In this document: one piece after another, positions 1 to 64,000 of the stretch | Numbering within the stretch: the stretch's first letter is position 1 | How the letters are laid out: the number at the start of each line of letters is the position of its first letter | DNA from: an uncultured Bdellovibrionales bacterium | GTDB taxonomy: Bacteria > Patescibacteriota > Minisyncoccia > Moranbacterales > UBA1568 | Assembly: GCA_964530135.1 (NCBI GenBank) | Contig: CAZGXN010000001.1 | Span: forward strand, 4,110-68,109 | Reading direction: 5' to 3' | Length of the DNA: 64,000 nucleotides | Notes under the pieces: model-generated | What the model saw: only the letters and a program-made list of their open reading frames with translations | Database searches by the model: none | What the model was told of the DNA's origin: nothing | Translations under genes and position numbers: made by a program

Positions 1-615
1 CTTTCCCAGGAAACAGATACCTTGACTATCCTTGCGTTGAGCATTTGGCAGCGCGAATTTTTCAGCCAATGCCCGAACTTCCCGCTTCGTATACTGGCCG
101 ATGGGAAACAATGTGCGCGACAGTTGAGCCCGTGACAATTGAGAGAGGAAATAGGTCTGGTCTTTCACCTGGTCCGGCGTCTTTTTTAAGTAAACCGTCC
201 CGTTCTTGGCTTCCACCTGCGCATAGTGCCCCGTCGCGATCTTTGTATATTTCGTCCCGATCGAATCCCAAAACGCACCAAATTTGATTCGCGCATTACA
301 AAGCATATCCGGATTGGGTGTCCGGCCTGACTGCACCTCTTGAACCGCCGCCGCGACAACACGATCCCAGTACTCTTTCTGAAGCGGCACGATTTCCAAT
401 GGCACACTGAGTTGCTCTGTCACGGCTCGGACAAAGGTGAGATCTTCTTCCCACGGACAATCCCCGAGAAATGCCAATTCATCCTCCAGCCAGATCTTGA
501 TGTAGAACGCAGTTACATCAAAACCCGCCTCTTTGAGGAGAGCGAGAGCGACGGAACTATCCACACCGCCCGAGACTAGCACGGCAATTTTTTCTAATTT
601 CTTTTCGACAAACAT
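1..615 (-). CDS. mnmA: tRNA-specific 2-thiouridylase MnmA, N-terminal part (gene continues past window start)
   Basis: Minus-strand reading from 615 gives MFVEKKLEKIAVLVSGGVDSSVALALL... (PP-loop SGGxDSS) and continues in frame to position 1. It is absent from the ORF track because it reaches the window edge. Confidence 0.8.
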   Translation of the reverse strand, partial: MFVEKKLEKIAVLVSGGVDSSVALALLKEAGFDVTAFYIKIWLEDELAFLGDCPWEEDLTFVRAVTEQLSVPLEIVPLQKEYWDRVVAAAVQEVQSGRTPNPDMLCNARIKFGAFWDSIGTKYTKIATGHYAQVEAKNGTVYLKKTPDQVKDQTYFLSQLSRAQLSRTLFPIGQYTKREVRALAEKFALPNAQRKDSQGICFLGK

Positions 616-940
616 ATGCCTACTCTAACAGATAGAGCGAAACTCTCTCGGGCATATACTGTATCGGTAATAAACGAACTCGTCAATCAGGTATTTCGGA
701 AATTTTTTGAGCGAGCCGCCACCCATTCCACCACCCCTCGAATACTCTCAAGGTTGTATCGTATGCGGGACAGAGAAGTCCACAAACTCAAAACACCAAC
801 GCATTATATTTTTTTGAAAATAAAGCGGCACACTAGCTGAAGAAAGTTCCGCAACTACTCTGGCACATTTCACTTCCAGTATCCTGGCCTTTCAGCCGTA
901 GCCGAAAGAAGTTTCCACCATACGCTTCTATATTGAGCAA

Positions 941-985
941 AACAAAAACCCTTGGTCACTACATGGTAGTTTCCAAGGGTCCGAG
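941..985 (-). terminator. Rho-independent terminator for the minus-strand gene ending at 1038
   Basis: cccttgg(tcactacatggtagttt)ccaaggg stem with a nested actac/gtagt palindrome. On the minus strand it is followed by a T-run (plus-strand aaaaa at 945-949). Confidence 0.55.
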
Positions 986-1037
986 GGTCTAGGTGTCCGA
1001 GGGTCTTTTGCCTAATGGACTCCAAGAGACGAAAGCG

Positions 1038-1709
1038 TCAGAGTGCCGCGTTGCCGGGGCAGAGAACCTGGCCGTCAGCATCCCAGTAACCAAGCTCGCC
1101 GAGCTCCCAGTCGATGACGTTCCACTCGCGGTCGTTAAAGTCCCAGCCGACACTCACGGTGAAAATTTCACCGTTTTTGCCCTCGACGTAGAAGATATTC
1201 GCGTAGCCGTTGTTGAGGAGCAAACCCGACTGGCCGCCCGGCTGTGCCTCGATCAAGGCTGCGATGTCTTCCAGCGTGGAGAGGTGGTTTTCCGGCAGTT
1301 CCTCCCTGATGTCTCGGTCGTAGGCGTTCGCTTTGAGGAGCGAGGCTACATAGGGACATGCCGGGGTCGAATCCACCGTCTGCCTGGCGTGGATGTCGAG
1401 GCGATCGGCGAAGGTGTCGTGGATGTAGAGGCCGGCGCCGGTCTGGTAGAACTCGGACGCTACGAAGGGCTTCGTCCGTGCCGGAACGGTCGCTTGGGCG
1501 ACGGGCTTGAGGAGCCGGGTTTCCGTGAGTTGCGGGTAGCGGGAACCACGATTGATGATGGACTGAACCATATTCGCCACCTTAGTCGGATCCAGGGATC
1601 CCTTGAGAACCCGCTGCATCCAATCGTGTTGTTGGCGGGCGAATCGCCCGATGACTTCGTCGGCGACAGGATATGTCATGACGTTCTCCATTGCCCATAG
1701 CCTAACCAA
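1038..1709 (-). CDS. hypothetical protein (beta-rich C-terminus). Likely true start is the ATG at 1691 (MENVMTYP...).
   Basis: Protein-like composition. The overlapping plus ORF 993-1700 is G/A/V/R-rich antisense noise. A terminator hairpin lies downstream. Confidence 0.45.
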   Translation of the reverse strand: MVRLWAMENVMTYPVADEVIGRFARQQHDWMQRVLKGSLDPTKVANMVQSIINRGSRYPQLTETRLLKPVAQATVPARTKPFVASEFYQTGAGLYIHDTFADRLDIHARQTVDSTPACPYVASLLKANAYDRDIREELPENHLSTLEDIAALIEAQPGGQSGLLLNNGYANIFYVEGKNGEIFTVSVGWDFNDREWNVIDWELGELGYWDADGQVLCPGNAAL

Positions 1710-1718
1710 ATGGTTAAG

Positions 1719-1801
1719 TTTGCCAGAGCATCAAATATTCTTGCTATCCTGAGTTCTGTCGAAGAAGAACAAGAAACAAAAAGACTTGATGCTCTGGCAA
1801 A
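1719..1801. repeat. 16-bp perfect inverted repeat (tttgccagagcatcaa / ttgatgctctggcaaa) with a 51-nt spacer
   Basis: Arms at 1719-1734 and 1786-1801. It sits in the 5' leader/promoter region of the 1038-1709 gene. Confidence 0.6.
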
Positions 1802-2088
1802 AGTGTCAGTTTTTAAACAACAGATCATTATACACCTTTTAAGTGGTTTTGTAAAGAGTGATGAATAGCCCTGTTTTGAGCCTTCCATTCACACTTCTTA
1901 CTCAATTTCTTTCTTCCCTCTCGGTTGTATAGTCCTCATTTCAGCACGAAACGACGGCCATCAGGATACATCGAAAGAGAGAATACAGGTATCGGAAAAC
2001 TATAGTTTTTCTTTCGTTTTTAATTTTTTGGGAAGTATCTGCCCGGCGAGGAATGACTTACACTTTTCATCACAATAATACAGCTTTG

Positions 2089-4161
2089 TTATTTGCCCTT
2101 TTCCTGCCGCGCGCCATCAATAAGTGCCCGAACAGCGTTCACATTAATATCGGGCTTGCGGCGGAGTGCTTTAAATCTTTTCGGCTCAATATGCTGGGTC
2201 TGTGATAGCTTCATCGGCGGCTCAGGTGCAGTGTATGCACGGAGCTCGGTGGACTGACGGCGCTCTGGACTCAGTGGCTTCTCAGTCAGCCGCTGCTGAG
2301 GAACAGGAGCGGCAGATTTCGTTTGTGCCACAACCTGATTCCGCTCCCGAGCGATCGCCCGCTGGTAATCACGCAGACAATCCTTACAAAATGTTGGGCG
2401 AGAAGCGTCGGGGGCAAAGGGTACTTCAATATCAATGCCACAAGTTGCACAAACTGCTGGATACAATACTTTTTCAGGGACCACTGCCGGTAACTCAGTC
2501 TCAAACATGTTTTCTGCCTCTTCAGGTGTTGCACTGTCCGGTACAACTTCAGGGGTTGGTGTAATGGGTCGCTGAGTTGAAGAAGCTTTCGGTAGTTTCG
2601 ATGTACTAGCTGATACAGTAATTGACTCAGTCGGTTCAGAAACTGTTTCAATACTCGGCTTGGGTAATTGCACAGGAATCGGTCTCGGTGCGATCGGCCG
2701 AGCCACTGGCTTGGGACGCGCTGGCTCGGTTATTTGTTCTCGCTTTGCGATCGTTTCGGTGCCGTGCAGTGGTGCTATTCGTTCCCGCGAGGTCGGACGT
2801 GGTGCTGTAGTCAACGGAGTAGTCTTTGGAGCTGCTGTTGCAGGTGTTCGCAGTGCCTGCTTTTCTTCTTCGGTCAACATCCCCGTCCAACGCCGGATCT
2901 TTTCTTCAACCTCTGCTTGTGAGGAAGCATAGCGTTCGCGAGTCGCCGCAATCACTTTCTCATTGATCCCGGGCGTTTCAATAAGAATCGGTGGAAGTGT
3001 CGTCGCCGAGAAAGCGTCCCCCGCGATACCATCTATCATCAGCTTGAGATAGATCTGATATTTCGGCAGATTCACCATGTCGTTCATCATGAACACTGGC
3101 TCGAATTCCTTTTCGAGGAACTCAGCATCCTGCGCTCCGACGCGGAAAGAAATAATCGTGCCCGCGTTGCCAAAAATTGCATCCCGAACTGGCTCTTCGA
3201 GCTGTGTAATATACTGATTGGCCAGAATGAGTGAAAGGCGATATTTCCGCGCTTCTGAGAGAATGTTGGCAAATGAGTCTGTCGCAAAGTTCTGAAATTC
3301 ATCGACATAAAGATAAAAATCCTTGCGGTCTTCCTCCGGTGTGTCCACGCGGCCCATGGCGGCGAGCTGGATCTTTGTGATCATCATCGCGCCGAGGAGT
3401 GCGCTTGAATCCTCACCGATCTTACCTTTAGCGAGGTTCATGATAAGGATTTTCTTTGAATCCATCACTTCACGGACATCGAATGCGCTCGTCGCCTGAC
3501 CGATAATATTGCGTATCAGACTGTTTGAAGTAAATTGACCGACTTTATTCTGAATCGGAGAAATGACTTCTTGAAGTACGCGTTCATTCCATCCCGCAAA
3601 TTCAACCGTCCAAAATTGTTTTACGACTGGATCAGTTACCTTCTCCATCACCCGCTCACGATAGCTCTTGTCGACGAGAATCCGCATGACACCCAACAAA
3701 CTCGCACCCGGGTATTCCAAGAGAGCAAGAATCGCATTTCGGAGAATATATTCCAGGCGTGGGCCCCAAGAATCCGCCCAGATTTTTTTAAACACCCCAA
3801 CCAAGCCAGATGCCACAAGCGAACGCTGATCGGCTCCAACTTGTTCCAATACATTAAAAGCAATCGGGAAGGCTTGGTCAGCCGGATCAAAGTAGATCAC
3901 ATCATTAATGCGTTCCGGCGGAATGGCTTTGATGAGTTTGAGAGCGACATCACCGTGCGGATCGATGAAACAAATGCCATGCCCCTGTTGGATATCCTGA
4001 ATTGCCAGGTTCTCGAGCAGATTTGTTTTCCCCATGCCGGTCTTGCCGATGAGGTACATGTGCCGACGACGGTCATCGGCCTTGATACCAAAAACCCGTT
4101 CTTGATTGCGGAAATTCGTCTTGGCGAACACGGTAATTTGATTGTCAGCGGACTCGGGCAT
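2089..4161 (-). CDS. type IV secretion coupling-protein-like P-loop ATPase (TrwB/TraD/VirD4 family). Soluble, with a Pro-rich linker and a C-terminal CxxC...CxxC zinc ribbon.
   Basis: Walker A IGKTGMGKTNLLENL followed by the FIDPHGD motif (the DPxGD signature of T4CPs). Walker B YLYVDEFQNF. There are no N-terminal TM helices. The C-terminus contains CATCG...FCKDC. Confidence 0.6.
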   Translation of the reverse strand: MPESADNQITVFAKTNFRNQERVFGIKADDRRRHMYLIGKTGMGKTNLLENLAIQDIQQGHGICFIDPHGDVALKLIKAIPPERINDVIYFDPADQAFPIAFNVLEQVGADQRSLVASGLVGVFKKIWADSWGPRLEYILRNAILALLEYPGASLLGVMRILVDKSYRERVMEKVTDPVVKQFWTVEFAGWNERVLQEVISPIQNKVGQFTSNSLIRNIIGQATSAFDVREVMDSKKILIMNLAKGKIGEDSSALLGAMMITKIQLAAMGRVDTPEEDRKDFYLYVDEFQNFATDSFANILSEARKYRLSLILANQYITQLEEPVRDAIFGNAGTIISFRVGAQDAEFLEKEFEPVFMMNDMVNLPKYQIYLKLMIDGIAGDAFSATTLPPILIETPGINEKVIAATRERYASSQAEVEEKIRRWTGMLTEEEKQALRTPATAAPKTTPLTTAPRPTSRERIAPLHGTETIAKREQITEPARPKPVARPIAPRPIPVQLPKPSIETVSEPTESITVSASTSKLPKASSTQRPITPTPEVVPDSATPEEAENMFETELPAVVPEKVLYPAVCATCGIDIEVPFAPDASRPTFCKDCLRDYQRAIARERNQVVAQTKSAAPVPQQRLTEKPLSPERRQSTELRAYTAPEPPMKLSQTQHIEPKRFKALRRKPDINVNAVRALIDGARQEKGK

Positions 4162-4214
4162 AAGATGCGTTGATCTAAAGCGAAAAAACGGTTTGAGTAC
4201 AAGCCTCAGTGAAC

Positions 4215-5492
4215 CTATTGTACTGGCAAATTGTTGGGGGCGCCACCACGCTTAGTCATGACGCGTGAAAGGGCTGGCGCGAGCACCTGCATATCCGGCA
4301 GATGAAACACTGTCGCCAGTTCTTCTGAAGAGAACATGAAACAGTTACTCGGTGGGTCAGAATCACGAGTAATATAGCGACGAAATAACCGACGCTGACG
4401 ATACCGCGTCCGCTGATCGACCAATAGATAACTCGCATAGGTCTTGGTGAGGTCGTCCGGTACCATGCTGTTTAGATTGAGATCATTGAATTGTTTGATC
4501 GCTCCGATAAAGGCCGAGACACCGGTTGCTTTGGAGAAATGCTCTTTTTGACCGATATACACATGGCGCATTTTCGTCTTGAACATCGGCTTACCAATAT
4601 TGCTTTCCAAGGCCTTCAGTATATCTTTTTGTCCAGGCGTGAGTCGGAACTCAACTGGTTGCTCTTCGGCCGCAGCGGCTTCTGAGAGACTCGTCCACGT
4701 CAATTCCTGTCCCAAGAGACCAGAAAACAAATTGCGGAAGACGTCCACTAAATCATGCCAAACCCGCGCAAAAATACCCAATCCGGCAACTTCTTCGTGT
4801 CCCAAAAACTCCTCGATCGTCGCCTGACCTTTCTTGGCTCCCCAATCCTCTTTCACAGGAGTTACCAAAAATTGGAGCCAGAGATGCTGTCCCGGACCGA
4901 TCTTCCCCATCGTTTCAATCAATCCAGCCAATGGATCAAGCATTTTTCCGGTAACGGATTCTTCAAAAAATTTATATGTCCGAATCGGGTAAAGGTCCGG
5001 TTTGAATAATATAAACTCTGTTCCCCACAAGTCCCAATCTCTGTTTGGCAGTGTCCGCGGCACATGCTTTGTATAATCCTCGGCCTCGACAATCTCGACA
5101 TTCGGATACTGCGCATAAAAATGTGCTTCAACCAAATTCCGAAAGGGTTTCTGAGTCCGAATATACATATGGACCAGTCCTTCGGTACTGACAAGCTCGA
5201 GGCTAAACTTGGCCGGGTATTCACCCGCGATATACTCTTCAAAAACAGTCGGTGATTTAATCACGCCGCCAAACCCCGAAAAAATCATCTCCATCGGATG
5301 TGGACTTTTTTCGAGCTCTTTCGGAGGAATAATCTCGAGTAAGACCCACTCAATGTTGCTTCCAAAGAGTTCATTACGACTGCTCAGCCAGAGAAATATA
5401 AACAACGGGTATAGAACGAACGGGAGTACATAAAACCAAACATCGCTCGCCACAGAAGCAATGGTCAATATGTTGTAAAAAAATTCAATCAT
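4215..5492 (-). CDS. membrane protein (2 N-terminal TM helices plus a ~350-aa soluble domain). Probable partner or anchor of the downstream coupling-like ATPase.
   Basis: Hydrophobic N-terminus VWFYVLPFVLYPLFIFLWL. It is co-directional with the ATPase gene, 54 bp upstream of it. Confidence 0.5.
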   Translation of the reverse strand: MIEFFYNILTIASVASDVWFYVLPFVLYPLFIFLWLSSRNELFGSNIEWVLLEIIPPKELEKSPHPMEMIFSGFGGVIKSPTVFEEYIAGEYPAKFSLELVSTEGLVHMYIRTQKPFRNLVEAHFYAQYPNVEIVEAEDYTKHVPRTLPNRDWDLWGTEFILFKPDLYPIRTYKFFEESVTGKMLDPLAGLIETMGKIGPGQHLWLQFLVTPVKEDWGAKKGQATIEEFLGHEEVAGLGIFARVWHDLVDVFRNLFSGLLGQELTWTSLSEAAAAEEQPVEFRLTPGQKDILKALESNIGKPMFKTKMRHVYIGQKEHFSKATGVSAFIGAIKQFNDLNLNSMVPDDLTKTYASYLLVDQRTRYRQRRLFRRYITRDSDPPSNCFMFSSEELATVFHLPDMQVLAPALSRVMTKRGGAPNNLPVQ

Positions 5493-5673
5493 GCCACTGC
5501 ATCACTCATTACGCGACTCTCAGTCTCTTCTCATAGTATAGAGAGTTTTTGCGCGCGAGGAAACTCTTTCCTCTGGTCCGGAAGGATATAACGGTAAAAA
5601 GATAGGGCGACATATCGAATCATCAAATGGACACGATGCACTCGATCAGACAAGTCTGAAACAAATCACGGAA

Positions 5674-6780
5674 TTACTTCCGCTTATCGGAGAGAGAGTA
5701 GATATTTTTTCCTACCTTTGTGAAAAAACTATTGAGGTTGATGATGACCGTCGAACGCTTTACTTGACGGACCTTCATCACGGCCTTCAAGAGCTCTTCG
5801 CGTGTCATAGGATTAACATTCTCTTGGAGGATAGAAGAAAGGACTTCGCGAACAGTCCCAGGACGAAACCCCCAATCAGAAAGAGCATAGGTACCCCGCC
5901 CAACTAGAACAAAGCGTTCATCTTTGATGAGTTCATTATGCACGGTTTGCGGATGTGTCTTCTTGCCCGTTTTGTAGAGGCCGTGCTCATCAATGAGACG
6001 GGCAATTTCACGGAAATGCAGTGGCTGTTTCATCACCTGGAGTATCAGATGGGCACGCTCGCGAGTCCCACGGGGACGGATAGTACTCCAATGGACAAGT
6101 CCGTAACGACCAAAAACATTTTTCTCAATTTCAACAGCTGGAACAAGCAACGACTCAAACATTTCTTTCGTCATATCAGTCGCTCCGGATTTCTTTATAT
6201 ATCGAGCATAGAGATCGTCCAATGACTGAGTCTCAGCCGCCTCCTTGAGAATACCAACGACCAATACTACGAATGCTTCCCATTCTTGAAGAGAAAAATC
6301 ATCCGTCATAATAATCGCTTTGTGTCGCGTGTTCGCCTTGCTCATCCGGCATCCAGGAAAAGCTGAGAGTAGGGCGAGGAGCGCCTTTTCTTCCGAGACA
6401 CTGCCATTTCCCAAGTCTGCGAGAACCGCATCGATCGTCATGATCCCACCTCGTTGTCTCACTCGCTCAATGACACGATTCACCAATGCATGATCTGCTT
6501 CATGGGCCATAATTTCCCGAATCCGCCGCATGATGACATCGACGATCTGACGGACTCGCTCGCGCGTGATACCATGTGTTTTCCCAATTTCTTCGAGTGT
6601 CTTTTCGGTACCATCTGTAATACCAAAACGCGCGCGTGTAATGACACCCGAACGCTCAGGGAAAGACGCCAATAAAGCATCAAAAAGATCTTCGGCCGTA
6701 CGCGTACTTGACAGACGAGCAGAATCAATAGTTTTCCTTCGTTCGGACATAAAAAAATCAATAATTATGATCTCTAACAA
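5674..6780 (-). CDS. DNA-binding protein with a sigma-70 region-4-like HTH and a C-terminal HARE-HTH domain
   Basis: TLEEIGKTHGITRERVRQI is a classic sigma70 r4.2 HTH. The C-terminal PLHFREIARLIDEHGLYKTGKKTHPQTVHNELIKDERFVLVGRGTYAL matches the HARE-HTH pattern. The likely start is the second Met (MSERRK). Confidence 0.6.
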   Translation of the reverse strand: MLEIIIIDFFMSERRKTIDSARLSSTRTAEDLFDALLASFPERSGVITRARFGITDGTEKTLEEIGKTHGITRERVRQIVDVIMRRIREIMAHEADHALVNRVIERVRQRGGIMTIDAVLADLGNGSVSEEKALLALLSAFPGCRMSKANTRHKAIIMTDDFSLQEWEAFVVLVVGILKEAAETQSLDDLYARYIKKSGATDMTKEMFESLLVPAVEIEKNVFGRYGLVHWSTIRPRGTRERAHLILQVMKQPLHFREIARLIDEHGLYKTGKKTHPQTVHNELIKDERFVLVGRGTYALSDWGFRPGTVREVLSSILQENVNPMTREELLKAVMKVRQVKRSTVIINLNSFFTKVGKNIYSLSDKRK

Positions 6781-6882
6781 CGCTTCATATTAACGCATAT
6801 TACCATATTTTGTCAAGAGTTGACGAAGAGTGAGGCACCTCAGACCAACTACCGTGTCTATCATCCTTAATCTTGGATTTGT

Positions 6883-6911
6883 TTGCCATTGATAAGTATG
6901 TCTTGTATAAT
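6883..6911 (+). promoter_or_regulatory. sigma70-like promoter (TTGCCA-N17-TATAAT) for the 6964 gene
   Basis: ttgcca at 6883-6888 and tataat at 6906-6911. It lies 52 nt upstream of the ATG. Confidence 0.45.
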
Positions 6912-6963
6912 TTGATCAGGAGAATACAAAGAATTCTCACAAACACGGAAAGAAATAAAAAAT

Positions 6964-7728
6964 ATGACTGATGTTTCTACTGAACCAAGTCTTCAACCCG
7001 TTCCAGATGGGGGCGCTAAGATTCAGGCCCTTCGGGAAATGATTCTCAATGCTGAACGCACTATTCAAAGTGCCAAGGCGATGCTCCTTCAGATTGAAGG
7101 GAAGAAGAAAACTGGTCGCCCCAAGAAATCAGAAGATTCTGCACTCGGCACAATCATTGAGGGCACTTTCGATGGACAAATCATGCTCGGTACTGATGGG
7201 AAGCAATACCCCGTCCCAGCAAACTATGCCTCCAAATCGAAACTCGTCGAAGGCGACATGCTAAAGCTCACTATCACGCCGGATGGATCGTTTATCTACA
7301 AACAAATCGGCCCCATCGATCGTCGCCATGCTATCGGTATCGTGAGTCAAGATGAAAACGGAAATTATCACATCGTCGTCGATGGTGAACCCTATCGCGT
7401 ACTCTTTGCTTCAATTACCTATTTCCGCGCTGAACCAGGCGATGAAGTCGCTGTCATGCTCCCACGAGGACTTTCCGCCTCCTGGGTCGCTATAGAAAAT
7501 ATCCTCCAAAAAGGCACGCTCGGTACACCCGTCCCACCCGTGAAGCCAGCGAGCGAACGCCATCTCCACGCCGACTGGAAAAAAGATCTCGCTGAGGAAA
7601 AAATGCCTGACTCTGATACCGCGACGACAATGACCCCGGCAGCGACCGCAACAGCCGATCTCTCACCGCTCGATGCCTGGGTGAAAGACATGGAAGCGAT
7701 CGAAAAAGAAATTGCCGAAGGTCGCTAA
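6964..7728 (+). CDS. hypothetical protein with two ~55-aa beta-rich internal repeats and a basic GKKKTGRPKK segment
   Basis: Internal repeat GQIMLGTDGKQYPV...LVEGDMLKL versus GNYHIVVDGEPYRV...EPGDEVAVML. Composition is clean. Confidence 0.5.
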   Translation: MTDVSTEPSLQPVPDGGAKIQALREMILNAERTIQSAKAMLLQIEGKKKTGRPKKSEDSALGTIIEGTFDGQIMLGTDGKQYPVPANYASKSKLVEGDMLKLTITPDGSFIYKQIGPIDRRHAIGIVSQDENGNYHIVVDGEPYRVLFASITYFRAEPGDEVAVMLPRGLSASWVAIENILQKGTLGTPVPPVKPASERHLHADWKKDLAEEKMPDSDTATTMTPAATATADLSPLDAWVKDMEAIEKEIAEGR

Positions 7729-7766
7729 TCACAAATCCAACTCTTAACCCAATCGACAATTATTCT

Positions 7767-8246
7767 ATGGACACTAATTCCGTGCCGAATCCTGAAGTTA
7801 CCCGCTTCTCCAAGGCCTGGTTCATCCGGACAATAAAGCAGTTTTCAAAGTTTATTATCGTAGGTGGCGTAAACACCGGCATTGATGTCGTTATTTTGCG
7901 GATACTCGTCGGCGTTACTGGTATTGTCGGTGGCGGCGGTATCGTCGTTCTCAACGCTATTTCATTCTCAGTAGCTGTCGTCAACAGTTACTTCATGAAT
8001 AAGCTGTGGACATTTGAAGACAAGACTCGTACCGAAAAGGAGCCTTTCAAATTTTCTCAGTTCTTCATCGTCAGTCTCATCGGCATCAGCATCAACAGCG
8101 GCGTTGTATATGTCATCACGACATTTACCCAACCCATACTCGGCATCTCCGAAGCGAACTGGGTCGTTGTCGCCAAGCTTTTCGCCACTGGATTCTCGCT
8201 CGTTTGGAACTTTATTGGTTACAAACTCTTCGTCTTCAAAAAATAA
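7767..8246 (+). CDS. GtrA-family membrane protein
   Basis: FSKFIIVGGVNTGIDVVIL...VNSYFMNKLWTFEDK is the GtrA-like signature. About 4 TM helices. Confidence 0.7.
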   Translation: MDTNSVPNPEVTRFSKAWFIRTIKQFSKFIIVGGVNTGIDVVILRILVGVTGIVGGGGIVVLNAISFSVAVVNSYFMNKLWTFEDKTRTEKEPFKFSQFFIVSLIGISINSGVVYVITTFTQPILGISEANWVVVAKLFATGFSLVWNFIGYKLFVFKK

Positions 8247-8263
8247 TCAGTGTTTCTCCTGCC

Positions 8264-8295
8264 AAACCCCATCTCCCTTTTATGGGGTTTTGTTT
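8264..8295 (+). terminator. Rho-independent terminator after the gtrA-like gene
   Basis: ccccat(ctccctttt)atgggg followed by ttttgttt. Confidence 0.6.
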
Positions 8296-8316
8296 CGTTC
8301 GTGAGAAAGGTATAAT
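8289..8316 (+). promoter_or_regulatory. putative promoter for dnaX (-10 tataat at 8311-8316, weak -35 ttgttt)
   Basis: tataat is followed by the aggagg RBS at 8318-8323. Confidence 0.35.
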
Positions 8317-8334
8317 AGGAGGCACTGCCATCCA

Positions 8335-9978
8335 TTGAAGCAATCTATGTCCGAAACCTTCTACCGCAAATACCGACCCCTCCAGTTTAAAGACATCATC
8401 GGCCAAGAAACCGCTGTCGCAGTTTTAACCCAAAGTCTCATCACGAGGAAGATTGCCCATGCCTATCTCCTCACTGGGTCACGCGGAACAGGCAAGACAA
8501 CCCTCGCCCGACTCTTTGCCAAAGCGCTGAACTGTTCGGAGCGTACAGGGGTTGAACCCTGTGGACACTGCCCACACTGTCTCGCTCTCGCTGATGGCCG
8601 CTCTCTCGATGTCATCGAGATCGATGCCGCCTCCCACACCGGCGTCGATAATATCCGTGAGCTGCGTGAAACAATCGCGAGTGCGCCAGTAATCGGAACC
8701 TATAAAATCTATATTATCGATGAAGCGCATATGCTCTCCATCGGGGCTTGGAATGCCCTCTTGAAAACACTTGAGGAGCCGCCCGCCCACGCCGTCTTTA
8801 TCCTGGCCACAACGAATGTAGCCAAAGTTCCCGAAACTATTCTCTCACGGACTCTTCGCCTTGATCTCCGCCGCTTTCCGGTTGAGCTGATCGTTACCAA
8901 ACTTGAAAAGATTGCACGGGCCGAAAAATTAAAGATCGACAAAGAAGCCCTCACCCTCATCGCGCGCACCGCTCAAGGTGGTATGCGCGATGCTGAAGTG
9001 CTATTCACACAGATCGCAACACTCGAGGCATCCCCCATCGATGCGGCCCGCGTCGCCCTCCTCCTCGGGACAACAACGCTCGCGGCCAATCACACACTCC
9101 TCACCGCGATCGCCGAGCGCGACCTCACTCGCGCTTTCACCACCATCGCCGAATTGAAAGACACTGGTGCCCAACTCGCGGGTTTCACTCTGTCGCTCCT
9201 CGAATACTGTCGAAAACTCCTCTTCGCCTCAGTGGACCGAGATACGGCCAACAAACTCATCGATGATTTCACACCTGAAGAAAAGTCTGAGCTCTTCGCG
9301 CTCGCCACAGCCCTCGGTTCGGACCGCATTGTCGAATGCCTCGAGCGTTTCCAAGAAGCAGACCGGCTTATCAAGGTCTCGCCCTTGCCCGAGCTCCCGA
9401 TCGAAATCGCAGTCGTCAAGCTTATCCAAAACGATCAACCAAGCGCCACTCACCTCCCTGTAGCTCCAACGATCGCACCCAAAGCCCCCACACCCCATAC
9501 TCCAGCGAACCCAAAACCCACCGCTCCAAAAAAAGTAAAGCCTGACTCAACAAAACAATTCACTTCCCTAGAATCTACTTCTGTTATAGCACCACTGCAG
9601 GAACTAAAGGCGATCACTCCCGATATGACTGTCGATCTGGAACTCGCTCTCCGTCAATGGCAGGCTATCAAGCTGCATGCCCTCCGACTAAACGCTTCGC
9701 TCGGTGTTGCTCTCTCGACGGCGACCCCGATCATCCAGGATCATCGGCTCATACTCCAGGTAAAGTACCCCTTCCATAAAGACCGTCTCACTCAACCAGC
9801 AAACCGATTGACACTCGACCAAGCCTTTGTTACGATTTTGGGGTTTCGTACACCCTGGGGCATCACCACTGAAAAAGAAGCGACTGAGGCGAAGCCAAAA
9901 GTTACCGCTGAACGGCCCGCCGTCATCGACGAAGCGATAGCTATGCTCGGGGGACAGCTCGTTACCGAAACCAATTAG
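8335..9978 (+). CDS. dnaX: DNA polymerase III subunit gamma/tau
   Basis: KYRPLQFKDIIGQE, GSRGTGKTT and the zinc module CGHCPHC are present, followed by clamp-loader motifs. Confidence 0.85.
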   Translation: MKQSMSETFYRKYRPLQFKDIIGQETAVAVLTQSLITRKIAHAYLLTGSRGTGKTTLARLFAKALNCSERTGVEPCGHCPHCLALADGRSLDVIEIDAASHTGVDNIRELRETIASAPVIGTYKIYIIDEAHMLSIGAWNALLKTLEEPPAHAVFILATTNVAKVPETILSRTLRLDLRRFPVELIVTKLEKIARAEKLKIDKEALTLIARTAQGGMRDAEVLFTQIATLEASPIDAARVALLLGTTTLAANHTLLTAIAERDLTRAFTTIAELKDTGAQLAGFTLSLLEYCRKLLFASVDRDTANKLIDDFTPEEKSELFALATALGSDRIVECLERFQEADRLIKVSPLPELPIEIAVVKLIQNDQPSATHLPVAPTIAPKAPTPHTPANPKPTAPKKVKPDSTKQFTSLESTSVIAPLQELKAITPDMTVDLELALRQWQAIKLHALRLNASLGVALSTATPIIQDHRLILQVKYPFHKDRLTQPANRLTLDQAFVTILGFRTPWGITTEKEATEAKPKVTAERPAVIDEAIAMLGGQLVTETN

Positions 9979-9983
9979 TCTCT

Positions 9984-10055
9984 TGGGGAGTAGCCAAGCG
10001 GTAAGGCAGGGGCCTTTGAAGCCTCCATGCGATGGTTCGATCCCATCCTCCCCAG
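9984..10055 (+). tRNA. tRNA-Gln (anticodon TTG)
   Basis: Hand-folded cloverleaf. Acceptor tggggag/ctcccca, D-arm gcc..ggc, anticodon stem ggggc/gcctc with loop ctTTGaa, T-arm gatgg-ttcgatc-ccatc. It is near-identical to the E. coli tRNA-Gln 5' half. CCA is not encoded. Confidence 0.85.
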
Positions 10056-10058
10056 CTA
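10041..10058 (+). repeat. direct repeat copy 1 (tcccatcctccccagcta), the 3' end of tRNA-Gln
   Basis: Exact 18-bp match to 10825-10842. Confidence 0.8.
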
Positions 10059-10334
10059 AAGCGAAAGAGTTGTCCTTTTGGGCAGCTTTTTGGTTTTAAT
10101 GTAGGATGATATGGGAGCAAACGGTAAAGGGGGTCGGGAAAGTGGGGGGTTTTCCCGTAGCGGAGAGCAACGAGTTCCGAGTGTTGAGAACCGATGGGTT
10201 CTCAAAGAGCGAAGCGATTGAGATTCCCATCAGCCCTAGCATTGGATCTTTAGAGTGCTACTTAGTAAATAGATAAGCTTCCACAGCGTCCCAGCGGCTC
10301 AATAAATATATTTTAAGTTTAAAATACTACTGTT

Positions 10335-10811
10335 ATGGCTCACCTAAATTATTATGTCGATCTTTGTACGAATGCATACATTGTGAATAATGGTGCAGTA
10401 CTTTTACGTTTACACGAGAAGTATAATTTTTGGATTGCTCCGGGCGGTCATGTAGACCCAGGAGAAGATGTCAACCAAGCAGCACTTCGAGAAGTCTGGG
10501 AAGAAGTTGGTTTGAAGGTGGAATTAGTCGGACCAAGTACATGGATCAAGCAGGACTTTGACATCAATAAAGATTTGGTACCGCCAATCTTTGTGAATAG
10601 ACACTCAATCAATGAGCACCACGATCACTCCTCTTTTATTTTTGTTGCAAAGTCGGACAGTCGTGAAATTAACCCACAAGAAGAAGCCAGTAAAAATGCC
10701 GAGTGTGTTTGGGTAACTCAAGAAGAATTAGATCAAATGCACAGAGACGACAGTCGTCTGCGTAAGGATGTATATCGCTATGCGTCTATGGCTCTTGAAC
10801 TCATCAAATAG
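10335..10811 (+). CDS. NUDIX hydrolase
   Basis: Nudix box GGHVDPGEDVNQAALREVWEEVGL. AT-rich codon usage. Confidence 0.75.
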   Translation: MAHLNYYVDLCTNAYIVNNGAVLLRLHEKYNFWIAPGGHVDPGEDVNQAALREVWEEVGLKVELVGPSTWIKQDFDINKDLVPPIFVNRHSINEHHDHSSFIFVAKSDSREINPQEEASKNAECVWVTQEELDQMHRDDSRLRKDVYRYASMALELIK

Positions 10812-10824
10812 ATTCCCACTTGCG

Positions 10825-10842
10825 TCCCATCCTCCCCAGCTA
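10825..10842 (+). repeat. direct repeat copy 2 (tcccatcctccccagcta)
   Basis: Exact copy of the tRNA-Gln 3' end. It lies 3 nt upstream of the hydrolase ATG at 10846. Confidence 0.8.
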
Positions 10843-10845
10843 TTT

Positions 10846-11522
10846 ATGAATCCCTCTCGCCAACATGTCATCATTTACTCCCACGGTTTCGGTGTCGAGC
10901 GCGATGCCCGCGGAATGTTTACGGAAACTTCAGCCGCCTTTCCTGACGCCGAAAACATCTTGTTTGATTACAATATTCCAAATCGGACGGAAAATTCGAT
11001 CATGGTCCGGCCACTGAGTGAGCAAAAGGATATCCTCCTCGCCGAGTTAGCTCGCGTGAAAGAACGATCGCCTGCAGCTATGATCGACATCGTCGCCCAC
11101 TCACTAGGTTGCGTCGTCGTCGCGCTTGCAGAGCCCCTAGGCATACGCAAAACCATCTTCTTGGCTCCGCCACTTGAAATGAGTTCTGCTTCACTCAAAT
11201 TCAAACGATTCACCGATCGCCCTGATTCCATTATCAATCCCGATGGGATATCTCGTCTCGCCCGAAGCGATGGTAGCATGACGCTCGTCCCAGCCGAATT
11301 CTGGAAAGAACGTGAGACGATTGACCTGTTGCGCTCTTCAATGCCTATTCGGCATATATCGAGCTTACTCTCATCCGAGCGAAGAATGATACGGTCGTCA
11401 GTACCCGCGATTTCCCTGCTCTCTCGTCGCGCATCAACAGCATCAGTCTTGCTGGCGACCATGATTTCCGATTCGAATCAAGAGCTGGTCTTATTAAAAA
11501 AATGAAGGAACTGCTCCAATAA
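10846..11522 (+). pseudogene. alpha/beta-hydrolase-fold serine hydrolase carrying a frameshift near 11320-11343 (authentic pseudogene or sequencing indel)
   Basis: MNPSRQHVIIYSHGFGV...VAHSLGCVV (GxSxG-type nucleophile elbow). The annotated frame degenerates into S/L-rich low complexity after ~11340. Shifting one frame restores a protein-like AYSAYIELTLIRAKNDTVVSTRDFPALSSRINSISLAGDHDF...KKMKELLQ that ends at 11522. Confidence 0.5.
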
Positions 11523-11986
11523 AAAAGAGCCGCATCAATCGACACGGCACCCAGTCTGCGGGTCAAAGCCCAAATACTTCGCGAGATGACGGAATGTTGG
11601 AAATTCTTCCCGATTCCAATGACCAAGCTTGTATTCTTTTTTTGAATGGCGAGAAACTTCTTCTTAGCTGCGGTGGCAGCTTCCCAGATGAGCATCGAAT
11701 GATGCAACCACTTCACCTGTAACACACGGGGTGGGCAATGAGGGTGTTTCATCTGGCGACAGTCGTAACGCACGAGATAGACGAGACAGTCTTCCCCTGT
11801 AACACCAGCATCAACAACATGCTGCACCACCCAGAGCTGATCATTGGGACGCTCAACCCAAACCTGGTTCGGTATCGGAAAGACTTTCGTCCCCCGACTG
11901 AGGTCCGTCTCTGGATGGCCTTCGGGCCGCTCCCCTTTGAGTCTCCGCAGTCGATACGGCCGCAGTTTCCCTGGCACTCTCTTCAT
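11345..11986 (-). CDS. hypothetical protein. Only the N-terminal ~155 aa (11523-11986) look genuine. The 3' part overlaps the hydrolase.
   Basis: MKRVPGKLRPYRLRRLKGERPEGH...LVYLVRYDCRQMKHPHCPP is protein-like. The overlap portion is low-complexity. Confidence 0.3.
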   Translation of the reverse strand: MKRVPGKLRPYRLRRLKGERPEGHPETDLSRGTKVFPIPNQVWVERPNDQLWVVQHVVDAGVTGEDCLVYLVRYDCRQMKHPHCPPRVLQVKWLHHSMLIWEAATAAKKKFLAIQKKNTSLVIGIGKNFQHSVISRSIWALTRRLGAVSIDAALFYWSSSFIFLIRPALDSNRKSWSPARLMLLMRDERAGKSRVLTTVSFFARMRVSSIYAE

Positions 11987-12073
11987 GGTTCACCTCTTTT
12001 GGTAAGTTGCAGTGTCCCTGTTATAGCTTTTTTCTCTCTACCAGTCAACATAACAAGAGGTATGTTATCCTGA

Positions 12074-12703
12074 GTGAGTATGAAAAAAACTATCATTTTT
12101 GATCTCGACGGCACAGTTGCTGATTCCGAGTCAATGTTTTTCGATATTGTAAATGAGCTCGCCCCCCGTTTTGGCTATGCTGCCATCACCGTTGATACAT
12201 CCGACGAGTTAAAGCAACTACATCTCAGGGACTTTCTCCTCCACCGGCTCGGCTGGCGTATCGTGCTGCTCCCACTCATCCTGCACGCCGGTCGAGCACG
12301 CTATCACGCCCGCGCGCATGAAGTATCAGTTTTCTCGGGGACAAAAGAAATTTTTGCAACACTCCGCGAGCACGGTTGTCGGATCGGGATGGTTTCATCA
12401 AGCGAGGAACGCACGATCCAGACTATCCTTGCAGCCAACGGTCTCACGGTTGACTTCATCGCTCATAGCAATCTTTTTGGTAAAGCGCAGGCCCTGAAAA
12501 GAACGCTCCGTGAACAATCACTCACCGCCACAGACACCCTGTATGTCGGCGATGAGGTACGGGATGTCGAAGCCTGCCAGAAAGCCGGTATAAAAATCAT
12601 CGCCGTTACTTGGGGGCTCAACTCAAAAGCTGCGCTCCAAAAAGCCGGAGCTGAAACCGTCGACACCCGAGAAGCATTACTCGCGCGATTACTCACAGAA
12701 TAG
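12074..12703 (+). CDS. HAD-superfamily hydrolase (phosphoglycolate-phosphatase-like)
   Basis: The IIFDLDGTVADSE motif I and the YVGDEVRDVEAC motif IV region are present. Confidence 0.8.
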   Translation: MSMKKTIIFDLDGTVADSESMFFDIVNELAPRFGYAAITVDTSDELKQLHLRDFLLHRLGWRIVLLPLILHAGRARYHARAHEVSVFSGTKEIFATLREHGCRIGMVSSSEERTIQTILAANGLTVDFIAHSNLFGKAQALKRTLREQSLTATDTLYVGDEVRDVEACQKAGIKIIAVTWGLNSKAALQKAGAETVDTREALLARLLTE

Positions 12704-12724
12704 CCGAAGGAACCGATGAGGCCT

Positions 12725-13078
12725 TTACCAATTCTTCCCATCAAACGGTGTCAGCGTGAGTTTTGAAATATCTACACCACTGAGCGTTCGGACATTGAGA
12801 GCGACTGTCTCCGTGCCCGTGGCTGGGTCCTTCCCCTTTCCAAACGGCTCTACACCACAAATACGGCAGAAGAGATGAGCGATGAATTTTTTATTGAAAC
12901 AGTACTCCGTAAGTTCCGACTCACCGGACAAGAGCTTGAACTGCGCCGCCGGAACAAAGTTTAGAATGAGGCTTTTCACCGCACAGTGCGAGCAATTACA
13001 CTCCAAAATCGAACCTAAATCACTCTCCACTTCAAAAGTTACGGCCCCACAGTGGCATTTTCCCTGATATTTAGCCAT
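12725..13078 (-). CDS. GFA/CENP-V-family zinc protein (glutathione-dependent formaldehyde-activating-like)
   Basis: The GKCHCGAV...CNCSHC...CRICG cysteine pattern is typical of the GFA domain. Confidence 0.7.
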   Translation of the reverse strand: MAKYQGKCHCGAVTFEVESDLGSILECNCSHCAVKSLILNFVPAAQFKLLSGESELTEYCFNKKFIAHLFCRICGVEPFGKGKDPATGTETVALNVRTLSGVDISKLTLTPFDGKNW

Positions 13079-13233
13079 AGCGTTGTATTATGTGCCCTCA
13101 GCATAGCATATTGAGACTTGATACTAGGACTTGCTTTTTCCCTGGAAACCTGTTAGGATAGGCATATAGAAGTCGAGGAATATAGTCGAGTTTCCCGCAT
13201 TCTAGATTAATTGAAATTTAGAGCAGCACCATT

Positions 13234-13431
13234 ATGACTGGTACTATCAAGACGCTCACGGATCGTGGATTCGGTTTCATCGCTCGCGAAGGCGAGACGA
13301 AGGACCTGTTCTTCCACTCCAAAGAGCTCTCCGGTGTAACATTCGATGAGCTCAAAGTTGGCGACACTGTCAGCTTTGAAGTCGTTGATGGCGAAAAAGG
13401 TCCGGCCGCGGTCAATGTGACTCGCGCCTAA
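13234..13431 (+). CDS. cold-shock protein (CspA family)
   Basis: MTGTIKTLTDRGFGFIAREGETKDLFFH contains the RNP1/RNP2 motifs. 65 aa. Confidence 0.9.
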   Translation: MTGTIKTLTDRGFGFIAREGETKDLFFHSKELSGVTFDELKVGDTVSFEVVDGEKGPAAVNVTRA

Positions 13432-13450
13432 GGCGTCTTTCCCCAAGTAA

Positions 13451-13486
13451 AAACCGCCCCCAGAGAAATCGAAGGGCGGTTTTTGT
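13451..13486 (+). terminator. Rho-independent terminator after csp
   Basis: aaaccgccc(ccagagaaatcgaa)gggcggttttt. Confidence 0.75.
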
Positions 13487-13768
13487 TATCCAAAAAATAG
13501 TAGTCTGAAGTACGACATCATCAATAAACCAGACTATCGCTCCCCAGGGATAATTAGAGGGAACACTGCCAGAAATGACTCCGTGTTGAAAAATATTCCT
13601 CCCTGAAAATTGTCGGATTGATCAACTAACACCTAAAAACACCGTACAACTACTCCGAATCCTTATACACTCGAACATGAACCTGCGCCCGCATTGAACC
13701 CCCGCTGTAGAGAGGTGCCCTTTTGGATGTTTTCACAAAAGAGGAGGTGAGTGATCTGTCAAAAAGAA

Positions 13769-15355
13769 TTAGAGATCATTGCCTGAATAGGAAAGATTGA
13801 AGCTCTTATTGATCAATGGAAAATCCGGCACCATATCACTCGTTACAAGATATGGAAAAACCGGCCAATTCAAGAAAGATGGGTCCCGCACCTTCACGCG
13901 TGTAACCGCGCCGACAGAATCCGTAGCAATGAAGTAAACAATATCCCCGCGCCAACCTTCGACGAGACCAACTGCATGCGCATTGGGCGTGAGCGAATTG
14001 ACTGTGGCAGCAATGGGTCCATTCTTTGAAGCCTCTTGTTCAATCGCTTGATGCAAGATTTTGAAAGATTGGTACACTTCGCGCTCCCGAATCTTGTATC
14101 GAGCAAAGACATCGCCAGCCGTCTCAGTAGGGACAGAAAATTGAATCCTCTCATACGCCGCATATGAAAAGTCTGTCCGCGCATCGGCTTTGATACCGAT
14201 GGCCCGTGCGCCGATCCCCACAATCCCATGATCTATCCCAATAGAACGTTCTATTCGACCCGTGTTTTGAAGTCGATTGAGCAGTGAGAGGCTTTCCGAC
14301 ACTGCCTCCATTATTTCCCGAAAATCCTGTTCGAGATCCATACTATCTGCCTTGAGAGCTATTAGTTGGTCATTGGAGATATCCTGTGTCAATCCGCCTG
14401 GGAGGAGCATGCCCCGCAGAAAACGGTGGCCGGTGAGTCGCTCGTTCCATTCCATTACTCGTTCACGAAGACGCGTCCCTTGACTCCCCCCAAATGCGAG
14501 GCCCGTGTCAAGCATGATAAACGCAAGATCATTGAAATGATTGGCTAATCGTTCGAGCTCAGCGAGTATTGTCCGGAGATAGATCGCCCGCCGAGGTACT
14601 TCCACTGATGCGAGCGTCTCAATAGCCTGACAATAAGCCAGGGCATGATGAAATGAACTATCACCTGAAATGCGTTCCGCTAATGCCACTCGTTTTTCAG
14701 ATGAGAGCACTTCAAAAAGTTTTTCCGTTCCTTTGTGGACATAACCCAGGCGTGATTCGAGACGGAGGATCTCTTCACCCAGGACACTGAAACGAAAGTG
14801 CCCGGGCTCAATAATGCCAGCATGGACGGGACCGACGGGTATTTCATACACCCCTTCGCCCTCATAGCGCTTGAAAGTCGCCCATTCCTTTTCCTGAGGC
14901 TCAGTGATCACCGTGTTCCACTGAAACTCTTTCCTGAGCGGATAGATATCTTTGGGAAAATTTTCAGCATGGAGAGTTATCCGTTCTGGTTGAGGGTGTC
15001 CATCTGGATTAAGCCCAAAAAAAGTCAAAATCTCGCGCTCATACATGGCAAATTCTTGGTCTTCGGGCGTGAGTGAAGGAAATGAAGGCTTGTCAGCATC
15101 CACTGTGAGGTATGGTATAAGAAAACAATTTTCCTTTGGCACACCAAAGACATAGTAGATTCGAAAATTCCTGTTACTTGCTCGCTCATCGGTAGCAGAA
15201 ACTGTTTTGAGCGGGAGACTGTGTGTTTTCTTCAAAGTACGGATAACTTGAGGAAGAGCCTCTGCAGATACCTCAAATAACACCCGATTTCCTTCGACTG
15301 TTGGGTTGGGAATATCGAGACCAAAACGCTGGAATACGCGGAGTGAGTCAATCAT
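13769..15355 (-). CDS. NuoC-NuoD / [NiFe]-hydrogenase large-subunit-like protein (Ehr-type) lacking both Ni-Fe cysteine motifs
   Basis: An N-terminal 30-kDa (NuoC-like) domain is fused to a NuoD/HycE-like domain. Where RxCGxCxxxH is expected it reads RISGDSSFHHALAYCQAIE. The C-terminus is SFNLSYSGNDL with no DPCxxC motif. Confidence 0.8.
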   Translation of the reverse strand: MIDSLRVFQRFGLDIPNPTVEGNRVLFEVSAEALPQVIRTLKKTHSLPLKTVSATDERASNRNFRIYYVFGVPKENCFLIPYLTVDADKPSFPSLTPEDQEFAMYEREILTFFGLNPDGHPQPERITLHAENFPKDIYPLRKEFQWNTVITEPQEKEWATFKRYEGEGVYEIPVGPVHAGIIEPGHFRFSVLGEEILRLESRLGYVHKGTEKLFEVLSSEKRVALAERISGDSSFHHALAYCQAIETLASVEVPRRAIYLRTILAELERLANHFNDLAFIMLDTGLAFGGSQGTRLRERVMEWNERLTGHRFLRGMLLPGGLTQDISNDQLIALKADSMDLEQDFREIMEAVSESLSLLNRLQNTGRIERSIGIDHGIVGIGARAIGIKADARTDFSYAAYERIQFSVPTETAGDVFARYKIREREVYQSFKILHQAIEQEASKNGPIAATVNSLTPNAHAVGLVEGWRGDIVYFIATDSVGAVTRVKVRDPSFLNWPVFPYLVTSDMVPDFPLINKSFNLSYSGNDL

Positions 15356-15360
15356 ATAAT

Positions 15361-16812
15361 TTAGTCAGTGAGATCTTGACGAATAGATTCGAGGAGTGCT
15401 GAGAGTGGCTCAGGGAGATGCCAGCTAAGGACAAGCAGGGTCACAAGAATTAGTACTGCTGGGAGCTGTGTGAGGAAAGAACTCTCTCCGCGTTCGATCC
15501 CCTCCGACACCGACCCATACATCAAAGCGGTTACGAAACGGAGGAGTCCAAAAAACATGATACTGAGTGCTCCAAGGAGTGCCACTGCAAGCCAAGGTGA
15601 AAACTGAATGGCAGCTGAAAGGATAAGAAACTTCGTCGTGAAAAGCGCGAAGGGTGGCAGTCCAGCGAGGATAAGGATACCAACGAAGAAAAGTGGCCCA
15701 GAAAGTGGGAGCGCTGTGAGGACACCCCTGACATTCTTGAGCTTGGTCGAACTGTAACAAAGGAAAATGTTGCCCGCGAGCAGGAAAAGCATCGACTTGA
15801 TCAGCGCATGATAGAGCATATGGAAAAGGCTCGCGAGAATTCCAACACCTCCTAAACCAAAACCAAGAGTGATGAGGCCCATATGCTCAATGCTTGAATA
15901 CGCCAACAAACGCTTGTAATTCTTCTGGATAAATATAATGAAGGCTGCAAGGAAAATTGAGAGTATCCCGAAAAAAATAAAGAGGCTACTGGTAAAGTGA
16001 GCATCGTCACCCAGGGCAATATCTGTAACCAACTTCCACCGCAACACTGCAAAAAGCGCGACATTGAGGAGTACGCCTGACAAAAGGGCTGAGATCGGCG
16101 AAGGTGCTTTGCTGTGCGCATCTGGAAGCCAAGTATGGAGAGGTGCCAGACCAATCTTGGTCCCATAACCGATAAATACTAAAACAAAGGCAATTTTGAC
16201 GGCTCCTGATGGCAATGTTCCTGCCGCCGCAATAAAACCAGCCCAATCAGTCGCACTCGAACGCTCGCCCTGAAGCGCGATAAAAATAAGTGTCCCCAAG
16301 AGACCAATCAGAAGACCGAGTGCATTGATGATGAGGTATTTCCAGGCAGCCTCGGTCGCACTGGGCTTATTATAAAAACTGATAAGAAAGACTGTTGCTA
16401 GCGTCGTGGCTTCAATAGCGATCCAGGTAACGATTGGATTTGTGGTTGAAACGGCCAGATACATGGCAAAAAGAAACAGCTCCAACAAAACAAAAAACTG
16501 ACGCACCCGGCGTGGTCCAATGATCCCCTTGGCTACCTCAGCGCGAAGATACCCCACTGAATAGAGTGAGACAAAAAAACCAACCAACGCGATCAAGAGT
16601 ACGAGGTACACTGATAAATTATCCAGTGCCAGGCCGCCCGGGTGAATTGTCGGCGTGTTCGCTGACGGCGAAATCACGAGTCGAACAGCGAGTGTGAGTG
16701 CAATACCCGCGGCCGCAATAACACTTCCTTCTATGAGACGAATTTTCTTTGCTGGTAAAAGAAATACAAAGAGGGCAATCAATGCAGGGAGGAAGTTCAG
16801 GATAAATATCAT
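15361..16812 (-). CDS. NuoM/NuoN/MrpD-like antiporter-type membrane subunit
   Basis: Polytopic membrane protein carrying GLAPLHTWLPDAHSKAPSPISALLSG, the conserved motif of the NuoL/M/N-MrpA/D-HyfB/F family. Confidence 0.8.
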   Translation of the reverse strand: MIFILNFLPALIALFVFLLPAKKIRLIEGSVIAAAGIALTLAVRLVISPSANTPTIHPGGLALDNLSVYLVLLIALVGFFVSLYSVGYLRAEVAKGIIGPRRVRQFFVLLELFLFAMYLAVSTTNPIVTWIAIEATTLATVFLISFYNKPSATEAAWKYLIINALGLLIGLLGTLIFIALQGERSSATDWAGFIAAAGTLPSGAVKIAFVLVFIGYGTKIGLAPLHTWLPDAHSKAPSPISALLSGVLLNVALFAVLRWKLVTDIALGDDAHFTSSLFIFFGILSIFLAAFIIFIQKNYKRLLAYSSIEHMGLITLGFGLGGVGILASLFHMLYHALIKSMLFLLAGNIFLCYSSTKLKNVRGVLTALPLSGPLFFVGILILAGLPPFALFTTKFLILSAAIQFSPWLAVALLGALSIMFFGLLRFVTALMYGSVSEGIERGESSFLTQLPAVLILVTLLVLSWHLPEPLSALLESIRQDLTD

Positions 16813-16823
16813 ATAAGAGAGGA

Positions 16824-17483
16824 TTAGTCTTCGGTAAGGTGGCGCATCTCACGAGTATCAAGCGATCCAAATTGACGGTACACGAGACTCAAAAATGTAT
16901 AGGCGATCATCATCCAGATAAGAATATCGAAAATGATACCCATCTCAAGTGCGAAGGTCTGCTTCACGCCAAGGAAAACAGCAAAGAGTATGATGCCATT
17001 CTCAAGTGCCAGGACAGCGATAATCTGTGCGAGTGCCCCTTGTCGATTGATAAGGAGAAAGATAGCGATGAGTACCATCGCGATATTGAAGACAAAAACA
17101 TCCGGCGTAACGGATGACACCACCCACAACGAACTAAAGGTTGAGGAAGCTGCAAAGATGATGAGGCCGAGAAGTACAACCAATGTCAGTGGCATCGAGA
17201 GATAACTCGCACTTGCAACGAGATAACCGAAGCGCTGAATGAGACGCGTGAAAAAGTACGGCGCCAGAATCACTTTAGCGATGAGTGTAATACTACCCAC
17301 AGCTATCAAACTGCGTTCCCCTTCTGCTAGACCAAGAAGTATGAGTACGCCCGCCACCGACGCTGACTGCAGCGCATACAGACGAATGGTATACTTTGTG
17401 CTCCGCACCAGATGCAAAAGTACCACTGTGAGAAAAGCCACGAGATTGAGAATAAGTGCAAGATTGAGGAGAGAAGCTTCCAT
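16824..17483 (-). CDS. small polytopic membrane subunit (HyfE/NuoK-like, tentative)
   Basis: 219 aa with ~6 TM helices, embedded in the operon. Its size is similar to hydrogenase-4 component E. Confidence 0.5.
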   Translation of the reverse strand: MEASLLNLALILNLVAFLTVVLLHLVRSTKYTIRLYALQSASVAGVLILLGLAEGERSLIAVGSITLIAKVILAPYFFTRLIQRFGYLVASASYLSMPLTLVVLLGLIIFAASSTFSSLWVVSSVTPDVFVFNIAMVLIAIFLLINRQGALAQIIAVLALENGIILFAVFLGVKQTFALEMGIIFDILIWMMIAYTFLSLVYRQFGSLDTREMRHLTED

Positions 17484-17487
17484 ATAT

Positions 17488-18468
17488 TTACAGTGTCAAT
17501 GAGACCGTGAGTACCACAGCAACCATACCGAGTACAAATGAAGTAAAGAGTAAATCTGGAACACGGAAGATACGGAATTTTGCCATCAGCGATTCGATGA
17601 GCGCAATAGCGCCGAGAAAACAAACGGTTTTACCAGCAAAAATAAATGCTGGGAGGAAAAGTGTTTGAAATGAAACAAACTCAACTGCGACCCCCCAAGG
17701 AAAGAAAATATTAGCTCCCAATGCGATAAATATAAGAAGTTTATTCGCACTTGCCCATTCCATGAGCGCGAGCCGTTTGCCGGAATATTCCAGCAACATC
17801 GCTTCATGAATCATCGTCAGCTCAAGATGAGTCGCTGGATTGTCTACTGGAAAACGGGAATTTTCAGCAAGGAGAGCGAGCGCAAAAGCGAGGAAAGCAA
17901 CAAAGAGCGGAAAAATTACAGAGAGCGGAAGTGTGCCGAGCTGCGCTACAATATCGAGGACATATCCGGTCCCCGCAAGAAATGAAGCCGGAAGAAATGA
18001 AAAGATGAGTCCTGCTTCAGCCAAGGCTGCTACCATCATCTCTCGGCTTGAACCAAAACCACCAAAGCCACTTCCCGCATCGAGACCAGCCAATGCCAGA
18101 AAGAATGTCATCAGCCCAAAGAGGTAAACAATGATGAGAAAATCACCCGTAGCAGTCAGAGCCCACTCCGGATAGCCTGGAATCGCTGGGGCAATTGCCG
18201 TTACCAGCGGCACAGTCGCACCAAGCAGAAGTGTGATAGCAAAGATGATGTAAGGAGCAAAACGCGTAATCCACGAAGCATCCTCTGAGAGGACTTCATC
18301 TTTTGCGAAGAGCTTGCGCAAATTGCGATACGGTTGAAAGATGTCGGCTCCGACCCGACCTTGGAGACGCGCTTTCAGACGACGAATAATCCCAATACAC
18401 AGCGGCGACAAAACTGGAACCGCAACGATTTGAAGAATAAAGAAAAAGAATTCCATAGGTAGAGTCAT
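17488..18468 (-). CDS. NuoH/HycD/EchB-family membrane subunit
   Basis: ~8 TM helices. Its length and hydrophobicity match the complex-I subunit-1 family. The stop overlaps the upstream gene (18468). Confidence 0.7.
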   Translation of the reverse strand: MTLPMEFFFFILQIVAVPVLSPLCIGIIRRLKARLQGRVGADIFQPYRNLRKLFAKDEVLSEDASWITRFAPYIIFAITLLLGATVPLVTAIAPAIPGYPEWALTATGDFLIIVYLFGLMTFFLALAGLDAGSGFGGFGSSREMMVAALAEAGLIFSFLPASFLAGTGYVLDIVAQLGTLPLSVIFPLFVAFLAFALALLAENSRFPVDNPATHLELTMIHEAMLLEYSGKRLALMEWASANKLLIFIALGANIFFPWGVAVEFVSFQTLFLPAFIFAGKTVCFLGAIALIESLMAKFRIFRVPDLLFTSFVLGMVAVVLTVSLTL

Positions 18469-20531
18469 CAGGATTGCGCCGCCCAGAGCAAGGCACCGAT
18501 GAGGGTGAGGGCGAAATAAAAAATATACATATTCACATTCCCCGTCTGGACACGCCGCACTCGATCCGCGAAATAATGAATGGATCGGCCGATTGGTCTG
18601 TATATCCGCTCATGGTATATGTCATGTAAACCCGTCTCAATCCCAACTGTCCGAATAAAATACCGCGTCCGTTCATCGTGATATTCCACTGTCGACTGCC
18701 TCGTTGGTCGGAGAATACCTTGGAAAATCGTTACGAGTGAACGAGAGAAACTCGTCGCTGTAATCTCGCTTCGACCGGAAAGCGGAAAACCACAGTCCCA
18801 GGTCGGACCAATAACTACCCGCCGTTCCCGAGTCATGAAACGAACAACCAAGTACAAAAGTCCTGTAATAAGTCCTAGGAGAACCGCTACTGTCATCAAT
18901 GGAAGAATATCGGCAAAGGCGTGCCGGGAAGCAACAATTTCACGAAAAGGAAAGTACAGCGTTGCTGAATCGGTCAATCCAATACTCGCTACTATACCCG
19001 TCAAACCAGCCAAAACAGCGGGTGATGACAAACCAAAAAGTAGGGCCAAACCCGCGAGGAGGCCCATAGGCAGGAGCATCGGCCAAGCGACCTCGGTTCT
19101 GGCTTCTGCAACCACCACTCGTGGCCGGGCCAAAAATACTGTTCCAAAAACTTTGACAAAACAGGCGATGGCCAAACCGCTGGTGAAAACAAGGCTTGAG
19201 AGAGCAATAAGGAAGGTGATTTTCACCGCTAGGGGTGCGCCCAATACGCCAGCAAAAAGAACTTGGAAAACCAGCCACTCACTCACAAATCCATTGAGGG
19301 GTGGGAGAGCAGCAATCGCGAGTGATCCCACCAAGAAAAAAGCCGCTGTATATGGCATGACGCGTATGAGTCCACCATAAGACTCCATGTTCCGCGTCCC
19401 AGTAACACTGACGAGTGCTCCGGCGCCAAAGAAGAGGAGTGATTTGAAGATCGCATGATTCACCATGTGATAGAGAGCGGCTGCCAGTGCGAAAAGCGCC
19501 ACCTGTTCCTGACCCAATGCAAAGAGCGTCAGCCCAGCCCCAAAGGCAATCGTGATAATTCCAACATTTTCTACCGTACTGTATGCGAGGAGACGCTTGA
19601 GATCACGCTCCGCGTTCGCGTAGAGAATACCGAGCAATGCCGATACCGAACCGATAAGCAGAAATGTCACACCCCATTCAACCCGCGCGCCCTGAAAAAA
19701 ATCAAAGAAAAACCGAAACAGCATAAACAGCGCGGTTTTTACCATGATGCCCGACATAAGCGCCGAAACATGCGACGGCGCCGCAGGATGCGCTTCTGGA
19801 AGCCAGGTATGAAGTGGGATGAGGCCAGCCTTAGTGGAAAATCCGATGAGGGCAAACCCGAGAATAAAAAGTTCGAGCTTCGGCGGTACCGTTCCAAAAA
19901 CCGTACGCCACACATCAAAGGAAAGTGATCCTGTTGCTTTATATGCCAAGAGACAAGCGAGCATGATGAACGCCGTGCCAAAATGTGTCATGAGGAAGTA
20001 GAGAAATCCAGCTCGAACACTTTCAGCCTTCTCACGTTCAAAAACAACAAGAAAGTATGAGGCGAGCGACATCAACTCCCACACCAGAAGGAAAAAAAGT
20101 GCCTGATTGGCTATCGGTACGAGTAAGAGACTCCCGACAAAAAGATTGTAAAAAAATCCAAATGAACCAAGTCGACCACTCCCGATATACTGCTGCTGGT
20201 ACTGATAACCATACACTGAAGCAAGGAGTACCAGGCTAGAGGCTAGTCCCAGAAAAAAAGATCCCATTCCGTCGATACGGAACGAGAGTTCAAGCAATGG
20301 CAATGGCCCCATATACACCCAAGACAGTCCCCGACCCTGCAGGAGCACTGTTGCCGCTATTGCAAGACCAACCAGTGATCCGAGTGCCGCGAAACCGTGA
20401 GCGAGAATATTCGCGAGCCGACCACCATCCTGTCGCCTCGCTTCGGCCAAAAGCGACGCCACTGCGCCAAAGAGGAACAGTCCGACAAGGAGAAACAATG
20501 CATTTTCAGTCATGAAGAATTCCATAATCAC
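18468..20531 (-). CDS. NuoL/HyfB/HycC-like antiporter-type membrane subunit
   Basis: 687 aa. GLIPLHTWLPEAHPAAPSHVSALMSGIMVKT is the family motif. Confidence 0.8.
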   Translation of the reverse strand: MIMEFFMTENALFLLVGLFLFGAVASLLAEARRQDGGRLANILAHGFAALGSLVGLAIAATVLLQGRGLSWVYMGPLPLLELSFRIDGMGSFFLGLASSLVLLASVYGYQYQQQYIGSGRLGSFGFFYNLFVGSLLLVPIANQALFFLLVWELMSLASYFLVVFEREKAESVRAGFLYFLMTHFGTAFIMLACLLAYKATGSLSFDVWRTVFGTVPPKLELFILGFALIGFSTKAGLIPLHTWLPEAHPAAPSHVSALMSGIMVKTALFMLFRFFFDFFQGARVEWGVTFLLIGSVSALLGILYANAERDLKRLLAYSTVENVGIITIAFGAGLTLFALGQEQVALFALAAALYHMVNHAIFKSLLFFGAGALVSVTGTRNMESYGGLIRVMPYTAAFFLVGSLAIAALPPLNGFVSEWLVFQVLFAGVLGAPLAVKITFLIALSSLVFTSGLAIACFVKVFGTVFLARPRVVVAEARTEVAWPMLLPMGLLAGLALLFGLSSPAVLAGLTGIVASIGLTDSATLYFPFREIVASRHAFADILPLMTVAVLLGLITGLLYLVVRFMTRERRVVIGPTWDCGFPLSGRSEITATSFSRSLVTIFQGILRPTRQSTVEYHDERTRYFIRTVGIETGLHDIYHERIYRPIGRSIHYFADRVRRVQTGNVNMYIFYFALTLIGALLWAAQS

Positions 20532-21070
20532 GCAGCCTGAATTGTCCGATTATGATCGATGGTCTCCAATATCTCGAGAACTGCTTTGAGTATAACTTTT
20601 GGTGCCGGTGGATCACCCGAAATTTTAAAATCTACCGGAATGACATCGGCTACCCGATCATACACGGCGTATGAACCGCGATAGATGCCACCATCGATCG
20701 CGCCATCCCCGACCGCGACGACCCACTTAGGTGTCGGCATCGCAGCATAGGTCCGCCGAAGACCTTCAGCCATATTGCGGCTCACTGGGCCGGTCACAAA
20801 GAGCATGTCCGCGTGCCGAGGCGAAGCCACAAATTGCACGCCAAAACGCTCAATATCGTAATAGGCATTGGTGAGCGCAACGAGTTCCTGTTCTTCAGCA
20901 TTACTCGAACCAGCGGCGACCTCACGAATCGCGATAGAACCACCGAACAGTTTATTGGCACGTTCTTTAATCGCTTTGCCGAGAGTCTCAATCTCGCTGA
21001 TTCCACGAATATCACGCTCACTTTTCACCTTGAGCGGTGTCGTAAAGATTTTTTTCAGCATCTGATACAT
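20528..21070 (-). CDS. NuoB / hydrogenase small-subunit-like protein with no cysteines at all (no Fe-S cluster N2 ligands)
   Basis: YDIERFGVQFVASPRHADMLFVTGPVSRNMAEGLRRTYAAMPTPKWVVAVGDGAIDGG aligns to the NuoB core YDxxRFG...SPRQAD...MPEPKWVISMGSCANGGG. All four Cys positions (CC, C, CPP) are replaced: AAGSS, GDG, DPP. Confidence 0.75.
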   Translation of the reverse strand: MYQMLKKIFTTPLKVKSERDIRGISEIETLGKAIKERANKLFGGSIAIREVAAGSSNAEEQELVALTNAYYDIERFGVQFVASPRHADMLFVTGPVSRNMAEGLRRTYAAMPTPKWVVAVGDGAIDGGIYRGSYAVYDRVADVIPVDFKISGDPPAPKVILKAVLEILETIDHNRTIQAA

Positions 21071-21175
21071 AACAACAGCTTTTTCAATTGAGAAAAACCA
21101 AACACTCCACGGAAACCTCCGAGATTTTTACTCGGCTATGGTACTCCCTTTAGTGTTTTTTGTCCACACCCACAC

Positions 21176-21793
21176 CTACAAGAGACTCTCTCTCCGATCA
21201 CGCCGATCACGCCAGTACTCAAACACTCCTGGCAAAACCGAAAGAAAAATGATCAATACGACAATCGGTAAGAGGTAACGATCAATATCTTCAATGAGGC
21301 TCCCCAAATAATAGGCAATGAGCGTGAGACCAACCGACCAAAGTACAGCACCGATAAAATTAAAAAAGGCAAAAGTCCCATAATGCATCCGTGCTACGCC
21401 AGCGACGATCGGCGCAAAGGTCCGAACAATCGGAATGAAACGAGCCAGAACAATAGTCTTGCCGCCATAGCGCTCATAGAATGCTTGTGCTTTCAAGATG
21501 TGCGACTTGCGGAACAGGAGCGAGTCCTCACGGGTAAAAATCTTGGGCCCGACGAATGCACCAAACCAATATCCAACCATATTACCTGTGAAAGCCGCTA
21601 TAAAGAGAATGATAAGTAGGAGCGGGAGGGAGAAAAATCCCTGCGCTGCAAGCACGCCCGCGACAAAGAGGAGACTATCACCTGGGAAGAAGAACCCAAG
21701 AAAAAGGCCAGTTTCCGCAAAAACGATCGCGAAAAGCCCAACATACCCGATCGTCTTTATCGCCTGCACCATGTCGATACCAAAAAATTCCAT
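21176..21793 (-). CDS. DedA-family membrane protein
   Basis: The FFPGDSLLFVAGVLA and GKTIVLARFIPIVRTFAPIVAGVARM DedA/SNARE-associated motifs are present. Confidence 0.75.
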   Translation of the reverse strand: MEFFGIDMVQAIKTIGYVGLFAIVFAETGLFLGFFFPGDSLLFVAGVLAAQGFFSLPLLLIILFIAAFTGNMVGYWFGAFVGPKIFTREDSLLFRKSHILKAQAFYERYGGKTIVLARFIPIVRTFAPIVAGVARMHYGTFAFFNFIGAVLWSVGLTLIAYYLGSLIEDIDRYLLPIVVLIIFLSVLPGVFEYWRDRRDRRESLL

Positions 21794-21803
21794 ATAGTTA
21801 ATC

Positions 21804-23894
21804 CTAGATCGAGTACGCCTCGTCTTTCAGTTTATTATAGAGCATATTCGCTACTTTGCGCGGCAACATCGCGTTCTCCAGAAGCTCGCCCAGCATCCGC
21901 TCTTCGGTTTTGAAGAGCGCATAGCGACCGAAAGACTCATTTAGGTAGGCAAGTTCGGTGCCTATCTTGGTAGCTACTGCATCGCGTTTCTGCTCAGCAT
22001 CGGCCCGAAGCCCCTCGTAGAGCGCGATCACGGATTGGATCGAGGCATCATCCCCGTAAAGCCCGGGGAAGCGTCCCGAGATCGACTTTAGGCGTCGGAG
22101 TACCTTGGCCAACACTACTTCCTGAGCGCGGTAATAACGATATTCCTCGAGGAGCTCCTGCTTCGGGGTCTTCGGGTAGAATTTCTTTCGTAACCTCATA
22201 ATAAGCGTCTCAAACCAATCCTGCTGGAACCGCTCGGCATGACCCATCACCTGCTCTTTCCCCTCCTCGACACGGTCGGTCTGAATAGCGATCTTATTCA
22301 GGATTTCCTTGTATTCCGATTCCGAAATCTCCTGATAAATGTACAACTCCTTCAGAAAGCGTTTTTCCATACCAAGCGCATATACCTGGAGCGCACGGCC
22401 CATATCGGCGGGGATTGCGTCAAAGAGGGATTTGCAAGAAGCAGCTGATTGCTCATAGCGCTCCGTATACTCGCGTTTCAAACGCTCAAAGATCTCATTC
22501 TTTACATACCCCTTGCTATGGAAGTCCCCGAGTTTCTCGAGCGCCTCCTGATAAACCAGAGCCGAACACTCATGATACTCCACAGTCTCAAGCGGCGTCA
22601 GGTCGGATAACTTCATTTTTTTGATCATCGTTCCGATCGAGGTCGCTTTGATGCAAAGCGTGAAGTAGATGCAGCCGATCGTGATCGCTGCGATAAACTC
22701 CTTCACGGTAAAGTCATAACTCCAGCCCGGAAGTGTGAGCGTATCCGGGATGAGGAGCACCATCGTAACTGCAAGCGCACCACGCAAACTCCCCCACGCG
22801 AGAAGATGCTGCCAGGAGATTGGGATCGGTTTTTCCTTTTTCAATCGATTGACCATCGCCACCACCGGATAGATCGAGAGCGCACGCCCAATGAGAACGA
22901 CGACGACTGTGATGAGCATCGGAGCGATGAATTGATCGAACTGTATCGGGAGGTCAGCGAAAAGAAGCCCCATGAGAATGAAGACTAGTGAATTGGCCAC
23001 GAAAGCGAAATAACCCCAGAACTTCTCCATATATTCCTCGACGCGTGGCGAGATCTTGAAACGACCGTAATTGCCAATCACCATCGATGCCATAACCGTC
23101 GCGATGATCGATGAGAACTTGATTTCTTGTCCGAAAAGCACGAGATGATGCGATATGAGTTCGGAAAGGATGAAAGTGAGGTGTGCCACAAGCATGGTCA
23201 GTGTAATCTCGATATGCTCATTATCCTTCACTTTGCCGATGATTTTTGAAAAGATGAAGCCCATGAAAAGGCCAAAAGCGACACCCCCCAGGACCATAGT
23301 CGTAAACATGAAGAGTCCGCCGAGAATACTGCCGAATCCGGTAAATCCCGCAACCGCTACTTCAAGGACGATGAGGAAAAGAGCAAGCGAGGTTCCATCA
23401 TTAAAAAGACTCTCCCCTTCGAAAATGAGTGAGAGCCGGCGCGGTACACCAAACTCCTTGAAGAGTGCGAGCACTGCTACCGGATCTGTCGCTGAGATGA
23501 GCGCACCGAATATAAGGGTTGCCATGAACGGTACCGGAAAGCCGATGAGTGTCAGACCCACGTACAATGCAAAAGCAACAAAAAACGCCGAGATGAGTAG
23601 GCTCACAATCGAGAGCCACGAGATCGAACGAATGTTCTCGGCCATCTCCCGCATATTCATGTTGTAAGCCGACTCAAAGATAAGTATCGGCAGAAAGACG
23701 AAGAAGAGAAGTTCCGGTGTCAGCTGGAAACTCTTAATGAAATGGAAAAGAGGGAAGTTTGAGAGCGGGACTAAGACCGAACCGACGATGACCAAAAGCA
23801 CCGTGTACGGAACTTTCAAACGGCCAGCGACAAAATATGTCCCGATACAAATAAGCATAAGCACCGCGACCGCGAGGACGACTTCGAGCGACAT
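21804..23894 (-). CDS. CPA1-family Na+/H+ antiporter (NhaP-type) with a large C-terminal cytoplasmic domain
   Basis: The ATDPVAVLALFKEFGVPRRLSLIFEGESLFNDGTSLALF signature is present. ~12 TM helices. Confidence 0.8.
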   Translation of the reverse strand: MSLEVVLAVAVLMLICIGTYFVAGRLKVPYTVLLVIVGSVLVPLSNFPLFHFIKSFQLTPELLFFVFLPILIFESAYNMNMREMAENIRSISWLSIVSLLISAFFVAFALYVGLTLIGFPVPFMATLIFGALISATDPVAVLALFKEFGVPRRLSLIFEGESLFNDGTSLALFLIVLEVAVAGFTGFGSILGGLFMFTTMVLGGVAFGLFMGFIFSKIIGKVKDNEHIEITLTMLVAHLTFILSELISHHLVLFGQEIKFSSIIATVMASMVIGNYGRFKISPRVEEYMEKFWGYFAFVANSLVFILMGLLFADLPIQFDQFIAPMLITVVVVLIGRALSIYPVVAMVNRLKKEKPIPISWQHLLAWGSLRGALAVTMVLLIPDTLTLPGWSYDFTVKEFIAAITIGCIYFTLCIKATSIGTMIKKMKLSDLTPLETVEYHECSALVYQEALEKLGDFHSKGYVKNEIFERLKREYTERYEQSAASCKSLFDAIPADMGRALQVYALGMEKRFLKELYIYQEISESEYKEILNKIAIQTDRVEEGKEQVMGHAERFQQDWFETLIMRLRKKFYPKTPKQELLEEYRYYRAQEVVLAKVLRRLKSISGRFPGLYGDDASIQSVIALYEGLRADAEQKRDAVATKIGTELAYLNESFGRYALFKTEERMLGELLENAMLPRKVANMLYNKLKDEAYSI

Positions 23895-23985
23895 ATATTT
23901 TTAGGGCTGATTTTTTTACCAAACAAAAGAGGCCTTCGGAGCCTATTCAGAATCTCTCTTTCTTTACGAGAAACTGATATTTCGA

Positions 23986-24075
23986 GCGAAAAATATAAAG
24001 ACTGAGGAGGGCTACTCAGAGAGTAACGCGACGAGGCCTGAACCTTTTGCAGCCGAAAGAGCAGTTTCGGAGTAG
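23986..24075 (+). repeat. conserved intergenic element, copy A (core ctgaggagggctactcagagagtaacgcgacgaggcctgaa)
   Basis: ~60-90 nt highly similar to 35601-35670 in the same orientation. Not an open reading frame (in-frame stops). Confidence 0.7.
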
Positions 24076-24147
24076 AATACGGAGATTTTGAAGCGGCTCC
24101 TTAGCCAGATTTGATACCCCACCATCCTACTCCTCTCTTGTTTTTTG

Positions 24148-24182
24148 TCAAAACAAAAGACCCCTTTCAGGGCCTTTTTTGG
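24148..24182 (-). terminator. hairpin with flanking A/T runs downstream of rplL (bidirectional-terminator-like)
   Basis: aaaagacccctttcagggcctttttt. Confidence 0.5.
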
Positions 24183-24200
24183 ATCTCTGGAAAAGCGAGA

Positions 24201-24602
24201 TTACTTCAGAGTTACAGTCGCACCAGCCTCCTCGAGCTTCTTCTTCATTACTTCGGCATCGGCCTTAGAGACCTTCTCCTTGATGACTTTTGGAGCAGCA
24301 TCAACGAGGTCCTTGGCTTCCTTCAGACCGAGACCGGTCACTTCACGAACCGCCTTGATGGCGTTGATCTTCTGCTGACCAGCGGCGGTGAGCTCGACAT
24401 CGAAGTCGGTCTTTTCCTCGACGGCTTCAGCAGCGGCAGCTGGCGCAGCACCCATCATCATCGGGGCAGCGGCTGAGACACCAAACTTTTCCTCGAGCAC
24501 CGTAACGAGCTCCGAGAGATCGAGTACACTCATCTTCTCGATTTCAGCGACGAGCTTCTCGAACTTGGCTGGCACAACGACATCTTTCTTCTCTTCTGAC
24601 AT
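24201..24602 (-). CDS. rplL: 50S ribosomal protein L7/L12
   Basis: Ala-rich hinge and the C-terminal [24 protein letters not shown] motif. Confidence 0.9.
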
Positions 24603-24632
24603 ATGCGTAATGATTATGTGATTACAAATAAA

Positions 24633-25157
24633 TTAAACACTCTTTCCGTCCCGCACGGCTGCAAGTACCCTGACGAAACCACTGATATTGCCAGACAGGG
24701 TACGGACAAATCCTGCGATCGGTGCCTGGAGCGTCCCTACGAGCTGAGCCCGAAGCTCATCACGCGATGGCAACTTAGCAAGTGCCTTGACTGCGTCCAC
24801 CGAAAGCGATTCCGTACCGAGCGAACCACCAACAATTGAGAGTGTTGATGTCTTGTTCGTCTTCAAAAATTCAGCAATCGTTTTGGCCGCCGAAACCTCA
24901 TCGCTCGAGAATGCAACACCCACCTGACCATCAAGATCGCGAGCATTCACCTTCACGCCAGCTTCATCCAAAGCTCGATTGAGCAGTGTTTTTTTCAACA
25001 CTTGCCAACCTGATCCAGTCTCACGCAAACTGCGCCGCAAAACCGAAATATCCTTCACCGAAACCCCTTTGAAGTTGGCAAAGACAAGGGCCTTGGAACC
25101 TTTCGCCTTGGCTGCAACACTGGCGATGAGCTCGGTCTTCTGTAATTTATTCTGCAT
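24633..25157 (-). CDS. rplJ: 50S ribosomal protein L10 (start taken at MQNKLQK; the ORF-track start at 25208 is less likely)
   Basis: L10 family pattern. It sits immediately upstream of rplL. Confidence 0.8.
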   Translation of the reverse strand: MQNKLQKTELIASVAAKAKGSKALVFANFKGVSVKDISVLRRSLRETGSGWQVLKKTLLNRALDEAGVKVNARDLDGQVGVAFSSDEVSAAKTIAEFLKTNKTSTLSIVGGSLGTESLSVDAVKALAKLPSRDELRAQLVGTLQAPIAGFVRTLSGNISGFVRVLAAVRDGKSV

Positions 25158-25367
25158 AATATATATGTGGCTAAAAAACAAAATCTCCTGTTTCCAAGAG
25201 ACAAACAAATGAGCCGCGGCTCGAAATCGTTCCTGCTAAGGATTTATGAAGTCTTGCGACAACTACCTTAGGTCTCTGGACCTACTCACCCAAACTCAAG
25301 AGAGTAGGGTGAAAATATTCAGTTATAGAATCAGCGTACCCAAAGAACGGATTCTCGTCAACCCCAA

Positions 25368-25766
25368 TTACTCAACTTTCGGGGCTTCGGTCGGAACGGC
25401 TTCAGCAACCGCTGGCGCTACCTCAGATGAAGGAACCTCAGCGACCGGTGTAGTTTCTGCAGGATTTTCTTCAGTCTTCGGAGCCTCTTCTTTCTTCACT
25501 GGTCGGGGCATACGTTTCGCGATGACTTTCCCCTCGATGACGCCCTCCTTGACGAGCATATTATGGACTCGATCAGAGGGCTGAGCACCCTGGCCAATCC
25601 AGTACAAGATACGATCCTTCTTCAATATCGTTACTTTGGAATGCGGGTTGTGACTGCCAAGCATCTCAACATGACGATGACCCGGCGCTTTGGTCTTTTC
25701 CTGAAGAACGACCCGGAATTGGGCTTGGTTTCTCTTACCAAAACGATTGAGGCGAATGACGAGCAT
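25368..25766 (-). CDS. rpsP: 30S ribosomal protein S16 with an Ala/Pro/Glu-rich C-terminal extension
   Basis: MLVIRLNRFGKRNQAQFRVV is the S16 N-terminus. Confidence 0.85.
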   Translation of the reverse strand: MLVIRLNRFGKRNQAQFRVVLQEKTKAPGHRHVEMLGSHNPHSKVTILKKDRILYWIGQGAQPSDRVHNMLVKEGVIEGKVIAKRMPRPVKKEEAPKTEENPAETTPVAEVPSSEVAPAVAEAVPTEAPKVE

Positions 25767-25907
25767 AATTTCTGTAAAAAGCGTAAAATCTGATACCTGT
25801 CCGCCCGAAGGAGGATACGAAAGCCATTCTAGCCCGATTCTCCGTAGCTGTCAACAAAAAAAGTGGGCTCCGCGATGGAAGCCCTAATGGGGGGGTAGAA
25901 ATTACCT

Positions 25908-26381
25908 CTACCGACCATGGAGTTTGCGTTCGATGAGGCAAGCGTAGCCGCGAAGTAACTGGGCATAGTCCGGCTCGAGGTCATCCTCAAGACACGCATT
26001 CGCGAAAGCCCGGGACCATGGGATGATGTAGCAGCCGTCTGCACGCCAAGTTGCCTGATTCTTAGCCACATATTGCCAGAAAAGATCGATGCTCCCGATA
26101 TTGTTCGCTCCGACAGCAAAGGCAATTCGTCGGTACGCGCGAGTCTTCCCTTGATCGTCTTTCTGCTTGAAATACTCTGCCACACGCCGAGCATGCCGGT
26201 GGATGATCCCAAGCCCCTGATTGAGTCGCCAATTGGGTTCGTATCGCATCCAAAGTTCCGATACTCCCCGCGCAGAGAGGGCTTTCATGAAGTCACCCAC
26301 AAAAGATGCCGAGCCACCGTCCCCGGGAAGCTTTGCTAAATACCCGAAGCCTGTCTTCTCTCGTTCCAGATGTATGGCCAT
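25908..26381 (-). CDS. hypothetical protein
   Basis: 157 aa with protein-like composition. It lies between the smc-like gene and rpsP. Confidence 0.4.
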   Translation of the reverse strand: MAIHLEREKTGFGYLAKLPGDGGSASFVGDFMKALSARGVSELWMRYEPNWRLNQGLGIIHRHARRVAEYFKQKDDQGKTRAYRRIAFAVGANNIGSIDLFWQYVAKNQATWRADGCYIIPWSRAFANACLEDDLEPDYAQLLRGYACLIERKLHGR

Positions 26382-26444
26382 GTTTTAGCCCTCCTAAAAA
26401 GTACAGTGTCTGAAAGATACGCCAACACTGCGTACGCTGTCAAC

Positions 26445-28775
26445 TTAGGCCGCAGCCTCAACTTTTCCATCCTCCTTCACCTGATCAAGCCGGATCGAAA
26501 GAAGTTTCGATACCCCATCCTGCGCCATCGTTACACCATAGAGCAGTCCAGCCTGGGCCATCGTGGCGCGATTGTGCGTGATGGCGATAAATTGCGTATG
26601 TTCCGAGAGCTCGGCGAGCATTTTCGAGAAACGGCGAGAATTGGCTTCGTCAAGCGCGGCCTCCACTTCATCGAGGACAGCAAACGGCGGCGGGTTGTGC
26701 GAGATGATCGCAAAGAGAAGTGCCAGAGAAGTGAGCGAACGCTCGCCGCCCGAGAGCATGGAAAGATTGTGAATACGCTTGCCGGGCGGGCAGGCAGTGA
26801 TTTCAATGCCGACTTCATAGGCTTCTGGGGTAGTTTCAGCATCGCCGAGATCATCTTCTTCGACCATTTCGTCAGCTGACTTCCGCACTTTCACCTTCAC
26901 AATTTCCAAGCTTGCCTTGCCGCCACCAAAAATTATTTTGAAATACTCAGCAAATTGCCGATTGATCTCCTTGAAGGCCTCTTTGAAAGCTGCATCGATC
27001 TTGTGATCCATCTCCTTGATCACTTCCTTGAGGGATTCAGCCGCCTTTTTCAGATCTTCAGATTCGGTTGAAAGAAAAGTAAAACGCTTTTCTGTTTCCT
27101 GGAATTCATCCACAACAAGAGGATCAATGGTTCCAACATGTTCGACTTCTACTTTGAGGCGTGCGACTTCACGCTCTAGTTTTTCTCGCTCCACTGGCGT
27201 ACCATCGTACTGGAGTGCTTCCGGGGCAAGCGAGAGTTCTTCGCGGACCAAACTCGTCAAATCTTCCTCGCGTACCTCGACCCGAGCCAACCCGACCTTC
27301 AGATCATTCAATTCATCTTTTTTCCGCTGGAGAAGATGTTCCTTCTCACGAAATTCCTTCTCCGCTACAAAGTAGGACTCCCGCTCAGCTCGGCCTGATT
27401 CACGTACCGCTGTAAGGGCACTACTCGCCTCAGCAATCTTGGATTCAAATAAACGCGCGCGTTCACGCAGTGTGACCAATTGTGATTCAACCTCGGCCAG
27501 GCGGGCCATCGCCGCCGCACGCTCCGTATCTGGTAATGCCATCACTTTTTTCATCTTCACACTCCCCTCACCAGCTTGCGAGTATAAATCGGTAATCCGC
27601 TGACGGACAATAGTCGCACACTCTTGGATCGCTTGGAGATCTTCAAGTTTTGCGACATTCGCGAGATTTTCGATGAATTCCGCCTGAAGCTTGGAAATCT
27701 CTTCGAGCCGTGCCTGAATAAAACGCAGATCAACTGGGATAATCTCAACCTCCTCACGCTCCTTCTGCTTCTCGATCTCGGCCTCGCGCCGACCTTCAAG
27801 GATGCTCGTCTCACGGATAATCGCATTCAGTTCTTCACGAAGCTTTCCAAGCTCAGTTTCGATGGCATCTTCACGATCATTCGTTTCCATCGCTATTGCC
27901 GCGCGCTTTGACTGAGCCTCAAGTGCGATTGCCTCACGCTCGAGCGTTGAGAGTGCCTCTTCAATAGCTGTCCGCCGGGTAACCAAACCATTGCGCTCTT
28001 CACGAAACGCATGCCAGAGAAATCCATAGAGTAGTTCCTGTTTTGCTCGAAGCTTCAGAGCGATATCCTTTGCCTGTGAGGCTTTCTCAGCTTGACGGCG
28101 GAGATTCTTCAAGTGCGGCTCGATTTCAATCACTAACGAATCGACGCGAACGAGATTTTCACGCGTGTTCTCAAGTTTCCGGAGGGCGCGCTCTTTCTCA
28201 ATCTGATATTGTTTCACTCCGGCAGCATCCTCAAAGATGGTCCGCCGCTCAATGGGGGTTGCATTCAACACAGCATCACTCATACCCTGATTGATAACGC
28301 AGTAGCTATCTTTGCCGACACCAGACTTAGCCAAAAGATCAACAATGTCGAGCAACCGAACACGCGAACCATTAATGAAGTATTCGCCAGTGCCATCGCG
28401 GTAGACCTTGCGAGTAATCACAACTTCAGAAAACTCAATGGGGATACGCTTATCGGTATTATCGAAATACAGACTCACTGAAGCTGTGCCCAGCCGAGCT
28501 TTATTCTCAGTCCCAGAAAAAATAACATCTTCGGACTTCTTGCCGCGGAGATTCTTCGATGACTGCTCGCCGATCGCCCAGCGGATCGCATCCGCGACAT
28601 TCGACTTGCCAGAACCATTCGGTCCAACGATGGCCGTGATGCCACACTTGCCGCCATTCGAGATGTCGCAGTCCGGTAGAAAATCCAAAACAGTCTTTGT
28701 CGCAAAAGACTTAAAACCATTCAGTTCGAGCTTCTTTAAATACATGAGATAACTTTTGAAAAAGGGTTGCGCCAA
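26445..28775 (-). CDS. smc: SMC-like chromosome-partition ATPase. Unusually short at 776 aa, with no recognisable hinge domain.
   Basis: N-terminal head LELNGFKSF...IVGPNGSGKSNVADAIRWAIGEQS. C-terminal head LSGGERSLTSLALLFAI...AVLDEVEAALD. The ~370 residues between the heads are entirely coiled-coil-like. Confidence 0.7.
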   Translation of the reverse strand: MAQPFFKSYLMYLKKLELNGFKSFATKTVLDFLPDCDISNGGKCGITAIVGPNGSGKSNVADAIRWAIGEQSSKNLRGKKSEDVIFSGTENKARLGTASVSLYFDNTDKRIPIEFSEVVITRKVYRDGTGEYFINGSRVRLLDIVDLLAKSGVGKDSYCVINQGMSDAVLNATPIERRTIFEDAAGVKQYQIEKERALRKLENTRENLVRVDSLVIEIEPHLKNLRRQAEKASQAKDIALKLRAKQELLYGFLWHAFREERNGLVTRRTAIEEALSTLEREAIALEAQSKRAAIAMETNDREDAIETELGKLREELNAIIRETSILEGRREAEIEKQKEREEVEIIPVDLRFIQARLEEISKLQAEFIENLANVAKLEDLQAIQECATIVRQRITDLYSQAGEGSVKMKKVMALPDTERAAAMARLAEVESQLVTLRERARLFESKIAEASSALTAVRESGRAERESYFVAEKEFREKEHLLQRKKDELNDLKVGLARVEVREEDLTSLVREELSLAPEALQYDGTPVEREKLEREVARLKVEVEHVGTIDPLVVDEFQETEKRFTFLSTESEDLKKAAESLKEVIKEMDHKIDAAFKEAFKEINRQFAEYFKIIFGGGKASLEIVKVKVRKSADEMVEEDDLGDAETTPEAYEVGIEITACPPGKRIHNLSMLSGGERSLTSLALLFAIISHNPPPFAVLDEVEAALDEANSRRFSKMLAELSEHTQFIAITHNRATMAQAGLLYGVTMAQDGVSKLLSIRLDQVKEDGKVEAAA

Positions 28776-28871
28776 ACCCTCTCATTTACCGTTTCAGTAT
28801 AGCTTTTCCCGAACTAAAAGAAAAAGAAGCTTTCCGGCCCCAATCTTTAATCAAGAGAGCTGCGGGCTCCA

Positions 28872-29564
28872 TTACCACCCCTTCTTTTCGAGTCCGTTCT
28901 TGGCGGCATTGCGCTGAGCATCCTGTTTAGACAGCCCCTCACCCTCCGCGATAAGATCGTCACCGATAAAGACGCCTGCAATAAAGCGACGATCATGATC
29001 CGGACCAGATTCACGGAGCACCCGATATTGGGGTGTGATACCCAGCTTCTCTTGGGAAATTTCCTGAAAACGACTTTTTGGATCAGTATAGAGTTTCGAA
29101 TCGAGCACTTCCTGGGTACGAGTCAATACGCGTGCCTCAATGAATGCCTGAGCGGCTTTGTACCCCTGATCGAGATACAGGGCACCAATGATCGCCTCGA
29201 CAGCATTCGCAACGAGAAATTGTCGCGCTCGACCAGTATCCTTCGCTTCACCCCTACTCATAAGGAGAAAATGCTCGATACCGAGGTCACGGCCGATCTT
29301 TGCTAGCATGTCGCTATTCACCAATGCCGCCCGAAGTGCAGTAAGTTCACCTTCGGGGCGATCTGGAAAGTCCGCATATAACCGTTCTGTCACGGCAAGC
29401 TCAAGCACCGCATCACCCAAAAACTCGAGTCGTTCGTTGTGCGGCACCGGATGCGTTTTGTGCTCATTCAAATAAGAGCGATGTGTTACCGCCTCCTGAA
29501 AGAGTGCCGTATTCCCTATTTTGATGTCGAGCGTCGTCGAAATTTTTTTTGCATCAAATGTCAT
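28872..29564 (-). CDS. rnc: ribonuclease III
   Basis: The ERLEFLGDAVLELAV signature and a C-terminal dsRBD are present. Confidence 0.9.
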   Translation of the reverse strand: MTFDAKKISTTLDIKIGNTALFQEAVTHRSYLNEHKTHPVPHNERLEFLGDAVLELAVTERLYADFPDRPEGELTALRAALVNSDMLAKIGRDLGIEHFLLMSRGEAKDTGRARQFLVANAVEAIIGALYLDQGYKAAQAFIEARVLTRTQEVLDSKLYTDPKSRFQEISQEKLGITPQYRVLRESGPDHDRRFIAGVFIGDDLIAEGEGLSKQDAQRNAAKNGLEKKGW

Positions 29565-29596
29565 AACGCGTATCAGTACTTTTTCAAGAAAAGCAC

Positions 29597-30145
29597 CTAT
29601 TCGGTGCTCTTCGCAGATTTTTTCTTTACTTTCTTTGTTGGCTGAGGAGCATCATCTGTAGATTCAACCTCCAATTCCTCAGCCCGTTTCGCCTTATGTT
29701 TTTCACTCGTATCATCTTTCATCGGTTCTCCCATCTCACGATAGATCGTCCCGAGTACGCCGTTTACAAAGCGCGGAGTAGCGTCACTGCCAAAACTTTT
29801 TCCGAGTTCAATCGCCTCATTAATCGCAACTTTCGGTGGTACCTCTTCATAGTTCCCAAACATCAATTCCGCGATACCGATGCGGAGAATATTCCGATCA
29901 ACCACGGTCACCTGTTCAAGCGGCCATTCTGGAGCACACTTCTCAATAAGTTGATCAATGATCGCCCGTTCCCGCAAGACACTTTCCATGAGATAACGAG
30001 CAAACGCATAGTCTTCAAGCCCGGGCGCAAACTCATCCATGTTCTTACGAAGCACCATGAGAGCTTTTTCATCATGACACCCCTGAAAGTCCCATTCAAA
30101 GAGAGATTGCATGACAACTGAACGCTGAAGATGTCTATTAGCCAT
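29597..30145 (-). CDS. nusB: transcription antitermination factor NusB with an acidic/basic C-terminal tail
   Basis: The [19 protein letters not shown] NusB N-terminus is present. Confidence 0.75.
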
Positions 30146-30324
30146 GGCGACAAAGAACTACTTGATTATGTTCAGGTTCAGTATAGCATTTCTCACTCCG
30201 GCGTACAGACGCGCCGTGCCACAATATGTCTTTTAACATCACAAAGCGTAGCCTGCAGCGCCCCTCTTGACTCAAGATTTTTATGCCATAACCCCCCACC
30301 CATACAAAAGCAAAAGGCTGCCCT

Positions 30325-30528
30325 TTAGGCAGCTTTTGGAGTTTTCAGTTTTGGAGCCATCTTCACGACTTCACGCCCCTTGTAGTAACCGCACTCTTTG
30401 CAGGCACGATGCGGGAGTGCGTCAGCGCCGCACTTCGAGCATTTGGTCGTCGAGACAGGCTTCATCTCGAGAAATTTTCGAGCACGATCACGGCGATGGT
30501 GGGTATGTCGTTGTTTGGGGAGAGCCAT
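30325..30528 (-). CDS. rpmF: 50S ribosomal protein L32
   Basis: MALPKQRHTHHRRDRARKF...CSKCG...CKECGYYKGREV is the L32 zinc-ribbon pattern. Confidence 0.8.
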   Translation of the reverse strand: MALPKQRHTHHRRDRARKFLEMKPVSTTKCSKCGADALPHRACKECGYYKGREVVKMAPKLKTPKAA

Positions 30529-30683
30529 AAGGACGGCATTTAGCTTATAGAAAAAGCCTTGAGAAGGCCCTCATAGGCTATCAGATAGACCGCTTCTTGG
30601 CAAGTCTAACAGTGGTCCATAAAAAATTCAAACGGGCAGCACTGATTTACCAACACTGCCCGTTCTTGTTCCCTTCCAAAAAT

Positions 30684-31088
30684 TCAGGGTGCCTTTATAT
30701 AAGGACCCAAAAAGACCAGGTTGGTCGGTCTGACATCGCGGGAGATTTCCCCGGCGGCCGGTCCCGTCAGGAGCTTCAGGTCCACGCTCTTCCGACGAAT
30801 TTTCACCACCTCGGCTTCTTGTCCATGATAGAGACGATGGTGGCGGTACGAGTCCGGATCATCATGATCCGGGAAATTTATAGCGCACCGATCACCGACA
30901 GAAATGAGACACCGGGCCATTACGGTAAAAGTGTTGCAGTCTCGCTGCGAATCACCAAGTACTCGGCCAGTCGACTGAACTACTAACGTATTCATAGAAA
31001 CCTCCAAAGGTACGAGTTCGCTTACACTCGCACACTTCATCATCAGCGTCAAGGAATTTTTTTCTCTGCCTCTTTCCTCGTTGCTCAT
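30684..31088 (-). CDS. hypothetical protein
   Basis: 134 aa, co-directional, between rnhB and rpmF. Weak L19-like feel only. Confidence 0.3.
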   Translation of the reverse strand: MSNEERGREKNSLTLMMKCASVSELVPLEVSMNTLVVQSTGRVLGDSQRDCNTFTVMARCLISVGDRCAINFPDHDDPDSYRHHRLYHGQEAEVVKIRRKSVDLKLLTGPAAGEISRDVRPTNLVFLGPYIKAP

Positions 31089-31097
31089 TATTCCGTA

Positions 31098-31811
31098 TCA
31101 TCTTTTTCTTTTCTTGGGCGTGAGATCGCGGGCAAACCGTCGATTGACCGTTTCAGGATTGGCTAATTGGACCGGCCGGAAGCTTTTGCGGTGAATCGGG
31201 GTCGGACCGTATTTCCGGAGTGCGTCCATGTGTTCACGGGTCCCATAACCTTTGTGCCGGGCAAATCCGTACGCCGGATACTCGTGGTCAGCCAAGATGA
31301 TGAGCCGATCACGCGTTACTTTGGCGATAATAGAGGCCGCCGCAATCGACTTTACCTGCCCGTCGCCATCAACAATAGTTTCTTGTTTGAGTGAGAGATT
31401 TGGTAGTTCTTGGTTGCCATCGATGAGGAGCACGAGCGAGGCTCCTCGGCCGCGTAGTCCCGCTACCCGTTCGAGTTCGGAGAACGCTGACTTCATAGCG
31501 AGGAAAGTCGCCTGGAGAATATTCACTCGGTCGATGGTCTCAGCACTGACGATTCCGACGCCAACATGGAAAAATTCCTGCACGAGCGCAAAGGCTGTCT
31601 CGCGCTGCTTTTCAGAGAGCTTCTTCGAATCGCGGATGAGATTAAATTCTTTCTCACGACCTTCAGGAATCCTGAAATCACCGGACTTGAAGAGGACAGC
31701 CGCTGCCACGACTGGTCCGGCAAGTGGCCCCCTCCCCGCCTCATCGATGCCGATCGGGATGCGTCCGGCACCGACAATAGCTACTTCTCGTAAAAAATCC
31801 GCTGTGTGCAT
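31098..31811 (-). CDS. rnhB: ribonuclease HII
   Basis: GIDEAGRGPLAGPVV is the RNase HII active-site motif. Confidence 0.85.
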   Translation of the reverse strand: MHTADFLREVAIVGAGRIPIGIDEAGRGPLAGPVVAAAVLFKSGDFRIPEGREKEFNLIRDSKKLSEKQRETAFALVQEFFHVGVGIVSAETIDRVNILQATFLAMKSAFSELERVAGLRGRGASLVLLIDGNQELPNLSLKQETIVDGDGQVKSIAAASIIAKVTRDRLIILADHEYPAYGFARHKGYGTREHMDALRKYGPTPIHRKSFRPVQLANPETVNRRFARDLTPKKRKR

Positions 31812-32020
31812 AGGTTGCCGCTAGCATATCGGGAATCAGACAAAGACGAAAGGGGTCGCTTTTTTTATTCCACTGAAAGCGCTATAGTAAGAGTAGATAA
31901 TTTCCCTGCGGAGTCCAGAGCGCGAGCCGGACATTTGAGGGAATCCAAAGCTATGAACCTGCTGTCCTTCATCTTTCCGCTCCACAATTCCCGTGGTTTT
32001 TTTATTGCCAAAAAATAATT

Positions 32021-35000
32021 ATGGGTTTCGTCCATCTTCACACCCACTCACACTATACGCTCCTGACGGCGCTCCCGACGCCCGATGATCTCCTCGCCCG
32101 CGCCAAAGAGCTCGGGATGACCGCACTCGCCCTCACCGATACTTCGGCTCTGTATGGTGCCGTGGAGTTTTATAGCCACGCCCGCGATCTCGGCATCAAA
32201 CCGATCCTCGGTGCTGAAGTCTGGGTGTCCAAAGACCTCCGGAGCAAGAACAATACCGCCGAAGACCGCCGACGCAATCAGCTCGTATTACTCGTGAAAA
32301 ATGAAACTGGGTACAAGAATCTACTGAAAATCATCTCGATCGCCCAACTTGAAGGCTTTTACTACAAAGCGCGGACCGATAAAGTACTCTTGCGCCAGTA
32401 TCACGAGGGACTCATCGCGCTATCCGGCTCGCTCCAAGGAGAAGTCCCGGCTGAAACACTCTATGGCAATATCGAACGCGCCAAAGCAGTTGCCCTCGAG
32501 TATCAGGACATCTTCGGTCCGGGTAATTTCTACCTCGAGATCCAGCCACATCTCAATTACGAAAATCAGGTAGTCGTCAATCAAGGCCTCGTCCATATTT
32601 CTCGCGAAACCGGCATCCCACTTGTTGCAACAAACGATATCCACTATCTCCGTCCTGAAGATGCCGAAACACAAGATGTCCTCCTCGCTATCCGCGACAA
32701 CAAAAAGGTAACCGACAACGAGCGGTTCAGTATGAAGGCCTTTGATTTATCGTTTCGGAGTGAAACCGAAATGCGCGAACTCTTCCGCGACATTCCAGAA
32801 GCTATCGACAATACAGAAAAAATTGCAAATCAATGCGACTTCATACTCAAAATGGGTGAGAATCAACTTCCCTCTTTTCCTCTCCCTGATGGAATCACTC
32901 CTGATAACTATCTGCGTGAACTCTGCGAAGCTGGATTGACCAAGCGTTATCCAGGTGAAACCATCACGCCCGAGCAACGGGAACGCATGGACTATGAACT
33001 CTCAGTCATCGCGAGTACCGGCTTCGCATCGTACTTCCTCATCGTCCAGGACTTCGTGAACTGGGCTAAAAACAATGGCGTCGTGGTCGGTCCGGGTCGT
33101 GGTTCGGCGGCCGGCTCCTTTGTCGCCTACCTCACCGGCATTACCAACCTCGACCCAATTAAATACGACCTTCTCTTCGAACGCTTTCTCAATCCCGAAC
33201 GAATTTCCATGCCCGATGTCGATATGGATTTTGCTGATACCCGCCGCGAGGATGTCTTGAATTATGTGCGTCAGAAATATGGCGCGGATCATGTCGCACA
33301 AATCATCACCTTTGGCACGATGGCCGCGCGAGGAAGTATTCGAGATGTTGGTCGAGCCCTTGGTATTCCACTCGAGCTTTGTGACAAGACAGCCAAGATG
33401 ATCCCGATGTTTACTTCGATTCAGGGGGCTCTGGATGGCGTGCCGGAATTCCAGGCGCATTACAATAGTTCGAGCGATGTAAAACGACTCGTCGATGCCG
33501 CCAAGAAAATCGAAGGGTTGGCCAGGCACGCATCCATGCATGCCTGCGGAGTCGTCATCACCAAAGACCCCGTAACGGAGTATACGCCGCTTCAGCGGGT
33601 CGCAGGGGGTGAGAATACTGTCGTCACACAATATGCAGCTAGCACCAAGTCCAATGCCGTGGAAAAAATCGGGCTACTCAAGATGGACTTCCTCGGGCTA
33701 AAAAACCTGACTATCATCGAAAACACACTCAAAATTGCCAAAAAAATTGGAAAGGAAGTACCCGATATCGAAAAGCTACCCATGGATGACGCTGCCAGTT
33801 ATAAAGTCCTCCAAGATGCCCACACCACTGGCGTCTTTCAATTGGAATCTACCGGCATGAAACGCTATCTGAAACAGCTCAAGCCAACGGTCTTCGAAGA
33901 CATCATCGCAATGGTTGCCCTCTACCGACCTGGTCCGATGGAGTACATCCCCGACTTTATCGCTGGAAAACACGGCACCCGAGAAGTGAAGTATCTTCAC
34001 CCCTTGCTCGAACCGATTCTGAAAAACACCTACGGTGTCGCCGTCTATCAGGAACAGCTTATGCAAATTGCCCGTGATTTGGCCGGCTTCTCACTGGGCG
34101 AAGCCGATGTGCTCCGTAAAGCGGTCGGAAAAAAAATCAAAGAGCTCGTCGACGGCCAGCGGGTGAAGTTTGTCGAAGGCTGCGAAAAAACTGGCGTCGG
34201 ACGGGCGATTGGTGAAAAGGTCTTCGCCTTTATCGAACCCTTTGCTGGTTATGGTTTCAACCGTTCCCATGCTGCCTGCTATGCGCTCATTGGCTACCAA
34301 ACTGCCTATCTGAAAGCACACTTTCCGGCTGAATTCATGGCCGCGCTCCTCACGAGCGATCAGGGAGACACTGACCGCATCGCTATCGAAGTCCGTGAAG
34401 CACGTGAAATCGGCATCGATGTCCTCCCACCGGATGTGAACGAGAGTTTCGACTCCTTTGCTGTCATTCAGGGTGAAGATGGCAAAGAGCACATCCGTTT
34501 CGGGCTGAGCGCCATCAAAAATGTCGGTACACTTGCGGCCGAAGAGATTGTTGCTGAACGAAAGCGCAACGGAAAATACACATCGCTCGAGGACTTCATG
34601 AACCGTGTCCAGACCAAAGACCTGAACAAACGGACAATCGAGGCCCTCGCTAAAGTCGGTGCGTTCGACAGTCTCTCAGAACGAAAAATAGTTCTCGAAA
34701 ACCTCGATGCGATTCTCAGACACGGCAAAGAGCTCCGAACACTCAAGGAAACCCATGGCCAGAGCCTTTTCGGCGACATGCCGCTTCCGGAGATGAAGAT
34801 CCCATTGAAGGAAACTGTCCATTCGACCAAGAGTGAACGCCTGGCGTGGGAGAAAGAACTCCTTGGCCTCTATGTGACTGACCATCCGATGACAGAATAC
34901 ACGGAGTATCTGAAAAAAGCCGCGACCGAAATCGGACAGCTCGAGAAAGAGTCCGATGGCAAACGCGTTACAATCGGTGGTGTTATTACAAGTGTCCGCA

Positions 35001-35509
35001 AATCACTTTCGAAATCCGGCCAACCACTCTACTTTGTTACCCTCGAAGACATGAGTGGCCGCATCGATGTCCTCGTCTTTGGAAAAACTGCCGAACGCGT
35101 CGCCGGACTCCTCGTCGAAGATGAAATCATCATGATGGACCTAAAGATCGGGCACAAAGACGGACTGCTCCGGCTCGCAGCAGATGATGTCCGTCGGATG
35201 AACCTGGACACGGTTTCTGATTTCGGCCGGGTCACCAAAACACATCAGAAATACCAATATGGTCAAACTGAAGCGCCAAAGCCAATCCAAGCCGGCATCA
35301 TCATCCACTGTGATGACTCGGCCGATGCTCGGCTCTTTGATGAGATCGGGAAAACCCTCCGCCATCTCCCAACTGGGCCAGTTGCCGTAACGCTCCAACT
35401 GCTCGGTCAGACCATCGCCACTTCTTTCTCTATCGAAAAAAACCCTGCTGCAATCACCGCACTCTCCACTCTCCCGGGAGTAACACAGGTCGAGGAACAG
35501 GTGGCTTAA
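32021..35509 (+). CDS. dnaE: DNA polymerase III alpha subunit
   Basis: FVHLHTHSHYTLL is the PHP-domain start. 1162 aa. The OB fold is near the C-terminus. Confidence 0.9.
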   Translation: MGFVHLHTHSHYTLLTALPTPDDLLARAKELGMTALALTDTSALYGAVEFYSHARDLGIKPILGAEVWVSKDLRSKNNTAEDRRRNQLVLLVKNETGYKNLLKIISIAQLEGFYYKARTDKVLLRQYHEGLIALSGSLQGEVPAETLYGNIERAKAVALEYQDIFGPGNFYLEIQPHLNYENQVVVNQGLVHISRETGIPLVATNDIHYLRPEDAETQDVLLAIRDNKKVTDNERFSMKAFDLSFRSETEMRELFRDIPEAIDNTEKIANQCDFILKMGENQLPSFPLPDGITPDNYLRELCEAGLTKRYPGETITPEQRERMDYELSVIASTGFASYFLIVQDFVNWAKNNGVVVGPGRGSAAGSFVAYLTGITNLDPIKYDLLFERFLNPERISMPDVDMDFADTRREDVLNYVRQKYGADHVAQIITFGTMAARGSIRDVGRALGIPLELCDKTAKMIPMFTSIQGALDGVPEFQAHYNSSSDVKRLVDAAKKIEGLARHASMHACGVVITKDPVTEYTPLQRVAGGENTVVTQYAASTKSNAVEKIGLLKMDFLGLKNLTIIENTLKIAKKIGKEVPDIEKLPMDDAASYKVLQDAHTTGVFQLESTGMKRYLKQLKPTVFEDIIAMVALYRPGPMEYIPDFIAGKHGTREVKYLHPLLEPILKNTYGVAVYQEQLMQIARDLAGFSLGEADVLRKAVGKKIKELVDGQRVKFVEGCEKTGVGRAIGEKVFAFIEPFAGYGFNRSHAACYALIGYQTAYLKAHFPAEFMAALLTSDQGDTDRIAIEVREAREIGIDVLPPDVNESFDSFAVIQGEDGKEHIRFGLSAIKNVGTLAAEEIVAERKRNGKYTSLEDFMNRVQTKDLNKRTIEALAKVGAFDSLSERKIVLENLDAILRHGKELRTLKETHGQSLFGDMPLPEMKIPLKETVHSTKSERLAWEKELLGLYVTDHPMTEYTEYLKKAATEIGQLEKESDGKRVTIGGVITSVRKSLSKSGQPLYFVTLEDMSGRIDVLVFGKTAERVAGLLVEDEIIMMDLKIGHKDGLLRLAADDVRRMNLDTVSDFGRVTKTHQKYQYGQTEAPKPIQAGIIIHCDDSADARLFDEIGKTLRHLPTGPVAVTLQLLGQTIATSFSIEKNPAAITALSTLPGVTQVEEQVA

Positions 35510-35600
35510 AGAGATCCGGAGCCTTCCCAAAATCACCTTTTTAGGACATACTGGAGCTCATCGCAAAAAAGAGCTTTAGGCGGTTCTGCAGCAATCTTCG

Positions 35601-35670
35601 GCGAAAACTATGAAGCATGAGGAGGGCTACTCAGCGAGTAACCCGACGATGGCTGAATGGTTCGGAGCTA
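35601..35670 (+). repeat. conserved intergenic element, copy B (core atgaggagggctactcagcgagtaacccgacgatggctgaa)
   Basis: Matches copy A at 23986-24075. It lies in the miaA 5' leader. Confidence 0.7.
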
Positions 35671-35725
35671 AGATTGATAAGAAGCAGTCAAAGATTGTTT
35701 TTTGCGATAAACTCTCACGCTACCT

Positions 35726-36622
35726 ATGGAAAAACCACCCATCATTGTCATCGTCGGACCGACCGCGTCCGGCAAGTCCAACCTCGCCATTGTACTCGCC
35801 CGAGAACTTGGTGCTGAAATCATATCCGCTGACAGTCGACAAGTGTACCGTGGTATGGATATCGGCACCGGCAAGGTAACGCGCGAGGAGCAGCGCCAGG
35901 CACGCCATCACCTCCTTGATGTTGCCAACCCGAAAATTGAATACAATGTCTCACATTTCCTCAAGGATGCGACAGCGGCCATCGCCGATATCGAAGCGCG
36001 CGGGAAACGCGTCATTCTCTGCGGTGGGACGACCTTTTGGATCGAATCACTCCTTTTAGGTATTCCCCTTCCGAAAGTGGTGCCGGATCAGGCTTTCCGT
36101 GAAAAATGGGGCAGGAAAGAGGCCGGCGAACTCTACGGCTATCTGAAGCGTCTCGATCCAGAACGAGCCAAAACGATTGATCGACAGAATAAGGTTCGGC
36201 TCCTCCGGGCGATTGAAATCGCGAAGGCGCTCGGTAAAGTGCCCGTGATCGATCCATCGCTCCGACCCGATCTCTCACGCTATGTCGTCATCGGCCTCAA
36301 TCCGCCTGTCGAGGAATTGAATAAAAAGATCCGTGAACGGCTCATGGGTTGGATGAAAGCTGGGCTCGTGAACGAAGTCATAAAACTGAACCGGAGTGGT
36401 GTATCTTATGAACGGCTCGAGTCGTTCGGACTCGAATACCGTGCCGTCACTCGATACATTCAAAAAAAGATTACCGATACCGAACTCTATACCGAGCTTC
36501 CCTACGATATCATCCACTATGCCAAGCGCCAGCGTTCGTCCCTCCGCCGCCTCGAAAAACAAGGTGTGAAAATCCACTGGGTGAAAGACGCTGCCGAAGC
36601 ACTGAAAATCACAAGAGGATAA
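35726..36622 (+). CDS. miaA: tRNA dimethylallyltransferase
   Basis: IIVIVGPTASGKSNLAI, then ISADSRQVYRGMDIGTGK. Confidence 0.9.
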   Translation: MEKPPIIVIVGPTASGKSNLAIVLARELGAEIISADSRQVYRGMDIGTGKVTREEQRQARHHLLDVANPKIEYNVSHFLKDATAAIADIEARGKRVILCGGTTFWIESLLLGIPLPKVVPDQAFREKWGRKEAGELYGYLKRLDPERAKTIDRQNKVRLLRAIEIAKALGKVPVIDPSLRPDLSRYVVIGLNPPVEELNKKIRERLMGWMKAGLVNEVIKLNRSGVSYERLESFGLEYRAVTRYIQKKITDTELYTELPYDIIHYAKRQRSSLRRLEKQGVKIHWVKDAAEALKITRG

Positions 36623-36672
36623 AAAATGGCACCCGGGAGCAGTTGCTCACGAGTGCCGACGGCAGATCCGAT

Positions 36673-37011
36673 CTAGTCGGTATCGCGGTTTCGGTACGCC
36701 GTAACTTGGTCACGGTAATGGGGAAAGTACGGATTAAAGGAGACCCCACACTGCTTGCAATGGCAGGAAGTATTTTCTTCCGTCTGATTTCGTCCACCCA
36801 GACGGACTTCACCAACGAAGCGAAACTCCGAGAGGTACTCGATCTCGCCGCCACAACCGTCATGCATTCCCACCACAAGTGTGATCTTCTCAGACTGACA
36901 TTGCTCCCGTGCCTCCGCTTCACGTTGCACATCTTCTTGTACTGCCATCCAACGTGCGATCTCCACTTCCGGTACTGGCACTCCAGGAGGTTTCCATTGG
37001 GGTTGAGACAC
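36673..37011 (-). CDS. possible small Cys-rich protein
   Basis: HDGCGG...CHCKQCG. The competing plus-strand ORF looks worse. Weak call. Confidence 0.2.
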   Translation of the reverse strand: MSQPQWKPPGVPVPEVEIARWMAVQEDVQREAEAREQCQSEKITLVVGMHDGCGGEIEYLSEFRFVGEVRLGGRNQTEENTSCHCKQCGVSFNPYFPHYRDQVTAYRNRDTD

Positions 37012-37091
37012 TATTTTCTCCTTAGTTTCCGGGAAATTCCCACCTAGAAACTACACCTGGAGCTGAAAAATGGCAAGTGCCGATCCGTCCT

Positions 37092-37694
37092 TTATGAAAG
37101 CGAGCGAATATCCTCAACGAGTTCCGGAAAGTCTTCTTGGAGAAAATGTCCACGATCAGCGAAAATATGTGGGGTTGCGAACGGCAGTGCTTGAATGTAT
37201 TGCTCGATGTTCGAGAAAGAAACAATCGGATCATCTTTGCTTTGGTACAGATGAATAGGTACGCCTGATGCAGTGAGATCTTTCAGTCCCTCAGTAAGCG
37301 AAAAATCAACGAGCGAATACCCCGCTTCGCTTACGTACGGAGCCGCGATAAGAAAGAGGGCTTTGGCCTGCTCGAATCTTTTCTCTTCAGAAAAATATTT
37401 CGCGAGAAAAATCCCGCCAAGCGAATGACCAACGAAAACGGCCGGCTCTGGAAGCAACGAAAGAAGCTGTTCGAAGACGATTTTCCATTCGAGATACTTC
37501 GCATTGTCCGGACATGGCATGCGAAGAGACAAAACCTCGTACCCGTCGCTCAGCGCTTCGCCGAGATCGGACTTCCAGCCCTTGCCCCTCAGCCGGTCAA
37601 GTGTGAGCACCCGTCCGCGGAGCGCATCGAGATACTCGTTATACGTTTCGAATACGTCACCTCCGCCGATCACGACAACTGTTTGCATAAACAA
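37092..37694 (-). CDS. alpha/beta-hydrolase-fold serine hydrolase (YdeN/RBBP9-like)
   Basis: The VGHSLGG nucleophile elbow is present. ~200 aa. Confidence 0.65.
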   Translation of the reverse strand: MFMQTVVVIGGGDVFETYNEYLDALRGRVLTLDRLRGKGWKSDLGEALSDGYEVLSLRMPCPDNAKYLEWKIVFEQLLSLLPEPAVFVGHSLGGIFLAKYFSEEKRFEQAKALFLIAAPYVSEAGYSLVDFSLTEGLKDLTASGVPIHLYQSKDDPIVSFSNIEQYIQALPFATPHIFADRGHFLQEDFPELVEDIRSLS

Positions 37695-37697
37695 GAA

Positions 37698-39173
37698 CTA
37701 GGTCGCCAGTTTCTTCTCGAGCAATTCCTTCACAATACCAGGATTGGCCTTGCCTTTTGTGGCTTTCATCACCTGACCAACCAAGTACTGAAGCGCATTC
37801 TGTTTGCCGGCCCTAAAATCCGCAACGGACTGCGTGTTGGCAGCCAGGACCGCATCTACAACTCCCTCGAGTTCACCGCTATCGCTCATCTGCGCGAGGT
37901 TGAGCCGCTCGATGATATGCGACGGATCATTATCTTCACCCTTGTACATTTCTGCGAGGACTGTCTGAGCCGCACTCGAGTTGATTACCCCGTCAGTAAC
38001 GACGACAACAAACTCAGCGAAGTTTTCTGGCGTAATAACGAACTCAGAAATCGGTTGGTCTATTTCGGCCAAATGTTTTCGGACTTCAGTGATGAAGTAA
38101 TTCGCCGCCAGCTTGATCGCTTTCGGGAGCGCTGCCTTGAGTTCACCGCCGTCCTGCTTGGCGCCGAGCTCGCTCACAACTGCCTCAAAGTACCCAGCAA
38201 TGTCTTTGTCTTCGGTAATAATATTGGCATCCATATCCAAGAGACCAAACTCTGTCATAAACCGTGCACGCTTCGCATCAGGTAACTCTGGCAGAGACTC
38301 TTTCAACGCTTTGATATACTCACCCGTAAAATCAAACGGCGGAATATCCGGTTCGGGAAAATAGCGGTAATCATGGGCCGATTCCTTTTTCCGCTGTGAG
38401 ACCGTCATGTTACGGTTCTCGTCCCAACCGCGCGTCTCTTGAATTATTTTTTCTCCATTTTCAAGTGCTTCGGTCTGCCGTTTAATCTCGTACTCGATCG
38501 CACGCTCGACCGCTTTAAATGAATTGATGTTCTTCACTTCTACCTTGGTTCCTGACAAACGATCCGCTCCGACTTCATGAAGCGAGATATTTACCTCACA
38601 GCGCATCTGTCCTTTCTCCATATCAGCATCCGAAACCTCAAGAGAGCGAAGAATCTGGCGCAGTTTCTGGCAAAATGCACGGGCATCCTTGGCTGTACTG
38701 AAGTCCGGCTCGGTTACGAGCTCCATGAGCGGCACTCCAGCGCGATTATAATCGATCAGCGTATAATCAGCTCCGTCCGGATGAATGAGTTTTCCGGTAT
38801 CCTCCTCAAGATGGATGCGGGTAATATTGAACGGCTTACCGTCGATCTCCATCGTCCCACGCTCGCAGAACGGCTCGTCGAACTGTGAGATCTGATAGCC
38901 CTTCGGCAAGTCGGGATAGAAATAATTCTTGCGGTCGAATTTGGAATGGAAACGCAACGCGCAGTTGAGTGCGAGGCCAACTTTCTGGACGGAGCGGATC
39001 GCCTCCACATTCGGCACCGGAAGCGCTCCCGGCTGTCCGGTACAAACATGGCAGACATGAACATTCGGCTCCGTCTCAAGACCGAGACTGTTCGTGCAGC
39101 GACAAAACATCTTGGAGCGTGTTTTGAGCTCCGCGTGAACTTCCATGCCAATTGTCGGTTCGTACTGTGCCAT
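37698..39173 (-). CDS. gatB: Asp/Glu-tRNA(Asn/Gln) amidotransferase subunit B
   Basis: YEPTIGMEVHAELKT...MFCRC is the GatB N-terminus. Confidence 0.9.
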   Translation of the reverse strand: MAQYEPTIGMEVHAELKTRSKMFCRCTNSLGLETEPNVHVCHVCTGQPGALPVPNVEAIRSVQKVGLALNCALRFHSKFDRKNYFYPDLPKGYQISQFDEPFCERGTMEIDGKPFNITRIHLEEDTGKLIHPDGADYTLIDYNRAGVPLMELVTEPDFSTAKDARAFCQKLRQILRSLEVSDADMEKGQMRCEVNISLHEVGADRLSGTKVEVKNINSFKAVERAIEYEIKRQTEALENGEKIIQETRGWDENRNMTVSQRKKESAHDYRYFPEPDIPPFDFTGEYIKALKESLPELPDAKRARFMTEFGLLDMDANIITEDKDIAGYFEAVVSELGAKQDGGELKAALPKAIKLAANYFITEVRKHLAEIDQPISEFVITPENFAEFVVVVTDGVINSSAAQTVLAEMYKGEDNDPSHIIERLNLAQMSDSGELEGVVDAVLAANTQSVADFRAGKQNALQYLVGQVMKATKGKANPGIVKELLEKKLAT

Positions 39174-39188
39174 AACCTTTATGATGTA

Positions 39189-39614
39189 TCAGTGTACCCC
39201 AGTTGAACCGAAACCTCCAGTCCCGCGGGTTGTCTCATCCAATTCGGCTACTTCCTCAATGTCCGGCCGCTCGACACGCTGGATGAGAAGCTGAGCGATT
39301 TTCTGCCCCTTCTTGACCTCGAATAGTTCCTGCCCGAGATTGACGAGACCAATCAGGTATTCGCCCCGGTAGCCACTATCAATGACGCCACCGAGCGTCT
39401 TCACGCCGAACTTGTGTGATAGCCCACTCTTGTCCCAGACCAAGCTGACATAGCCATCCGGAAGAGCTATCGCTATTCCGGTTGCGACCGAGCGTCGTTC
39501 TCCAGGCTTCAACACAAAATCCTCGACGGAGTACAGATCCATTCCCGCATCACCAGAGTGCGCGAAAGAAGGCATGATAGCGTCCGGATGCAGTTTTTTT
39601 ACTCTGATATTCAT
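39189..39614 (-). CDS. dut: dUTP diphosphatase (start taken at MNIRVKK)
   Basis: The GDAGMDL and GVIDSGYRGE dUTPase motifs are present. Confidence 0.85.
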   Translation of the reverse strand: MNIRVKKLHPDAIMPSFAHSGDAGMDLYSVEDFVLKPGERRSVATGIAIALPDGYVSLVWDKSGLSHKFGVKTLGGVIDSGYRGEYLIGLVNLGQELFEVKKGQKIAQLLIQRVERPDIEEVAELDETTRGTGGFGSTGVH

Positions 39615-40303
39615 AGCTTTTTCTGAATAACATTCCAGACTTTTTCTGCAATTGTTTCGCGCGAGAGCATTTCCCCTTTTCGCGCACAATCAATTTTTGT
39701 CCAAGCATTCAACTTCTTCACCAATTTGAGCGCATTCTCCCGACTCTCAGTGAGATGCTTGGGATTACTTTCGGCTTGATCTTTCTGTCCTTTTTTCAAG
39801 TACACCTTTTTCCGTTTCTGTCCCTCGAGGTCGAGAAGTTTCTGCGACACTTCAACTGATACATCGAGATAAATAATTGTGTCCGGACGTGGAAGGCCGA
39901 AGACGCCGTGTTCCATCTGATCGAGCCACTGGAGGAACTCTTTCTGCTTTTTCGGATCGTGGATCTTGCCACCTTGATGAATCTGATTCGCGCTCACGTA
40001 ACGGTCGAGCACGACGACATATCCTACCTTGAGCCAAGCCTCGATCTTGGACTTTGATTCGAATCGATCTGCCGCATAGAGTACCGATACGATATGCGGA
40101 TCGAGTGCGATGAAGTCGCCAAAGTCCCCAGCGAGACAGCGACCGATAAGCTGACCGAAATGATTTGCTTCGTACTGTGGAAAGTCGAGTGTTTTCGTTT
40201 TGTACCCCTCGGCTTTCAAACGCGACAGAAGCAATCGAGTCTGGGTCGCTTTGCCCGAACCGTCTGAGCCATCGATCACGATGAGCTTGCCATGTTTCGC
40301 CAT
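39611..40303 (-). CDS. tmk: thymidylate kinase
   Basis: KLIVIDGSDGSGKATQ P-loop and DRY-like motif. Confidence 0.85.
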   Translation of the reverse strand: MAKHGKLIVIDGSDGSGKATQTRLLLSRLKAEGYKTKTLDFPQYEANHFGQLIGRCLAGDFGDFIALDPHIVSVLYAADRFESKSKIEAWLKVGYVVVLDRYVSANQIHQGGKIHDPKKQKEFLQWLDQMEHGVFGLPRPDTIIYLDVSVEVSQKLLDLEGQKRKKVYLKKGQKDQAESNPKHLTESRENALKLVKKLNAWTKIDCARKGEMLSRETIAEKVWNVIQKKL

Positions 40304-40304
40304 A

Positions 40305-40859
40305 CTATTCGTGCATAATCATTTCAACCGCCGTATCAAGCTTGGCCTGGAGCTCGGTCAGCTCACCCTCATTCACAATCATAAAATCAGCGAGGGCAAT
40401 CGGCGTCCCCTGACTAAGCCGATTGAGTTGCGCCCAGTCGCGCTCCTCGGCTGCTTGTCGGTCGAGTGGCCGTTCGGGTCGGGTCGCTAATCGAGCATGA
40501 CGGATGCTCGGTCGTGCATGGATTGCAATCGCATAGAAATCATCGTGGAAACGCTCCTTGAACACCCTGTATTCGGATGCTGTATACAATCCGTCGGCTA
40601 ACACAACATCATTCACGCCAAGCGCCTCGATCATCCGGATGACCTCCTGAGCGTAGTAGTCTTCGCCATGGAGATTCCGGAGGTCTTCGCGAACCAGTCG
40701 CTCATTGGCCTGATTGCGTTCCAGCCCGCGACGTTTCATTTCATCCAGCGTTACGCCGCCGAAATACACCTTTGGCCAGCCATACTTTCCTTGTAGGTAC
40801 TGCACCACCTCAGACTTTCCGCTTCCTGGCATTCCGAGTACAGCAACGATTTTTGGCAT
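40305..40859 (-). CDS. P-loop NTPase, probable nucleoside/nucleotide kinase (start taken at MPKIVAVLG)
   Basis: Walker A GMPGSGKS. Small at ~185 aa. It is embedded in the dNTP-metabolism cluster. Confidence 0.5.
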   Translation of the reverse strand: MPKIVAVLGMPGSGKSEVVQYLQGKYGWPKVYFGGVTLDEMKRRGLERNQANERLVREDLRNLHGEDYYAQEVIRMIEALGVNDVVLADGLYTASEYRVFKERFHDDFYAIAIHARPSIRHARLATRPERPLDRQAAEERDWAQLNRLSQGTPIALADFMIVNEGELTELQAKLDTAVEMIMHE

Positions 40860-40885
40860 AGACGATATTCGTTTGATTTTCTTTA

Positions 40886-41764
40886 TTACTGTCCAACTGA
40901 CCACTCCACTTTTGCACTCTCCACGAGAGCGGCAAATGCTCGATCACGCAGCATCAGATCGACGATCTGTCGGGCGAGGATTCGGCCCGCTGCCGAGTCG
41001 CTCGGATAGTGCACCCCCGCGATTTCACGATTGACAGCCACCCGCAATGCATCGCTTTCGAACTCTGTCTGCCGTTCTGGTGCAATAACCGTCAAGACGA
41101 AAGCGATGGCATGTGCCTGTGTCGAATGACCACTTGGATACGCTGGATGTTCGGGCACATCGATAGCTGGTGCGAGTGTCGGATCAAGTTTATGCGCACG
41201 GACACGATCATACTTTGTCTTTATCCGCATGACGATTGGAGTGATCTCGTCAAACAGCTGGCTGATAACTTTTCCAGTCAACGGGTAGCGCGGATCGGAC
41301 ATATACGCGGTGATGGTTTCGGGTCCGATCTTTATCCCATCTGCTACCTGCTCGGCCTTGATCTGTTTGATCCGTTCTGGTGTCCGGAGCAGGACATACG
41401 CGTGAAGTAGTTTCAATTCTTCCGCCGTCCGAAGCGAAGAATTCGCGGGAAAATCTGGAAGTCCGATACGCTGTTCATTCACACCGATGATTGGGGTTAC
41501 ATCGTCCAAAAAGGCACGGTATTCATCCCCGAGTCGCATCGTATTTGAAAACCGGAGCCCCTCAACCGGCGCATCAGGTGTCCGCACCGCACCCGACACA
41601 CCGTCAAATGGGTCGATGACATCACGCGGCGCCTTCGAGATATCAACCGTCTTTTCGATAGTCGCCGTAATCGGCGTCTTCTTCGCTGCATCCTGAGAAT
41701 TGATATAGAACAGTACCCCGATAACTCCAACGAGCACCAACACAATCAGCTTTCCCATAGACAT
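40886..41764 (-). CDS. PAP2-family phosphatase, membrane-anchored
   Basis: N-terminal TM. The PSGHS and AGVHYPSD motifs of PAP2 (acid phosphatase / haloperoxidase family) are present. Confidence 0.7.
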   Translation of the reverse strand: MSMGKLIVLVLVGVIGVLFYINSQDAAKKTPITATIEKTVDISKAPRDVIDPFDGVSGAVRTPDAPVEGLRFSNTMRLGDEYRAFLDDVTPIIGVNEQRIGLPDFPANSSLRTAEELKLLHAYVLLRTPERIKQIKAEQVADGIKIGPETITAYMSDPRYPLTGKVISQLFDEITPIVMRIKTKYDRVRAHKLDPTLAPAIDVPEHPAYPSGHSTQAHAIAFVLTVIAPERQTEFESDALRVAVNREIAGVHYPSDSAAGRILARQIVDLMLRDRAFAALVESAKVEWSVGQ

Positions 41765-41767
41765 GCA

Positions 41768-42295
41768 TTAATGATTTCGTTCCAATGTCAGATATGTGAG
41801 CCGATAACCTGCCTCTTCATATTCTTCTGATTCCACTACTTTTTCGAAATGATCAGCGTACTCCGGAAAAAAAGTATCTCCATCTATTATGGCGTGAACG
41901 AGCGTCAGATACAAGCAATCCGCCACTGGCAATGCTTCAGTATAGATCTGTCCGCCACCACAGACAAAGATCTCCTCGGATTCAATCGTTCGGGCCTTTT
42001 CCAAGGCCGCTTCGAAGCTCTCCACGACGATACAACCCGGGATTTCCCGATAAATATCACGGGTAATGACGATATTCGTCCGTCCCGGCAAAGGACGCCC
42101 AATCGACTCATGTGTTTTCCGGCCCATGATGAGCACATGGCCGAGGGTACGCTCCTTGAAGCGACGAAAGTCATCCGCAAGATGCCACGGGATCTTGCCC
42201 TGGTTTCCGATCACTCGGTTTTCGGAGAGTGCAGCAATGAGACTGATGCGAGGCTGTGGCATTTCAGATGTTTGGAAAATATTCACAACAGACAC
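41768..42295 (-). CDS. folA: dihydrofolate reductase
   Basis: ISLIAALSENRVIGNQGKIPWHLADDFRRFKERTLGHVLIMGRKT. Confidence 0.85.
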   Translation of the reverse strand: MSVVNIFQTSEMPQPRISLIAALSENRVIGNQGKIPWHLADDFRRFKERTLGHVLIMGRKTHESIGRPLPGRTNIVITRDIYREIPGCIVVESFEAALEKARTIESEEIFVCGGGQIYTEALPVADCLYLTLVHAIIDGDTFFPEYADHFEKVVESEEYEEAGYRLTYLTLERNH

Positions 42296-43212
42296 TAAAC
42301 GGCAATTGGTGCCTTGATCGGCGGATGTGGATCATATCCTTCAAGCGTAAAGTCCTCAAAGGTAAAGGCGAAGAGGTCTTTTATTTCGGGATTGATGCGG
42401 AGTGTTGGGAGCTTCTTCGGCTCGCGGGTCAACTGTTCTTTCACCTGTTCGAAATGATTGTTATAGAGATGTGTATCTCCACCCGTCCAGATAAATTCAC
42501 CAGGCTGAAGCCCCGTTACCTGCGCAATCATCAGAGTGAGCAATGCATATGAAGCGATATTGAACGGCACACCGAGAAAAGTATCGCAGCTTCGCTGATA
42601 CAGCTGGCAAGATAATTTTCCACGAGCGACATAAAACTGAAAGAGGCAGTGGCACGGTGGCAATCCAGCCTTCGCCATCTCCTCAAGATCAGCTGGATTC
42701 CAGGCTGAAACAATCAACCGCCGAGAATCAGGGTTCTGTTTAATCTGCTCGACGACATCTTTGAGTTGGTCAATCTCTCTGCCATCTGGTGTTGGCCAAT
42801 GTCGCCACTGATACCCATACACTGGACCGAGATTGCCATAATCCGCTGCAAAAATTTCATCGGTCTTGATTCGCTCGATAAATGACTGAATGCCGACATT
42901 CCACTCATTCGAACCAGTCTGGGGTACGGGTAACCCACTCCGGATGAGGTAAGCTTTGTACGGCCACTCATCCCAAATATGGACATCTTTCATGGCAAGC
43001 GTCCGCAGTTGCGTATCGCCGCGCACGAACCAAAGCAACTCTTCGGCGATAAGACGGAAAGGTACTTTTTTCGTCGTGAGCAATGGGAATCCCTGCGCAA
43101 GATCAAAACGCATCTGGTACCCGAAAACGCTCCGTGTCCCGACTCCAGTCCGGTCGCTCTTGTCGATGCCGGTATCCATGATATGAGTGAGCAAATCGAG
43201 GTATTGGCGCAT
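42295..43212 (-). CDS. thyA: thymidylate synthase (ThyA type) with an internal ~45-aa insertion
   Basis: Near-colinear with E. coli ThyA: [22 protein letters not shown] and [24 protein letters not shown]. Confidence 0.9.
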
Positions 43213-43287
43213 AAAGATTATTATTGTCTCTAAGAATTACCCGACTGTATTCTGAGACACTCGCTCCTCATCAGATAGAGAATAGGG

Positions 43288-43881
43288 TCATTTCTTCTTG
43301 ATCGGTTTTTTCTTGGGAGGAGTGAAGTTCAGGTGCATCTTGGACGCGACAGGTTTGCTATCCCCTTTATATTTTGAATTGAGGCCTTTGGAGCCATAGG
43401 GACGCTCACAAGCACTTGAGAGATATTCAAACGCCATCTGACCGATCGGCATACCATAATAGAGCTTGATTGGTATCTTGCCAGCATTGTAAAGTTCGAG
43501 TGTCATCTTGAGTGAGTTGCCTGGATCGAGAAAACCAGCGGTTGTATGGATAATAAGACCAAGACGACCAAGCGAAGATTTTCCTTCGAGCCGACCAACG
43601 AGCCGATCTGAGACACCTGTTTCCTCCAGAAGGACACCGAGTGCAAATTCGCCCGGGTGCAGGATAAATGGCTCATCCGGAGCGATATCAATTTTTTTCA
43701 TGAGCTCAAGAGAAATGTCTTTGGGATCGATGACAAAGTTGTGATTGATATCGAAGATCAGAAAGTGTCGGTCGAGATGTACATCATAACTCGCCGGCTG
43801 AACATATTCTGCCTTATACGGCTTGATAGTAATTTGTCCGGCCTTGCGTTCTTTCTTGATGTCGCGGTCTGAGAGAATCAT
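43288..43881 (-). CDS. dcd: dCTP deaminase
   Basis: MILSDRDIKK, then the typical Dcd/dUTPase-fold segment GRLEGKSSLGRLGL. Confidence 0.8.
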   Translation of the reverse strand: MILSDRDIKKERKAGQITIKPYKAEYVQPASYDVHLDRHFLIFDINHNFVIDPKDISLELMKKIDIAPDEPFILHPGEFALGVLLEETGVSDRLVGRLEGKSSLGRLGLIIHTTAGFLDPGNSLKMTLELYNAGKIPIKLYYGMPIGQMAFEYLSSACERPYGSKGLNSKYKGDSKPVASKMHLNFTPPKKKPIKKK

Positions 43882-43976
43882 AGGAGAGATAAAAAGTATG
43901 CACTTTTAGCTAGTATACCGGAAATCTCGGGTAAAGAAAAAGCCCTGATTGAGGGCTTTTTCTGGTCTCATAATAC

Positions 43977-44666
43977 TTACTTCGTGATACGGAGACCGGG
44001 GCCCATAGTAGAGCTCAGTGTCATCGAGAGGATGAAACGCCCCTTGAGACCATCCGGTTTCCCTTTTTCGATAGCCTCGATGAAGGTCCGGATATTTTCT
44101 TCAAGCGCCTGTGCAGCAAACGAGAGTTTACCGACGACCTGATGAATATTCCCCGTATCATCATTTTTGTAACTCGCTTTTTTCCCTTTTTGGAGCATTT
44201 CAACCGCCTCAGCGATTTTTTGAGTAACGGTTTCATTTTTTGGCGATGGCATCATACCCTTTGGTCCGAGGATCTTTGCGACGGTTGCAAGCTTTGGCAT
44301 CATTTCCGGTGTCGCGAGCACGAGGTCGAAATGCGTGCCAGGATTAACCTTGCCACTCTTTATGTCAGCGATGAGTTCCTCACCCCCTGCTTGGGCGGCA
44401 CCTGCGTCCTGTGCCTCCTTGAGCTTGGTCGATGTAACGACCGCAACTTTCTGCGTCCGGCCAGTACCATGCGGCAGGATAACAATACCGCGAACATTCT
44501 CATCTGATTTCTTAGCGGAAATACCTAGTTTGAAATGCATCTCGACAGACTCATCAAACTTCGCCGTTTTGTTTGCCTGAAAAAATGCGACCGCTTCCGT
44601 TATCGTATAGACCTTACCCAACTCAAGCTGTTCAAATGCTGCCCGATATTTCTTCCCGTGTGTCAT
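43977..44666 (-). CDS. rplA: 50S ribosomal protein L1
   Basis: KKYRAAFEQLELGKVYTITEA, then GTGRTQKVAV. Confidence 0.9.
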   Translation of the reverse strand: MTHGKKYRAAFEQLELGKVYTITEAVAFFQANKTAKFDESVEMHFKLGISAKKSDENVRGIVILPHGTGRTQKVAVVTSTKLKEAQDAGAAQAGGEELIADIKSGKVNPGTHFDLVLATPEMMPKLATVAKILGPKGMMPSPKNETVTQKIAEAVEMLQKGKKASYKNDDTGNIHQVVGKLSFAAQALEENIRTFIEAIEKGKPDGLKGRFILSMTLSSTMGPGLRITK

Positions 44667-44733
44667 ACTGTTTCGTGGTACAAGCCTTAATCCTCGCTTC
44701 GAGTATTAAGTCCCACAAATTATGTGAATAAAA

Positions 44734-45081
44734 TTATTGCCGGTCTAAACTGTCTTTCAGTGTTTCCAAATGGCTGCTGCGAATTTCCCACTCCACCAGT
44801 TTCTTTGGGTCAGTTTCAATACTCTGCTCTCGATAGGCTTTTTCTATTTCTTGGTCCAAATAGACGCTTGCAGCTTCGAAATCACCAACTTCGAGTGCTT
44901 CGAGTGCCTGAGCCGCCTCATGTGTACCATCGAAACTCTCATGCTCCGATCCTGCGAGCCCCTCGATTTCGGTCCGCGTTGCCTCAGCGAGGAGGAAACT
45001 TCTCAGTTTTCCAAGCGCTACTTCCCAAGCACGGTCTTCATCTCCTTCCACCAATGACTCAAAACCCGACATATGCCTCAT
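44734..45081 (-). CDS. possible small acidic protein inserted between rplK and rplA
   Basis: 115 aa, very acidic, co-directional. It fills an otherwise unusual 440-bp rplK-rplA gap. Confidence 0.35.
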   Translation of the reverse strand: MRHMSGFESLVEGDEDRAWEVALGKLRSFLLAEATRTEIEGLAGSEHESFDGTHEAAQALEALEVGDFEAASVYLDQEIEKAYREQSIETDPKKLVEWEIRSSHLETLKDSLDRQ

Positions 45082-45108
45082 ATGTTAATGATGAAGTCAC
45101 TCTCGCTT

Positions 45109-45534
45109 TCACCCCTCAACCTTTATACCCATCGAGCGGGCAGTGCCTTTGATGATATTCATCGCTGCCTCCACATCGTTCGCGTTGAGGTCAGGAAGCT
45201 TTTTTTCAGCGATCTCACGCACCTGAGCTGCGGTAATCGAACCAGCCTTATCTTTCAATGGGTTGGCCGCAGCCTTTTCAATTTTCGCAGCTTTTTTCAA
45301 GAGGTCCGAAGCCGGTGGAGTCTTCATTACAAAGGTGAACGACCGATCCTCAAAAACCGTGATCTCCACTGGAATAATGTCGCCCATCATCTCGCGGGTC
45401 GCTTCATTATACTTGCTGCAAAAATCCTGAATATTTAACCCGTGCGGTCCGAGAGCGGTACCGACCGGTGGAGCTGGGGTTGCCTTGCCTGCTGGGATCT
45501 GCAACTTCACGAGTGCCTTGATTGCTTTCGCCAT
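45109..45534 (-). CDS. rplK: 50S ribosomal protein L11
   Basis: [29 protein letters not shown]. Confidence 0.9.
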
Positions 45535-45554
45535 ATGCGTCTGATTCTCTCAAA

Positions 45555-46100
45555 TTAGTCTTTTTTGATCTGGAGGAAGTCGAGCTCTACCGGCGTCTCC
45601 CGACCAAAGATCGATACGAGTACCTTCACCTTACCCTTCTCATCATCCACCTCCTGGATTTTGCCTTCGAAATTCTTAAATGGACCATCCACAATGCGGA
45701 CGGATTCGCCGATCTTCACATCAATCTTGTACTTCGGTTCGGCCACACCCATACGCTTCTTCAGACCTTCGATCTCGGCGGGATCAATCGGAGTCGGCGT
45801 GGTACCGAGACCAATAAAACCGGTAACATTTGGGGTGTTTCGCACTACATACCACGACGCATCCGTAACCACCATATCCACCAGGACATACCCTGGGTAG
45901 ATGCGCTCCTCAACGACCACTCGCTTACCCGCCTTAATCTTGATTTTCTTTTCTTTAGGAACAAGAACATCGAAGATGAGGCTCTGCATATCCATCGATT
46001 CGATACGCTGCTTGAGGTTGCGAGATACATTGTCCTCATATCCTGAATAGGTATGAAGCACATACCAAGCGCGCCCATGATGTTGACTCTGTTTAGCCAT
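45555..46100 (-). CDS. nusG: transcription termination/antitermination factor NusG
   Basis: WYVLHTYSGYE NGN domain and a C-terminal KOW motif (GPFKNFEGKIQEVD). Confidence 0.9.
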   Translation of the reverse strand: MAKQSQHHGRAWYVLHTYSGYEDNVSRNLKQRIESMDMQSLIFDVLVPKEKKIKIKAGKRVVVEERIYPGYVLVDMVVTDASWYVVRNTPNVTGFIGLGTTPTPIDPAEIEGLKKRMGVAEPKYKIDVKIGESVRIVDGPFKNFEGKIQEVDDEKGKVKVLVSIFGRETPVELDFLQIKKD

Positions 46101-46121
46101 AGATCTGAAACAAAATGATGA

Positions 46122-46310
46122 TTATTGCGTCAAGAGAAACCGCTCGACGAGATAACTGAAAAGTGTATCAAGGAGTCCGAGAAACATGGCCACTACGAGA
46201 CTGATCACGACAACTAAGAGCGTATAGCGAACCAATTCCTTCTGCGTTGGCCAGTTCACCTTCAAAAGTTCACCTTTGGCTTCTGTGAAGAAGCGAATGA
46301 CCTTGTTCAT
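46122..46310 (-). CDS. secE: preprotein translocase subunit SecE
   Basis: 62 aa: FFTEAKGELLKVNWPT plus a single TM. Located immediately upstream of nusG. Confidence 0.75.
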   Translation of the reverse strand: MNKVIRFFTEAKGELLKVNWPTQKELVRYTLLVVVISLVVAMFLGLLDTLFSYLVERFLLTQ

Positions 46311-46335
46311 GGCTTTTTTAAGCTATTTTCTGGTC

Positions 46336-46357
46336 TAAAAAAAGCCCCGAGGGCTTA
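46336..46357 (-). terminator. intrinsic-terminator-like hairpin plus U-run on the minus strand, ~30 nt upstream of secE
   Basis: Minus strand reads aagccc-tcg-gggctt followed by ttttttt. Confidence 0.4.
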
Positions 46358-46446
46358 TGCACCCACTGTAGAGCAAATTCAAATGTATGTCAATTATCTT
46401 TAAACTCCATATAAAGTCTGTCAGACGATAATACCCCCGCTACCCC

Positions 46447-46475
46447 TTGACAAATTTGTCATAATAATCTATTGT
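46447..46475 (+). promoter_or_regulatory. sigma70-like promoter TTGACA-N17-TATTGT for the 46516/46722 genes
   Basis: Consensus -35 at 46447-46452 with a 17-nt spacer. Confidence 0.35.
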
Positions 46476-46515
46476 AATAAGTTCATACAACTTTTATCTC
46501 ACGAACTGGCACATC

Positions 46516-46710
46516 ATGGCTCCCGCCGCCCAAATCATCGTCTCAGCCCTCCTCTTTACTTTCGGAATCATTACCCCCGAAAGCCTTTTTACCTCGCCCA
46601 ATACCCCTGTCTCCGCTTCCATCCTCTCGGCAACAGCGCTCGCATTCGGTACACTCATTCTCAGCAGCTTTGTGATAAGCCGAATCCTCAGCTGGCTGAT
46701 ACATCGATAG
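46516..46710 (+). CDS. small hydrophobic membrane protein
   Basis: 64 aa with two predicted TM helices, 11 nt upstream of the GT2 gene. Confidence 0.35.
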   Translation: MAPAAQIIVSALLFTFGIITPESLFTSPNTPVSASILSATALAFGTLILSSFVISRILSWLIHR

Positions 46711-46721
46711 TAACAGTCAAT

Positions 46722-47987
46722 ATGGATACCTACGGCTATATCATTACTTCACTCATCGTATTCTTCGGACTTGCGAATATTCTTCGCATAGCATTTTTCA
46801 TGATCGGATCAGATGTCTACACGGTAAAACAGGCACTTCGCACAAAACGAAAGAGGCATATTACATTTGGTCTGCCAAGTATAAGTGTCATCATCCCCGC
46901 CCACAATGAGGAAAACACCATCATCCGCACTATCGAGTCCGTCCTAAATGTACGCTATCCTACGGAACTCCTTGAGGTTGTGGTTGTGGACGATGGCTCG
47001 ACTGATCTCACCTACCAGATGGCCGAACGCTATCGACTACTCGTCGATGGCAATTTCAAACTCATCCACCAGACGAACGCCGGCAAAGCCCACGCACTCA
47101 ACAACGGCATGCGCCATCACGCAACCGGCGAACTCATGATGTGCCTCGATGCCGACTCAAGTCTAGACCCTGATGCGCTCCTCAATGCAGCCAGCTACTT
47201 CGTCGATCCGCGCGTCGTCGCACTCTCCGCCAATGTGAAAATCCGCCCGACCGGCACTCTCTTCAATCTGATCCAGGTCTTCGAATACCTCATCTGCTAC
47301 CAGATGAAGCGCGCCCAAACCGTCTTCAATATCGAATACATCATTGGTGGCATCGGTTCTACCTTCCGCCGTTCGGCTTTGATCAATGTCGGCTTCTACG
47401 ATACCGATACCATTACCGAAGACATTGACCTGACAATGAAACTGCTCCGGCTCGGCGGAAAAGACAATCGCGTCATTTACGGCGCAGATGTCATCGCTTA
47501 CACCGAATCTGTTCTTGATTTGACCGGCCTCATTCGCCAGCGCTTCCGCTGGAAATACGGCCGTGCTCAGACCTTCATCAAGAACCGTACACTGTTCTTC
47601 GCCACACACGAGAAGCACTCACGGTGGCTGACCTGGCTCTACCTCCCCTACGCCCTCTTTTCCGATCTCGCGTTCTTCTTCGAGCCGTTCATGGTGTCGT
47701 ACATCGCCTATCTCGTCATCGCGTACGGCGATCTCGCCACGCTTCTCTCCGCTTTCGCGATCGTTGGAAGCTATCTCACACTAAACATCCTGGCTGAAGA
47801 CACGCTTCCTGTGAAACAGAAACTTGCTTTCGCCGCGCTTGCACCATTTATGTATTTCTTCTTTTATATCTTGAGCTATGTCGAATACCTCGCTCTCTTA
47901 AAGACCTATGTAAAGTTTTGGGAGATCCCAGCGAGCATCGCAGCTAAAAACTGCGGCTGGACCCATGTCGAACGCGCCAAAGCCTAA
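46722..47987 (+). CDS. family-2 glycosyltransferase with C-terminal TM helices (processive synthase-like)
   Basis: VIIPAHNEENTI...VVDDGSTDLT (GT-A DXD region) and a QxxRW-like RFRWKYGR motif. Confidence 0.8.
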   Translation: MDTYGYIITSLIVFFGLANILRIAFFMIGSDVYTVKQALRTKRKRHITFGLPSISVIIPAHNEENTIIRTIESVLNVRYPTELLEVVVVDDGSTDLTYQMAERYRLLVDGNFKLIHQTNAGKAHALNNGMRHHATGELMMCLDADSSLDPDALLNAASYFVDPRVVALSANVKIRPTGTLFNLIQVFEYLICYQMKRAQTVFNIEYIIGGIGSTFRRSALINVGFYDTDTITEDIDLTMKLLRLGGKDNRVIYGADVIAYTESVLDLTGLIRQRFRWKYGRAQTFIKNRTLFFATHEKHSRWLTWLYLPYALFSDLAFFFEPFMVSYIAYLVIAYGDLATLLSAFAIVGSYLTLNILAEDTLPVKQKLAFAALAPFMYFFFYILSYVEYLALLKTYVKFWEIPASIAAKNCGWTHVERAKA

Positions 47988-48035
47988 TGTCTCAAACAAA
48001 AACAATACACCGGCCAAAATGACGGTTTTTCACTC

Positions 48036-48962
48036 TTATTGTAATAATGTCCCGAACTTCTTCAATATTTCTTTGCGGAGCCAGAGGCGGTCAGAGGTAG
48101 CATAGTCCCCTGCGAATTTTATCCCCAGTCCGCGCTCGAACAATGCTTTCACTTCGGGGTGCTCGGTATAGAAATGATTGCGCCGCTCTGACAAGCTCGG
48201 AATGCTCATGATCCAATGTGGGTGGCCAAAAGTCTCGAGGGCTGATTTCACCGCCGCGCTCTCGCGTTTCAAAAAGCTACTCCCATCCCAGAGCTCGAGC
48301 TGGCCGATCGTGAACGGAAAGGAGATACCCGCAATAGCGAAGACCTTTGTGTCATCGATAATCGCCTGCGCGACATTCCCTGTAACCGCTGCTTCCTGTT
48401 CGGCGAAGTATTCGGGTATCCAGGTGTCCGATAGGTCGCTCCGCTGCCAGAGAGTGTCAAACGCGCGCCGGTCGCGCTCATGAGTGATAATGGCACCGAA
48501 ATTCAGCGTGTTGGAGAGAATCGCCACCGCAAGGAGCCGCGCGGAAACTGTACTGATTTCACTCCCCTTTCCTCGCTTTTCGAATTCCTCCCAGATAAGG
48601 GTCGCGCACGCGCCTATGGGTTCGATATGCGAGCGCTCTCCGATTTTTTCCTGCCAGTATGCTTCGAAGCCCGGGTGATGGTCATAGACTTCCGTGATGG
48701 TGCCAGTAGTTGCTGCAGTGGCGATGTAGTTCGGATCCGAGACATCCATGACGACGAATTCCGCGGCTGTCGTGCTCGGCTCGGTCCGGTACTCGAGGCC
48801 CCACGCGCGGACCGAACGGGTGACGCTGTTGTTCAGTGCGCCCGGGAGGAGCGCCTCGGCGGTCCGGCCCTCGAGCCGTAGGAGTTCCGCATAGGCGATG
48901 ACGCACGCCACCGCATCGATATCGGCGAACGCCCCGCCAGTAGTAACTATCGTGTGTTTCAC
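48036..48962 (-). CDS. DHH-family phosphoesterase (NrnA-like)
   Basis: YDHHPGF is the DHH motif. A DHHA1-like C-terminus is present. Confidence 0.7.
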   Translation of the reverse strand: MKHTIVTTGGAFADIDAVACVIAYAELLRLEGRTAEALLPGALNNSVTRSVRAWGLEYRTEPSTTAAEFVVMDVSDPNYIATAATTGTITEVYDHHPGFEAYWQEKIGERSHIEPIGACATLIWEEFEKRGKGSEISTVSARLLAVAILSNTLNFGAIITHERDRRAFDTLWQRSDLSDTWIPEYFAEQEAAVTGNVAQAIIDDTKVFAIAGISFPFTIGQLELWDGSSFLKRESAAVKSALETFGHPHWIMSIPSLSERRNHFYTEHPEVKALFERGLGIKFAGDYATSDRLWLRKEILKKFGTLLQ

Positions 48963-49044
48963 AGAGATTCAGAAAAAAGGCCCGGCTAACTTCAAGAGAA
49001 CAATTCCAATTCGACTAAGGGAGCCTTGTATCTGGGAAAAATGA

Positions 49045-49713
49045 TTAGCCACCCATACCGCCGCCGTCACCACCCATCATTTCTTCTTTCTCTTCTTCTG
49101 CCCAGGCATCCAGCACGCTCATCGGCGAATAGCAGCCATCGATTCCGACACCACCATCACTTGTTTTTTTCAGGGCTAAAATTTCCAACGGAGTGTCCTT
49201 GTCTGAATTCAAGAGTAATTTTTTCTTTGCCTCGTCCAGAGTTGAGTAGTCAATTGCCACTACCATCTGGCCATCATTGTCTTTTGAATAACCGTTCCGT
49301 TGGTCGGCAGCTTCAGCGAAAAAATCTGTTAGTTTGCTCGAACCGCTTGTAACCGTGAGAGAGTCACACATGAGAACTTTGCTGCTCATTATCTGTTTCG
49401 TCGTCGAATGATAACCGTATATAGTAGCGATGCCATAGGGCTCATTACTCTCAAATGTTCCTGGAGTAAGACAGTCATTTATCGTACACCGGACTTGATT
49501 TTTGATTCCCTGAGCAATTTTTTCAATGATTACATCTTCACGCTTCTGTGTCTGACGAGACGCCTGCTCTTGAAGTGCGAATGCCATATTATGCTCCCGA
49601 ACTAATCTTTCTACTCGTCCACTTTCTAAGATTTCAAGATTGAGATAAACAAGCCAAGCAATGATTCCGACAGCAAACAGTACGAATGCTACTTCTATTT
49701 TTTTTGAAATCAT
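49045..49713 (-). CDS. hypothetical membrane-anchored protein with a GroEL-like Gly/Met tail (MMGGDGGGMGG)
   Basis: N-terminal TM. 4 Cys in the ectodomain. Unusual C-terminal GGM-type tail. Confidence 0.5.
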   Translation of the reverse strand: MISKKIEVAFVLFAVGIIAWLVYLNLEILESGRVERLVREHNMAFALQEQASRQTQKREDVIIEKIAQGIKNQVRCTINDCLTPGTFESNEPYGIATIYGYHSTTKQIMSSKVLMCDSLTVTSGSSKLTDFFAEAADQRNGYSKDNDGQMVVAIDYSTLDEAKKKLLLNSDKDTPLEILALKKTSDGGVGIDGCYSPMSVLDAWAEEEKEEMMGGDGGGMGG

Positions 49714-49722
49714 AGCTTCTCT

Positions 49723-50259
49723 TTACGAAAACAACTCCAGCTCAACCAGGAGGGCTTTGTATTTTTCGAGGTAGTCCCGCGCTTGCTCGCGGTCGAGCGT
49801 AAAGGCTGGCTCATTCACGATACGATTGCGAATGGCATGAGCCTCGGCGAGTCCAGCATAGCTCTGGAGCTGACCCGGGTGCATATTGGCAAGCCGCTCA
49901 GACATATTTTCACCGTCAAAACCAGACTCCCTGAGAAGCTCATCGGCAAAATGATCAGCCTCTAATATCGCGACCTTGTAATGACTGAGATTTTCACTTT
50001 CCAACCGATGTTCAATAGATTCCCACTTTTTCGTGGCCTCGTTCTTCTTTATCAGCGGGCGCGTCGTACCATAGAGTTGAACTTTCAGATTACCAGTGAT
50101 ACCCCGCATCAGAAGAAGCATAGTAACATTGGCGAGCATGACAAGTGAATAGATGATGAGAAAGGCTTTGAGCACAGCAAAGAGAGCCGATTGGCTAATA
50201 ATGTTCCACAATGCGGGAACGAGGCCGATGACACCCAGTGCGTCAAATTCAGTACTCAT
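49723..50259 (-). CDS. hypothetical membrane protein (2 TM plus a helical cytoplasmic domain)
   Basis: Clean composition. Co-directional with gatCA. Confidence 0.5.
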   Translation of the reverse strand: MSTEFDALGVIGLVPALWNIISQSALFAVLKAFLIIYSLVMLANVTMLLLMRGITGNLKVQLYGTTRPLIKKNEATKKWESIEHRLESENLSHYKVAILEADHFADELLRESGFDGENMSERLANMHPGQLQSYAGLAEAHAIRNRIVNEPAFTLDREQARDYLEKYKALLVELELFS

Positions 50260-50286
50260 ATTGTATATAGTATACCCAATGAACGA

Positions 50287-51747
50287 CTAAAGACTCACTC
50301 GCTTGCCAGCCAACTCGAAAGCATGTGCCATTTGTAGCATGATTTCTTCTTTAAACCAGTCTCCCATAAATTGGCCGCCAATCGGCAAGGCTTTACCCTC
50401 AGTCTCAATAGTACCAATCGGGAACGACAGGGCGGGAACACCGACGAGATTCGCCGTTACCGTATAGATGTCCGAGAAATACATTTTGAGCGGATCTTGC
50501 GTCTTGGCACCCAGTGTAAATGCCACTTCCGGAGTCGTGGGTGAGAAGATAACATCCACCGCTGCAAAGGCGCGCTGAAAATCCTGCCTCAATAACGCCC
50601 GCACTGCTAATGCTTTCTTATAGTAGGCCTCATAATACCCCGCCGACAAAGCATAGGTACCCAGCATGATACGGCGTTTGACTTCGGGACCAAGCCCAAC
50701 TTTGCGTGTATCGAGATAGGTTTCAAGGAGGGTTGAGGTTTTTTCCAGTGAATCCTCTTGATCATTCACCGAGAGACCGTAGCGAATCCCATCGAAGCGC
50801 GACAGGTTGGACGAAAGTTCAGATGGCTGCACAATGTAATAGATCGGGAGGGCAAGGTGTGAATGCGGCAGACTGATAGGAATAATCTCGGCACCGAGCG
50901 ATTGAAACACATCGAGAGCAGCCAGCGCCGCTGATTTTATTTTCGGATCGAGATCATCTGTAAAGTACTCCTTCGGAACGCCGATTTTCTTGCCAGTGAT
51001 GTTACCAGTGAGCTGATCTGCGTATGCCGGAACTGGACGATCAGAGGTAGTGCTGTCGAGTCTGTCTTGTCCGGCGATACGAGACAAAACAAGGGCGACA
51101 TCCTCAACCGAATGAGCGAGAATGCCAATTTGATCGAGACTGGAAGCCGAAGCAATAAGACCTGAACGAGACACACGCCCATAGGTTGGCTTCAGGCCAT
51201 ACACACCACAGAAAGCGGCTGGCTGGCGGATAGAACCACCTGTATCCGAACCGAGCGCCCAAACCGCCATATCCGATGCCACGGCAACAGCCGAACCACC
51301 AGAAGTACCGCCCGCAACGCGCGTTTCATCGATCGGGTTTCTCGTCGGACCATAGGCCGAGAGCTCGGTCGAAGAACCAAGGGCGAATTCATCCAGATTT
51401 GTCTTGCCCAAGATGACCGCTTGGTTACCACGAAGCTTTGTGATAACACTCGCATCATACGGCGAAACATAGTTGTCGAGGATTTTCGAGCCCGCGGTAG
51501 TCCGCTCTCCAGCCATCACGATATTGTCTTTCACAGCACCCGGAATCCCCGCCAAGAGATCGATTGTTTCACCATTTTTCACCGCCCGATCAACAGCTTC
51601 AGCTTCACGGAGTGCCTGTGCTTCACGCACCGTGAGAAAGGCATGCAGAGAATCATCGCGTTCTCTGATACGAGCAAAATACTCGGCCGCAAGCTCGGTC
51701 GCTTTTTTCTCTCCACTTTGAATTTTCTGATGCAGTTCTCGAATCAT
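50287..51747 (-). CDS. gatA: Glu-tRNA(Gln) amidotransferase subunit A
   Basis: Amidase signature GGSSGGSAVAVAS. Confidence 0.9.
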   Translation of the reverse strand: MIRELHQKIQSGEKKATELAAEYFARIRERDDSLHAFLTVREAQALREAEAVDRAVKNGETIDLLAGIPGAVKDNIVMAGERTTAGSKILDNYVSPYDASVITKLRGNQAVILGKTNLDEFALGSSTELSAYGPTRNPIDETRVAGGTSGGSAVAVASDMAVWALGSDTGGSIRQPAAFCGVYGLKPTYGRVSRSGLIASASSLDQIGILAHSVEDVALVLSRIAGQDRLDSTTSDRPVPAYADQLTGNITGKKIGVPKEYFTDDLDPKIKSAALAALDVFQSLGAEIIPISLPHSHLALPIYYIVQPSELSSNLSRFDGIRYGLSVNDQEDSLEKTSTLLETYLDTRKVGLGPEVKRRIMLGTYALSAGYYEAYYKKALAVRALLRQDFQRAFAAVDVIFSPTTPEVAFTLGAKTQDPLKMYFSDIYTVTANLVGVPALSFPIGTIETEGKALPIGGQFMGDWFKEEIMLQMAHAFELAGKRVSL

Positions 51748-51825
51748 ACTAGCAACCTACAATATCCGGTTTTGCTGTCTATACGCTGTTCACTGTTCAA
51801 TGCTGTATGTTCCATGTTCTATACC

Positions 51826-52107
51826 TTAAAACACTGACTTCACTTTGAAAGAACCATCCTGTTTGTCTGGAGCATTCTCGAGGATACGGGCTGCTTCACC
51901 AGAAAGCTGTTCGATATCCGCTGCGGCGTGATGTGGGCCAGACGCCATCGAAGTCTCGGCTGGTGCATCAGAGATATCAACATTTTTTAATTCCTCAAAC
52001 CACTCGAGTACGGCGGAGAGGTCTTTTTGAAAATGTGCCACCTCCGCGCTGGTCAAGCCAATACGGGCGAGGGTGGCAATATGTTTCACTTCATCGGTCG
52101 AAAGCAT
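51826..52107 (-). CDS. gatC: Glu-tRNA(Gln) amidotransferase subunit C
   Basis: VKHIATLARIGLTSAEVAHFQKDLSAVLEWFEEL. Confidence 0.8.
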   Translation of the reverse strand: MLSTDEVKHIATLARIGLTSAEVAHFQKDLSAVLEWFEELKNVDISDAPAETSMASGPHHAAADIEQLSGEAARILENAPDKQDGSFKVKSVF

Positions 52108-52130
52108 AGTCTGAAATCCAGATTTAGAGA

Positions 52131-54796
<2,666 letters not shown>

Positions 54797-54799
54797 AAT

Positions 54800-55402
54800 T
54801 TATTTCCAAGCTGAAAGAAAAAGTTCCGTATATACGCATTTATTCGTCGCAGTACACCAATTTATCGCACCGCCACCATTCAGATTTGACCCAGGATTTT
54901 GCCAGGCGACAAAGCTCTGCACGCGCGCTGTATCGCTCGCCGTGTGATCGATCTTTATCAAGCGATAGTATCGGGTGCTCGTTCCAACAGCATGTTTGTA
55001 CAAACCTGACCCGTCCAGCACCAATTCTAGGGACACGGGCGGACATGTAAAATCAGTACTGTCATAGCTCGCTGTGCAATTCCGATTGACTCCGACCGGG
55101 AAATAGCGAAACGGATCGCAATTCCCGCTCGTCGAAGTCTGACACATATCACCCGTTGACCAATTCTCAAGCCGATAGGCACTATTATTATCCCGAATAT
55201 TACGCGCCACTTCCACTCCTTCCTGGGCAAGTTCCGACGCGATGATAACGCGTTGTGAATCCAATGAATTCCGGTGCGAAGCCGAAAAGAAACTCAGAAT
55301 CACAGCAATCCCTGCCGAAAGCAAGAAACTCGCAATGATCACTTCAACGATCGTGAATGCCCGAACATGGCGAGGTTGAGAAGAGAGTTTCATAGGATAC
55401 AT
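54800..55402 (-). CDS. minor pilin (PilV/GspI-like)
   Basis: RAFTIVEVIIASFLLS. Confidence 0.7.
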   Translation of the reverse strand: MYPMKLSSQPRHVRAFTIVEVIIASFLLSAGIAVILSFFSASHRNSLDSQRVIIASELAQEGVEVARNIRDNNSAYRLENWSTGDMCQTSTSGNCDPFRYFPVGVNRNCTASYDSTDFTCPPVSLELVLDGSGLYKHAVGTSTRYYRLIKIDHTASDTARVQSFVAWQNPGSNLNGGGAINWCTATNKCVYTELFLSAWK

Positions 55403-55405
55403 AAT

Positions 55406-55906
55406 TTACGGACAAGCACTGGGTCCATTTTCGAGGATTCGGCCACTCGGGTACACACAAACAAAGTATGTCGCGCCGCCCTTGGTCAGCCCGATACTCG
55501 TCGTGCCCGATGTTACCTCGCCACGCGGCAGGGAAAATGAGACTGTCGCCGAAGCACTGAAGGTAACCCCCGTCGTTAAACTATAATTCGCCAGCGGACC
55601 GGTCGCCGAACAACTCCCTCCCGAACGATAGAGGTGTGAGAGGCTGTAGCCCGTACTGCCACCAACTACTTGGACACTGAACGCGCAATTATCTTCACCG
55701 ATACTCGTACTCCGACCCGTCAGTGCATAATTTTGGGCTTCCCGTAGTGCAGCGACAATTTCGCGTGATGATCGATCGAGATCGCGTGTTCCACGCGCAC
55801 TCGAGAGTGAGACGAGCGTGATGACACTCACAACACCGATAATCGCGAGGACTATGATGAGCTCGATGAGAGTGAAGCCAGATGCGTCTCTTGGGTGCTT
55901 GTACAT
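55406..55906 (-). CDS. minor pilin (FimT/GspH-like)
   Basis: SGFTLIELIIVLAIIGVV. Confidence 0.7.
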   Translation of the reverse strand: MYKHPRDASGFTLIELIIVLAIIGVVSVITLVSLSSARGTRDLDRSSREIVAALREAQNYALTGRSTSIGEDNCAFSVQVVGGSTGYSLSHLYRSGGSCSATGPLANYSLTTGVTFSASATVSFSLPRGEVTSGTTSIGLTKGGATYFVCVYPSGRILENGPSACP

Positions 55907-55937
55907 ACCCTTCTATTGTACCGCACAACTCGAGAAA

Positions 55938-56747
55938 CTAGACAGGGGGGAAATGGAGCAGCGACAGCCACCATGGGTCGAGTAACTGGAGAAAGAGTGT
56001 TACCAGAGTGCCAAGAGCAAGAAATGGTGCGAAGGGAATCTGACTTTTCAAACCGCGTTTTCCCGACATCAACAGTCCGATACCCGCGATCGCACCAAAG
56101 AAGAATGAGAGGGTGCAGAGCAAGAGGAGAGTGGGGAGTCCGACAGCCGCACCAACCATGCCCGCCAACCAGACATCTCCCATCCCCATCCAGGTTTCTC
56201 GGGAAAAATACACGAGTGCATAAAAAAAGGCTGCGGCGATACCCCCGCCCCACAACATCTCGCGCCACGGTGCGGCTGCGTCAAACCAGGGATAAGGCGC
56301 CAGGTATGTGGCGATCCCAGCATATATGACAACACCGATGACACCAACCAAAAGGAGGACGAGTGGGATCTCCATGTTGCGTGTATCATACAGCGCGATC
56401 GCAAGGAGGAGCGCTCCGAGAAAGAGATGCCAGACCGTGAGGGCTATCTCGGCACTCGTGCCCCCGCCAAATGATAGCGTTCCAAAAAGTGCGAACAGGG
56501 ATCCGGTCGCAATCTCTACCATCGGGTACTGCCAAGCGATGGGAAAACGGCAGTGCCGGCAGTGCCGGCCGAGGAGCAGAAAGGATAGCACTGGAATATT
56601 GTCATACCAACGGATGATCGCATAACAAGATGGGCACTTTGAGCGGCCGCCAAGCGACAGACCGGTCTCGAGGCGCAAAACCACGACATTCAAAAAGCTC
56701 CCAATGATGAGACCAGAGAGAAAAAAGGCAAGTGCCATCAAAAACAT
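55938..56747 (-). CDS. pilD: prepilin peptidase (A24 family)
   Basis: Zn-binding CPSCYAI...CRHCRF and polytopic peptidase core. Confidence 0.85.
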   Translation of the reverse strand: MFLMALAFFLSGLIIGSFLNVVVLRLETGLSLGGRSKCPSCYAIIRWYDNIPVLSFLLLGRHCRHCRFPIAWQYPMVEIATGSLFALFGTLSFGGGTSAEIALTVWHLFLGALLLAIALYDTRNMEIPLVLLLVGVIGVVIYAGIATYLAPYPWFDAAAPWREMLWGGGIAAAFFYALVYFSRETWMGMGDVWLAGMVGAAVGLPTLLLLCTLSFFFGAIAGIGLLMSGKRGLKSQIPFAPFLALGTLVTLFLQLLDPWWLSLLHFPPV

Positions 56748-56793
56748 ATGTATTCAAAAAACATCACGCACGGCCAAATGCTCGCAAGATTAT

Positions 56794-57198
56794 TTAACAA
56801 CCAACGAATGCGGTAATGCCCGTTTCATCCAGCGTCGCCATGCACGGTGTAGTCAAGAGCGCCGACGGGACATCGACCGAAAATGTCTGGCTTGCTGCAG
56901 GACCGCAATCCTGGACGTCATTTGTGATTCCAGCTGCATTGACATCACTCGGAAATGTTCCAAATGACCCCGTAGCATCTGTGTAATCAATCGCACCATC
57001 ATCACATGCTGCAAGTGCCTGTGTCTGGATCGAATGAACGACTGCTTTAAACCGTCCCACCTTCGCTTTTTCCCGAGCACCCGAGAGCGAGACGAGCACC
57101 ACCGAGGCGAGAATGCCGATGATCGCGATGACGATGAGGAGTTCGATCAAGGTGAAACCCCGCTGCCCCACAGACCACTTTTTAAATGCTGTATTCAT
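56794..57198 (-). CDS. type IV major pilin, variant 1 (shared leader and N-helix, distinct C-terminal domain)
   Basis: [14 protein letters not shown]|[20 protein letters not shown]. Confidence 0.8.
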   Translation of the reverse strand: MNTAFKKWSVGQRGFTLIELLIVIAIIGILASVVLVSLSGAREKAKVGRFKAVVHSIQTQALAACDDGAIDYTDATGSFGTFPSDVNAAGITNDVQDCGPAASQTFSVDVPSALLTTPCMATLDETGITAFVGC

Positions 57199-58214
57199 AC
57201 ATCTTTATGTTTATTTACACTACACCCTCATTATATACCGCCGGAAAAAAAAGACAAGGCTTCCGCCCTGCCTTTATTGTTCACACTGCCATCAGACTAG
57301 CAACCTGCTGGAAATGTAACACCATTCTGATCGATAGTCGTGCCGTTGGCTCCTTCACAAGCCGTCGCCACAGTTCCGGTACCCAGATCAAGCGAGTTTG
57401 TCGTGATCTGAAATGTCCCAGCACCGTTGGCTCCACAGCTCGAACCAGCGACCAATGTGAGCGTCCCTACCCAGTTGCTGCTCGCCGGAACCGACACATT
57501 GGTCCCGATGGTGATATCCGCACTGTCGCAGACAAGCACCGCATTGGCCTGGATGGAATGCACCTGCGCCTTGTAGGCTGCGGCCTTCGCTTTTTCCCGA
57601 GCACCCGAGAGCGAGACGAGCACCACCGAGGCGAGAATGCCGATGATCGCGATGACGATGAGGAGTTCGATCAAGGTGAAACCCCGCTGCCCCACAGACC
57701 ACTTTTTAAATGCTGTATTCATACATCTTTATGTTTATTTACACTACACCCTCATTATATACCGCCGGAAAAAAAAGACAAGGCTTCCGCCCTGCCTTTA
57801 TTGTTCACACTGCCATCAGACTAGCAACCTGCTGGAAATGTAACACCATTCTGATCGATAGTCGTGCCGTTGGCTCCTTCACAAGCCGTCGCCACAGTTC
57901 CGGTACCCAGATCAAGCGAGTTTGTCGTGATCTGAAATGTCCCAGCACCGTTGGCTCCACAGCTCGAACCAGCGACCAATGTGAGCGTCCCTACCCAGTT
58001 GCTGCTCGCCGGAACCGACACATTGGTCCCGATGGTGATATCCGCACTGTCGCAGACAAGCACCGCATTGGCCTGGATGGAATGCACCTGCGCCTTGTAG
58101 GCTGCGGCCTTCGCTTTTTCCCGAGCACCCGAGAGCGAGACGAGCACCACCGAGGCGAGAATGCCGATGATCGCGATGACGATGAGGAGTTCGATCAAGG
58201 TGAAACCTTTGTAT
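57060..58214. repeat. tandem direct repeat, period 524 bp (two complete, essentially identical copies plus one partial), spanning the pilin genes
   Basis: The antisense ORFs 57186-57824 and 57710-58303 translate identically over ~165 aa. Pilin 2 and pilin 3 mature sequences are identical. Pilin 1 and pilin 2 share leader and N-helix. Confidence 0.85.
57297..57722 (-). CDS. type IV major pilin, variant 2
   Basis: Same leader as variant 1. Mature domain identical to variant 3. Confidence 0.8.
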
Positions 58215-58234
58215 GTTTTATTCATAATTCTCAC
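57821..58234 (-). CDS. type IV major pilin, variant 3 (different short leader [10 protein letters not shown])
   Basis: [10 protein letters not shown]|FTLIELLIV. Preceded by the RBS aggagg. Confidence 0.8.
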
Positions 58235-58410
58235 CTCCTTTCTTGTTTGTTTTTGTTATGTTCGCACATTTTTATTGTATCGTATTTTTCACTCATACGG
58301 TAGATTTCTGTCAAGCGACTACACAACACACATTCAACACTCTCTCCTCAGTTGTGTGTCAAATGTGATATCTTGACCAGTCCCCAGGCCCGGCTGTGTG
58401 TTCCTTTGCA

Positions 58411-59628
58411 TTACAATTGCCCCGCGATATTGTACACCGGCATAAGGATACCAATCGTGAGGATACCAACGCCGATCCCAAGACCGACGATGAGGATCGG
58501 CTCGATGAGCGATGTCAGATTGCGTGTCATGACTTCGACTTCCTGATTATAAAACTTTCCAATACCTTCGAGCACATGTGCCATACTTCCTGTTTCCTCC
58601 CCGATACGCACCATCTGTGACACGATCGGCGGGATTTCATTGGGGTAGCGCTGAAACACGCCACTCATCACACCACCCGACTTCACTTCTTCTGCCGCCT
58701 TCAGCATGATCTGAGCATAGACCGTATTGCCGATAACATCGCTCGTGATCATGAGAGCGCGGACGACCGGAATTCCCCCCGCCATCAACGCTGCGAGATT
58801 TTCGGAAAAACGCGTGATAAACACATTTTTTGCCAGAGTCTTCATCACCGGAATATGGAGCACAATGACATCCCATTCTCGTTTGCCACTCTCTGATTTG
58901 AGATAATAAAAGAGGCCGACTGCCATTCCAAAAAGTCCGATGGCTACAGCCCACCAGTAGGCATTCATGAAATCACTGAGGCGGATTAGGACACTGGTAT
59001 ACCAGGGGACAGCGACTCCCAGGTCTTTGATGAGGACGGTGATTTTTGGGAGGATAAATGTGATGACAATAAAACCGATCACCCCCGCTACCGAGAGCAC
59101 AAATGCTGGATAAAAAAGTGCGCCCCTGATTTTTGAGGTTAGATGATAGTTTTTCTCGATGCTGTCCGCCGTAAACAAAATGGCGTGCTGGAGATTACCA
59201 GAAATTTCTCCCGCGCGGATGATATTGATGGTCATCATGTCAAACACCTTTGAGTGCTTTTCGAGTGATTCAGAGAATGACATACCGTCCTCGATATCAT
59301 CTTTCATCTCATTCAAGATGGATCGGAGATAGAAGTTATCCGTCTGTTCACCAATCGTCTTGAGTGATGTTACGACCGGAACATGCGCCTCGATGAGCGT
59401 CGCGAGCTGCCGAAAGATCACCATCAACTCTTTTTGGGAAACACCCTCCCAGAGTTTTTGGAGATCGCGCAACATGCCCTGGAGTCCGCCACTCTTTTCA
59501 GATGTTACCTGAAGTGGAATGAGGCCATTCTTTTGGAGAATTTCGATCGCCACCTCGCGCGACAGTGCCTCAACCAAACCTTCTTTGAGGTCTCCGGCTT
59601 CAGTCTTCGCTTTGAAATTAAATTTCAT
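58411..59628 (-). CDS. pilC: type IV pilus inner-membrane platform protein (GspF/PilC family)
   Basis: Two T2SSF repeats. 405 aa. Confidence 0.85.
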   Translation of the reverse strand: MKFNFKAKTEAGDLKEGLVEALSREVAIEILQKNGLIPLQVTSEKSGGLQGMLRDLQKLWEGVSQKELMVIFRQLATLIEAHVPVVTSLKTIGEQTDNFYLRSILNEMKDDIEDGMSFSESLEKHSKVFDMMTINIIRAGEISGNLQHAILFTADSIEKNYHLTSKIRGALFYPAFVLSVAGVIGFIVITFILPKITVLIKDLGVAVPWYTSVLIRLSDFMNAYWWAVAIGLFGMAVGLFYYLKSESGKREWDVIVLHIPVMKTLAKNVFITRFSENLAALMAGGIPVVRALMITSDVIGNTVYAQIMLKAAEEVKSGGVMSGVFQRYPNEIPPIVSQMVRIGEETGSMAHVLEGIGKFYNQEVEVMTRNLTSLIEPILIVGLGIGVGILTIGILMPVYNIAGQL

Positions 59629-59682
59629 ACTCAGGATATTGTATCCATATATTCATCTCCCCGCATCGCCCAACCCACTGAC

Positions 59683-60837
59683 TCAAACATCATCCTTGCG
59701 AACGAGCATTGTAAAGTAATCCTTATTTTTCGCATACGCCGTTGCATCATCGATCGAGACGATACCACGCCGCACGAGATCAGCGAGTGATCGATCAAGT
59801 GAGACCATCCCCTCCTTCATACTCGTCTCAATCACCGAATCCAGCTGATGCACCTTGTTCTCACGGATGAGATTTTCAACGGCGTGATTCTTGAACATGA
59901 TTTCGATCGCTGGTACCCGACCACCCGAGAGTTGTGGCAGGAGCCGTTGTGAGACGACACCCAATAAGACATTGGCAAGTTGGAGACGAATCTGATTCTG
60001 CTGATGTGCCGGAAAGACATCGATGACGCGGTCAATCGTCTGCGGTGCGTCATTCGTATGGAGCGTCGCAAAAATGAGGTGGCCCGTTTCGGCGGCAGTC
60101 ATTGCCGTCGAGATCGTGTCGAGATCACGCAACTCGCCAAGCAGTACGACATTTACATCTTCGCGCAAGACGGCGCGTAGAGCGGTAGCAAAACTCTTGG
60201 CATCCCGACCGATTTCACGCTGATTGATGATGCAGTGATCCTGCTCATAGACGAACTCGATGGGGTCTTCGATCGTTACAATATGCTTCTCCTGAGTGTG
60301 GTTGATGTGGTCGATGAGCGCCGCCAAGGTTGTCGATTTCCCGTGGCCGACAGGACCCGTCATGAGCACGAGACCCTGAGACACATTGGTAAAGTTATAC
60401 AGCGAGGTTGGGACATTGAGCTCTTCGAGCGGCCGAATTTTGTTCATCACGAACCGCATCGCGATCGAGACATAGCCCTTTTGATAGAAAATGTTGACGC
60501 GGAAACGCGCGCGATCTTCAAAATTATATGAGAGGTCCGTCTGCCCGTCTTCGGCGAGCTCGGCTTTCTTATCATCAGTGAGAATAATTTCGGCCAGTGC
60601 TTTTGTATCAGCCGGCGTCAGGATTTTTTCCTGGGTCAGCTGGTGCAGCTTCCCATTGATCCGCAGGGTCGGATACCGACCGATGACAAAGTGGACATCC
60701 GATGCACCCTGCTGTCCCACCAGCATGAGGATCTTTTTCAACCGCGCTTCGACATCAAGTTGCTCCATAAGAAAATATTGGTGTAAGTGTTCTCCTTCTA
60801 CTCTACCATGCTCAAAGAATTTTTCATTCTTCATCAA
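59683..60837 (-). CDS. pilT: type IV pilus retraction ATPase
   Basis: Walker A GPVGHGKSTT. No N-terminal GSPII extension. Confidence 0.8.
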   Translation of the reverse strand: MMKNEKFFEHGRVEGEHLHQYFLMEQLDVEARLKKILMLVGQQGASDVHFVIGRYPTLRINGKLHQLTQEKILTPADTKALAEIILTDDKKAELAEDGQTDLSYNFEDRARFRVNIFYQKGYVSIAMRFVMNKIRPLEELNVPTSLYNFTNVSQGLVLMTGPVGHGKSTTLAALIDHINHTQEKHIVTIEDPIEFVYEQDHCIINQREIGRDAKSFATALRAVLREDVNVVLLGELRDLDTISTAMTAAETGHLIFATLHTNDAPQTIDRVIDVFPAHQQNQIRLQLANVLLGVVSQRLLPQLSGGRVPAIEIMFKNHAVENLIRENKVHQLDSVIETSMKEGMVSLDRSLADLVRRGIVSIDDATAYAKNKDYFTMLVRKDDV

Positions 60838-62503
60838 CCAATGAACCCTCGGTTACGCGTTCGACTTCAGCGATCGTCGTTATCCCTTTCAAAACTTTTA
60901 GCAAGCCATCACTCTTCATCATGAGCATATGTTGTTGGACAGCTTCTTTCAAAAGCTCGGCCTCATTCGCAGATTTGTCAGTAATGATAACCTTGGCGAC
61001 ATCCGTCACCTCAAACACTTCATAGATCGCAATCCGACCCTTGTATCCAGAATTCCCACAGATATCACACCCCTTGCCCTGATATACCTTGAGTGGCGCT
61101 TTCGGATCGAGATCATATGCTTGAAGCTCGGTGAGCGGGATTGCTGTGCGGGCCGCCTCTAGCTGCTTCAGCATACCTGGTGAGAGTGTCGTTTCTTCTT
61201 TGCAATGCTCGCAGATACGCCGCACGAGACGCTGGGCCGCGAGTGCCTGAATTGAAGAAGCGAGCAAGAACGGTTCGGCCCCCATATCGAGAAGTCGCGG
61301 AAGTGCCTTGATCGCATCATTCGTATGGAGCGTCGAGAGGACGAGGTGGCCAGTCAAAGCCGTGTGGATAGCCAGCTCGCTCGTCTCTTTGTCACGGATC
61401 TCACCCACCATGATGATATTCGGGTCCTGACGGAGAATTGAACGCAACCCGTCGGCAAAGTTGTAGCCGATCTCTGGACGAATCTGGCTTTGATTGATCC
61501 CTTCCATAAAGTACTCCACAGGATCCTCAAGCGTGATGATATTGCGTTCCTCTTGATTCAAAATCTGAAGAAAGGCATACAGTGTCGTCGACTTTCCAGA
61601 ACCTGTCGGACCTGTAATAAGGATGATGCCGTACGGCTCTTTGATTTTGCGCAACAGCACTTCTCGATTTCGGCCCCAGAGCCCCAGCTTATCCAAATCA
61701 GCCATGTTATTACTCTTGTCGAGAATTCGCATGACAACCTTTTCCCCATCGATGACTGGAAGCGTCGAAACGCGCAGGTCGACTGTCTTGTCATCTGTAA
61801 CCACTCGAAACCGACCATCTTGCGGCTTCCGCTTTTCATCGATTTTCAAATTGGCAAGAATCTTGATCCGTGAAAGTACGGCCCGACCGACATCATTTGG
61901 AAATACAAGCGTCGCCCGAAGCAATCCATCCACTCGAAAACGCACCCGATAACTGCCATCCACGGGTTCGATGTGAATATCACTGGCCCGCCCCTCGAGC
62001 GCGTGCTTCACGATGACATCGACGAGCTTCGCAATCGGCGCATCCTGAAAAACTTCCGGCGATACATTCTTATCATTTTTTTTCTCCTGTACTTGAAGAC
62101 TGATATCCTGTTCCTTTTTGAGCGAGGTGATCGCGTCTTCGAGGGCCTTGTCTGTCCCCGAGTACGCCTTCAAAATCTCTGCAAATACATTTTCAGACAC
62201 CAATGAAACTTCGATGCCCAGGCGTTCTTTTTCAGCGATAAAACGCAACACATTGAGTGCATCGAAGTCCTGGGGATTCACCATCGCGACAGACAAAATA
62301 TCGTCCTGCCGGCCGAAAATCACCATCTGATATTTTTTGGCCGTGTCTTCTGGAATGATCGAAAACAGCGTCTTGTCAATCGTCGACGGAGCTGCTTCAA
62401 GCAGAGGCACCCCCAAACGCTGAGCCAGCGCATGAACATCCGTCGCCGAAGCAACTCCTGCACTCGGGGTAGTTCCGATCGTAGAGCGAGACTTCTCAGA
62501 CAT
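60824..62503 (-). CDS. pilB: type IV pilus assembly ATPase (GspE/PilB family) with a C-terminal tetracysteine motif
   Basis: GPTGSGKSTTLYA, and the CEHC...CDICGNSGYKGR motif. Confidence 0.9.
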   Translation of the reverse strand: MSEKSRSTIGTTPSAGVASATDVHALAQRLGVPLLEAAPSTIDKTLFSIIPEDTAKKYQMVIFGRQDDILSVAMVNPQDFDALNVLRFIAEKERLGIEVSLVSENVFAEILKAYSGTDKALEDAITSLKKEQDISLQVQEKKNDKNVSPEVFQDAPIAKLVDVIVKHALEGRASDIHIEPVDGSYRVRFRVDGLLRATLVFPNDVGRAVLSRIKILANLKIDEKRKPQDGRFRVVTDDKTVDLRVSTLPVIDGEKVVMRILDKSNNMADLDKLGLWGRNREVLLRKIKEPYGIILITGPTGSGKSTTLYAFLQILNQEERNIITLEDPVEYFMEGINQSQIRPEIGYNFADGLRSILRQDPNIIMVGEIRDKETSELAIHTALTGHLVLSTLHTNDAIKALPRLLDMGAEPFLLASSIQALAAQRLVRRICEHCKEETTLSPGMLKQLEAARTAIPLTELQAYDLDPKAPLKVYQGKGCDICGNSGYKGRIAIYEVFEVTDVAKVIITDKSANEAELLKEAVQQHMLMMKSDGLLKVLKGITTIAEVERVTEGSLVDEE

Positions 62504-62509
62504 CAGGTT

Positions 62510-63301
62510 TTATTCAAAAGGATTGGTCCGGCCGGCTGAGCCGCTTTCGAGAGCCGGCAGCGGATTTGTTACAAAGGAAATCGCGCGTTCGGCCGCTGTA
62601 AAATCAAATAAAGGTGATTGAAAGAGCGGCATATTGAGCACATCATTCGCCTGTTGCTCAGCGATATAGGGATATTTGATTGCCAGCGTACCCACCAAAA
62701 AATTGCTCTGAATACCCTTGGCCGCTTCCTCCTCGGCCTTGCTTGGGTCCCGTTCACGCGAAGCGATAGAGTACTCCAGTGTGGCCTGGAGACGGTCAGC
62801 GTGGCGAATCCGATTAAAAAAATCCTTGATATTTGAATAGTCCCCGAGCACGCTCACCTCGGCAGTGTATGTCTGTGGCAAAGCATGGACGGTCGCCTCT
62901 GCCTGCGCCAATGCCTGATCGGGCGGTATCCCACTATTGATCGCTTCATTGTACAGTGCGTCCGCCGTCCGCGCTGGCAAATTTTTCACAACACTCATTT
63001 CTGTTACGATCACCCCCGATTGCTGAGCCAGGTAATTGTACATATCGACGACACGCTCCTCATCTAGTGTACTTGGGTAATACCGGCTGACAAATTCTCT
63101 TGTTTCCGAATGATTTTCGATTGACTGGGTGAGTGACTGAATGTTTCCGATAACCGTGTCGACTCGAGAAAGCTCATCCTGAGCCTTTGCAATCTCATCG
63201 CGTGTTGCAAAAATAGCATCGACATTGGGTTTGATATAGCCGATAGCAATGATTACATCGAGGATGATGAATGTCGGAAGGATAAAGATTTTCAGGCTCA
63301 T
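62510..63301 (-). CDS. PilO-like pilus assembly protein (N-terminal TM then periplasmic domain)
   Basis: Its position and topology are typical for pilO. Confidence 0.5.
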   Translation of the reverse strand: MSLKIFILPTFIILDVIIAIGYIKPNVDAIFATRDEIAKAQDELSRVDTVIGNIQSLTQSIENHSETREFVSRYYPSTLDEERVVDMYNYLAQQSGVIVTEMSVVKNLPARTADALYNEAINSGIPPDQALAQAEATVHALPQTYTAEVSVLGDYSNIKDFFNRIRHADRLQATLEYSIASRERDPSKAEEEAAKGIQSNFLVGTLAIKYPYIAEQQANDVLNMPLFQSPLFDFTAAERAISFVTNPLPALESGSAGRTNPFE

Positions 63302-63321
63302 AGGTATAGAGAAGTGAATGA

Positions 63322-63984
63322 CTAACGCTCGGGAGAGGCTCCGCCTACCACCGGCGCAAGCGGGAGAGATAATTCGAATTCAACCTGACCGGCACGATTA
63401 TACTCAACTGTTTCTGCGTGTACGGAAATCACTCGGGGTAATTTTTTATACGCGAGCATCTGCTGCGCGAGATATTTCAAATTACTGGTAACTCCTTCGA
63501 TAGTAATGCTGTCTTCTGATTGCGACCAGCTATAGTTGGTAACGGAGATCGTCTGGAGAGTCCGCTGCTCCAGTTCCTGCAGCGCTTCATTCGAAGATGG
63601 ATTGGATTGCAGACCCTTTTCGATAGCTTCCAGACGGAGGTGAAGATCCGCTACCTGATTCGCTTCCCCACCCTTGAGATCAGTGGCCTTCTGAGTCAAC
63701 CCCTGTTTCAGCATATCGCGTTCAGACTCTACGGTTCCGAGATACCATACCGATCCGCCATATATCCCCGCAACCAGCAAAAAAATACCGGCGTTAATGA
63801 AAAACCCTTTATCGAAAAAACTTCCACGAGCGTACGCCTGTTTTTCTTGAATTGACTGCGAGAGATTGATACCAGCCATGACCGTATCTATGTGTGTTGA
63901 TGTGTTATTTTTTCTTGAGCGCTCGATTGGCCCCCTGAAGCGCCAGCCCCAGTGCGACCGAAAAGGATGTCCCCATACGCCCAA
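63322..63984 (-). CDS. PilN-like pilus assembly protein. The start is either 63984 (preceded by gaggagg) or the internal MAGINLS at 63879.
   Basis: Single TM FINAGIFLLVAGIYGG followed by a coiled-coil/periplasmic region. It is the first gene of the visible pilus operon. Confidence 0.5.
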   Translation of the reverse strand: MGVWGHPFRSHWGWRFRGPIERSRKNNTSTHIDTVMAGINLSQSIQEKQAYARGSFFDKGFFINAGIFLLVAGIYGGSVWYLGTVESERDMLKQGLTQKATDLKGGEANQVADLHLRLEAIEKGLQSNPSSNEALQELEQRTLQTISVTNYSWSQSEDSITIEGVTSNLKYLAQQMLAYKKLPRVISVHAETVEYNRAGQVEFELSLPLAPVVGGASPER

Positions 63985-64000
63985 TTGCCTCCTCGAGCTC

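Follow-up and report, generated by a model that had tools for sequence, protein, structure and literature searches.

The locus described here raises the question of how an ATPase of the type that couples substrates to conjugative secretion, but which carries no membrane domain of its own, is held and used in a chromosome of the Patescibacteria. It lies in a window of 64 kb (the whole stretch of DNA that was analysed) from an uncultured, ultra-small bacterium of the Moranbacteria (CPR). A preliminary description of this DNA had reported an ATPase of 690 amino acids (aa) and a partner of 425 aa, and both open reading frames (ORFs) are present, on one strand and separated by 53 nt (Table 1).

Table 1. 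Features of the locus (positions in the window) and of the fused plasmid homologues compared with it
Feature	Position or replicon	Strand or protein accession	Basis or length
ATPase ORF, 690 aa, P-loop ATPase without transmembrane (TM) helix	2089-4161	-	translation
ATPase residues 1-440, motor part	2842..4161	-	Pfam, PDB phmmer, AF2 model, Foldseek
ATPase residues 441-565, disordered linker	2467..2841	-	composition, pLDDT 31-39
ATPase residues 566-600, zinc ribbon CxxC-x17-CxxC	2362..2466	-	Pfam, NCBIfam, pLDDT 75-82
ATPase residues 601-690 and stop codon, basic C-terminal tail	2089..2361	-	charge, conserved columns, AF2 helices
DUF8128 (PF26449) partner, 425 aa	4215..5492	-	precomputed Pfam assignment
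Sigma-70 region 4 and HARE-HTH gene	5674..6780	-	Pfam domains
Fused T4CP, Shouchella clausii	NZ_CP012476	WP_248290882	883 aa
Fused T4CP, Embleya	NZ_CP108778	WP_331738717	812 aa
Fused T4CP, Haladaptatus	NZ_CP085331	WP_227357333	1193 aa

On reading the translation of the ATPase, Walker A (IGKTGMGKT) was found at residues 38-46, FIDPHGD at residues 65-71 and Walker B (YLYVDEFQNF) at residues 283-292, which confirms the Walker A plus DPxGD arrangement and the DEFQNF Walker B that had been claimed. In an alignment of 42 homologues, both Walker motifs and the four cysteines of the zinc ribbon (C571-x2-C574-x17-C592-x2-C595) are invariant, as is the RK...Q motif of TrwB, to which R305/K306 and Q316 align. 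The AF2 model of residues 1-440 runs from an N-terminal beta-hairpin through a RecA-like nucleotide-binding core, with an all-alpha insertion at about residues 110-234, to C-terminal helices at residues 399-438. The lack of an N-terminal TM domain, also pointed out earlier, was borne out by hydropathy, with a Kyte-Doolittle maximum of 1.53 and no value above 1.6. Most of the 77 adjacent orthologue ORFs likewise place the start of Walker A at residues 33-46, and hence the missing membrane domain is a family-wide trait.

Judged from its sequence, the 690-aa protein belongs to the FtsK-HerA superfamily of ATPases, has intact catalytic motifs and is closest to the type IV coupling proteins (T4CPs). 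The Pfam profiles TrwB_AAD_bind (35.2 bits, cut-off 20.5), TraG-D_C (30.3 bits, cut-off 22) and T4SS-DNA_transf (24.6 bits, cut-off 20.1) all match it, while DUF87/HerA reaches 21.5 bits, under its cut-off of 23.2, and FtsK_SpoIIIE gives no match in the Pfam search. The top PDB matches by sequence are DotL (7.6e-6) and TrwB (1.6e-5) in phmmer, and by fold DotL (2e-9), Cag-beta (3e-9) and TrwB (2e-8), at a TM-score of 0.5 (Foldseek, AF2 model). It was also observed that HerA (4d2i, E 3e-9) ranks almost level with the T4CPs by fold; placement within the superfamily therefore rests mainly on modest sequence profiles (25-35 bits). The coupling-protein identity proposed at the outset agrees with these results, the best profiles and structures being those of coupling proteins and not of FtsK or HerA.

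The C-terminal third of the protein was described correctly except for the length of the Pro/Thr/Ser-rich linker, which exists and is disordered but extends over about 125 aa (residues 440-565) and not about 170. It is rich in Pro, Thr, Glu, Ala and Ser (P23, T17, E14, A11 and S10 among 121 residues), and its length and sequence vary among homologues. The CxxC...CxxC ribbon scores above the cut-offs of Pfam zf_Tbcl_2 (40.5 bits, cut-off 27) and NCBIfam TIGR04272 (45 bits, cut-off 36), and zinc binding has been shown experimentally for members of its domain family (PMC12704099). Of the 77 adjacent orthologue ORFs, 53 have the ribbon motif, and about 11 of those without it are truncated at contig ends; since about one-fifth of the complete orthologues lack it, the ribbon is not indispensable. 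The tail that follows is basic as stated (net charge +11 over residues 600-690), with Y643, P649, P660, K661, F663, K664 and R678 conserved and helices predicted by AF2 at residues 593-615, 660-667 and 674-689 of the C-terminal region.

The partner belongs to a family of 1665 representative clusters. A hydrophobic N-terminal helix (residues 4-37, nt 5382-5483) is followed by a cytoplasmic alpha/beta domain. Two N-terminal TM helices and a large soluble domain had been proposed for it; the membrane location and the soluble domain stand, and there is probably one TM helix. Residues 4-37 are modelled by AF2 (pLDDT 73.8) as a single continuous helix, the hydrophobic stretch has a family median of 26.5 residues, and the 15 flanking residues hold 0.35 K+R before and 2.3 after it family-wide. 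Hence, by the positive-inside rule, one helix in N-out/C-in orientation is likelier than two. The protein is more than a mere anchor, having a conserved cytoplasmic domain of 380 residues with the C-terminal motif SSEELATVFHLPD...AP.L.R...GG.P.NLP and invariant E68, E99, D139, D186, E193, E391 and H397. The sole significant PDB fold matches of the model were chains of TrwK/VirB4 (Foldseek E 3e-5 to 1.5e-3, probability 0.99-1.0), and these are weak, with low TM-scores of 0.32-0.36. The DUF8128 sequence profile gave no signal to the PDB, nor to the VirB4-like proteins of the plasmids that carry the fused T4CPs discussed below.

Invariant acidic residues and a histidine might be expected of an enzyme, and the pair could be read as a HerA-type ATPase with an effector, active in defence or DNA processing like HerA-NurA, SIR2-HerA or MADS, with DUF8128 acting enzymatically, for instance as a nuclease, and not as a tether. 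HerA complexes are among the fold matches of the ATPase, and the PADLOC mad8 model matches it at 3.8e-18. However, mad8 scores the conjugative fused T4CPs about equally (52-72 bits) and its match is therefore generic; DUF8128 itself matches no PADLOC model and, in Foldseek, no nuclease fold. The vertical, near-universal conservation of the pair at a single locus is also unlike that of defence islands, and its identified conserved neighbours are housekeeping genes or a helix-turn-helix (HTH) gene. This reading is considered highly improbable.

The relation between the two proteins was clarified by single-chain homologues in conjugative plasmids, in which a DUF8128 domain at the N-terminus and an ATPase at the C-terminus are colinear with the pair in the window. 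In hhalign, the DUF8128 profile matched the Shouchella clausii plasmid protein with a probability of 98.7 and an E-value of 1.6e-16, residues 83-417 aligning to its residues 40-313, and residues 32-376 of the window ATPase align to its residues 346-704 with 31.7% identity (2e-47). The junction between the N-domain and the ATPase measures 39 residues in the split pair vs 33 in this fusion, and Pfam's own DUF8128 model matches P0397, a close relative of the Shouchella N-terminus. Weaker matches were found to the Haladaptatus (E 1.2e-5) and Embleya (E 1.7e-4) proteins. On these sequence comparisons, the partner and the N-terminal domain of fused T4CPs are homologues, with a strong match for Firmicutes and weaker ones for Actinobacteria and haloarchaea. 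The neighbours of the fused gene are Replic_Relax, TcpC and an AAA_10 VirB4-like protein in Shouchella, and PrgI, a VirB4-like protein and Replic_Relax in Embleya. The split anchor/motor arrangement suggested in the preliminary description is strongly supported by this colinearity and by the adjacency of the two genes.

Of 79 informative GTDB species loci, 76 have the ATPase ORF immediately downstream of DUF8128, in most cases less than 100 nt away, so that the synteny of the pair in relatives was upheld; DUF8128 stands without an adjacent ATPase in the other three. Upstream, a third gene, not mentioned in the preliminary description, encodes sigma-70 region 4 (residues 37-89) and a HARE-HTH domain (residues 241-303) resembling the N-domain of RNA polymerase delta; public gene calls start it 10 codons later (358 aa). 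The profile of its family hits the region 4 domain of SigA in the PDB (E 1e-19), and TIGR04567 scores 39 bits, under the cut-off of 42. In 71 of 81 loci it is the next gene upstream and shares the strand of the pair; upstream sequence of 1.5 kb or more was available for 74 of the 81. All three genes stand in this order in at least 70 species, with partner identities of 33-87% and intact catalytic motifs. The locus is chromosomal and lies among housekeeping genes, such as those of SecDF and DnaX, and its GC content is that of the flanks.

No VirB4 or relaxase was found in the window (Pfam on about 40 larger ORFs, phmmer against all six-frame ORFs) or within 8 kb of the pair in 80 loci, as the remark on missing conjugation genes had anticipated for these two. 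It is scarcely credible that the locus is the remnant of an integrated conjugative element, with a coupling protein decaying or still serving the transfer of the element: family membership and plasmid-borne relatives would fit, but integrase, like relaxase and VirB4, was not found nearby, and the GC content and the breadth of the conserved arrangement argue against it.

The suggested link to the competence pilus was not supported. The type IV pilus cluster does lie within the window, at 54.2-63.3 kb, and Patescibacteria are naturally competent via type IV pili and ComEC (PMC12857230); both comEC and the T4CP-like gene of Southlakia epibionticum are dispensable for growth (PMC12857230; PMC10633639). 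A zinc ribbon and basic tail would, by their sequence, suit nucleic-acid binding. In Firmicutes, ComFA has a part in DNA uptake, and a ring pulling DNA inward in a ComFA-like manner, together with the pilus and ComEC, may be imagined for natural transformation. Against this, genomic linkage is absent, the pilus genes being about 50 kb from the pair and within 8 kb of it in only 2 of 80 loci, and comEC and dprA are absent from its conserved neighbours. Coupling-protein-type ATPases are not known to drive uptake via ComEC, and a role in DNA uptake appears improbable.

That T4CP homologues are unlinked in Patescibacteria is already known. It was reported in 2025 that they occur in 2918 of 3035 Patescibacteria genomes, that only 148 of 5713 homologues lie near virB4, and that relaxases are found in 103 genomes (PMC12102498). 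In S. epibionticum (Saccharibacteria), SEML1_0294 (sigma region 4/HARE-HTH) is followed by SEML1_0293, a protein of 921 aa, and both are flagged as core, Patescibacteria-enriched families (PMC10633639); the T4CP domain of SEML1_0293 starts at residue 402, and the Tn-seq calls are NE for this ATPase and ES for the HTH gene (PMC10633639 supplementary tables). As in the window, the HTH gene opens the module and a TrwB_AAD_bind ATPase is encoded on the same strand; in Southlakia the two genes are immediate neighbours, and the ATPase is a single chain with about 360-400 residues before the P-loop domain. Judged from its length and domain position, SEML1_0293 is apparently the fused form of the pair. 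This module was not mentioned in the preliminary description. Since the HTH gene is essential and the ATPase is not, the HTH protein acts outside the module as well, and the two genes may lie together through conserved gene order instead of shared function.

These data bear on two further explanations. The ATPase may be the working coupling protein of a Patescibacteria T4SS encoded elsewhere, with export of protein or nucleic-acid cargo to the host, or import. The family does that job, T4CP genes are often unlinked from virB4 (PMC12102498), most Patescibacteria have an MPF-FATA-like T4SS, and the fused relatives are T4CPs of monoderm T4SSs. We regard this as possible but rather unlikely, because the T4SS genes of Southlakia are essential and SEML1_0293 is not, T4CP homologues occur in about 500 more genomes than VirB4 (PMC12102498), and a relaxase is absent.

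The other is a housekeeping DNA translocase independent of any T4SS, acting at the membrane in FtsK/HerA-like segregation, repair or recombination. T4CP homologues in 96% of genomes vs 80% for VirB4 (PMC12102498), the core-genome context beside SecDF and DnaX and the near-tied HerA fold speak for it, as does the strong conservation of the ATPase core, whose median identity between the window protein and 61 species orthologues is 66%, vs 37% for the partner. It is nonetheless thought unlikely, since the Southlakia counterpart is non-essential (PMC10633639), DUF87/HerA and FtsK_SpoIIIE fail as profiles, and the nearest two-domain relatives outside Patescibacteria are coupling proteins within conjugation clusters. 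A transcriptome paper on TM7x (Saccharibacteria) reportedly mentions FtsK, which also counts against this explanation.

The explanation preferred here, and held with fairly good confidence, is that the two genes are two halves of one VirD4/TrwB-like coupling-type motor, derived from conjugation and recruited to another job; in Patescibacteria this is probably a non-conjugative transport role. Recruitment to another transport job is the probable reading because the pair is kept chromosomal in nearly all sampled relatives without nearby conjugation genes; the reported rarity of T4CP homologues near virB4, the housekeeping neighbours and the conservation of the ATPase core fit it too. DUF8128 would be anchored in the membrane via its one N-terminal helix (N-out, C-in), and its cytoplasmic domain would bind a hexameric ATPase ring at the N-terminal face and so tie the ring to the membrane. 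The polymer that ATP hydrolysis would then push through the ring, to a membrane channel encoded elsewhere, is most likely nucleic acid, this choice of substrate being suggested solely by family history, the zinc ribbon and the basic tail. The candidates named for the channel are the Patescibacteria T4SS, ComEC, or none. On their flexible linker of about 125 residues, the ribbon and tail may capture the substrate or an acidic partner, taking the place of the tail of the Firmicutes plasmid homologue, which is of the acidic, relaxosome-binding kind. The module would thus be a conjugation-derived motor with a lineage-wide function other than conjugation, presumably dispensable for epibiotic growth in laboratory co-culture, as judged from the Southlakia counterpart.

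On comparing the window ATPase with canonical T4CPs of the VirD4 family (TrwB of R388, DotL, Cag-beta, TraD), it is seen that they share the nucleotide-binding domain with its all-alpha insertion, Walker A followed by DPxGD and, behind Walker B, the RK...Q motif. They resemble each other little (E about 1e-5; structural alignments give 14-19% identity). In the window system, the ATPase chain has no N-terminal TM domain, the partner is separate and has a cytoplasmic domain of 380 residues, a zinc ribbon lies at the C-terminus of the ATPase, and there is no linkage to a relaxase or T4SS. In VirB4 (TrwK of R388), a large N-domain precedes a related ATPase domain, as DUF8128 precedes the window ATPase. 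An in-trans anchor of the same logic is known from the two-partner coupling protein TraI/TraJ of pIP501 (PMC12857230), where TraJ, a T4CP without TM helices, is proposed to be held at the membrane by the separately encoded TraI. Unlike DUF8128, TraI is small, with two TM helices and no large domain, and the pIP501 pair serves conjugation with a relaxase present. The fused plasmid T4CPs have the same order as the window pair, a DUF8128-type N-domain ending in ELAxxxHxP, then the beta-hairpin, Walker A, an AAD-like region and Walker B, at 28-33% ATPase identity. They are single polypeptides, plasmid-borne and beside a VirB4-like ATPase, joined in the two bacterial cases by a Replic_Relax relaxase. 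The Shouchella protein lacks a TM helix and its terminal tail is acidic; a zinc ribbon was seen in none of the Shouchella, Embleya and Haladaptatus proteins. In the window version, by contrast, the chain is split, the locus is chromosomal and has no relaxase, and the ATPase continues into the linker, zinc ribbon and basic tail.

Going by the names of near-identical proteins, the window belongs to a Candidatus Moranbacteria (Patescibacteria/CPR) genome. The 690-residue ATPase had been described as a coupling-type enzyme that bears the expected motifs and lacks a transmembrane (TM) segment, and this description holds. Translation of the open reading frame (ORF) gives a Walker A motif (IGKTGMGKT), the stretch FIDPHGD, a Walker B motif (YLYVDEFQNF) and four cysteines spaced as C571-x2-C574-x17-C592-x2-C595; all of these, cysteines included, are invariant in 42 homologues, as are the strings GKTGMGKT and YLYVDE. 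In a PDB sequence search, the region past Walker B was aligned with the RK...Q motif of TrwB. The catalytic motifs are intact, and the protein is a P-loop NTPase of the FtsK-HerA superfamily. Its hydrophobicity peaks at 1.53 (Kyte-Doolittle, 19-residue window), that is, no hydrophobic segment is present. Walker A lies at residue 38 here and, in most of the 77 orthologue ORFs that adjoin a DUF8128 gene, begins between residues 33 and 46, so that the absent membrane domain is a family trait and not the result of a mis-called start. Membrane attachment is presumably supplied by DUF8128, the family of the partner protein. The features of the window are collected in the table.

Features of the window discussed in the text
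Feature	Position	Strand	Remark
Overlapping ORF, 223 aa	1038-1709	-	opposite strand to next
Overlapping ORF	993-1700	+	
ATPase, 690 aa	2089-4161	-	ORF call
Partner (DUF8128), 425 aa	4215-5492	-	directly upstream of ATPase, gap 53 nt
HTH gene	5674-6780	-	sigma-70 region 4 and HARE-HTH
254-aa protein	6964-7728	+	function unassigned
Complex-I/Mrp-like membrane module	13769-23894	-	
Fused 30-kDa and 49-kDa subunit, 528 aa	within 13769-23894	-	
Two Proton_antipo_M proteins	within 13769-23894	-	
NuoK-like, NuoH-like, NuoB-like (Oxidored_q6) proteins	within 13769-23894	-	
VTT/DedA protein, then 696-aa Na/H exchanger	within 13769-23894	-	
Type IV pilus cluster	54230-63301	-	
Two N_methyl pilins	within 54230-63301	-	pilus cluster
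Prepilin peptidase	55938-56747	-	pilus cluster
PilC	58411-59628	-	pilus cluster
PilT-like ATPase	59683-60837	-	pilus cluster
PilB with MshEN domain	60824-62503	-	pilus cluster

Profile searches, which had been proposed as a check on the family assignment, came out in favor of the coupling proteins. In the Pfam scan, the ATPase scored above the cut-offs of TrwB_AAD_bind (35.2 bits, cut-off 20.5), TraG-D_C (30.3 bits, cut-off 22) and T4SS-DNA_transf (24.6 bits, cut-off 20.1). Its scores against the NCBIfam equivalogs TraD and CD1115 were far under the cut-offs, which places it outside any named equivalog. Among solved structures, DotL/IcmO and TrwB are closest in sequence (E ~1e-5). The AlphaFold model of the core (pLDDT mostly 65-90) has a hairpin at the N-terminus, a core of RecA-like fold and, at residues ~110-234, an all-helical insertion of eight helices between core strands, a region that the Pfam alignment spans; in the model, this insertion occupies the position of the all-alpha domain of coupling proteins. 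Foldseek gave DotL as the top match (E 2e-9), followed by Cag-beta (E 3e-9), HerA (4d2i, E 3e-9), TrwB (E 2e-8, TM-score ~0.5) and VirB4 (E 2e-6). It has to be asked whether the enzyme is a housekeeping translocase that works independently of any type IV secretion system (T4SS). The HerA fold match, close to those of the coupling proteins, speaks for this, but its TM-score is below that of TrwB, and a HerA or FtsK identity is disfavored by the family thresholds: DUF87/HerA reached 21.5 bits (cut-off 23.2), HerA_C only E 0.077, and FtsK_SpoIIIE gave no match in the Pfam scan. This explanation is judged unlikely. Because of the coupling-protein matches at the level of Pfam, sequence and fold, the ATPase is placed in the FtsK-HerA superfamily as a VirD4/TrwB-like protein. 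It is remote from all characterised coupling proteins.

The C-terminal part is built from a linker and a small putative metal-binding module. The linker is indeed rich in Pro, Thr and Ser (and in Glu and Ala) and is predicted to be disordered, but it comprises residues 440-565 and not the ~170 residues given in the preliminary description. The zinc ribbon and basic tail reported there were recovered: the ribbon, a predicted CxxC-x17-CxxC module with x2/x17/x2 spacing, scores above the cut-offs of both PF23477 zf_Tbcl_2 (40.5 bits, cut-off 27) and TIGR04272 (45 bits, cut-off 36), and the net charge of the final 90 residues is +11. Zinc binding has been demonstrated for members of this domain family (PMC12704099).

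The partner is annotated as DUF8128 (PF26449.1), a label that derives from precomputed annotations only; these cover P0001, which is identical to the window protein (100% identity), and each of the 120 homologues listed, whereas the partner drew no match in local scans with Pfam and NCBIfam, the local Pfam copy apparently not containing PF26449. The family comprises 1665 clusters at 50% identity, and at least 585 DUF8128 stretches were confirmed in a collection with one genome per GTDB species. Among the best 80 of these matches, almost all belong to Parcubacteria-type Patescibacteria where titles are informative; the names in some TPA titles (Bdellovibrionales, Gammaproteobacteria) are evidently wrong, and the range beyond Parcubacteria-type lineages is based on such partly mislabelled titles and on tables published for the saccharibacterium Southlakia. 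The AlphaFold model (pLDDT 73.8, pTM 0.71) begins with one long helix (residues 2-39), after which come alpha/beta domains. The hydrophobic span of the family has a median of 26.5 residues; the count of Lys and Arg is 0.35 in the 15 residues that precede it and 2.3 behind it. Span length and charge asymmetry fit one TM helix and a large cytoplasmic domain; the two N-terminal TM helices proposed earlier are less likely.

A PDB sequence search with the partner, as single sequence or as family profile, gave no match. The only significant PDB fold matches of its model were ten TrwK/VirB4 chains of R388 (E 3e-5 to 1.5e-3), at TM-scores of only ~0.35 and with the aligned region not given, and hhalign comparison with the VirB4-like proteins of Shouchella and Embleya plasmids yielded probabilities below 1. 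The modelled resemblance to the VirB4 N-domain is thus a lead. On a speculative reading, the lineage would combine a VirB4-like N-domain with a VirD4-like ATPase and be intermediate in evolution between VirB4 and the coupling proteins.

The pairing of the two genes was examined in 80 species loci and one metagenomic locus, in which ORFs were called and searched with the window proteins. In 76 of the 80 species loci, DUF8128 is immediately followed by an ATPase ORF in the same orientation, mostly with gaps below 100 nt; one of the four exceptions is a contig end and three truly have no ATPase. The expected synteny in relatives is therefore found. Compared with 61 species orthologues, the window proteins reach a median identity of 66% (ATPase core), 37% (DUF8128) and 35% (product of the gene upstream of it); on these sequences, the ATPase core is conserved far better than its neighbours. 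In some species a second T4CP-like (type IV coupling protein) ATPase copy lies in tandem with or near the DUF8128-linked one (for example at loci L040:3576-6999 and L038:7-543), which fits the literature figure of about two T4CP homologues per genome.

Further support for a split anchor and motor came from plasmids. Tblastn with the ATPase found proteins of ~30-33% identity in Bacillus/Shouchella, Streptomyces/Embleya, haloarchaea and Sulfolobus, and DUF8128 weakly matched the N-terminal part of the same Bacillus/Shouchella ORFs. In an 883-aa protein of Shouchella clausii, residues 40-313 align with DUF8128 83-417 (hhalign probability 98.7, E 1.6e-16), including the terminal EELATxxHxP motif, and residues 346-704 align with residues 32-376 of the window ATPase; the junction measures 33 residues in this fusion and 39 in the split pair. 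The Pfam DUF8128 model also matches P0397, a close relative of the N-terminus of the fusion. Neighbours of the Shouchella gene encode a Replic_Relax relaxase, a TcpC protein and an AAA_10 VirB4-like ATPase. On the Embleya plasmid, the order is PrgI, VirB4-like protein, an 812-aa coupling protein and a Replic_Relax relaxase; this coupling protein has a TM helix at 34-56, an ATPase from ~415 and a weak DUF8128 match (E 1.7e-4), and a haloarchaeal protein of 1193 aa gives a similar picture (E 1.2e-5, again weak). From these alignments, DUF8128 is the domain with which a class of coupling proteins in monoderms and archaea begins, the case being firmest for Firmicutes, and the window pair is that coupling protein in two pieces. 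Such fusions are classic evidence that the two parts work together. The Shouchella protein ends in an acidic tail, while the window ATPase carries a zinc ribbon and basic tail instead.

A HerA-type defence pair is suggested by a match of the ATPase to the PADLOC model mad8, but the match is generic to all T4CP-like ATPases tested and mad8 scores conjugative coupling proteins equally; it therefore does not discriminate, and a defence role is regarded as highly improbable. The nearest match to the window ATPase in the plasmid collection (41.7% identity, E 2e-101) is a stand-alone soluble ATPase of 395 aa on the alphaproteobacterial plasmid NZ_CP081110 of Sulfitobacter mediterraneus (L086:7998-9185), which is nearer than any conjugative coupling protein found there. 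No DUF8128 gene is annotated near it; its surroundings are transposases and a recombinase. It is also matched by mad8.

The earlier statement that no conjugation genes lie nearby was borne out for relaxase and VirB4: neither occurs in the 64-kb window, nor within 8 kb of the pair in the 80 loci. The locus has a chromosomal, housekeeping context, and its origin as the remnant of an integrated element is scarcely credible. The preliminary description had also considered a link to the competence pilus. The type IV pilus cluster lies ~50 kb from the pair and is unlinked to it in relatives, pilus genes being within 8 kb of the pair in only 2 of the 80 loci; a role of the pair as an uptake motor for competence is distinctly unlikely.

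The third gene encodes sigma-70 region 4 and HARE-HTH modules. The profile built from the family picks up region 4 in SigA structures (E 1e-19), and the HARE-HTH part resembles the N-domain of RNA polymerase delta (TIGR04567, 39 bits, under the cut-off of 42). Of 81 loci, the gene immediately precedes DUF8128, in the same orientation, in 71; upstream sequence of 1.5 kb or more was available for 74. Both modules occur in RNA-polymerase-associated proteins, and the product may be an uncharacterised RNA polymerase accessory factor. A relaxase analogue was also considered and rejected (hhalign against a Replic_Relax protein, probability 0.6). SecD and SecF lie directly upstream of the HTH gene in 40 loci, half of the species loci (among the homologous loci L023-L084), giving a conserved run of SecD, SecF, HTH, DUF8128 and ATPase (e.g., L041:4442-6792); in the clade of the window, this position is taken by the 254-aa protein, GtrA and DnaX. 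A promoter and terminator scan of 1700-7000 found sites no more numerous than in shuffled sequence.

Two other parts of the window deserve mention. Patescibacteria generally lack respiratory complexes, and the Complex-I/Mrp-like module, which looks like a group-4 [NiFe]-hydrogenase (Mbh/Ech-type) or an Mrp complex, is thus unusual. Near the left end, two ORFs overlap on opposite strands; the product of the reverse-strand ORF has no Pfam match, and homologues were found only in three contigs, those with an identical partner protein; the species loci contain none.

It has already been published that Patescibacteria carry unlinked T4CP homologues. VirB4 was reported in 2417 of 3035 genomes, 5713 VirD4-type homologues in 2918 genomes with 148 near virB4, and relaxases in 103 genomes, and exaptation of the T4CPs for other functions was suggested as possible (Quinonero-Coronel et al. 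2025, PMC12102498). The literature searched contained neither the split gene structure, nor DUF8128 as a coupling-protein N-domain, the zinc-ribbon tail or the sigma region 4/HARE-HTH neighbour, and searches for PF26449 or DUF8128 found no paper. In Southlakia, SEML1_0294 (Sigma70_r4 27-72, HARE-HTH 225-283) lies directly upstream of SEML1_0293 (921 aa, TrwB_AAD_bind 402-719), and both are flagged as core, Patescibacteria-enriched families (Wang et al. 2023, PMC10633639 Tables S1, S2). From this order and these domains, the module occurs in Saccharibacteria as well, apparently as a fusion. By Tn-seq, SEML1_0294 is essential and SEML1_0293 was called non-essential, despite a drop of its normalised reads from 5817 to 1372 (~4-fold, T0 to T2) (PMC10633639). 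A second T4CP-like gene, SEML1_0142 (1019 aa, P-loop domain 381-800), is essential, as is the small gene SEML1_0141 upstream of it (PMC10633639 Table S1). The later survey nonetheless gave the ML1 t4cp homologue as non-essential (PMC12102498), and the two paralogues have to be kept apart.

These data bear on whether the ATPase is simply the true coupling protein of the T4SS. The Southlakia T4SS is essential but SEML1_0293 is not, which argues against an obligatory part for the ATPase in essential T4SS function, and this reading is considered rather unlikely. The mechanism preferred here is that a hexameric ATPase ring would be tethered to the membrane by DUF8128 and move a polymer, which is probably nucleic acid. 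Carried on their flexible linker, the zinc ribbon and basic tail would capture the substrate or an acidic partner, and might stand in for the acidic tail of the Shouchella protein. A bolder version, in which a conjugative coupling protein became a Patescibacteria-wide inward motor that draws RNA or DNA of the host into the epibiont by way of the T4SS pilus channel or some other pore, is held to be very unlikely; if true, it would be the missing uptake mechanism of the nucleotide-scavenging lifestyle proposed for the phylum, whose mechanism of uptake was stated to be unresolved (bioRxiv 10.64898/2026.06.21.733656).

Overall, the original observation is confirmed with two small corrections, and its interpretation gains support and precision. 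Much of uncultured bacterial diversity consists of Patescibacteria, which depend on host cells, and little has been established about how they move macromolecules. The orphan VirD4-like genes, unlinked to a T4SS in almost every genome of the 2025 survey, gain a defined anatomy: a two-gene motor of which DUF8128 would be the membrane-tethered half, with a nucleic-acid-type zinc ribbon tail and a conserved neighbour that has an RNA-polymerase-like HTH. This gives context to a Pfam domain of unknown function, and part of the coupling-protein family is seen to carry a large N-domain, which may be VirB4-like. SEML1_0293 and SEML1_0294 in the genetically tractable Southlakia are concrete genes for testing the cargo of the motor.

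On comparison with canonical VirD4/TrwB, the ATPase shares the profiles, the catalytic motifs and, in the model, the all-alpha insertion, but has neither an N-terminal TM domain in the same chain nor a gene association with a relaxase or VirB4-T4SS. A trans-acting anchor has been proposed for the TM-less coupling protein of pIP501 (TraI/TraJ; PMC12857230), where, as in the window pair, such a protein is encoded beside a separate membrane protein. TraI, however, is a small protein with two TM helices, and its likeness to DUF8128 would be one of functional analogy.

Follow-up and report, generated by a model that had tools for sequence, protein, structure and literature searches.

The 784-bp unit that follows a tRNA-Gln gene in the analysed stretch of DNA (64 kb, further called the window) is probably a small mobile cassette without an integrase, which was integrated site-specifically into the T-loop/acceptor end of tRNA-Gln(TTG). 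The unit may be delimited as 10041-10824 or, equivalently, as 10059-10842, and its parts are listed in Table 1. The tRNA gene served the insertion as anchor or target (attB-side), and its 3' end is present twice. The 18-nt sequence TCCCATCCTCCCCAGCTA has two exact occurrences in the 64 kb, with no further one when 3 mismatches are allowed, and in dinucleotide shuffles it gave a mean of 0.06 hits, with two or more hits in none of 100. The left copy comprises the final 16 nt of the tRNA, starting at T-loop position 59, and 2 flanking nt; it spans T-loop positions 59-60, the 3' strands of the T-stem and of the acceptor stem, and the discriminator G. The right copy is the displaced 3' end of tRNA-Gln and forms the border between a variable array and the conserved backbone. 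The exact duplication announced in the original prediction, as well as the tRNA concerned (called by ARAGORN and by Rfam), is thus confirmed, and the arrangement, an intact tRNA gene on one side and a directly repeated copy of its 3' part on the other, is that expected of a tRNA-targeting integrative element or genomic islet.

Both junctions are read through by independent assemblies, L002 (9134-10837) and L001 (9999-16811), each with 100% identity. Contig breaks inside the tRNA in four assemblies were considered as evidence of excision and dropped, because the 5' half of the tRNA is common to different organisms.

Pfam searches covered window ORFs from 140 aa upwards (the set of long ORFs that do not overlap, and some alternatives that do) together with three shorter ones. 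They revealed no integrase or recombinase domain, so that the original prediction of a locus devoid of an integrase holds for the ORFs scanned. PF00589 was found neither in these ORFs nor in the Pfam tables precomputed for the array loci described below, where the tRNA is accompanied by dnaX, GFA, FtsX and ORFs without hits. Likewise, Pfam detected no recombinase among the unassigned ORFs adjoining tRNA-Gln in L092, L225 and L226, and NCBIfam and PHROGs searches of neighbour ORFs of unclear identity returned nothing. Inside the element, which contains no integrase gene either, the ORFs are those of a NUDIX hydrolase and of a 56-aa product (10106-10276) without a Pfam match.

Table 1. Features of the tRNA-Gln locus in window coordinates
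Feature	Position	Strand	Basis or remark
tRNA-Gln (anticodon TTG), intact	9984-10056	+	ARAGORN; Rfam tRNA 61.5 bits, full length
attL-like 18-nt repeat copy	10041-10058	+	exact repeat
Intrinsic-terminator-like hairpin and T-run directly 3' of the tRNA	10064-10100	+	12-pair stem, loop of 4, T-tail
G-rich spacer	10101-10220	+	no homologue in fetched loci, no Rfam match
Degenerate tRNA-3'-end-like or junction-like sequence AGATTCCCATCAGCCCTAGC	10221-10240	+	weak
Cassette 3'-end relic (..AAATAG) followed by junction-motif copy TTCCACAGCGTCCCAGCGGCTCA	10260-10302	+	consensus and alignment
Short conserved leader of the NUDIX cassette	10312-10334	+	left limit of nucleotide homology to other loci
NUDIX hydrolase cargo gene, 158 aa	10335-10811	+	Pfam PF00293, E=2.8e-18
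Cassette-borne left arm of the right junction, AGATTCCCACTTGCG	10810-10824	+	homologous to GTTCCAACATCG in other cassettes
attR-like 18-nt repeat copy	10825-10842	+	exact repeat
Alpha/beta-hydrolase, first backbone gene, frameshifted near 11325	10846-11522	+	two reading frames

Parts of the bracketed segment

In the 766 bp between the repeat copies, one intact NUDIX gene is preceded by a terminator hairpin and by decayed remnants of junctions. The hairpin appears in both the MFE and the centroid structures, and the fold of 10057-10334 has z=-2.96. Rfam searches of the window at the gathering threshold, and of 9900-10900 at E<=10, found the tRNA only; the spacer 10059-10334 therefore matches no known RNA family.

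Successive integrations or decay had been proposed on the grounds of a degenerate copy of the tRNA end at 10222-10240. The idea is supported, whereas the copy is weak when taken alone, matching the tRNA end at 13 of 16 positions (p about 0.05 within the segment). The 9-mer AGATTCCCA at 10221-10229 is present again at 10810-10818, in the arm just left of attR, and 10221-10240 is possibly an old junction with an internal deletion. The clearest relic, missed in the original prediction, is 10267-10302, which agrees with the junction consensus at 20 of 24 positions (0 of 2000 shuffles) and aligns with the attR region 10805-10845 (3 of 2000 shuffles). A junction equivalent to 10260-10302 also lies upstream of NUDIX in L085, L086 and L092, and it is likely the true upstream boundary of the NUDIX cassette. 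Since the stretch of 250 bp that separates the tRNA from the NUDIX leader contains a terminator and relics of earlier junctions, the unit is probably composite, accreted from several insertions that took place here or in a previous host.

The NUDIX gene is the only credible ORF between the repeat copies, as had been claimed. Its NUDIX box (GX5EX7REUXEEXGU), GGHVDPGEDVNQAALREVWEEVGL, is intact, and a PF00293 score of 66.7 bits against a cut-off of 21.1 places the product in the superfamily; as regards a substrate-specific subfamily (MutT, RppH, NudC, ADPRase and others), its scores against every NCBIfam equivalog are far below cut-off, the best being 39 bits versus 116. The gene has 390 homologues and is under strong purifying selection. 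The leader holds a -10-like TAAAAT about 10 nt ahead of the ATG, which, judged by sequence, may be a promoter of a near-leaderless mRNA; a promoter scan did not flag the leader.

The base composition of the gene is foreign to the window. Among 49 window genes, NUDIX has the lowest GC (z=-3.2) and the lowest GC3 (0.37, z=-3.0), and the window's lowest-GC 477-nt stretch begins at about 10260. The whole bracketed segment had been described as AT-rich, which is true mainly of the NUDIX part (GC of 0.41 at 10312-10824, compared with 0.47 at 10059-10311 and 0.50 in the window). Third-codon identity between NUDIX and its closest copies is only about 0.70, so that the donor is not among the copies compared and the transfer may date far back. 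Comparison with phage proteins, suggested along with the original prediction, gave a negative outcome, as no match for NUDIX was found in 2.9 million viral contigs; in JGI metagenome contigs matches were limited to 2 loci.

Variable occupancy of tRNA-Gln loci

The DNA of the NUDIX gene is 78-88% identical in five Patescibacteria-type contigs (L085, L086, L087, L090 and L092), and the homology is confined to the region from about 10312 to about 10829. It stops where the tRNA-identical block starts, inside the right junction, and the genes flanking NUDIX differ in each of the loci compared. In L085, L092 and L086, homology at the nucleotide level continues across the left arm to about 10827-10829. 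The right junction is accordingly chimeric: its left 15 nt share the homology with the NUDIX cassettes of other genomes, and the 18 nt on its right correspond to the end of the local tRNA. NUDIX is 84-94% identical in MAGs labelled Moranbacteria and Kaiserbacteria, while for dnaX next to it the amino-acid identity of relatives does not exceed 57% in 185,579 species genomes. NUDIX is a horizontally acquired cargo gene.

L005, L224 and L225 are colinear with the window up to the end of dnaX, and L228 is colinear with it from exactly 10846 on. The two limits of synteny are the tRNA and the first base past attR. NUDIX is absent from the syntenic locus of all four. The insertion lies immediately upstream of the frameshifted hydrolase gene, whose ATG is 3 nt past attR; this gene, intact in homologues of 222-223 aa and syntenic in L228/L229, is outside the cassette and marks the insertion point. 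Foreign composition and variable presence among relatives are further traits of an islet, and they bear out the reading of NUDIX as an insertion rather than an ancestral feature. The syntenic relatives hold other single-gene cassettes at the same spot, and tRNA-Gln therefore looks like a docking site for small integrase-less mobile cassettes. The loci were selected by way of NUDIX or dnaX and hence give no estimate of how frequent the phenomenon is. The taxonomy is uncertain, as it depends on the labels given to related MAGs: L005, the closest relative, was labelled Bdellovibrionales by its submitters, and others Saccharibacteria or Patescibacteria.

In L005, L096 and L226 the 3' end of their own, differently sequenced tRNA-Gln is duplicated downstream of the tRNA. 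The sequence CCCTACCTCCCCAGC is repeated in L005 and brackets one GIY-YIG gene, a 19/20-nt repeat is located 140 nt downstream of the tRNA in L096, and in L226 tRNA-Gln(CTG) is followed by GIY-YIG and a 20/22 copy. All these repeats start in the T-loop. The attL/attR reading of the window's repeats, put forward originally from the duplication, is thus supported by the bounded NUDIX homology, the variable locus and the parallels in three other genomes.

Additionally, a tRNA-3'-like junction motif of about 29 nt, GTTCCAACATCGTCCCAGAGCCTCAGCAA, separates co-oriented single-ORF cassettes in arrays in L225, L085, L087, L228 and L092. The order in L225 is tRNA-Gln, DHH, junction, methyltransferase, junction, hydrolase, junction, DUF2164, and its junctions were found by an HMM trained without L225. 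In 202 kb of array loci the junction HMM (nhmmer) gave 14 hits at E<1e-3, of which 10 are its own source sequences and the 4 hits in L225 are independent; all are intergenic and on the gene strand. None in 840 kb of control loci reached E<0.4. The window's own junction copies are diverged and fail E<=5 with an HMM built without them. Compared with a real tRNA end, the consensus junction is short by 1 nt, and in L092 it mismatches the local tRNA acceptor stem; the junctions are therefore not simply displaced local tRNA ends. The cassette types seen are NUDIX, GIY-YIG, HAD, methyltransferase, alpha/beta-hydrolase, pyrophosphatase, DUF1905 and DUF2164, and the NUDIX and methyltransferase cassettes recur in different contexts.

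The possibility that the junction motif is a promoter, an SD sequence or a terminator was rejected as the primary explanation, since the motif has no sigma-70 match, no hairpin and, by eye, no GGAGG-type SD. When eight junctions were folded as ssDNA, no consistent hairpin emerged, and z lay between -0.6 and +0.95. A search for the left arm of the junction, GTTCCAACNTCGTCCCA, in viral contigs (120 hits) turned out to be a false lead: about 105 of the 120 fall in one conserved, apparently coding stretch of an unrelated high-GC phage family, and the remaining few show no downstream similarity to the junction.

Proposed insertion and its alternatives

In the mechanism that we propose, the 784-bp unit would have been brought into the 3' end of tRNA-Gln(TTG) by conservative site-specific recombination. 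We infer a circular intermediate, the position of the crossover, the type of the recombinase and its action in trans. The att site of the circular form would have consisted of the cassette arm (..AGATTCCCACTTGCG) followed by a look-alike of the tRNA-Gln 3' end, and a hypothetical recombinase, with its gene at another place in the genome or on a helper element, would have exchanged the strands within the TCCCA... core common to both sites. The copy brought by the element would now complete the tRNA as attL, while the original tRNA 3' end would have been shifted to the far side as attR, before the hydrolase gene. The cargo is a single NUDIX hydrolase gene, which has a short leader of its own. 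As the tRNA would be destroyed by a crossover with the consensus junction, the incoming site must already have had a tRNA-compatible right half. The expected junctions are the tRNA 5' half followed by ...GGTTCGATCCCATCCTCCCCAGCTATTTATGAATCCC for the empty site and ...CATCAAATAGATTCCCACTTGCGTCCCATCCTCCCCAGCTAAAGCGAAAGAGTTGTCC for the circular attP; neither an empty site nor a circular junction was observed among the assembled loci. The same process, acting repeatedly at tRNA-Gln genes of the lineage, would produce arrays of co-oriented single-gene cassettes with tRNA-3'-like junctions between them.

It is unlikely that the unit is instead the decayed remnant of a larger tRNA-integrating prophage or ICE/IME, i.e., a classical CIME formed by internal deletion. 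Retention of attL and attR without an integrase corresponds to the definition of a CIME (PMC5704250), and there are relic sequences between the tRNA and NUDIX, but these are junction-like and not integrase fragments, and the 56-aa ORF resembles no Pfam family. In L098/L099 a large serine recombinase and a LexA-like repressor do occur 6 kb away from a 68%-identical NUDIX homologue, whereas the NUDIX unit of about 520 bp with the same right arm is found in at least five other genomes among small cassettes and not beside phage/ICE genes. The lack of NUDIX matches in the viral contigs and the single-gene content of the parallel cases in L005 and L226 also speak against such decay. Between the two origins named in the original prediction, the minimal cargo islet fits better and the remnant of a larger element less well, as the 520-bp unit recurs elsewhere as one cassette among many.

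Natural transformation with homology-facilitated illegitimate recombination, in which the highly conserved tRNA-Gln is the anchor and the TCCCA... microhomology between the tRNA-like junction after NUDIX and the tRNA 3' end of the recipient gives the second joint, would make a dedicated recombinase dispensable, and none was found; nevertheless, we regard this route as improbable. At 92-93% identity between distant genomes, tRNA-Gln could anchor recombination, but the anchor left of the joint is shorter than 60 nt, and the anchor lengths known to support homology-facilitated illegitimate recombination are far above 60 nt. The right junction is chimeric exactly at the shared TCCCA, and DNA uptake would accord with the type IV pilus, PilB/PilC and TraG-like ATPase that the window encodes. 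Against this stands the same outcome reached independently in L005, L096 and L226, where the T-loop starts of the repeats argue for a site-specific enzyme, as well as the conserved arm of about 12 nt on unrelated cassettes, which looks like a protein-binding site.

The view that there was no insertion, the second copy being a leftover of an ancestral partial or tandem tRNA-Gln duplication or a functional upstream element of the hydrolase and NUDIX being inherited vertically with unusual composition, can appeal to real tandem tRNA genes that give such repeats (e.g., the tRNA-Ser pairs in L049, L058 and L064), to the position of the copy 3 nt before the hydrolase ATG and to a widespread NUDIX under strong purifying selection, but it is highly improbable and already largely ruled out by the colinearity of L228 and by the hydrolase orthologues in L228/L229/L230, whose upstream region is unrelated and has no tRNA, while nothing upstream of the second copy in the window resembles the rest of a tRNA, mobile NUDIX-cassette homology being found there instead, and NUDIX is a GC3 outlier absent from the locus in relatives.

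Comparison with known systems

Patescibacteria (CPR) have tiny genomes, and their gene acquisition is little understood. The site-specific cassette described here may, as a tentative and rather doubtful extension, belong to a so far undescribed integron-like system of Patescibacteria-type bacteria, built of single-gene cassette arrays at tRNA-Gln (TTG or CTG), unstructured junctions of about 29 nt that resemble a tRNA 3' end and a recombinase acting in trans. The cassettes are possibly captured, shuffled and inverted by this hypothetical enzyme, with the tRNA promoter driving their expression. If tRNA-Gln is generally a docking site at which single-gene cassettes without an integrase accumulate and pass between distant lineages, this would be a compact route of gene flow, integron-like in its logic and built on a tRNA end. 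The tRNA-Gln gene and the junction motif would then provide a handle for cataloguing the mobile gene pool, which could also aid in finding the recombinase by co-occurrence and in flagging assembly or binning problems at the locus. The practical yield for the window by itself is modest.

The identity block, which runs from the T-loop to just past the tRNA 3' end both in the window (18 nt) and in L005, L096 and L226, agrees with the T-loop sublocation class of tRNA-targeting integrases, reportedly distinguished by Williams in 2002; the integrase that defines the class is absent from the cassette. Tycheposons and tRNA-anchored genomic islands of Prochlorococcus and ssrA-anchored islands of Dehalococcoides resemble the locus in repeated integration at a tRNA or tmRNA gene, where older elements are displaced outward by newer ones, and in a hypervariable island strewn with degraded elements and partial tRNA copies (bioRxiv 10.1101/2020.12.28.424599; PMC3146451). 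However, these elements measure several kb and carry their own tyrosine recombinase and often replication genes, whereas the cassette units are single genes of 0.4-1 kb without a recombinase, and neither a recombinase nor a replication gene is present in the unit analysed here.

The likeness to integrons concerns arrays of co-oriented, compact, mostly single-ORF cassettes with unrelated functions, each closed by a conserved junction of which the left part moves along with the cassette. A given cassette is found in more than one array and order, the following ATG is only 3-12 nt beyond the junction, and the array begins at a fixed site, here tRNA-Gln. The attC sites of integrons are imperfect inverted repeats (R''-L''/L'-R') with a GTTRRRY core that fold as single-stranded hairpins; in contrast to them, the junction, of about 29 nt, is asymmetric and non-folding, has no R''/R' GTTRRRY cores in its consensus and resembles a tRNA 3' end, and the counterpart of attI is a tRNA gene. 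In integrons an IntI-type tyrosine recombinase is adjacent to the array start and divergent from it, whereas no IntI or tyrosine recombinase was found by the array start in the window, L005, L092, L096, L225 or L226. With a motif that does not fold and with no IntI beside it, the unit does not qualify as a canonical integron.

CIMEs (cis-mobilizable elements), known together with accretion at tRNA or 3'-gene-end att sites from Firmicutes, retain attL and attR and lack integration and transfer genes (PMC5704250), and the cassette shows the same combination. A CIME arises by decay from an ICE or IME and is mobilised in cis when a related element comes in. They share with it the att repeats at the 3' end of the target, internal att relics that result from tandem accretion and the expected supply of the recombinase by another element. 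They differ in being kilobases long and recognisably decayed ICEs/IMEs, while the cassette contains one 158-aa gene that recurs discretely, and no remnants of ICE/IME genes were seen in the unit. Most likely, the cassette was integrated site-specifically by a recombinase acting in trans, and it resembles a CIME or an integron cassette.

The tRNA-Gln repeat and the segment it brackets

The only tRNA of the window is tRNA-Gln(TTG), on which ARAGORN and Rfam agree. The exact duplication of its 3' end, claimed in the original prediction, was recovered at both positions: the 18-mer TCCCATCCTCCCCAGCTA occurs exactly twice, with 766 bp between the copies and no further copy at up to three mismatches, and two matches were reached in 0/100 dinucleotide-preserving shuffles. 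The first (attL-like) copy runs from the last two T-loop bases through the 3' strands of the T stem and acceptor stem to the discriminator G, together the terminal 16 nt of the tRNA, and includes two further bases 3' of it. Independent assemblies of the same organism span the left (L002) and right (L001) junctions with zero differences; therefore, the tRNA-NUDIX arrangement is not an assembly chimera. Within the 5' half of tRNA-Gln, contigs break in four independent assemblies of this organism or a close strain (ends of L003, L004 and L224, start of L001), and the L002 contig end falls within the attR-like copy. The breaks in the tRNA may reflect only tRNA sequence common to several organisms, or could point to population heterogeneity at the locus.

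The NUDIX hydrolase is indeed the only convincing gene between the copies. The proposed AT-richness holds for the NUDIX part (GC 0.41) and less so for the first 250 bp (0.47, against 0.50 for the entire window); the gene ranks lowest of 49 measured genes in both GC and GC3 (z about -3), and the window's lowest-GC 477-nt stretch lies at the NUDIX segment. The spacer preceding it folds more stably than shuffles (z=-2.96, 1/200), with a local hairpin additional to the terminator-like one. Taken on its own, the degenerate tRNA-like copy noted earlier is weak (13/16, p about 0.05); it shares a 9-mer, AGATTCCCA, with the arm on the left of attR. The alpha/beta-hydrolase gene immediately 3' of attR carries a frameshift: its N-terminal 160 aa are read in frame 1, and frame 3 encodes the C-terminal 65 aa with the GDHDF motif (intact homologues measure 222-223 aa). 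It is probably a real pseudogene and not an assembly error, because an independent Logan assembly has the identical sequence.

Positions of features in the window and in comparison loci (L-handles)
Feature	Locus	Position	Remarks
TrwB/TraG-like coupling-protein ATPase and adjoining DUF8128 protein	window	2089-5492	690 aa, treble-clef zinc finger; adjoined by a 425-aa protein annotated DUF8128 in L224
Genes left of tRNA	window	2089-9978	
tRNA-Gln(TTG)	window	9984-10056	+ strand
Assembly breaks in tRNA-Gln	window	9999-10012	
attL-like copy	window	10041-10058	
Spacer between tRNA and NUDIX gene	window	10057-10334	no Rfam family; G-rich part (10101-10220) without Rfam or Pfam match
Terminator-like hairpin and T-run	window	10064-10100	fold/terminator analysis
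Local hairpin	window	~10188-10205	GAGAACC-GATG-GGTTCTC
Degenerate tRNA-like copy	window	10222-10240	
Putative relic of a cassette end	window	10260-10302	contains junction copy 10279-10301
NUDIX hydrolase gene	window	10335-10811	158 aa; Pfam E=2.8e-18; Nudix box intact
attR-like copy	window	10825-10842	
Alpha/beta-hydrolase gene	window	10846-11522	frameshift near 11325
Complex-I/group-4-hydrogenase-like membrane module and type IV pilus cluster (flanking the region)	window	13769-21070 and 54230-62503	49-kDa/30-kDa fusion, 20-kDa subunit, NuoH-like, two antiporter-like subunits; PilB-like, PilT-like, PilC, prepilin peptidase, pseudopilins
tRNA-Gln plus downstream cassettes	window; L005; L225	9984-12000; 7624-8632; 6970-9940	
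GIY-YIG cassettes	L005; L226	8196-8632 (minus strand); 1316-1796	between local tRNA 3' end and its copy
Partial tRNA fragments	L096	450-1065	around tRNA-Gln
Inserts in junction motif	L086; L092; L226	657-686; 1663-1678; 2460-2488	same internal point, GC-rich
Block with NUDIX homologue	L098/L099	567-9534	

The NUDIX unit and a shared junction motif

Relatives of the NUDIX protein number 390; the top 120 among them are all 63-100% identical and of equal length, with source labels that include Moranbacteria, Kaiserbacteria, Paceibacterota and Parcubacteria. For the adjacent housekeeping gene dnaX, nothing exceeded 57% identity (one genome per species, 185,579 species). Six other distinct loci match the NUDIX DNA at 78-88% nucleotide identity, and the flanking genes differ in every genome compared. 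The match is confined, starting at ~10312-10333 (2-23 nt before the ATG) and ending at ~10810-10829. In the three closest loci, the homology extends 16-18 nt beyond the stop codon, into ..GCGTCCCA, and the alignment ends right where the tRNA-identical block starts. Because the homology stops there, the right junction is a chimera, with its left arm AGATTCCCACTTGCG from the cassette and its right 18 nt from the local tRNA. Identity to the nearest copies is 96-98% at codon positions 1 and 2 and about 70% at position 3; purifying selection on the gene is strong, and the copies compared do not include its actual donor. The protein had no match in 2.9 million viral contigs and could not be assigned to a substrate-specific NUDIX subfamily. 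In L098/L099, a 68%-identical homologue is part of a block, adjoining aspartyl-tRNA synthetase, that also encodes a large serine recombinase, an N6/N4 DNA methyltransferase, a LexA/S24-like repressor and a caspase-like peptidase; this block may be an integrative element with a NUDIX cargo gene.

A ~29-nt junction motif (consensus GTTCCAACATCG-TCCCAGAGCCTCAGCAA) directly follows the NUDIX stop in loci L085, L086 and L092, and occurs also after unrelated genes: a methyltransferase (L085), pyrophosphatase and DUF1905 genes (L087), and genes in L096, L225 and L228. Its left half is constant over unrelated cassettes, and its right half resembles the tRNA-Gln 3' end, including 1-3 bases of the local tRNA 3' flank in L092, L225 and the window. 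The real test of the motif is an HMM built without L225 sequence, which recovered four copies there (E 4e-6 to 0.03), each between two genes and on the gene strand, because 10 of the 14 matches of an enlarged HMM (E<1e-3, 202 kb of array loci) are its own training sequences; the enlarged HMM gave none at E<0.4 over 840 kb of control dnaX loci. Downstream of the motif, the next ATG is usually 3-12 nt away; no Shine-Dalgarno sequence was seen by eye, and folding of the motif gave no secondary structure. In L086, L092 and L226, the motif is interrupted by a 16-27-nt insert; the inserts of L086 and L226 resemble mutual reverse complements (GCCGAG/CTCGGC repeats).

The window copies of the motif are diverged. 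In the right junction there are small indels, and the right half reproduces the tRNA end exactly. The upstream copy matches the consensus at 20/24 (0/2000 shuffles) and, taken with the ..AAATAG before it, can be aligned to the attR region (3/2000 shuffles). We read the stretch containing it as a probable relic of an earlier cassette end, which would also be the real upstream limit of the NUDIX cassette; an equivalent junction precedes NUDIX in L085, L086 and L092.

The locus in related genomes

The related loci L005 and L225 are colinear with the window over the genes left of the tRNA (in L005 at 55-91% amino-acid identity, dnaX 56%), and then again at GFA and CSD in L005 and at the HAD-GFA pair in L225. 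The variable segment of L005 lacks NUDIX, hydrolase and HAD; the inverted tRNA-Gln is followed by a single GIY-YIG gene (101 aa, Pfam E=8.6e-16) and an exact 15-nt copy of its own tRNA end, CCCTACCTCCCCAGC, which differs from the window sequence within the T stem. L225 carries tRNA-Gln(CTG), DHH, junction, methyltransferase, junction, alpha/beta-hydrolase, junction and DUF2164. L228/L229 are colinear with the window for >6 kb from the exact hydrolase start codon (10846), and upstream, unlike the window, they have an FAD oxidoreductase and an array of HAD, junction, another NUDIX and junction. As these comparisons show, synteny is lost on one side at the tRNA and on the other at the base that immediately follows the attR copy. 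What lies between the breaks differs in each genome compared; the original prediction called for this comparison, and the outcome is the reverse of the universally conserved arrangement that it named as refuting. Relative to the dnaX/GFA backbone, the block of tRNA-Gln and downstream cassettes is inverted between the window and L005 or L225, and L225 has junction motifs on both strands, those 5' of its tRNA being on the opposite strand; both observations are compatible with recombination between inverted sites. The TrwB/TraG-like ATPase and the DUF8128 protein are core genes and not part of a mobile element, because they are conserved in L005 (91% and 71% identity).

All tRNAs of the fetched loci were scanned for a downstream copy of their terminal 15 nt (<=1 mismatch). 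True tandem tRNA-Ser genes aside, only tRNA-Gln cases were returned: 18/18 in the window, 15/15 in L005 and, when extended, 19/20 in L096, 140 nt downstream of the tRNA. In L226/L227, tRNA-Gln(CTG) and a GIY-YIG gene are followed by a 20/22 copy of the tRNA end. All these repeats match the local tRNA sequence and start in the T-loop; they would be the expected leftovers of site-specific integration there. A small GIY-YIG nuclease-domain gene is the first cassette downstream of tRNA-Gln in two genomes, once with anticodon TTG and once with CTG; a nuclease that recurs in first place might be tied to the insertion mechanism. L096 has several partial tRNA fragments around its tRNA-Gln and, on either side of the tRNA, a repeated arm (GGTTGTCGA...ATCATACAACCT.AAC...TGTAA.GA); the arm looks as if another element type, with inverted arm sites, had integrated there repeatedly and left relics.

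Proposed recombination at the tRNA end, and known systems

The simplest account of the locus is conservative site-specific recombination, in which a small circular element, with an att site whose right half is tRNA-compatible, would exchange strands with the T-loop/acceptor end of tRNA-Gln, the recombination enzyme being provided in trans. Several units would have accreted between the tRNA and NUDIX, as the relics in this interval suggest, and were afterwards possibly transferred as a composite. The circular form, crossover point, enzyme and present-day activity are putative parts of this proposal. The variable segment, the synteny breaks and the parallels support the predicted attL/attR insertion, and its lack of an integrase was borne out: among the window ORFs of at least 140 aa that were scanned, none carried a tyrosine or serine recombinase domain, and no such domain lies beside the tRNA in L005, L092, L096, L225 or L226. 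One difficulty for this reading is that, compared with a real tRNA end, the consensus junction has one base less and, in L092, mismatches the local acceptor stem; therefore, junctions are not simply displaced local tRNA ends. A crossover between the consensus junction and the tRNA would inactivate the latter.

A decayed large prophage or ICE, that is a classical CIME (cis-mobilizable element), would account for the absent integrase, but it is unlikely, as it leaves unexplained why the 0.5-kb NUDIX unit is found repeatedly as a separate cassette alongside other single-gene cassettes. If the segment came in by transformation, with the tRNA serving as homologous anchor and TCCCA microhomology for the second joint, the chimeric right junction would follow; with so short an anchor, and with the conserved arm and repeated T-loop position unaccounted for, we consider this route more doubtful still. 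An ancestral partial tRNA duplication, or an upstream element of the hydrolase gene, is highly improbable, since orthologous hydrolase loci have no tRNA and no 18-mer. Of the two options originally offered, a minimal cargo islet fits better than a remnant.

Taken alone, the window feature is an ordinary object, an att-flanked islet at a tRNA. Beyond this, distant genomes have single-gene cassettes in common that carry a shared tRNA-like junction, and these sit in tRNA-Gln-anchored arrays without any local integrase. No description of such arrays in Patescibacteria was found in the literature searched, an absence that is not proof of novelty. In architecture, with compact co-oriented single-gene cassettes, a cassette-borne end site and reuse across arrays, they are like integron arrays, but two defining features that were tested are absent, as there is no folding attC and no adjacent IntI. 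That CPR bacteria have a dedicated, integron-like cassette system is a tentative possibility. The islet is also similar to the islands that tycheposons build at tRNAs (bioRxiv 10.1101/2020.12.28.424599) and, in Dehalococcoides, to the ssrA islands (PMC3146451); the elements of both encode their own integrase and are far larger than the window unit. Closest in behaviour are CIMEs, which are flanked by att sites, carry no integration genes and grow by accretion (PMC5704250).

Follow-up and report, generated by a model that had tools for sequence, protein, structure and literature searches.

Six tightly packed genes on the minus strand of the window, the whole 64-kb stretch of DNA that was analysed, encode relatives of complex I and of group-4 hydrogenases, and they raise the question of what such a complex can do once all of its metal ligands are gone. 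We assigned the subunit families with Pfam and NCBIfam profiles (Table 1). All ORFs of the six-gene operon proposed by the first-pass annotation were found at its coordinates, joined by overlaps of 4 and 1 nt or separated by gaps of 4-11 nt. The nearest named homologues (77-80% identity) belong to Candidatus Moraniibacteriota, in line with the guess that the DNA comes from a reduced genome. Neither hyp, nuoEFG, fdh nor ATP synthase genes were detected in the 64-kb window (Pfam, 40 further ORFs; housekeeping genes only), and the claim that NuoE/F/G, formate dehydrogenase and hydrogenase maturation genes are missing from it was thus upheld.

Table 1. Genes of the cassette and its upstream neighbours in the window
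Product	Positions	Strand	Length	Profile match	Remark
NuoB/HycG/MbhJ-like small subunit	20528-21070	-	180 aa	PF01058 2.2e-23 (Oxidored_q6/NuoB)	
HyfB/HycC/NuoL/MrpA-like antiporter-type subunit	18468-20531	-	687 aa	PF00361 5.5e-60; NF005086 HyfB 7.8e-185	
NuoH/HycD/MbhM-like subunit	17488-18468	-	326 aa	PF00146 (NADHdh) 2.2e-36	links peripheral and membrane arms
HyfE-like (NuoK-related) small membrane subunit	16824-17483	-	219 aa	NF008556 HyfE 5.8e-14; weak PF00420	
HyfF/NuoM/N-like antiporter-type subunit	15361-16812	-	483 aa	PF00361 (Proton_antipo_M) 1.5e-54; NF005044 HyfF 6.1e-121	
Fused NuoC + NuoD/HycE-like large subunit	13769-15355	-	528 aa	PF00329 (Complex1_30kDa) + PF00346 (Complex1_49kDa)	
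DedA/VTT-domain membrane protein	21176-21793	-		PF09335	105 nt upstream of cassette
CPA1-type Na+/H+ exchanger	21804-23894	-	696 aa	PF00999 9.2e-55	10 nt upstream of DedA

The translated small subunit contains no cysteine at all, as had been noted before. Its ligand columns were read from alignments to MbhJ (6cfw_J), the best PDB match (6.5e-24), and to 2fug_6, and by comparison across related loci. In the alignment to MbhJ the four cluster-ligand cysteines correspond to S56, E59, G123 (with D122 adjacent) and D153. The earlier reading, in which AAGSS, GDG and DPP replace CC, C and CPP, was essentially right, except that the first two ligand positions follow the CxxC spacing of group 4 and not the CC of complex I. 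As 110 of the 120 closest homologues are likewise free of cysteine, its absence is neither chance nor the oddity of a single genome. The substitutes at the four positions are themselves conserved across loci (S/T/D, C/E/A, D/G with D adjacent, and D/N).

Alignment of the large subunit to HycE (7z0s_E, 2.8e-70) places RISGDSSFHH opposite RVCGICGFAH and NLSYSG opposite DPCYSC, so that RISGDS indeed stands for RxCGxC and DPCxxC is missing, as first described; the [NiFe] ligand positions are S230, S233, S522 and G525. Residue alignment to solved structures therefore showed replacement of all eight metal-ligand cysteines, by S, S, S and G at the [NiFe] site and by S, E, G and D at the [4Fe-4S] site. 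His38 and Tyr87, which belong to the quinone site in Nqo4, align with I182 and G231. The motifs of the former active site are highly conserved (PVGPVHAGIIEPGHFRF, ERISGDSSFHH and DFPLINKSFNLSYSGNDL), and the pocket residues S230, D232, H237, S522, Y523, D527, H178, E183 and H186 rank with the best-conserved positions in the whole complex and do not vary in either of the two Ehr clades distinguished below (cluster-less and canonical). This conservation seems to exceed the needs of a passive cap and hints at ligand binding or chemistry in the large subunit, the AF2 model of which (pTM 0.87) has low confidence exactly at the pocket.

The comparison set comprised 172 related loci, 35 in the clade of the window and 137 of canonical Ehr. 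The first-pass match to Ehr stands as far as the six-gene set, the [NiFe] replacements and overall similarity are concerned: in an alignment drawn from 169 related loci, 168 of 170 large subunits show S-[STE]-S-G, and the large subunit of the window shares 40-47% identity with its Ehr counterparts in Acidobacteria, Verrucomicrobia, Nitrospirota, Rokubacteria and Thaumarchaeota. It does not extend to the [4Fe-4S] cluster. Outside the clade, the full set of cluster cysteines (CCCC) is present in 117 of 119 complete small subunits, and some canonical Ehr have an extra Fer4 domain by fusion or a ferredoxin of the 2x[4Fe-4S] type encoded by its own gene; unlike these, the cassette of the window has no Fer4 domain or gene, nor did the profile search find a NuoI/HycF-type element in it. 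The clade of the window is monophyletic and mostly CPR, and the cluster was lost there too, with a single origin. Judged by these alignments, loss of the [4Fe-4S] ligands is thus a trait of one derived, fully cofactor-free subclade and not general to Ehr. Otherwise there are almost no fixed residue differences between cluster-less and cluster-bearing Ehr, and both may share a function perhaps not yet imagined.

The membrane subunits keep all canonical ion-path residues. E152, K234, K265, H355, H359, K363 and E418 of the HyfB-like subunit are invariant across the clade, as are E134, K219, H331 and K339 of the HyfF-like subunit, in which H335 occurs in 97% of clade sequences and the TM12 position is K394 in the window, K or E in the clade and E in canonical Ehr. 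Taken by helix, TM5 Glu, TM7 Lys, TM8 Lys, TM11 His/Lys and TM12 Glu/Lys are clade-wide in both antiporter-like subunits. The charged chain of the NuoH-like subunit is conserved (E143, E151, E202, R205, D209, H214, E216, H221, E222, E237 and E292), and K70, E161 and N162 of the HyfE-like subunit are invariant. The best PDB matches of the HyfB-like subunit were HycC (7z0s_C, 9.4e-61), MbhH (6cfw_H) and MrpA (6z16_A), and HycD (7z0s_D) matched the NuoH-like subunit at 9.8e-38; among proteins of solved structure, MbhH and MrpA/D rank with those nearest to the membrane subunits.

The cassette adjoins F1Fo ATP synthase genes or is embedded among them in 7 of the 35 loci of the clade, and in 0 of the 137 canonical ones (Fisher p = 8.6e-6). 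In locus L010 the cassette is inserted between atpG and atpD, with gaps of 5 and 24 nt; the c subunit of this locus, the only readable one, has a motif read as H+-type, and a simple model in which the complex would build up a Na+ gradient to feed a Na+ ATP synthase is therefore unsupported. DedA also lies upstream of the cassette in L083, L085 and L170, and is absent in L172 and the other CPR loci examined; the exchanger accompanies it on the same strand in L085 and L170 and is absent in L083 and L172. Both are usual, not universal, upstream neighbours in Moranbacteria-type loci, and DedA is a lineage-conserved neighbour outside the core cassette, possibly co-transcribed with it. Cross-locus clustering and queries from window ORFs revealed no recurring redox partner in the clade-locus flanks. 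ArsR-type regulators, histidine kinases and response regulators are frequent neighbours of canonical Ehr. A SulP-family transporter is directly adjacent on the same strand in two cluster-less loci (L012, L089) and three canonical ones (L035, L104, L115). A beta-carbonic-anhydrase-like gene follows the cassette in L175 and SulP in L104 and L115; its product scored 26.8 bits against CsoSCA_cat (cut-off 21.5), with CxDxR and HxxC motifs seen by eye.

The loss of every metal-binding cysteine together with strong conservation makes ion movement without redox chemistry probable. From these sequences we tentatively propose that the six-gene product translocates ions independently of redox chemistry and in connection with membrane energisation by the ATPase; the earlier idea that the module moves ions or acts as a sensor agrees with the evidence as an interpretation. 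The six subunits would assemble into an L-shaped, complex-I/Hyf-like membrane complex without [NiFe] site, N2-type [4Fe-4S] cluster or ferredoxin-type input. H+ and a counter-ion would pass through the HyfB-like and HyfF-like subunits and the NuoH/HyfE-like channel by Mrp-like H+/cation exchange, driven by the membrane gradient that the F1Fo ATPase of a fermentative CPR cell maintains, and the conserved NuoB/NuoCD-like cap would cover the NuoH cavity as a structural or gating part instead of serving as an electron wire. What we infer is that the complex assembles and transports, which ions it moves and in which direction, and what the cap does. Speaking against a translocator, MrpB, C, E, F and G, which true Mrp antiporters need, are absent, and ATP synthase linkage is confined to about one fifth of the loci in the clade, the window not being one of them.

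Loss of every catalytic ligand, combined with reductive evolution in CPR genomes, could also describe a decaying, non-functional relic of a hydrogenase or Ehr. This is very improbable, as the cluster-less clade is under strong purifying selection and not decaying. Its sequences form at least 20 clusters when grouped at 50% identity, and all six ORFs are intact in nearly every clade locus with enough sequence even though lineages are only ~50% identical (the exception is L048, where the large-subunit gene is split in two). Alignment columns of the large subunit average 65% identity over 29 close homologues, and the residues replacing the ligands are conserved in their turn. Constraint on the peripheral arm is unrelaxed: relative to membrane subunits, divergence is 0.86 in the clade and 0.85 in cluster-bearing Ehr for the small subunit, and 0.98 and 1.00 for the large subunit, with no subunit accelerated. 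Redox activity through an unrecognised cofactor or a partner encoded elsewhere in the genome (a flavin, a non-cysteine metal site formed by E59, D122 and D153, or a soluble donor docking on the large subunit) appears quite unlikely. Canonical Ehr, presumed to be oxidoreductases (PMC6349859), differ in almost nothing fixed except their Fe-S wire. The conserved acidic residues at the replaced positions could in principle bind a cation, and the genome was surveyed over 64 kb. However, the small subunit has no cysteine, ferredoxin-type elements and the quinone-site His and Tyr are missing, no redox partner recurs in the clade-locus flanks compared by clustering or among homologues of window ORFs in related loci, and a [4Fe-4S] cluster with three or four non-cysteine ligands would, to our knowledge, be unprecedented.

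The position of the cassette within or abutting ATP synthase operons in relatives, the regulators frequent beside canonical Ehr and a peripheral arm conserved with no evident chemistry would also suit a sensor or regulator of membrane potential, pH or ions that modulates ATP synthase or other transporters and is not itself a bulk transporter. We consider this improbable: 7 kb and ~2400 residues of membrane machinery in which all canonical ion-path residues are kept are expensive in a genome of roughly 1 Mb, no output domain was found, and the regulators adjoin the canonical and not the cluster-less type. Somewhat unlikely, but to be taken more seriously, is a former [NiFe] pocket that binds or catalyses something non-redox coupled to ion translocation, such as a ligand-gated transporter or, most concretely, energy-coupled CO2/HCO3- handling analogous to DabAB or cyanobacterial NDH-1 with CupA. 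PF00361 subunits energise CO2 hydration in DAB and NDH-1MS, and the invariant pocket, the unrelaxed peripheral arm and the SulP and carbonic-anhydrase-like neighbours agree with such a role. These neighbours, however, occur in 6 of ~172 loci and not in the window, and SulP and carbonic anhydrase genes often adjoin each other anyway. Moreover, the analysis revealed neither a homologue of DabA or CupA nor a set of zinc-type ligands within the pocket, where AF2 confidence is low, and CPR bacteria are not known autotrophs.

Canonical Ehr are among the known systems closest to the cassette of the window. They were described in Geobacter sulfurreducens (GSU0739-0745), Nitrospira, Thaumarchaeota and Margulisbacteria (PMC7894505, PMC4758237, PMC6349859, PMC10284858; Coppi 2005 and Marreiros 2013 as cited therein). 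Geobacter Ehr (PMC7894505) has the same six types (NuoL-, NuoH-, HyfE- and NuoM/N-like, small and large), and canonical Ehr share with the window the S-[STE]-S-G replacements of the [NiFe] cysteines, the same pocket motifs and an uncharacterised function. In contrast to the clade of the window, they have the four [4Fe-4S] cysteines, sometimes a ferredoxin, and no ATP synthase linkage. Jaffe et al. (2020; PMC7304191) reported a CPR-specific monophyletic clade within Ehr, patchily distributed and lacking the large-subunit metal cysteines, which is almost certainly the clade of the window. The main text of that paper, as far as it bears on these genes, treats the large subunit only, concludes that it "likely cannot interact with H2", and makes no mention of small-subunit cluster loss, membrane subunits or ATP synthase context. 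A CPR clade of Ehr has thus been known since 2020, and we came across no publication on the lost cluster or on the tie to ATP synthase.

Complex I (T. thermophilus 4hea, E. coli 7nyr) shares NuoB, C, D, H, K-like and L/M/N homologues with the window, and such genes in CPR MAGs are routinely annotated as NADH-quinone oxidoreductase subunits (PMC9166423); unlike complex I, the window has no NuoEFG, NuoI, NuoA, NuoJ, N2 cluster or quinone-site His/Tyr, and only two antiporter-like subunits. E. coli FHL-1 (7z0s) is the best solved match for the large, NuoH-like and HyfB-like subunits, and FHL-1/Hyf (FHL-2) has the same HyfB/C/E/F/G/I-type set with a NuoC-like N-terminus fused to the large subunit. 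FHL, however, has a [NiFe] site, a proximal cluster, HycF/HycB ferredoxin-type subunits, formate dehydrogenase and hyp genes, none of which the window has, and HyfD of the Hyf operon is missing as well. Pyrococcus furiosus Mbh (6cfw) and MBS/Mbx (6u8y) likewise combine a group-4 module with Mrp-like ion-translocating subunits; MbhJ has the same CxxC-type ligand spacing, and MBS/Mbx offers an earlier example of a group-4 relative that has given up H2 production. Both keep three [4Fe-4S] clusters, are driven by ferredoxin and have a full Mrp-type Na+ module (MbhA-G), whereas the window has neither. The Mrp Na+/H+ antiporter (6z16, 7qru) has no NuoB, NuoD or NuoH homologues, but its MrpA/MrpD-type subunits and conserved Glu/Lys chain are shared with the window, and it is a redox-independent secondary transporter, the mode in which the complex of the window may operate.

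The cassette consists of six ORFs on the minus strand, located exactly where the first-pass annotation had placed an operon (13769-21070), and neighbouring ORFs either overlap, by 4 and 1 nt, or lie 4-11 nt apart. Pfam and NCBIfam assignments agreed with the proposed subunit identities. In a residue-level alignment with MbhJ (6cfw_J) the small subunit has GSSNAEEQE for GSCNGCDIE, VGDGA for IGACP and SGDPP for PGCPP, which puts S56, E59, G123 (D122 adjacent) and D153 at the cluster-ligand positions; in alignments to Nqo6 and PSST homologues the ligands of the N2 [4Fe-4S] cluster of NuoB are likewise missing. The whole protein contains zero cysteines, as had been claimed together with the replacement of the ligands. 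Aligned with HycE (7z0s_E), the large subunit has RISGDSSFHH for RVCGICGFAH and NLSYSG for DPCYSC, in keeping with the RISGDS motif and the absent DPCxxC described before, and it scored 15.9 bits against PF00374, below the cut-off. His38 and Tyr87 of Nqo4 (T. thermophilus numbering), the quinone-headgroup ligands of complex I, align to I182 and G231 of the window (alignment to 2fug_4).

Pfam scans of 40 other ORFs of the window detected no hyp, nuoEFG, fdh or atp genes, which bears out the earlier statement that NuoE/F/G, formate dehydrogenase and hydrogenase maturation genes are absent from the window. These ORFs encode housekeeping functions (replication, ribosomal proteins, thymidylate metabolism, GatA-type and GatB amidotransferase subunits), and the set also includes genes for a type IV pilus and one resembling T4SS coupling proteins. 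The closest named homologues, at 77-80% identity, belong to Candidatus Moraniibacteriota/Moranbacteria (CPR/Patescibacteria). A type IV pilus cluster of this kind is typical of episymbiotic CPR bacteria. The TraG/VirD4-like gene and the adjacent sigma-70 region 4/HARE-HTH gene may belong to a mobile element, and in the deoxynucleotide cluster tmk and dut, as called, share ~80 nt.

Features of the cassette, of other genes in the window and of related loci (L numbers) used for comparison
Locus	Coordinates	Strand	Feature	Details
Window		-	Small subunit (S), NuoB family	PF01058, 2.2e-23 (Pfam)
Window		-	Subunit A, HyfB-type antiporter-like	PF00361; NF005086, 7.8e-185 (Pfam, NCBIfam); conserved E152, K234, K265, H355, H359, K363, E418
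Window		-	Subunit H, NuoH	PF00146, 2.2e-36 (Pfam); conserved E143, E151, E202, R205, D209, H214, E216, H221, E222, E237, E292
Window		-	Subunit E, HyfE	NF008556, 5.8e-14 (NCBIfam); conserved K70, E161
Window		-	Subunit F, HyfF-type antiporter-like	NF005044, 6.1e-121 (NCBIfam); conserved E134, K219, H331, H335, K339
Window		-	Large subunit (L), fused NuoC + NuoD/HycE-type	PF00329 + PF00346 (Pfam)
Window	2089-4161	-	TraG/VirD4-like type IV secretion coupling protein	690 aa, C-terminal treble-clef zinc finger
Window	5674-6780		Sigma-70 region 4/HARE-HTH protein	next to TraG/VirD4-like gene
Window	12725-13078	-	Cysteine-rich GFA-family protein (glutathione-dependent formaldehyde-activating enzyme fold)	immediately downstream of cassette
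Window	~13234-13431	+	Cold-shock-domain gene	immediately downstream of cassette; also in related locus L173
Window	39189-43881	-	Deoxynucleotide cluster	dCTP deaminase, thymidylate synthase, DHFR, PAP2 phosphatase, P-loop kinase, thymidylate kinase, dUTPase
Window	54230-63301	-	Type IV pilus cluster	pseudopilin, prepilin peptidase, PilC-like T2SSF, two PilB/PilT-like ATPases
L067	9923-11500		Large subunit with four NiFe cysteines	A-H-E-F-L-S order
L100	9917-11509		Large subunit with four NiFe cysteines	A-H-E-F-L-S order
L010			atpB-E-F-H-A-G-[cassette]-atpD-atpC	junctions 5 and 24 nt
L087, L097			atpA-G-D-C-[cassette]
L002			atpG-atpD-[cassette]
L175			atpC-[cassette]
L098, L003			atp genes	3-5 kb or less from cassette
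L012	11522-13183		SulP-family anion (sulfate/bicarbonate-type) transporters	cassette's strand, directly adjacent
L089	1640-4367		SulP-family transporters, as in L012	cassette's strand, directly adjacent
L035	2889-4649		SulP-family transporters, as in L012	cassette's strand, directly adjacent
L175	7885-8937	+	Beta-carbonic-anhydrase-like protein, 350 aa	directly after cluster-less cassette
L104	14740-15873		Same beta-carbonic-anhydrase-like protein	after SulP, beyond canonical Ehr operon
L115	14347-15462		Same beta-carbonic-anhydrase-like protein	after SulP, beyond canonical Ehr operon
L015	11378-12229		Canonical small subunit with fused N-terminal Fer4 dicluster domain	Verrucomicrobia/Acidobacteria type, ~280 aa
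L102	11566-11904		Separate 112-aa 2x[4Fe-4S] ferredoxin between L and S genes	Methanoperedens-type loci
L017	4148-4510		ArsR-type HTH regulator	directly upstream of small-subunit gene

For the family-wide survey, an alignment of 29 large subunits (A1) was used as query to fetch 80 genome and 80 metagenome loci from the matches listed, and 15 further loci were added from exact-protein look-ups. Among the matches listed, the same six genes occur in nearly every related locus with enough sequence, in the order S-A-H-E-F-L in the CPR-type clade and Rokubacteria-type loci and in the order A-H-E-F-L-S in Acidobacteria, Verrucomicrobia, Nitrospirota, Thaumarchaeota and Firmicutes. The NiFe columns read S-[STE]-S-G in 168 of the 170 aligned large subunits from these matches and CCCC only in L067 and L100, two real hydrogenase-type loci; no true hydrogenase among the matches listed is closer to Ehr. 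The large subunit of the window is 40-47% identical to sequences from Nitrospirota, Thaumarchaeota, Acidobacteria and Rokubacteria.

The small subunits fall into two types. Among the matches listed, all four ligand cysteines were present in 117 of 119 complete sequences outside the window's clade (one further sequence has PCCC), while every locus with a large subunit at least ~48% identical to that of the window encodes a small subunit lacking three or four cluster ligands. The depleted patterns are SEGD (Moranbacteria type), TCDD, DCDD, SCDD, DADD, DCEN, DTDN, TEGD and DCDN. A neighbor-joining tree of the large subunits of loci among the matches listed (distance-based, rooted on L067/L100, without support values) grouped all cluster-less loci in a single clade of 27 tips with no CCCC-type member within. 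In the same tree, again without bootstrap, the window lies inside the Ehr set and apart from the true hydrogenases, in line with the Ehr match proposed in the first-pass annotation. About 20 or more ligand-depleted small-subunit clusters (50% identity) were present among the best 150 matches in 1.84 billion representative proteins, and 110 of the 120 closest small-subunit homologues contain zero cysteines. P0323, a small-subunit homologue of 298 aa, has 14 cysteines, yet its N2 ligand positions read E-C-E-D. This protein may have kept a ferredoxin domain after N2 loss, and the cluster would then have been lost by another route. Five cluster-less cassettes (L001, L006, L007, L008 and L012) stem from MAGs labelled Bdellovibrionales, Thermoleophilia, Fibrobacteria and Endomicrobiales and may represent mis-binned CPR contigs or lateral transfer outside CPR. 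On the contig of L008, the cluster-less-type cassette is accompanied by further membrane-subunit genes, a second set that is more divergent, and two Ehr operons in tandem were seen in several Nitrospirota/Verrucomicrobia-type loci (L044, L047, L108, L118 and L122).

Of the conserved charged residues that define ion paths in NuoL/M/N, MrpA/D and NuoH, almost every one is invariant among cluster-less sequences, and all show high conservation in canonical Ehr. The TM5 Glu, TM7 Lys and TM12 Lys/Glu are present in both antiporter-like subunits (E152, K234, K265 and E418 in A; E134, K219 and K394 in F), residues being assigned to helices by our own reading of motif context, with no structure of these proteins behind it. 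Ligand positions aside, hardly any fixed differences separate cluster-less from canonical sequences in any subunit among the matches listed. Because protein identity to the available relatives does not exceed 80%, so that synonymous sites would be saturated, relative rates were compared instead of dN/dS. The divergence of each peripheral subunit, relative to the mean of H, A and F, was 0.86 in cluster-less versus 0.85 in canonical loci for the small subunit and 0.98 versus 1.00 for the large subunit, which shows that the peripheral arm is not under relaxed constraint in the cluster-less clade. The cysteine replacements are themselves conserved in this clade (AGS[STD]NA[CE]EQEL, VAVGD[DG]AIDGG and IPGDPPSP), and within the large subunit conservation is highest in the former active-site motifs. 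AlphaFold2 predicted a confident global fold for the large subunit (pTM 0.87), with pLDDT below 50 at the former active site (beta1-beta2 loop 167-208 and C-terminus 509-528).

The genes next to the cassette in the window have no homologues that flank it throughout the clade; DedA and the ribosomal L10 gene with its neighbour are the only ones to recur as flanks, each at 1-2 loci among the matches listed. Because neighbours so rarely recur, the cassette looks like a self-contained, mobile unit. Linkage to ATP synthase genes was found at 7 of 35 cluster-less versus 0 of 137 canonical loci among the matches listed (Fisher p = 8.6e-6). Moranbacteria-type loci, including the window, are arranged as rplJ-rplL-(Na+/H+ exchanger)-(DedA)-[cassette]-ABC-F ATPase, where exchanger and DedA vary: locus L172 has neither and L083 has no exchanger. 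Considered as universal partners, these two genes were rejected, since among the matches listed they occur only in the Moranbacteria-type lineage. SulP transporters and/or a beta-carbonic-anhydrase-like gene abut the cassette at six loci from both clades (L012, L089, L175, L035, L104 and L115), a weaker link; the beta-carbonic-anhydrase-like protein of L175 scored 26.8 bits against CsoSCA_cat, above the cut-off, and CxDxR and HxxC motifs were recognized by eye. The recurrent neighbours all concern ions, pH or membrane energization, and none is a redox enzyme. FDH, NuoEF and ferredoxin genes were sought in the flanks and not found in the cluster-less clade among the matches listed. A promoter and terminator scan of the window from 13.0 to 25.5 kb yielded promoter-like sites at the shuffled expectation and was uninformative on the operon.

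Some canonical Ehr loci encode elements for electron input. A Fer4 dicluster domain is fused to some of their small subunits, and a separate gene for a 112-aa 2x[4Fe-4S] ferredoxin is present at 8 canonical loci (e.g., L102) among the matches listed; either element suggests that canonical Ehr possess an electron-input wire. In the window's clade neither a Fer4 domain nor a ferredoxin gene was found among the matches listed. Regulatory genes are common beside canonical Ehr: an ArsR-type HTH regulator flanks 24 canonical loci, and among the matches listed their frequent neighbours also include histidine kinases, response regulators and sigma-54-type activators. Beside the cluster-less cassettes of the same matches no ArsR or sigma-54-type activators were seen; a histidine kinase lies beside one locus and response-regulator genes beside two.

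The best-supported reading of the cassette, which we hold tentatively and at slightly under an even chance, is that of an ion translocator independent of redox chemistry. In this model the two antiporter-like subunits and the NuoH/HyfE channel would conduct H+ and a counter-ion, powered by a gradient kept up by the F1Fo ATPase in a fermentative cell, and the peripheral arm would act as a conserved cap or gate. Feeding of a Na+-dependent ATP synthase by the complex is not supported, as the c subunit of L010, the one locus in which the motif was read, lacks the Gln/Ser-Thr/Tyr Na+ motif by our own reading. It is possible, if rather unlikely, that the cofactor-less machine, with its whole peripheral arm fully constrained, is a dedicated partner of the F1Fo ATPase, and either converts the H+ gradient made by the latter into another ion gradient or into pH homeostasis, or else couples ion flow to a new non-redox reaction in the former NiFe pocket (e.g., of CO2/HCO3-). 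If true, this would be a natural “redox-free complex I,” evidence that the conformational coupling of the complex I superfamily is able to run without electron transfer.

Non-redox chemistry or a ligand in the former NiFe pocket, most concretely CO2/HCO3-, seems unlikely, yet it stays in contention, since the extraordinary conservation of that pocket argues for something specific there. A hidden redox cofactor is improbable, given the zero cysteines in the small subunit and the missing partner genes, and a role as sensor or regulator is rated just as low. Invariant charges, few fixed differences, unrelaxed rates and the conservation of both the replacements and the former active-site motifs make a non-functional relic very unlikely, and decay of the complex can hardly be credited. 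For complex I and its hydrogenase relatives, the central open question is how peripheral chemistry is coupled to pumping 100-200 Å away. Nature has in effect dissected this machine in a superfamily member that is widespread and strongly conserved but has no redox centre; if the complex transports ions, electron transfer is dispensable for the work of the membrane arm and of the NuoH/NuoB/NuoD interface. The ATP synthase linkage points to membrane energization or ion balance in obligate fermenters. As almost nothing but the cluster ligands differs from canonical Ehr, it is also possible that the core function of Ehr complexes generally does not centre on their Fe-S cluster. “NADH dehydrogenase subunits” reported in >30% of freshwater CPR MAGs were read as respiratory-chain fragments (PMC9166423). 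We infer that many of them are the cluster-less cassette, in which case NADH oxidation and quinone reduction would be impossible for them.

Compared with known systems, the window complex differs from complex I, which has the N2 ligands and quinone His38/Tyr87 where the window aligns S/E/G/D and I182/G231, and which comprises NuoE/F/G, NuoI, NuoA, NuoJ and three antiporter-like subunits; the window has six genes with two antiporter-like subunits, and none of these additional Nuo genes was found in it. Group 4 [NiFe] hydrogenases carry four NiFe-ligating cysteines in the large subunit, the window none (HycE alignment). Hyp maturation genes and an endopeptidase, expected in the genome of such a hydrogenase, were not found within the 64-kb window. 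Mrp antiporters share MrpA/MrpD-type subunits with the TM5 Glu, TM7 Lys and TM12 Lys/Glu of the cassette, but also comprise MrpB, C, E, F and G, none of which is encoded in the cassette or window. In DAB and NDH-1-Cup systems a carbonic-anhydrase-like partner (DabA or CupA) is encoded with the PF00361 subunit; the window encodes none. On the evidence of these genes and residues, the complex is not complex I (no N2 cluster, quinone site, N-module or NuoI), not a hydrogenase and, with MrpB, C, E, F and G missing, not an Mrp antiporter.

Ehr were reportedly defined by Marreiros et al. in 2013. In the window we found no L1/L2 NiFe cysteines, an Ehr-like large subunit, and NuoH-, HyfE-, NuoL/M/N- and NuoB-like genes. 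[quoted passage not shown] A monophyletic CPR clade within Ehr without large-subunit cysteines was published by Jaffe et al. (2020; PMC7304191), so the clade itself is already known; the main text of that paper is silent on the small subunit, on the membrane subunits and on ATP synthase (PMC7304191). We found no literature on CPR, Ehr and ATP synthase beyond it, nor a publication that describes such cassettes within ATP synthase operons, the sustained constraint on the peripheral arm or the complete lack of redox centres. The match to Ehr proposed in the first-pass annotation thus stands for the large subunit and gene content and needs refining for the small subunit, as the four [4Fe-4S] cysteines kept in 117/119 complete sequences outside the clade among the matches listed, a feature of our survey, are reduced to zero in the window. 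Lacking this cluster and any ferredoxin element, the complex departs from all surveyed non-CPR-type Ehr. By its large subunit and gene content the complex is, as predicted from sequence, a member of Ehr in which the last Fe-S site has additionally been lost, and hence a fully cofactor-free variant.
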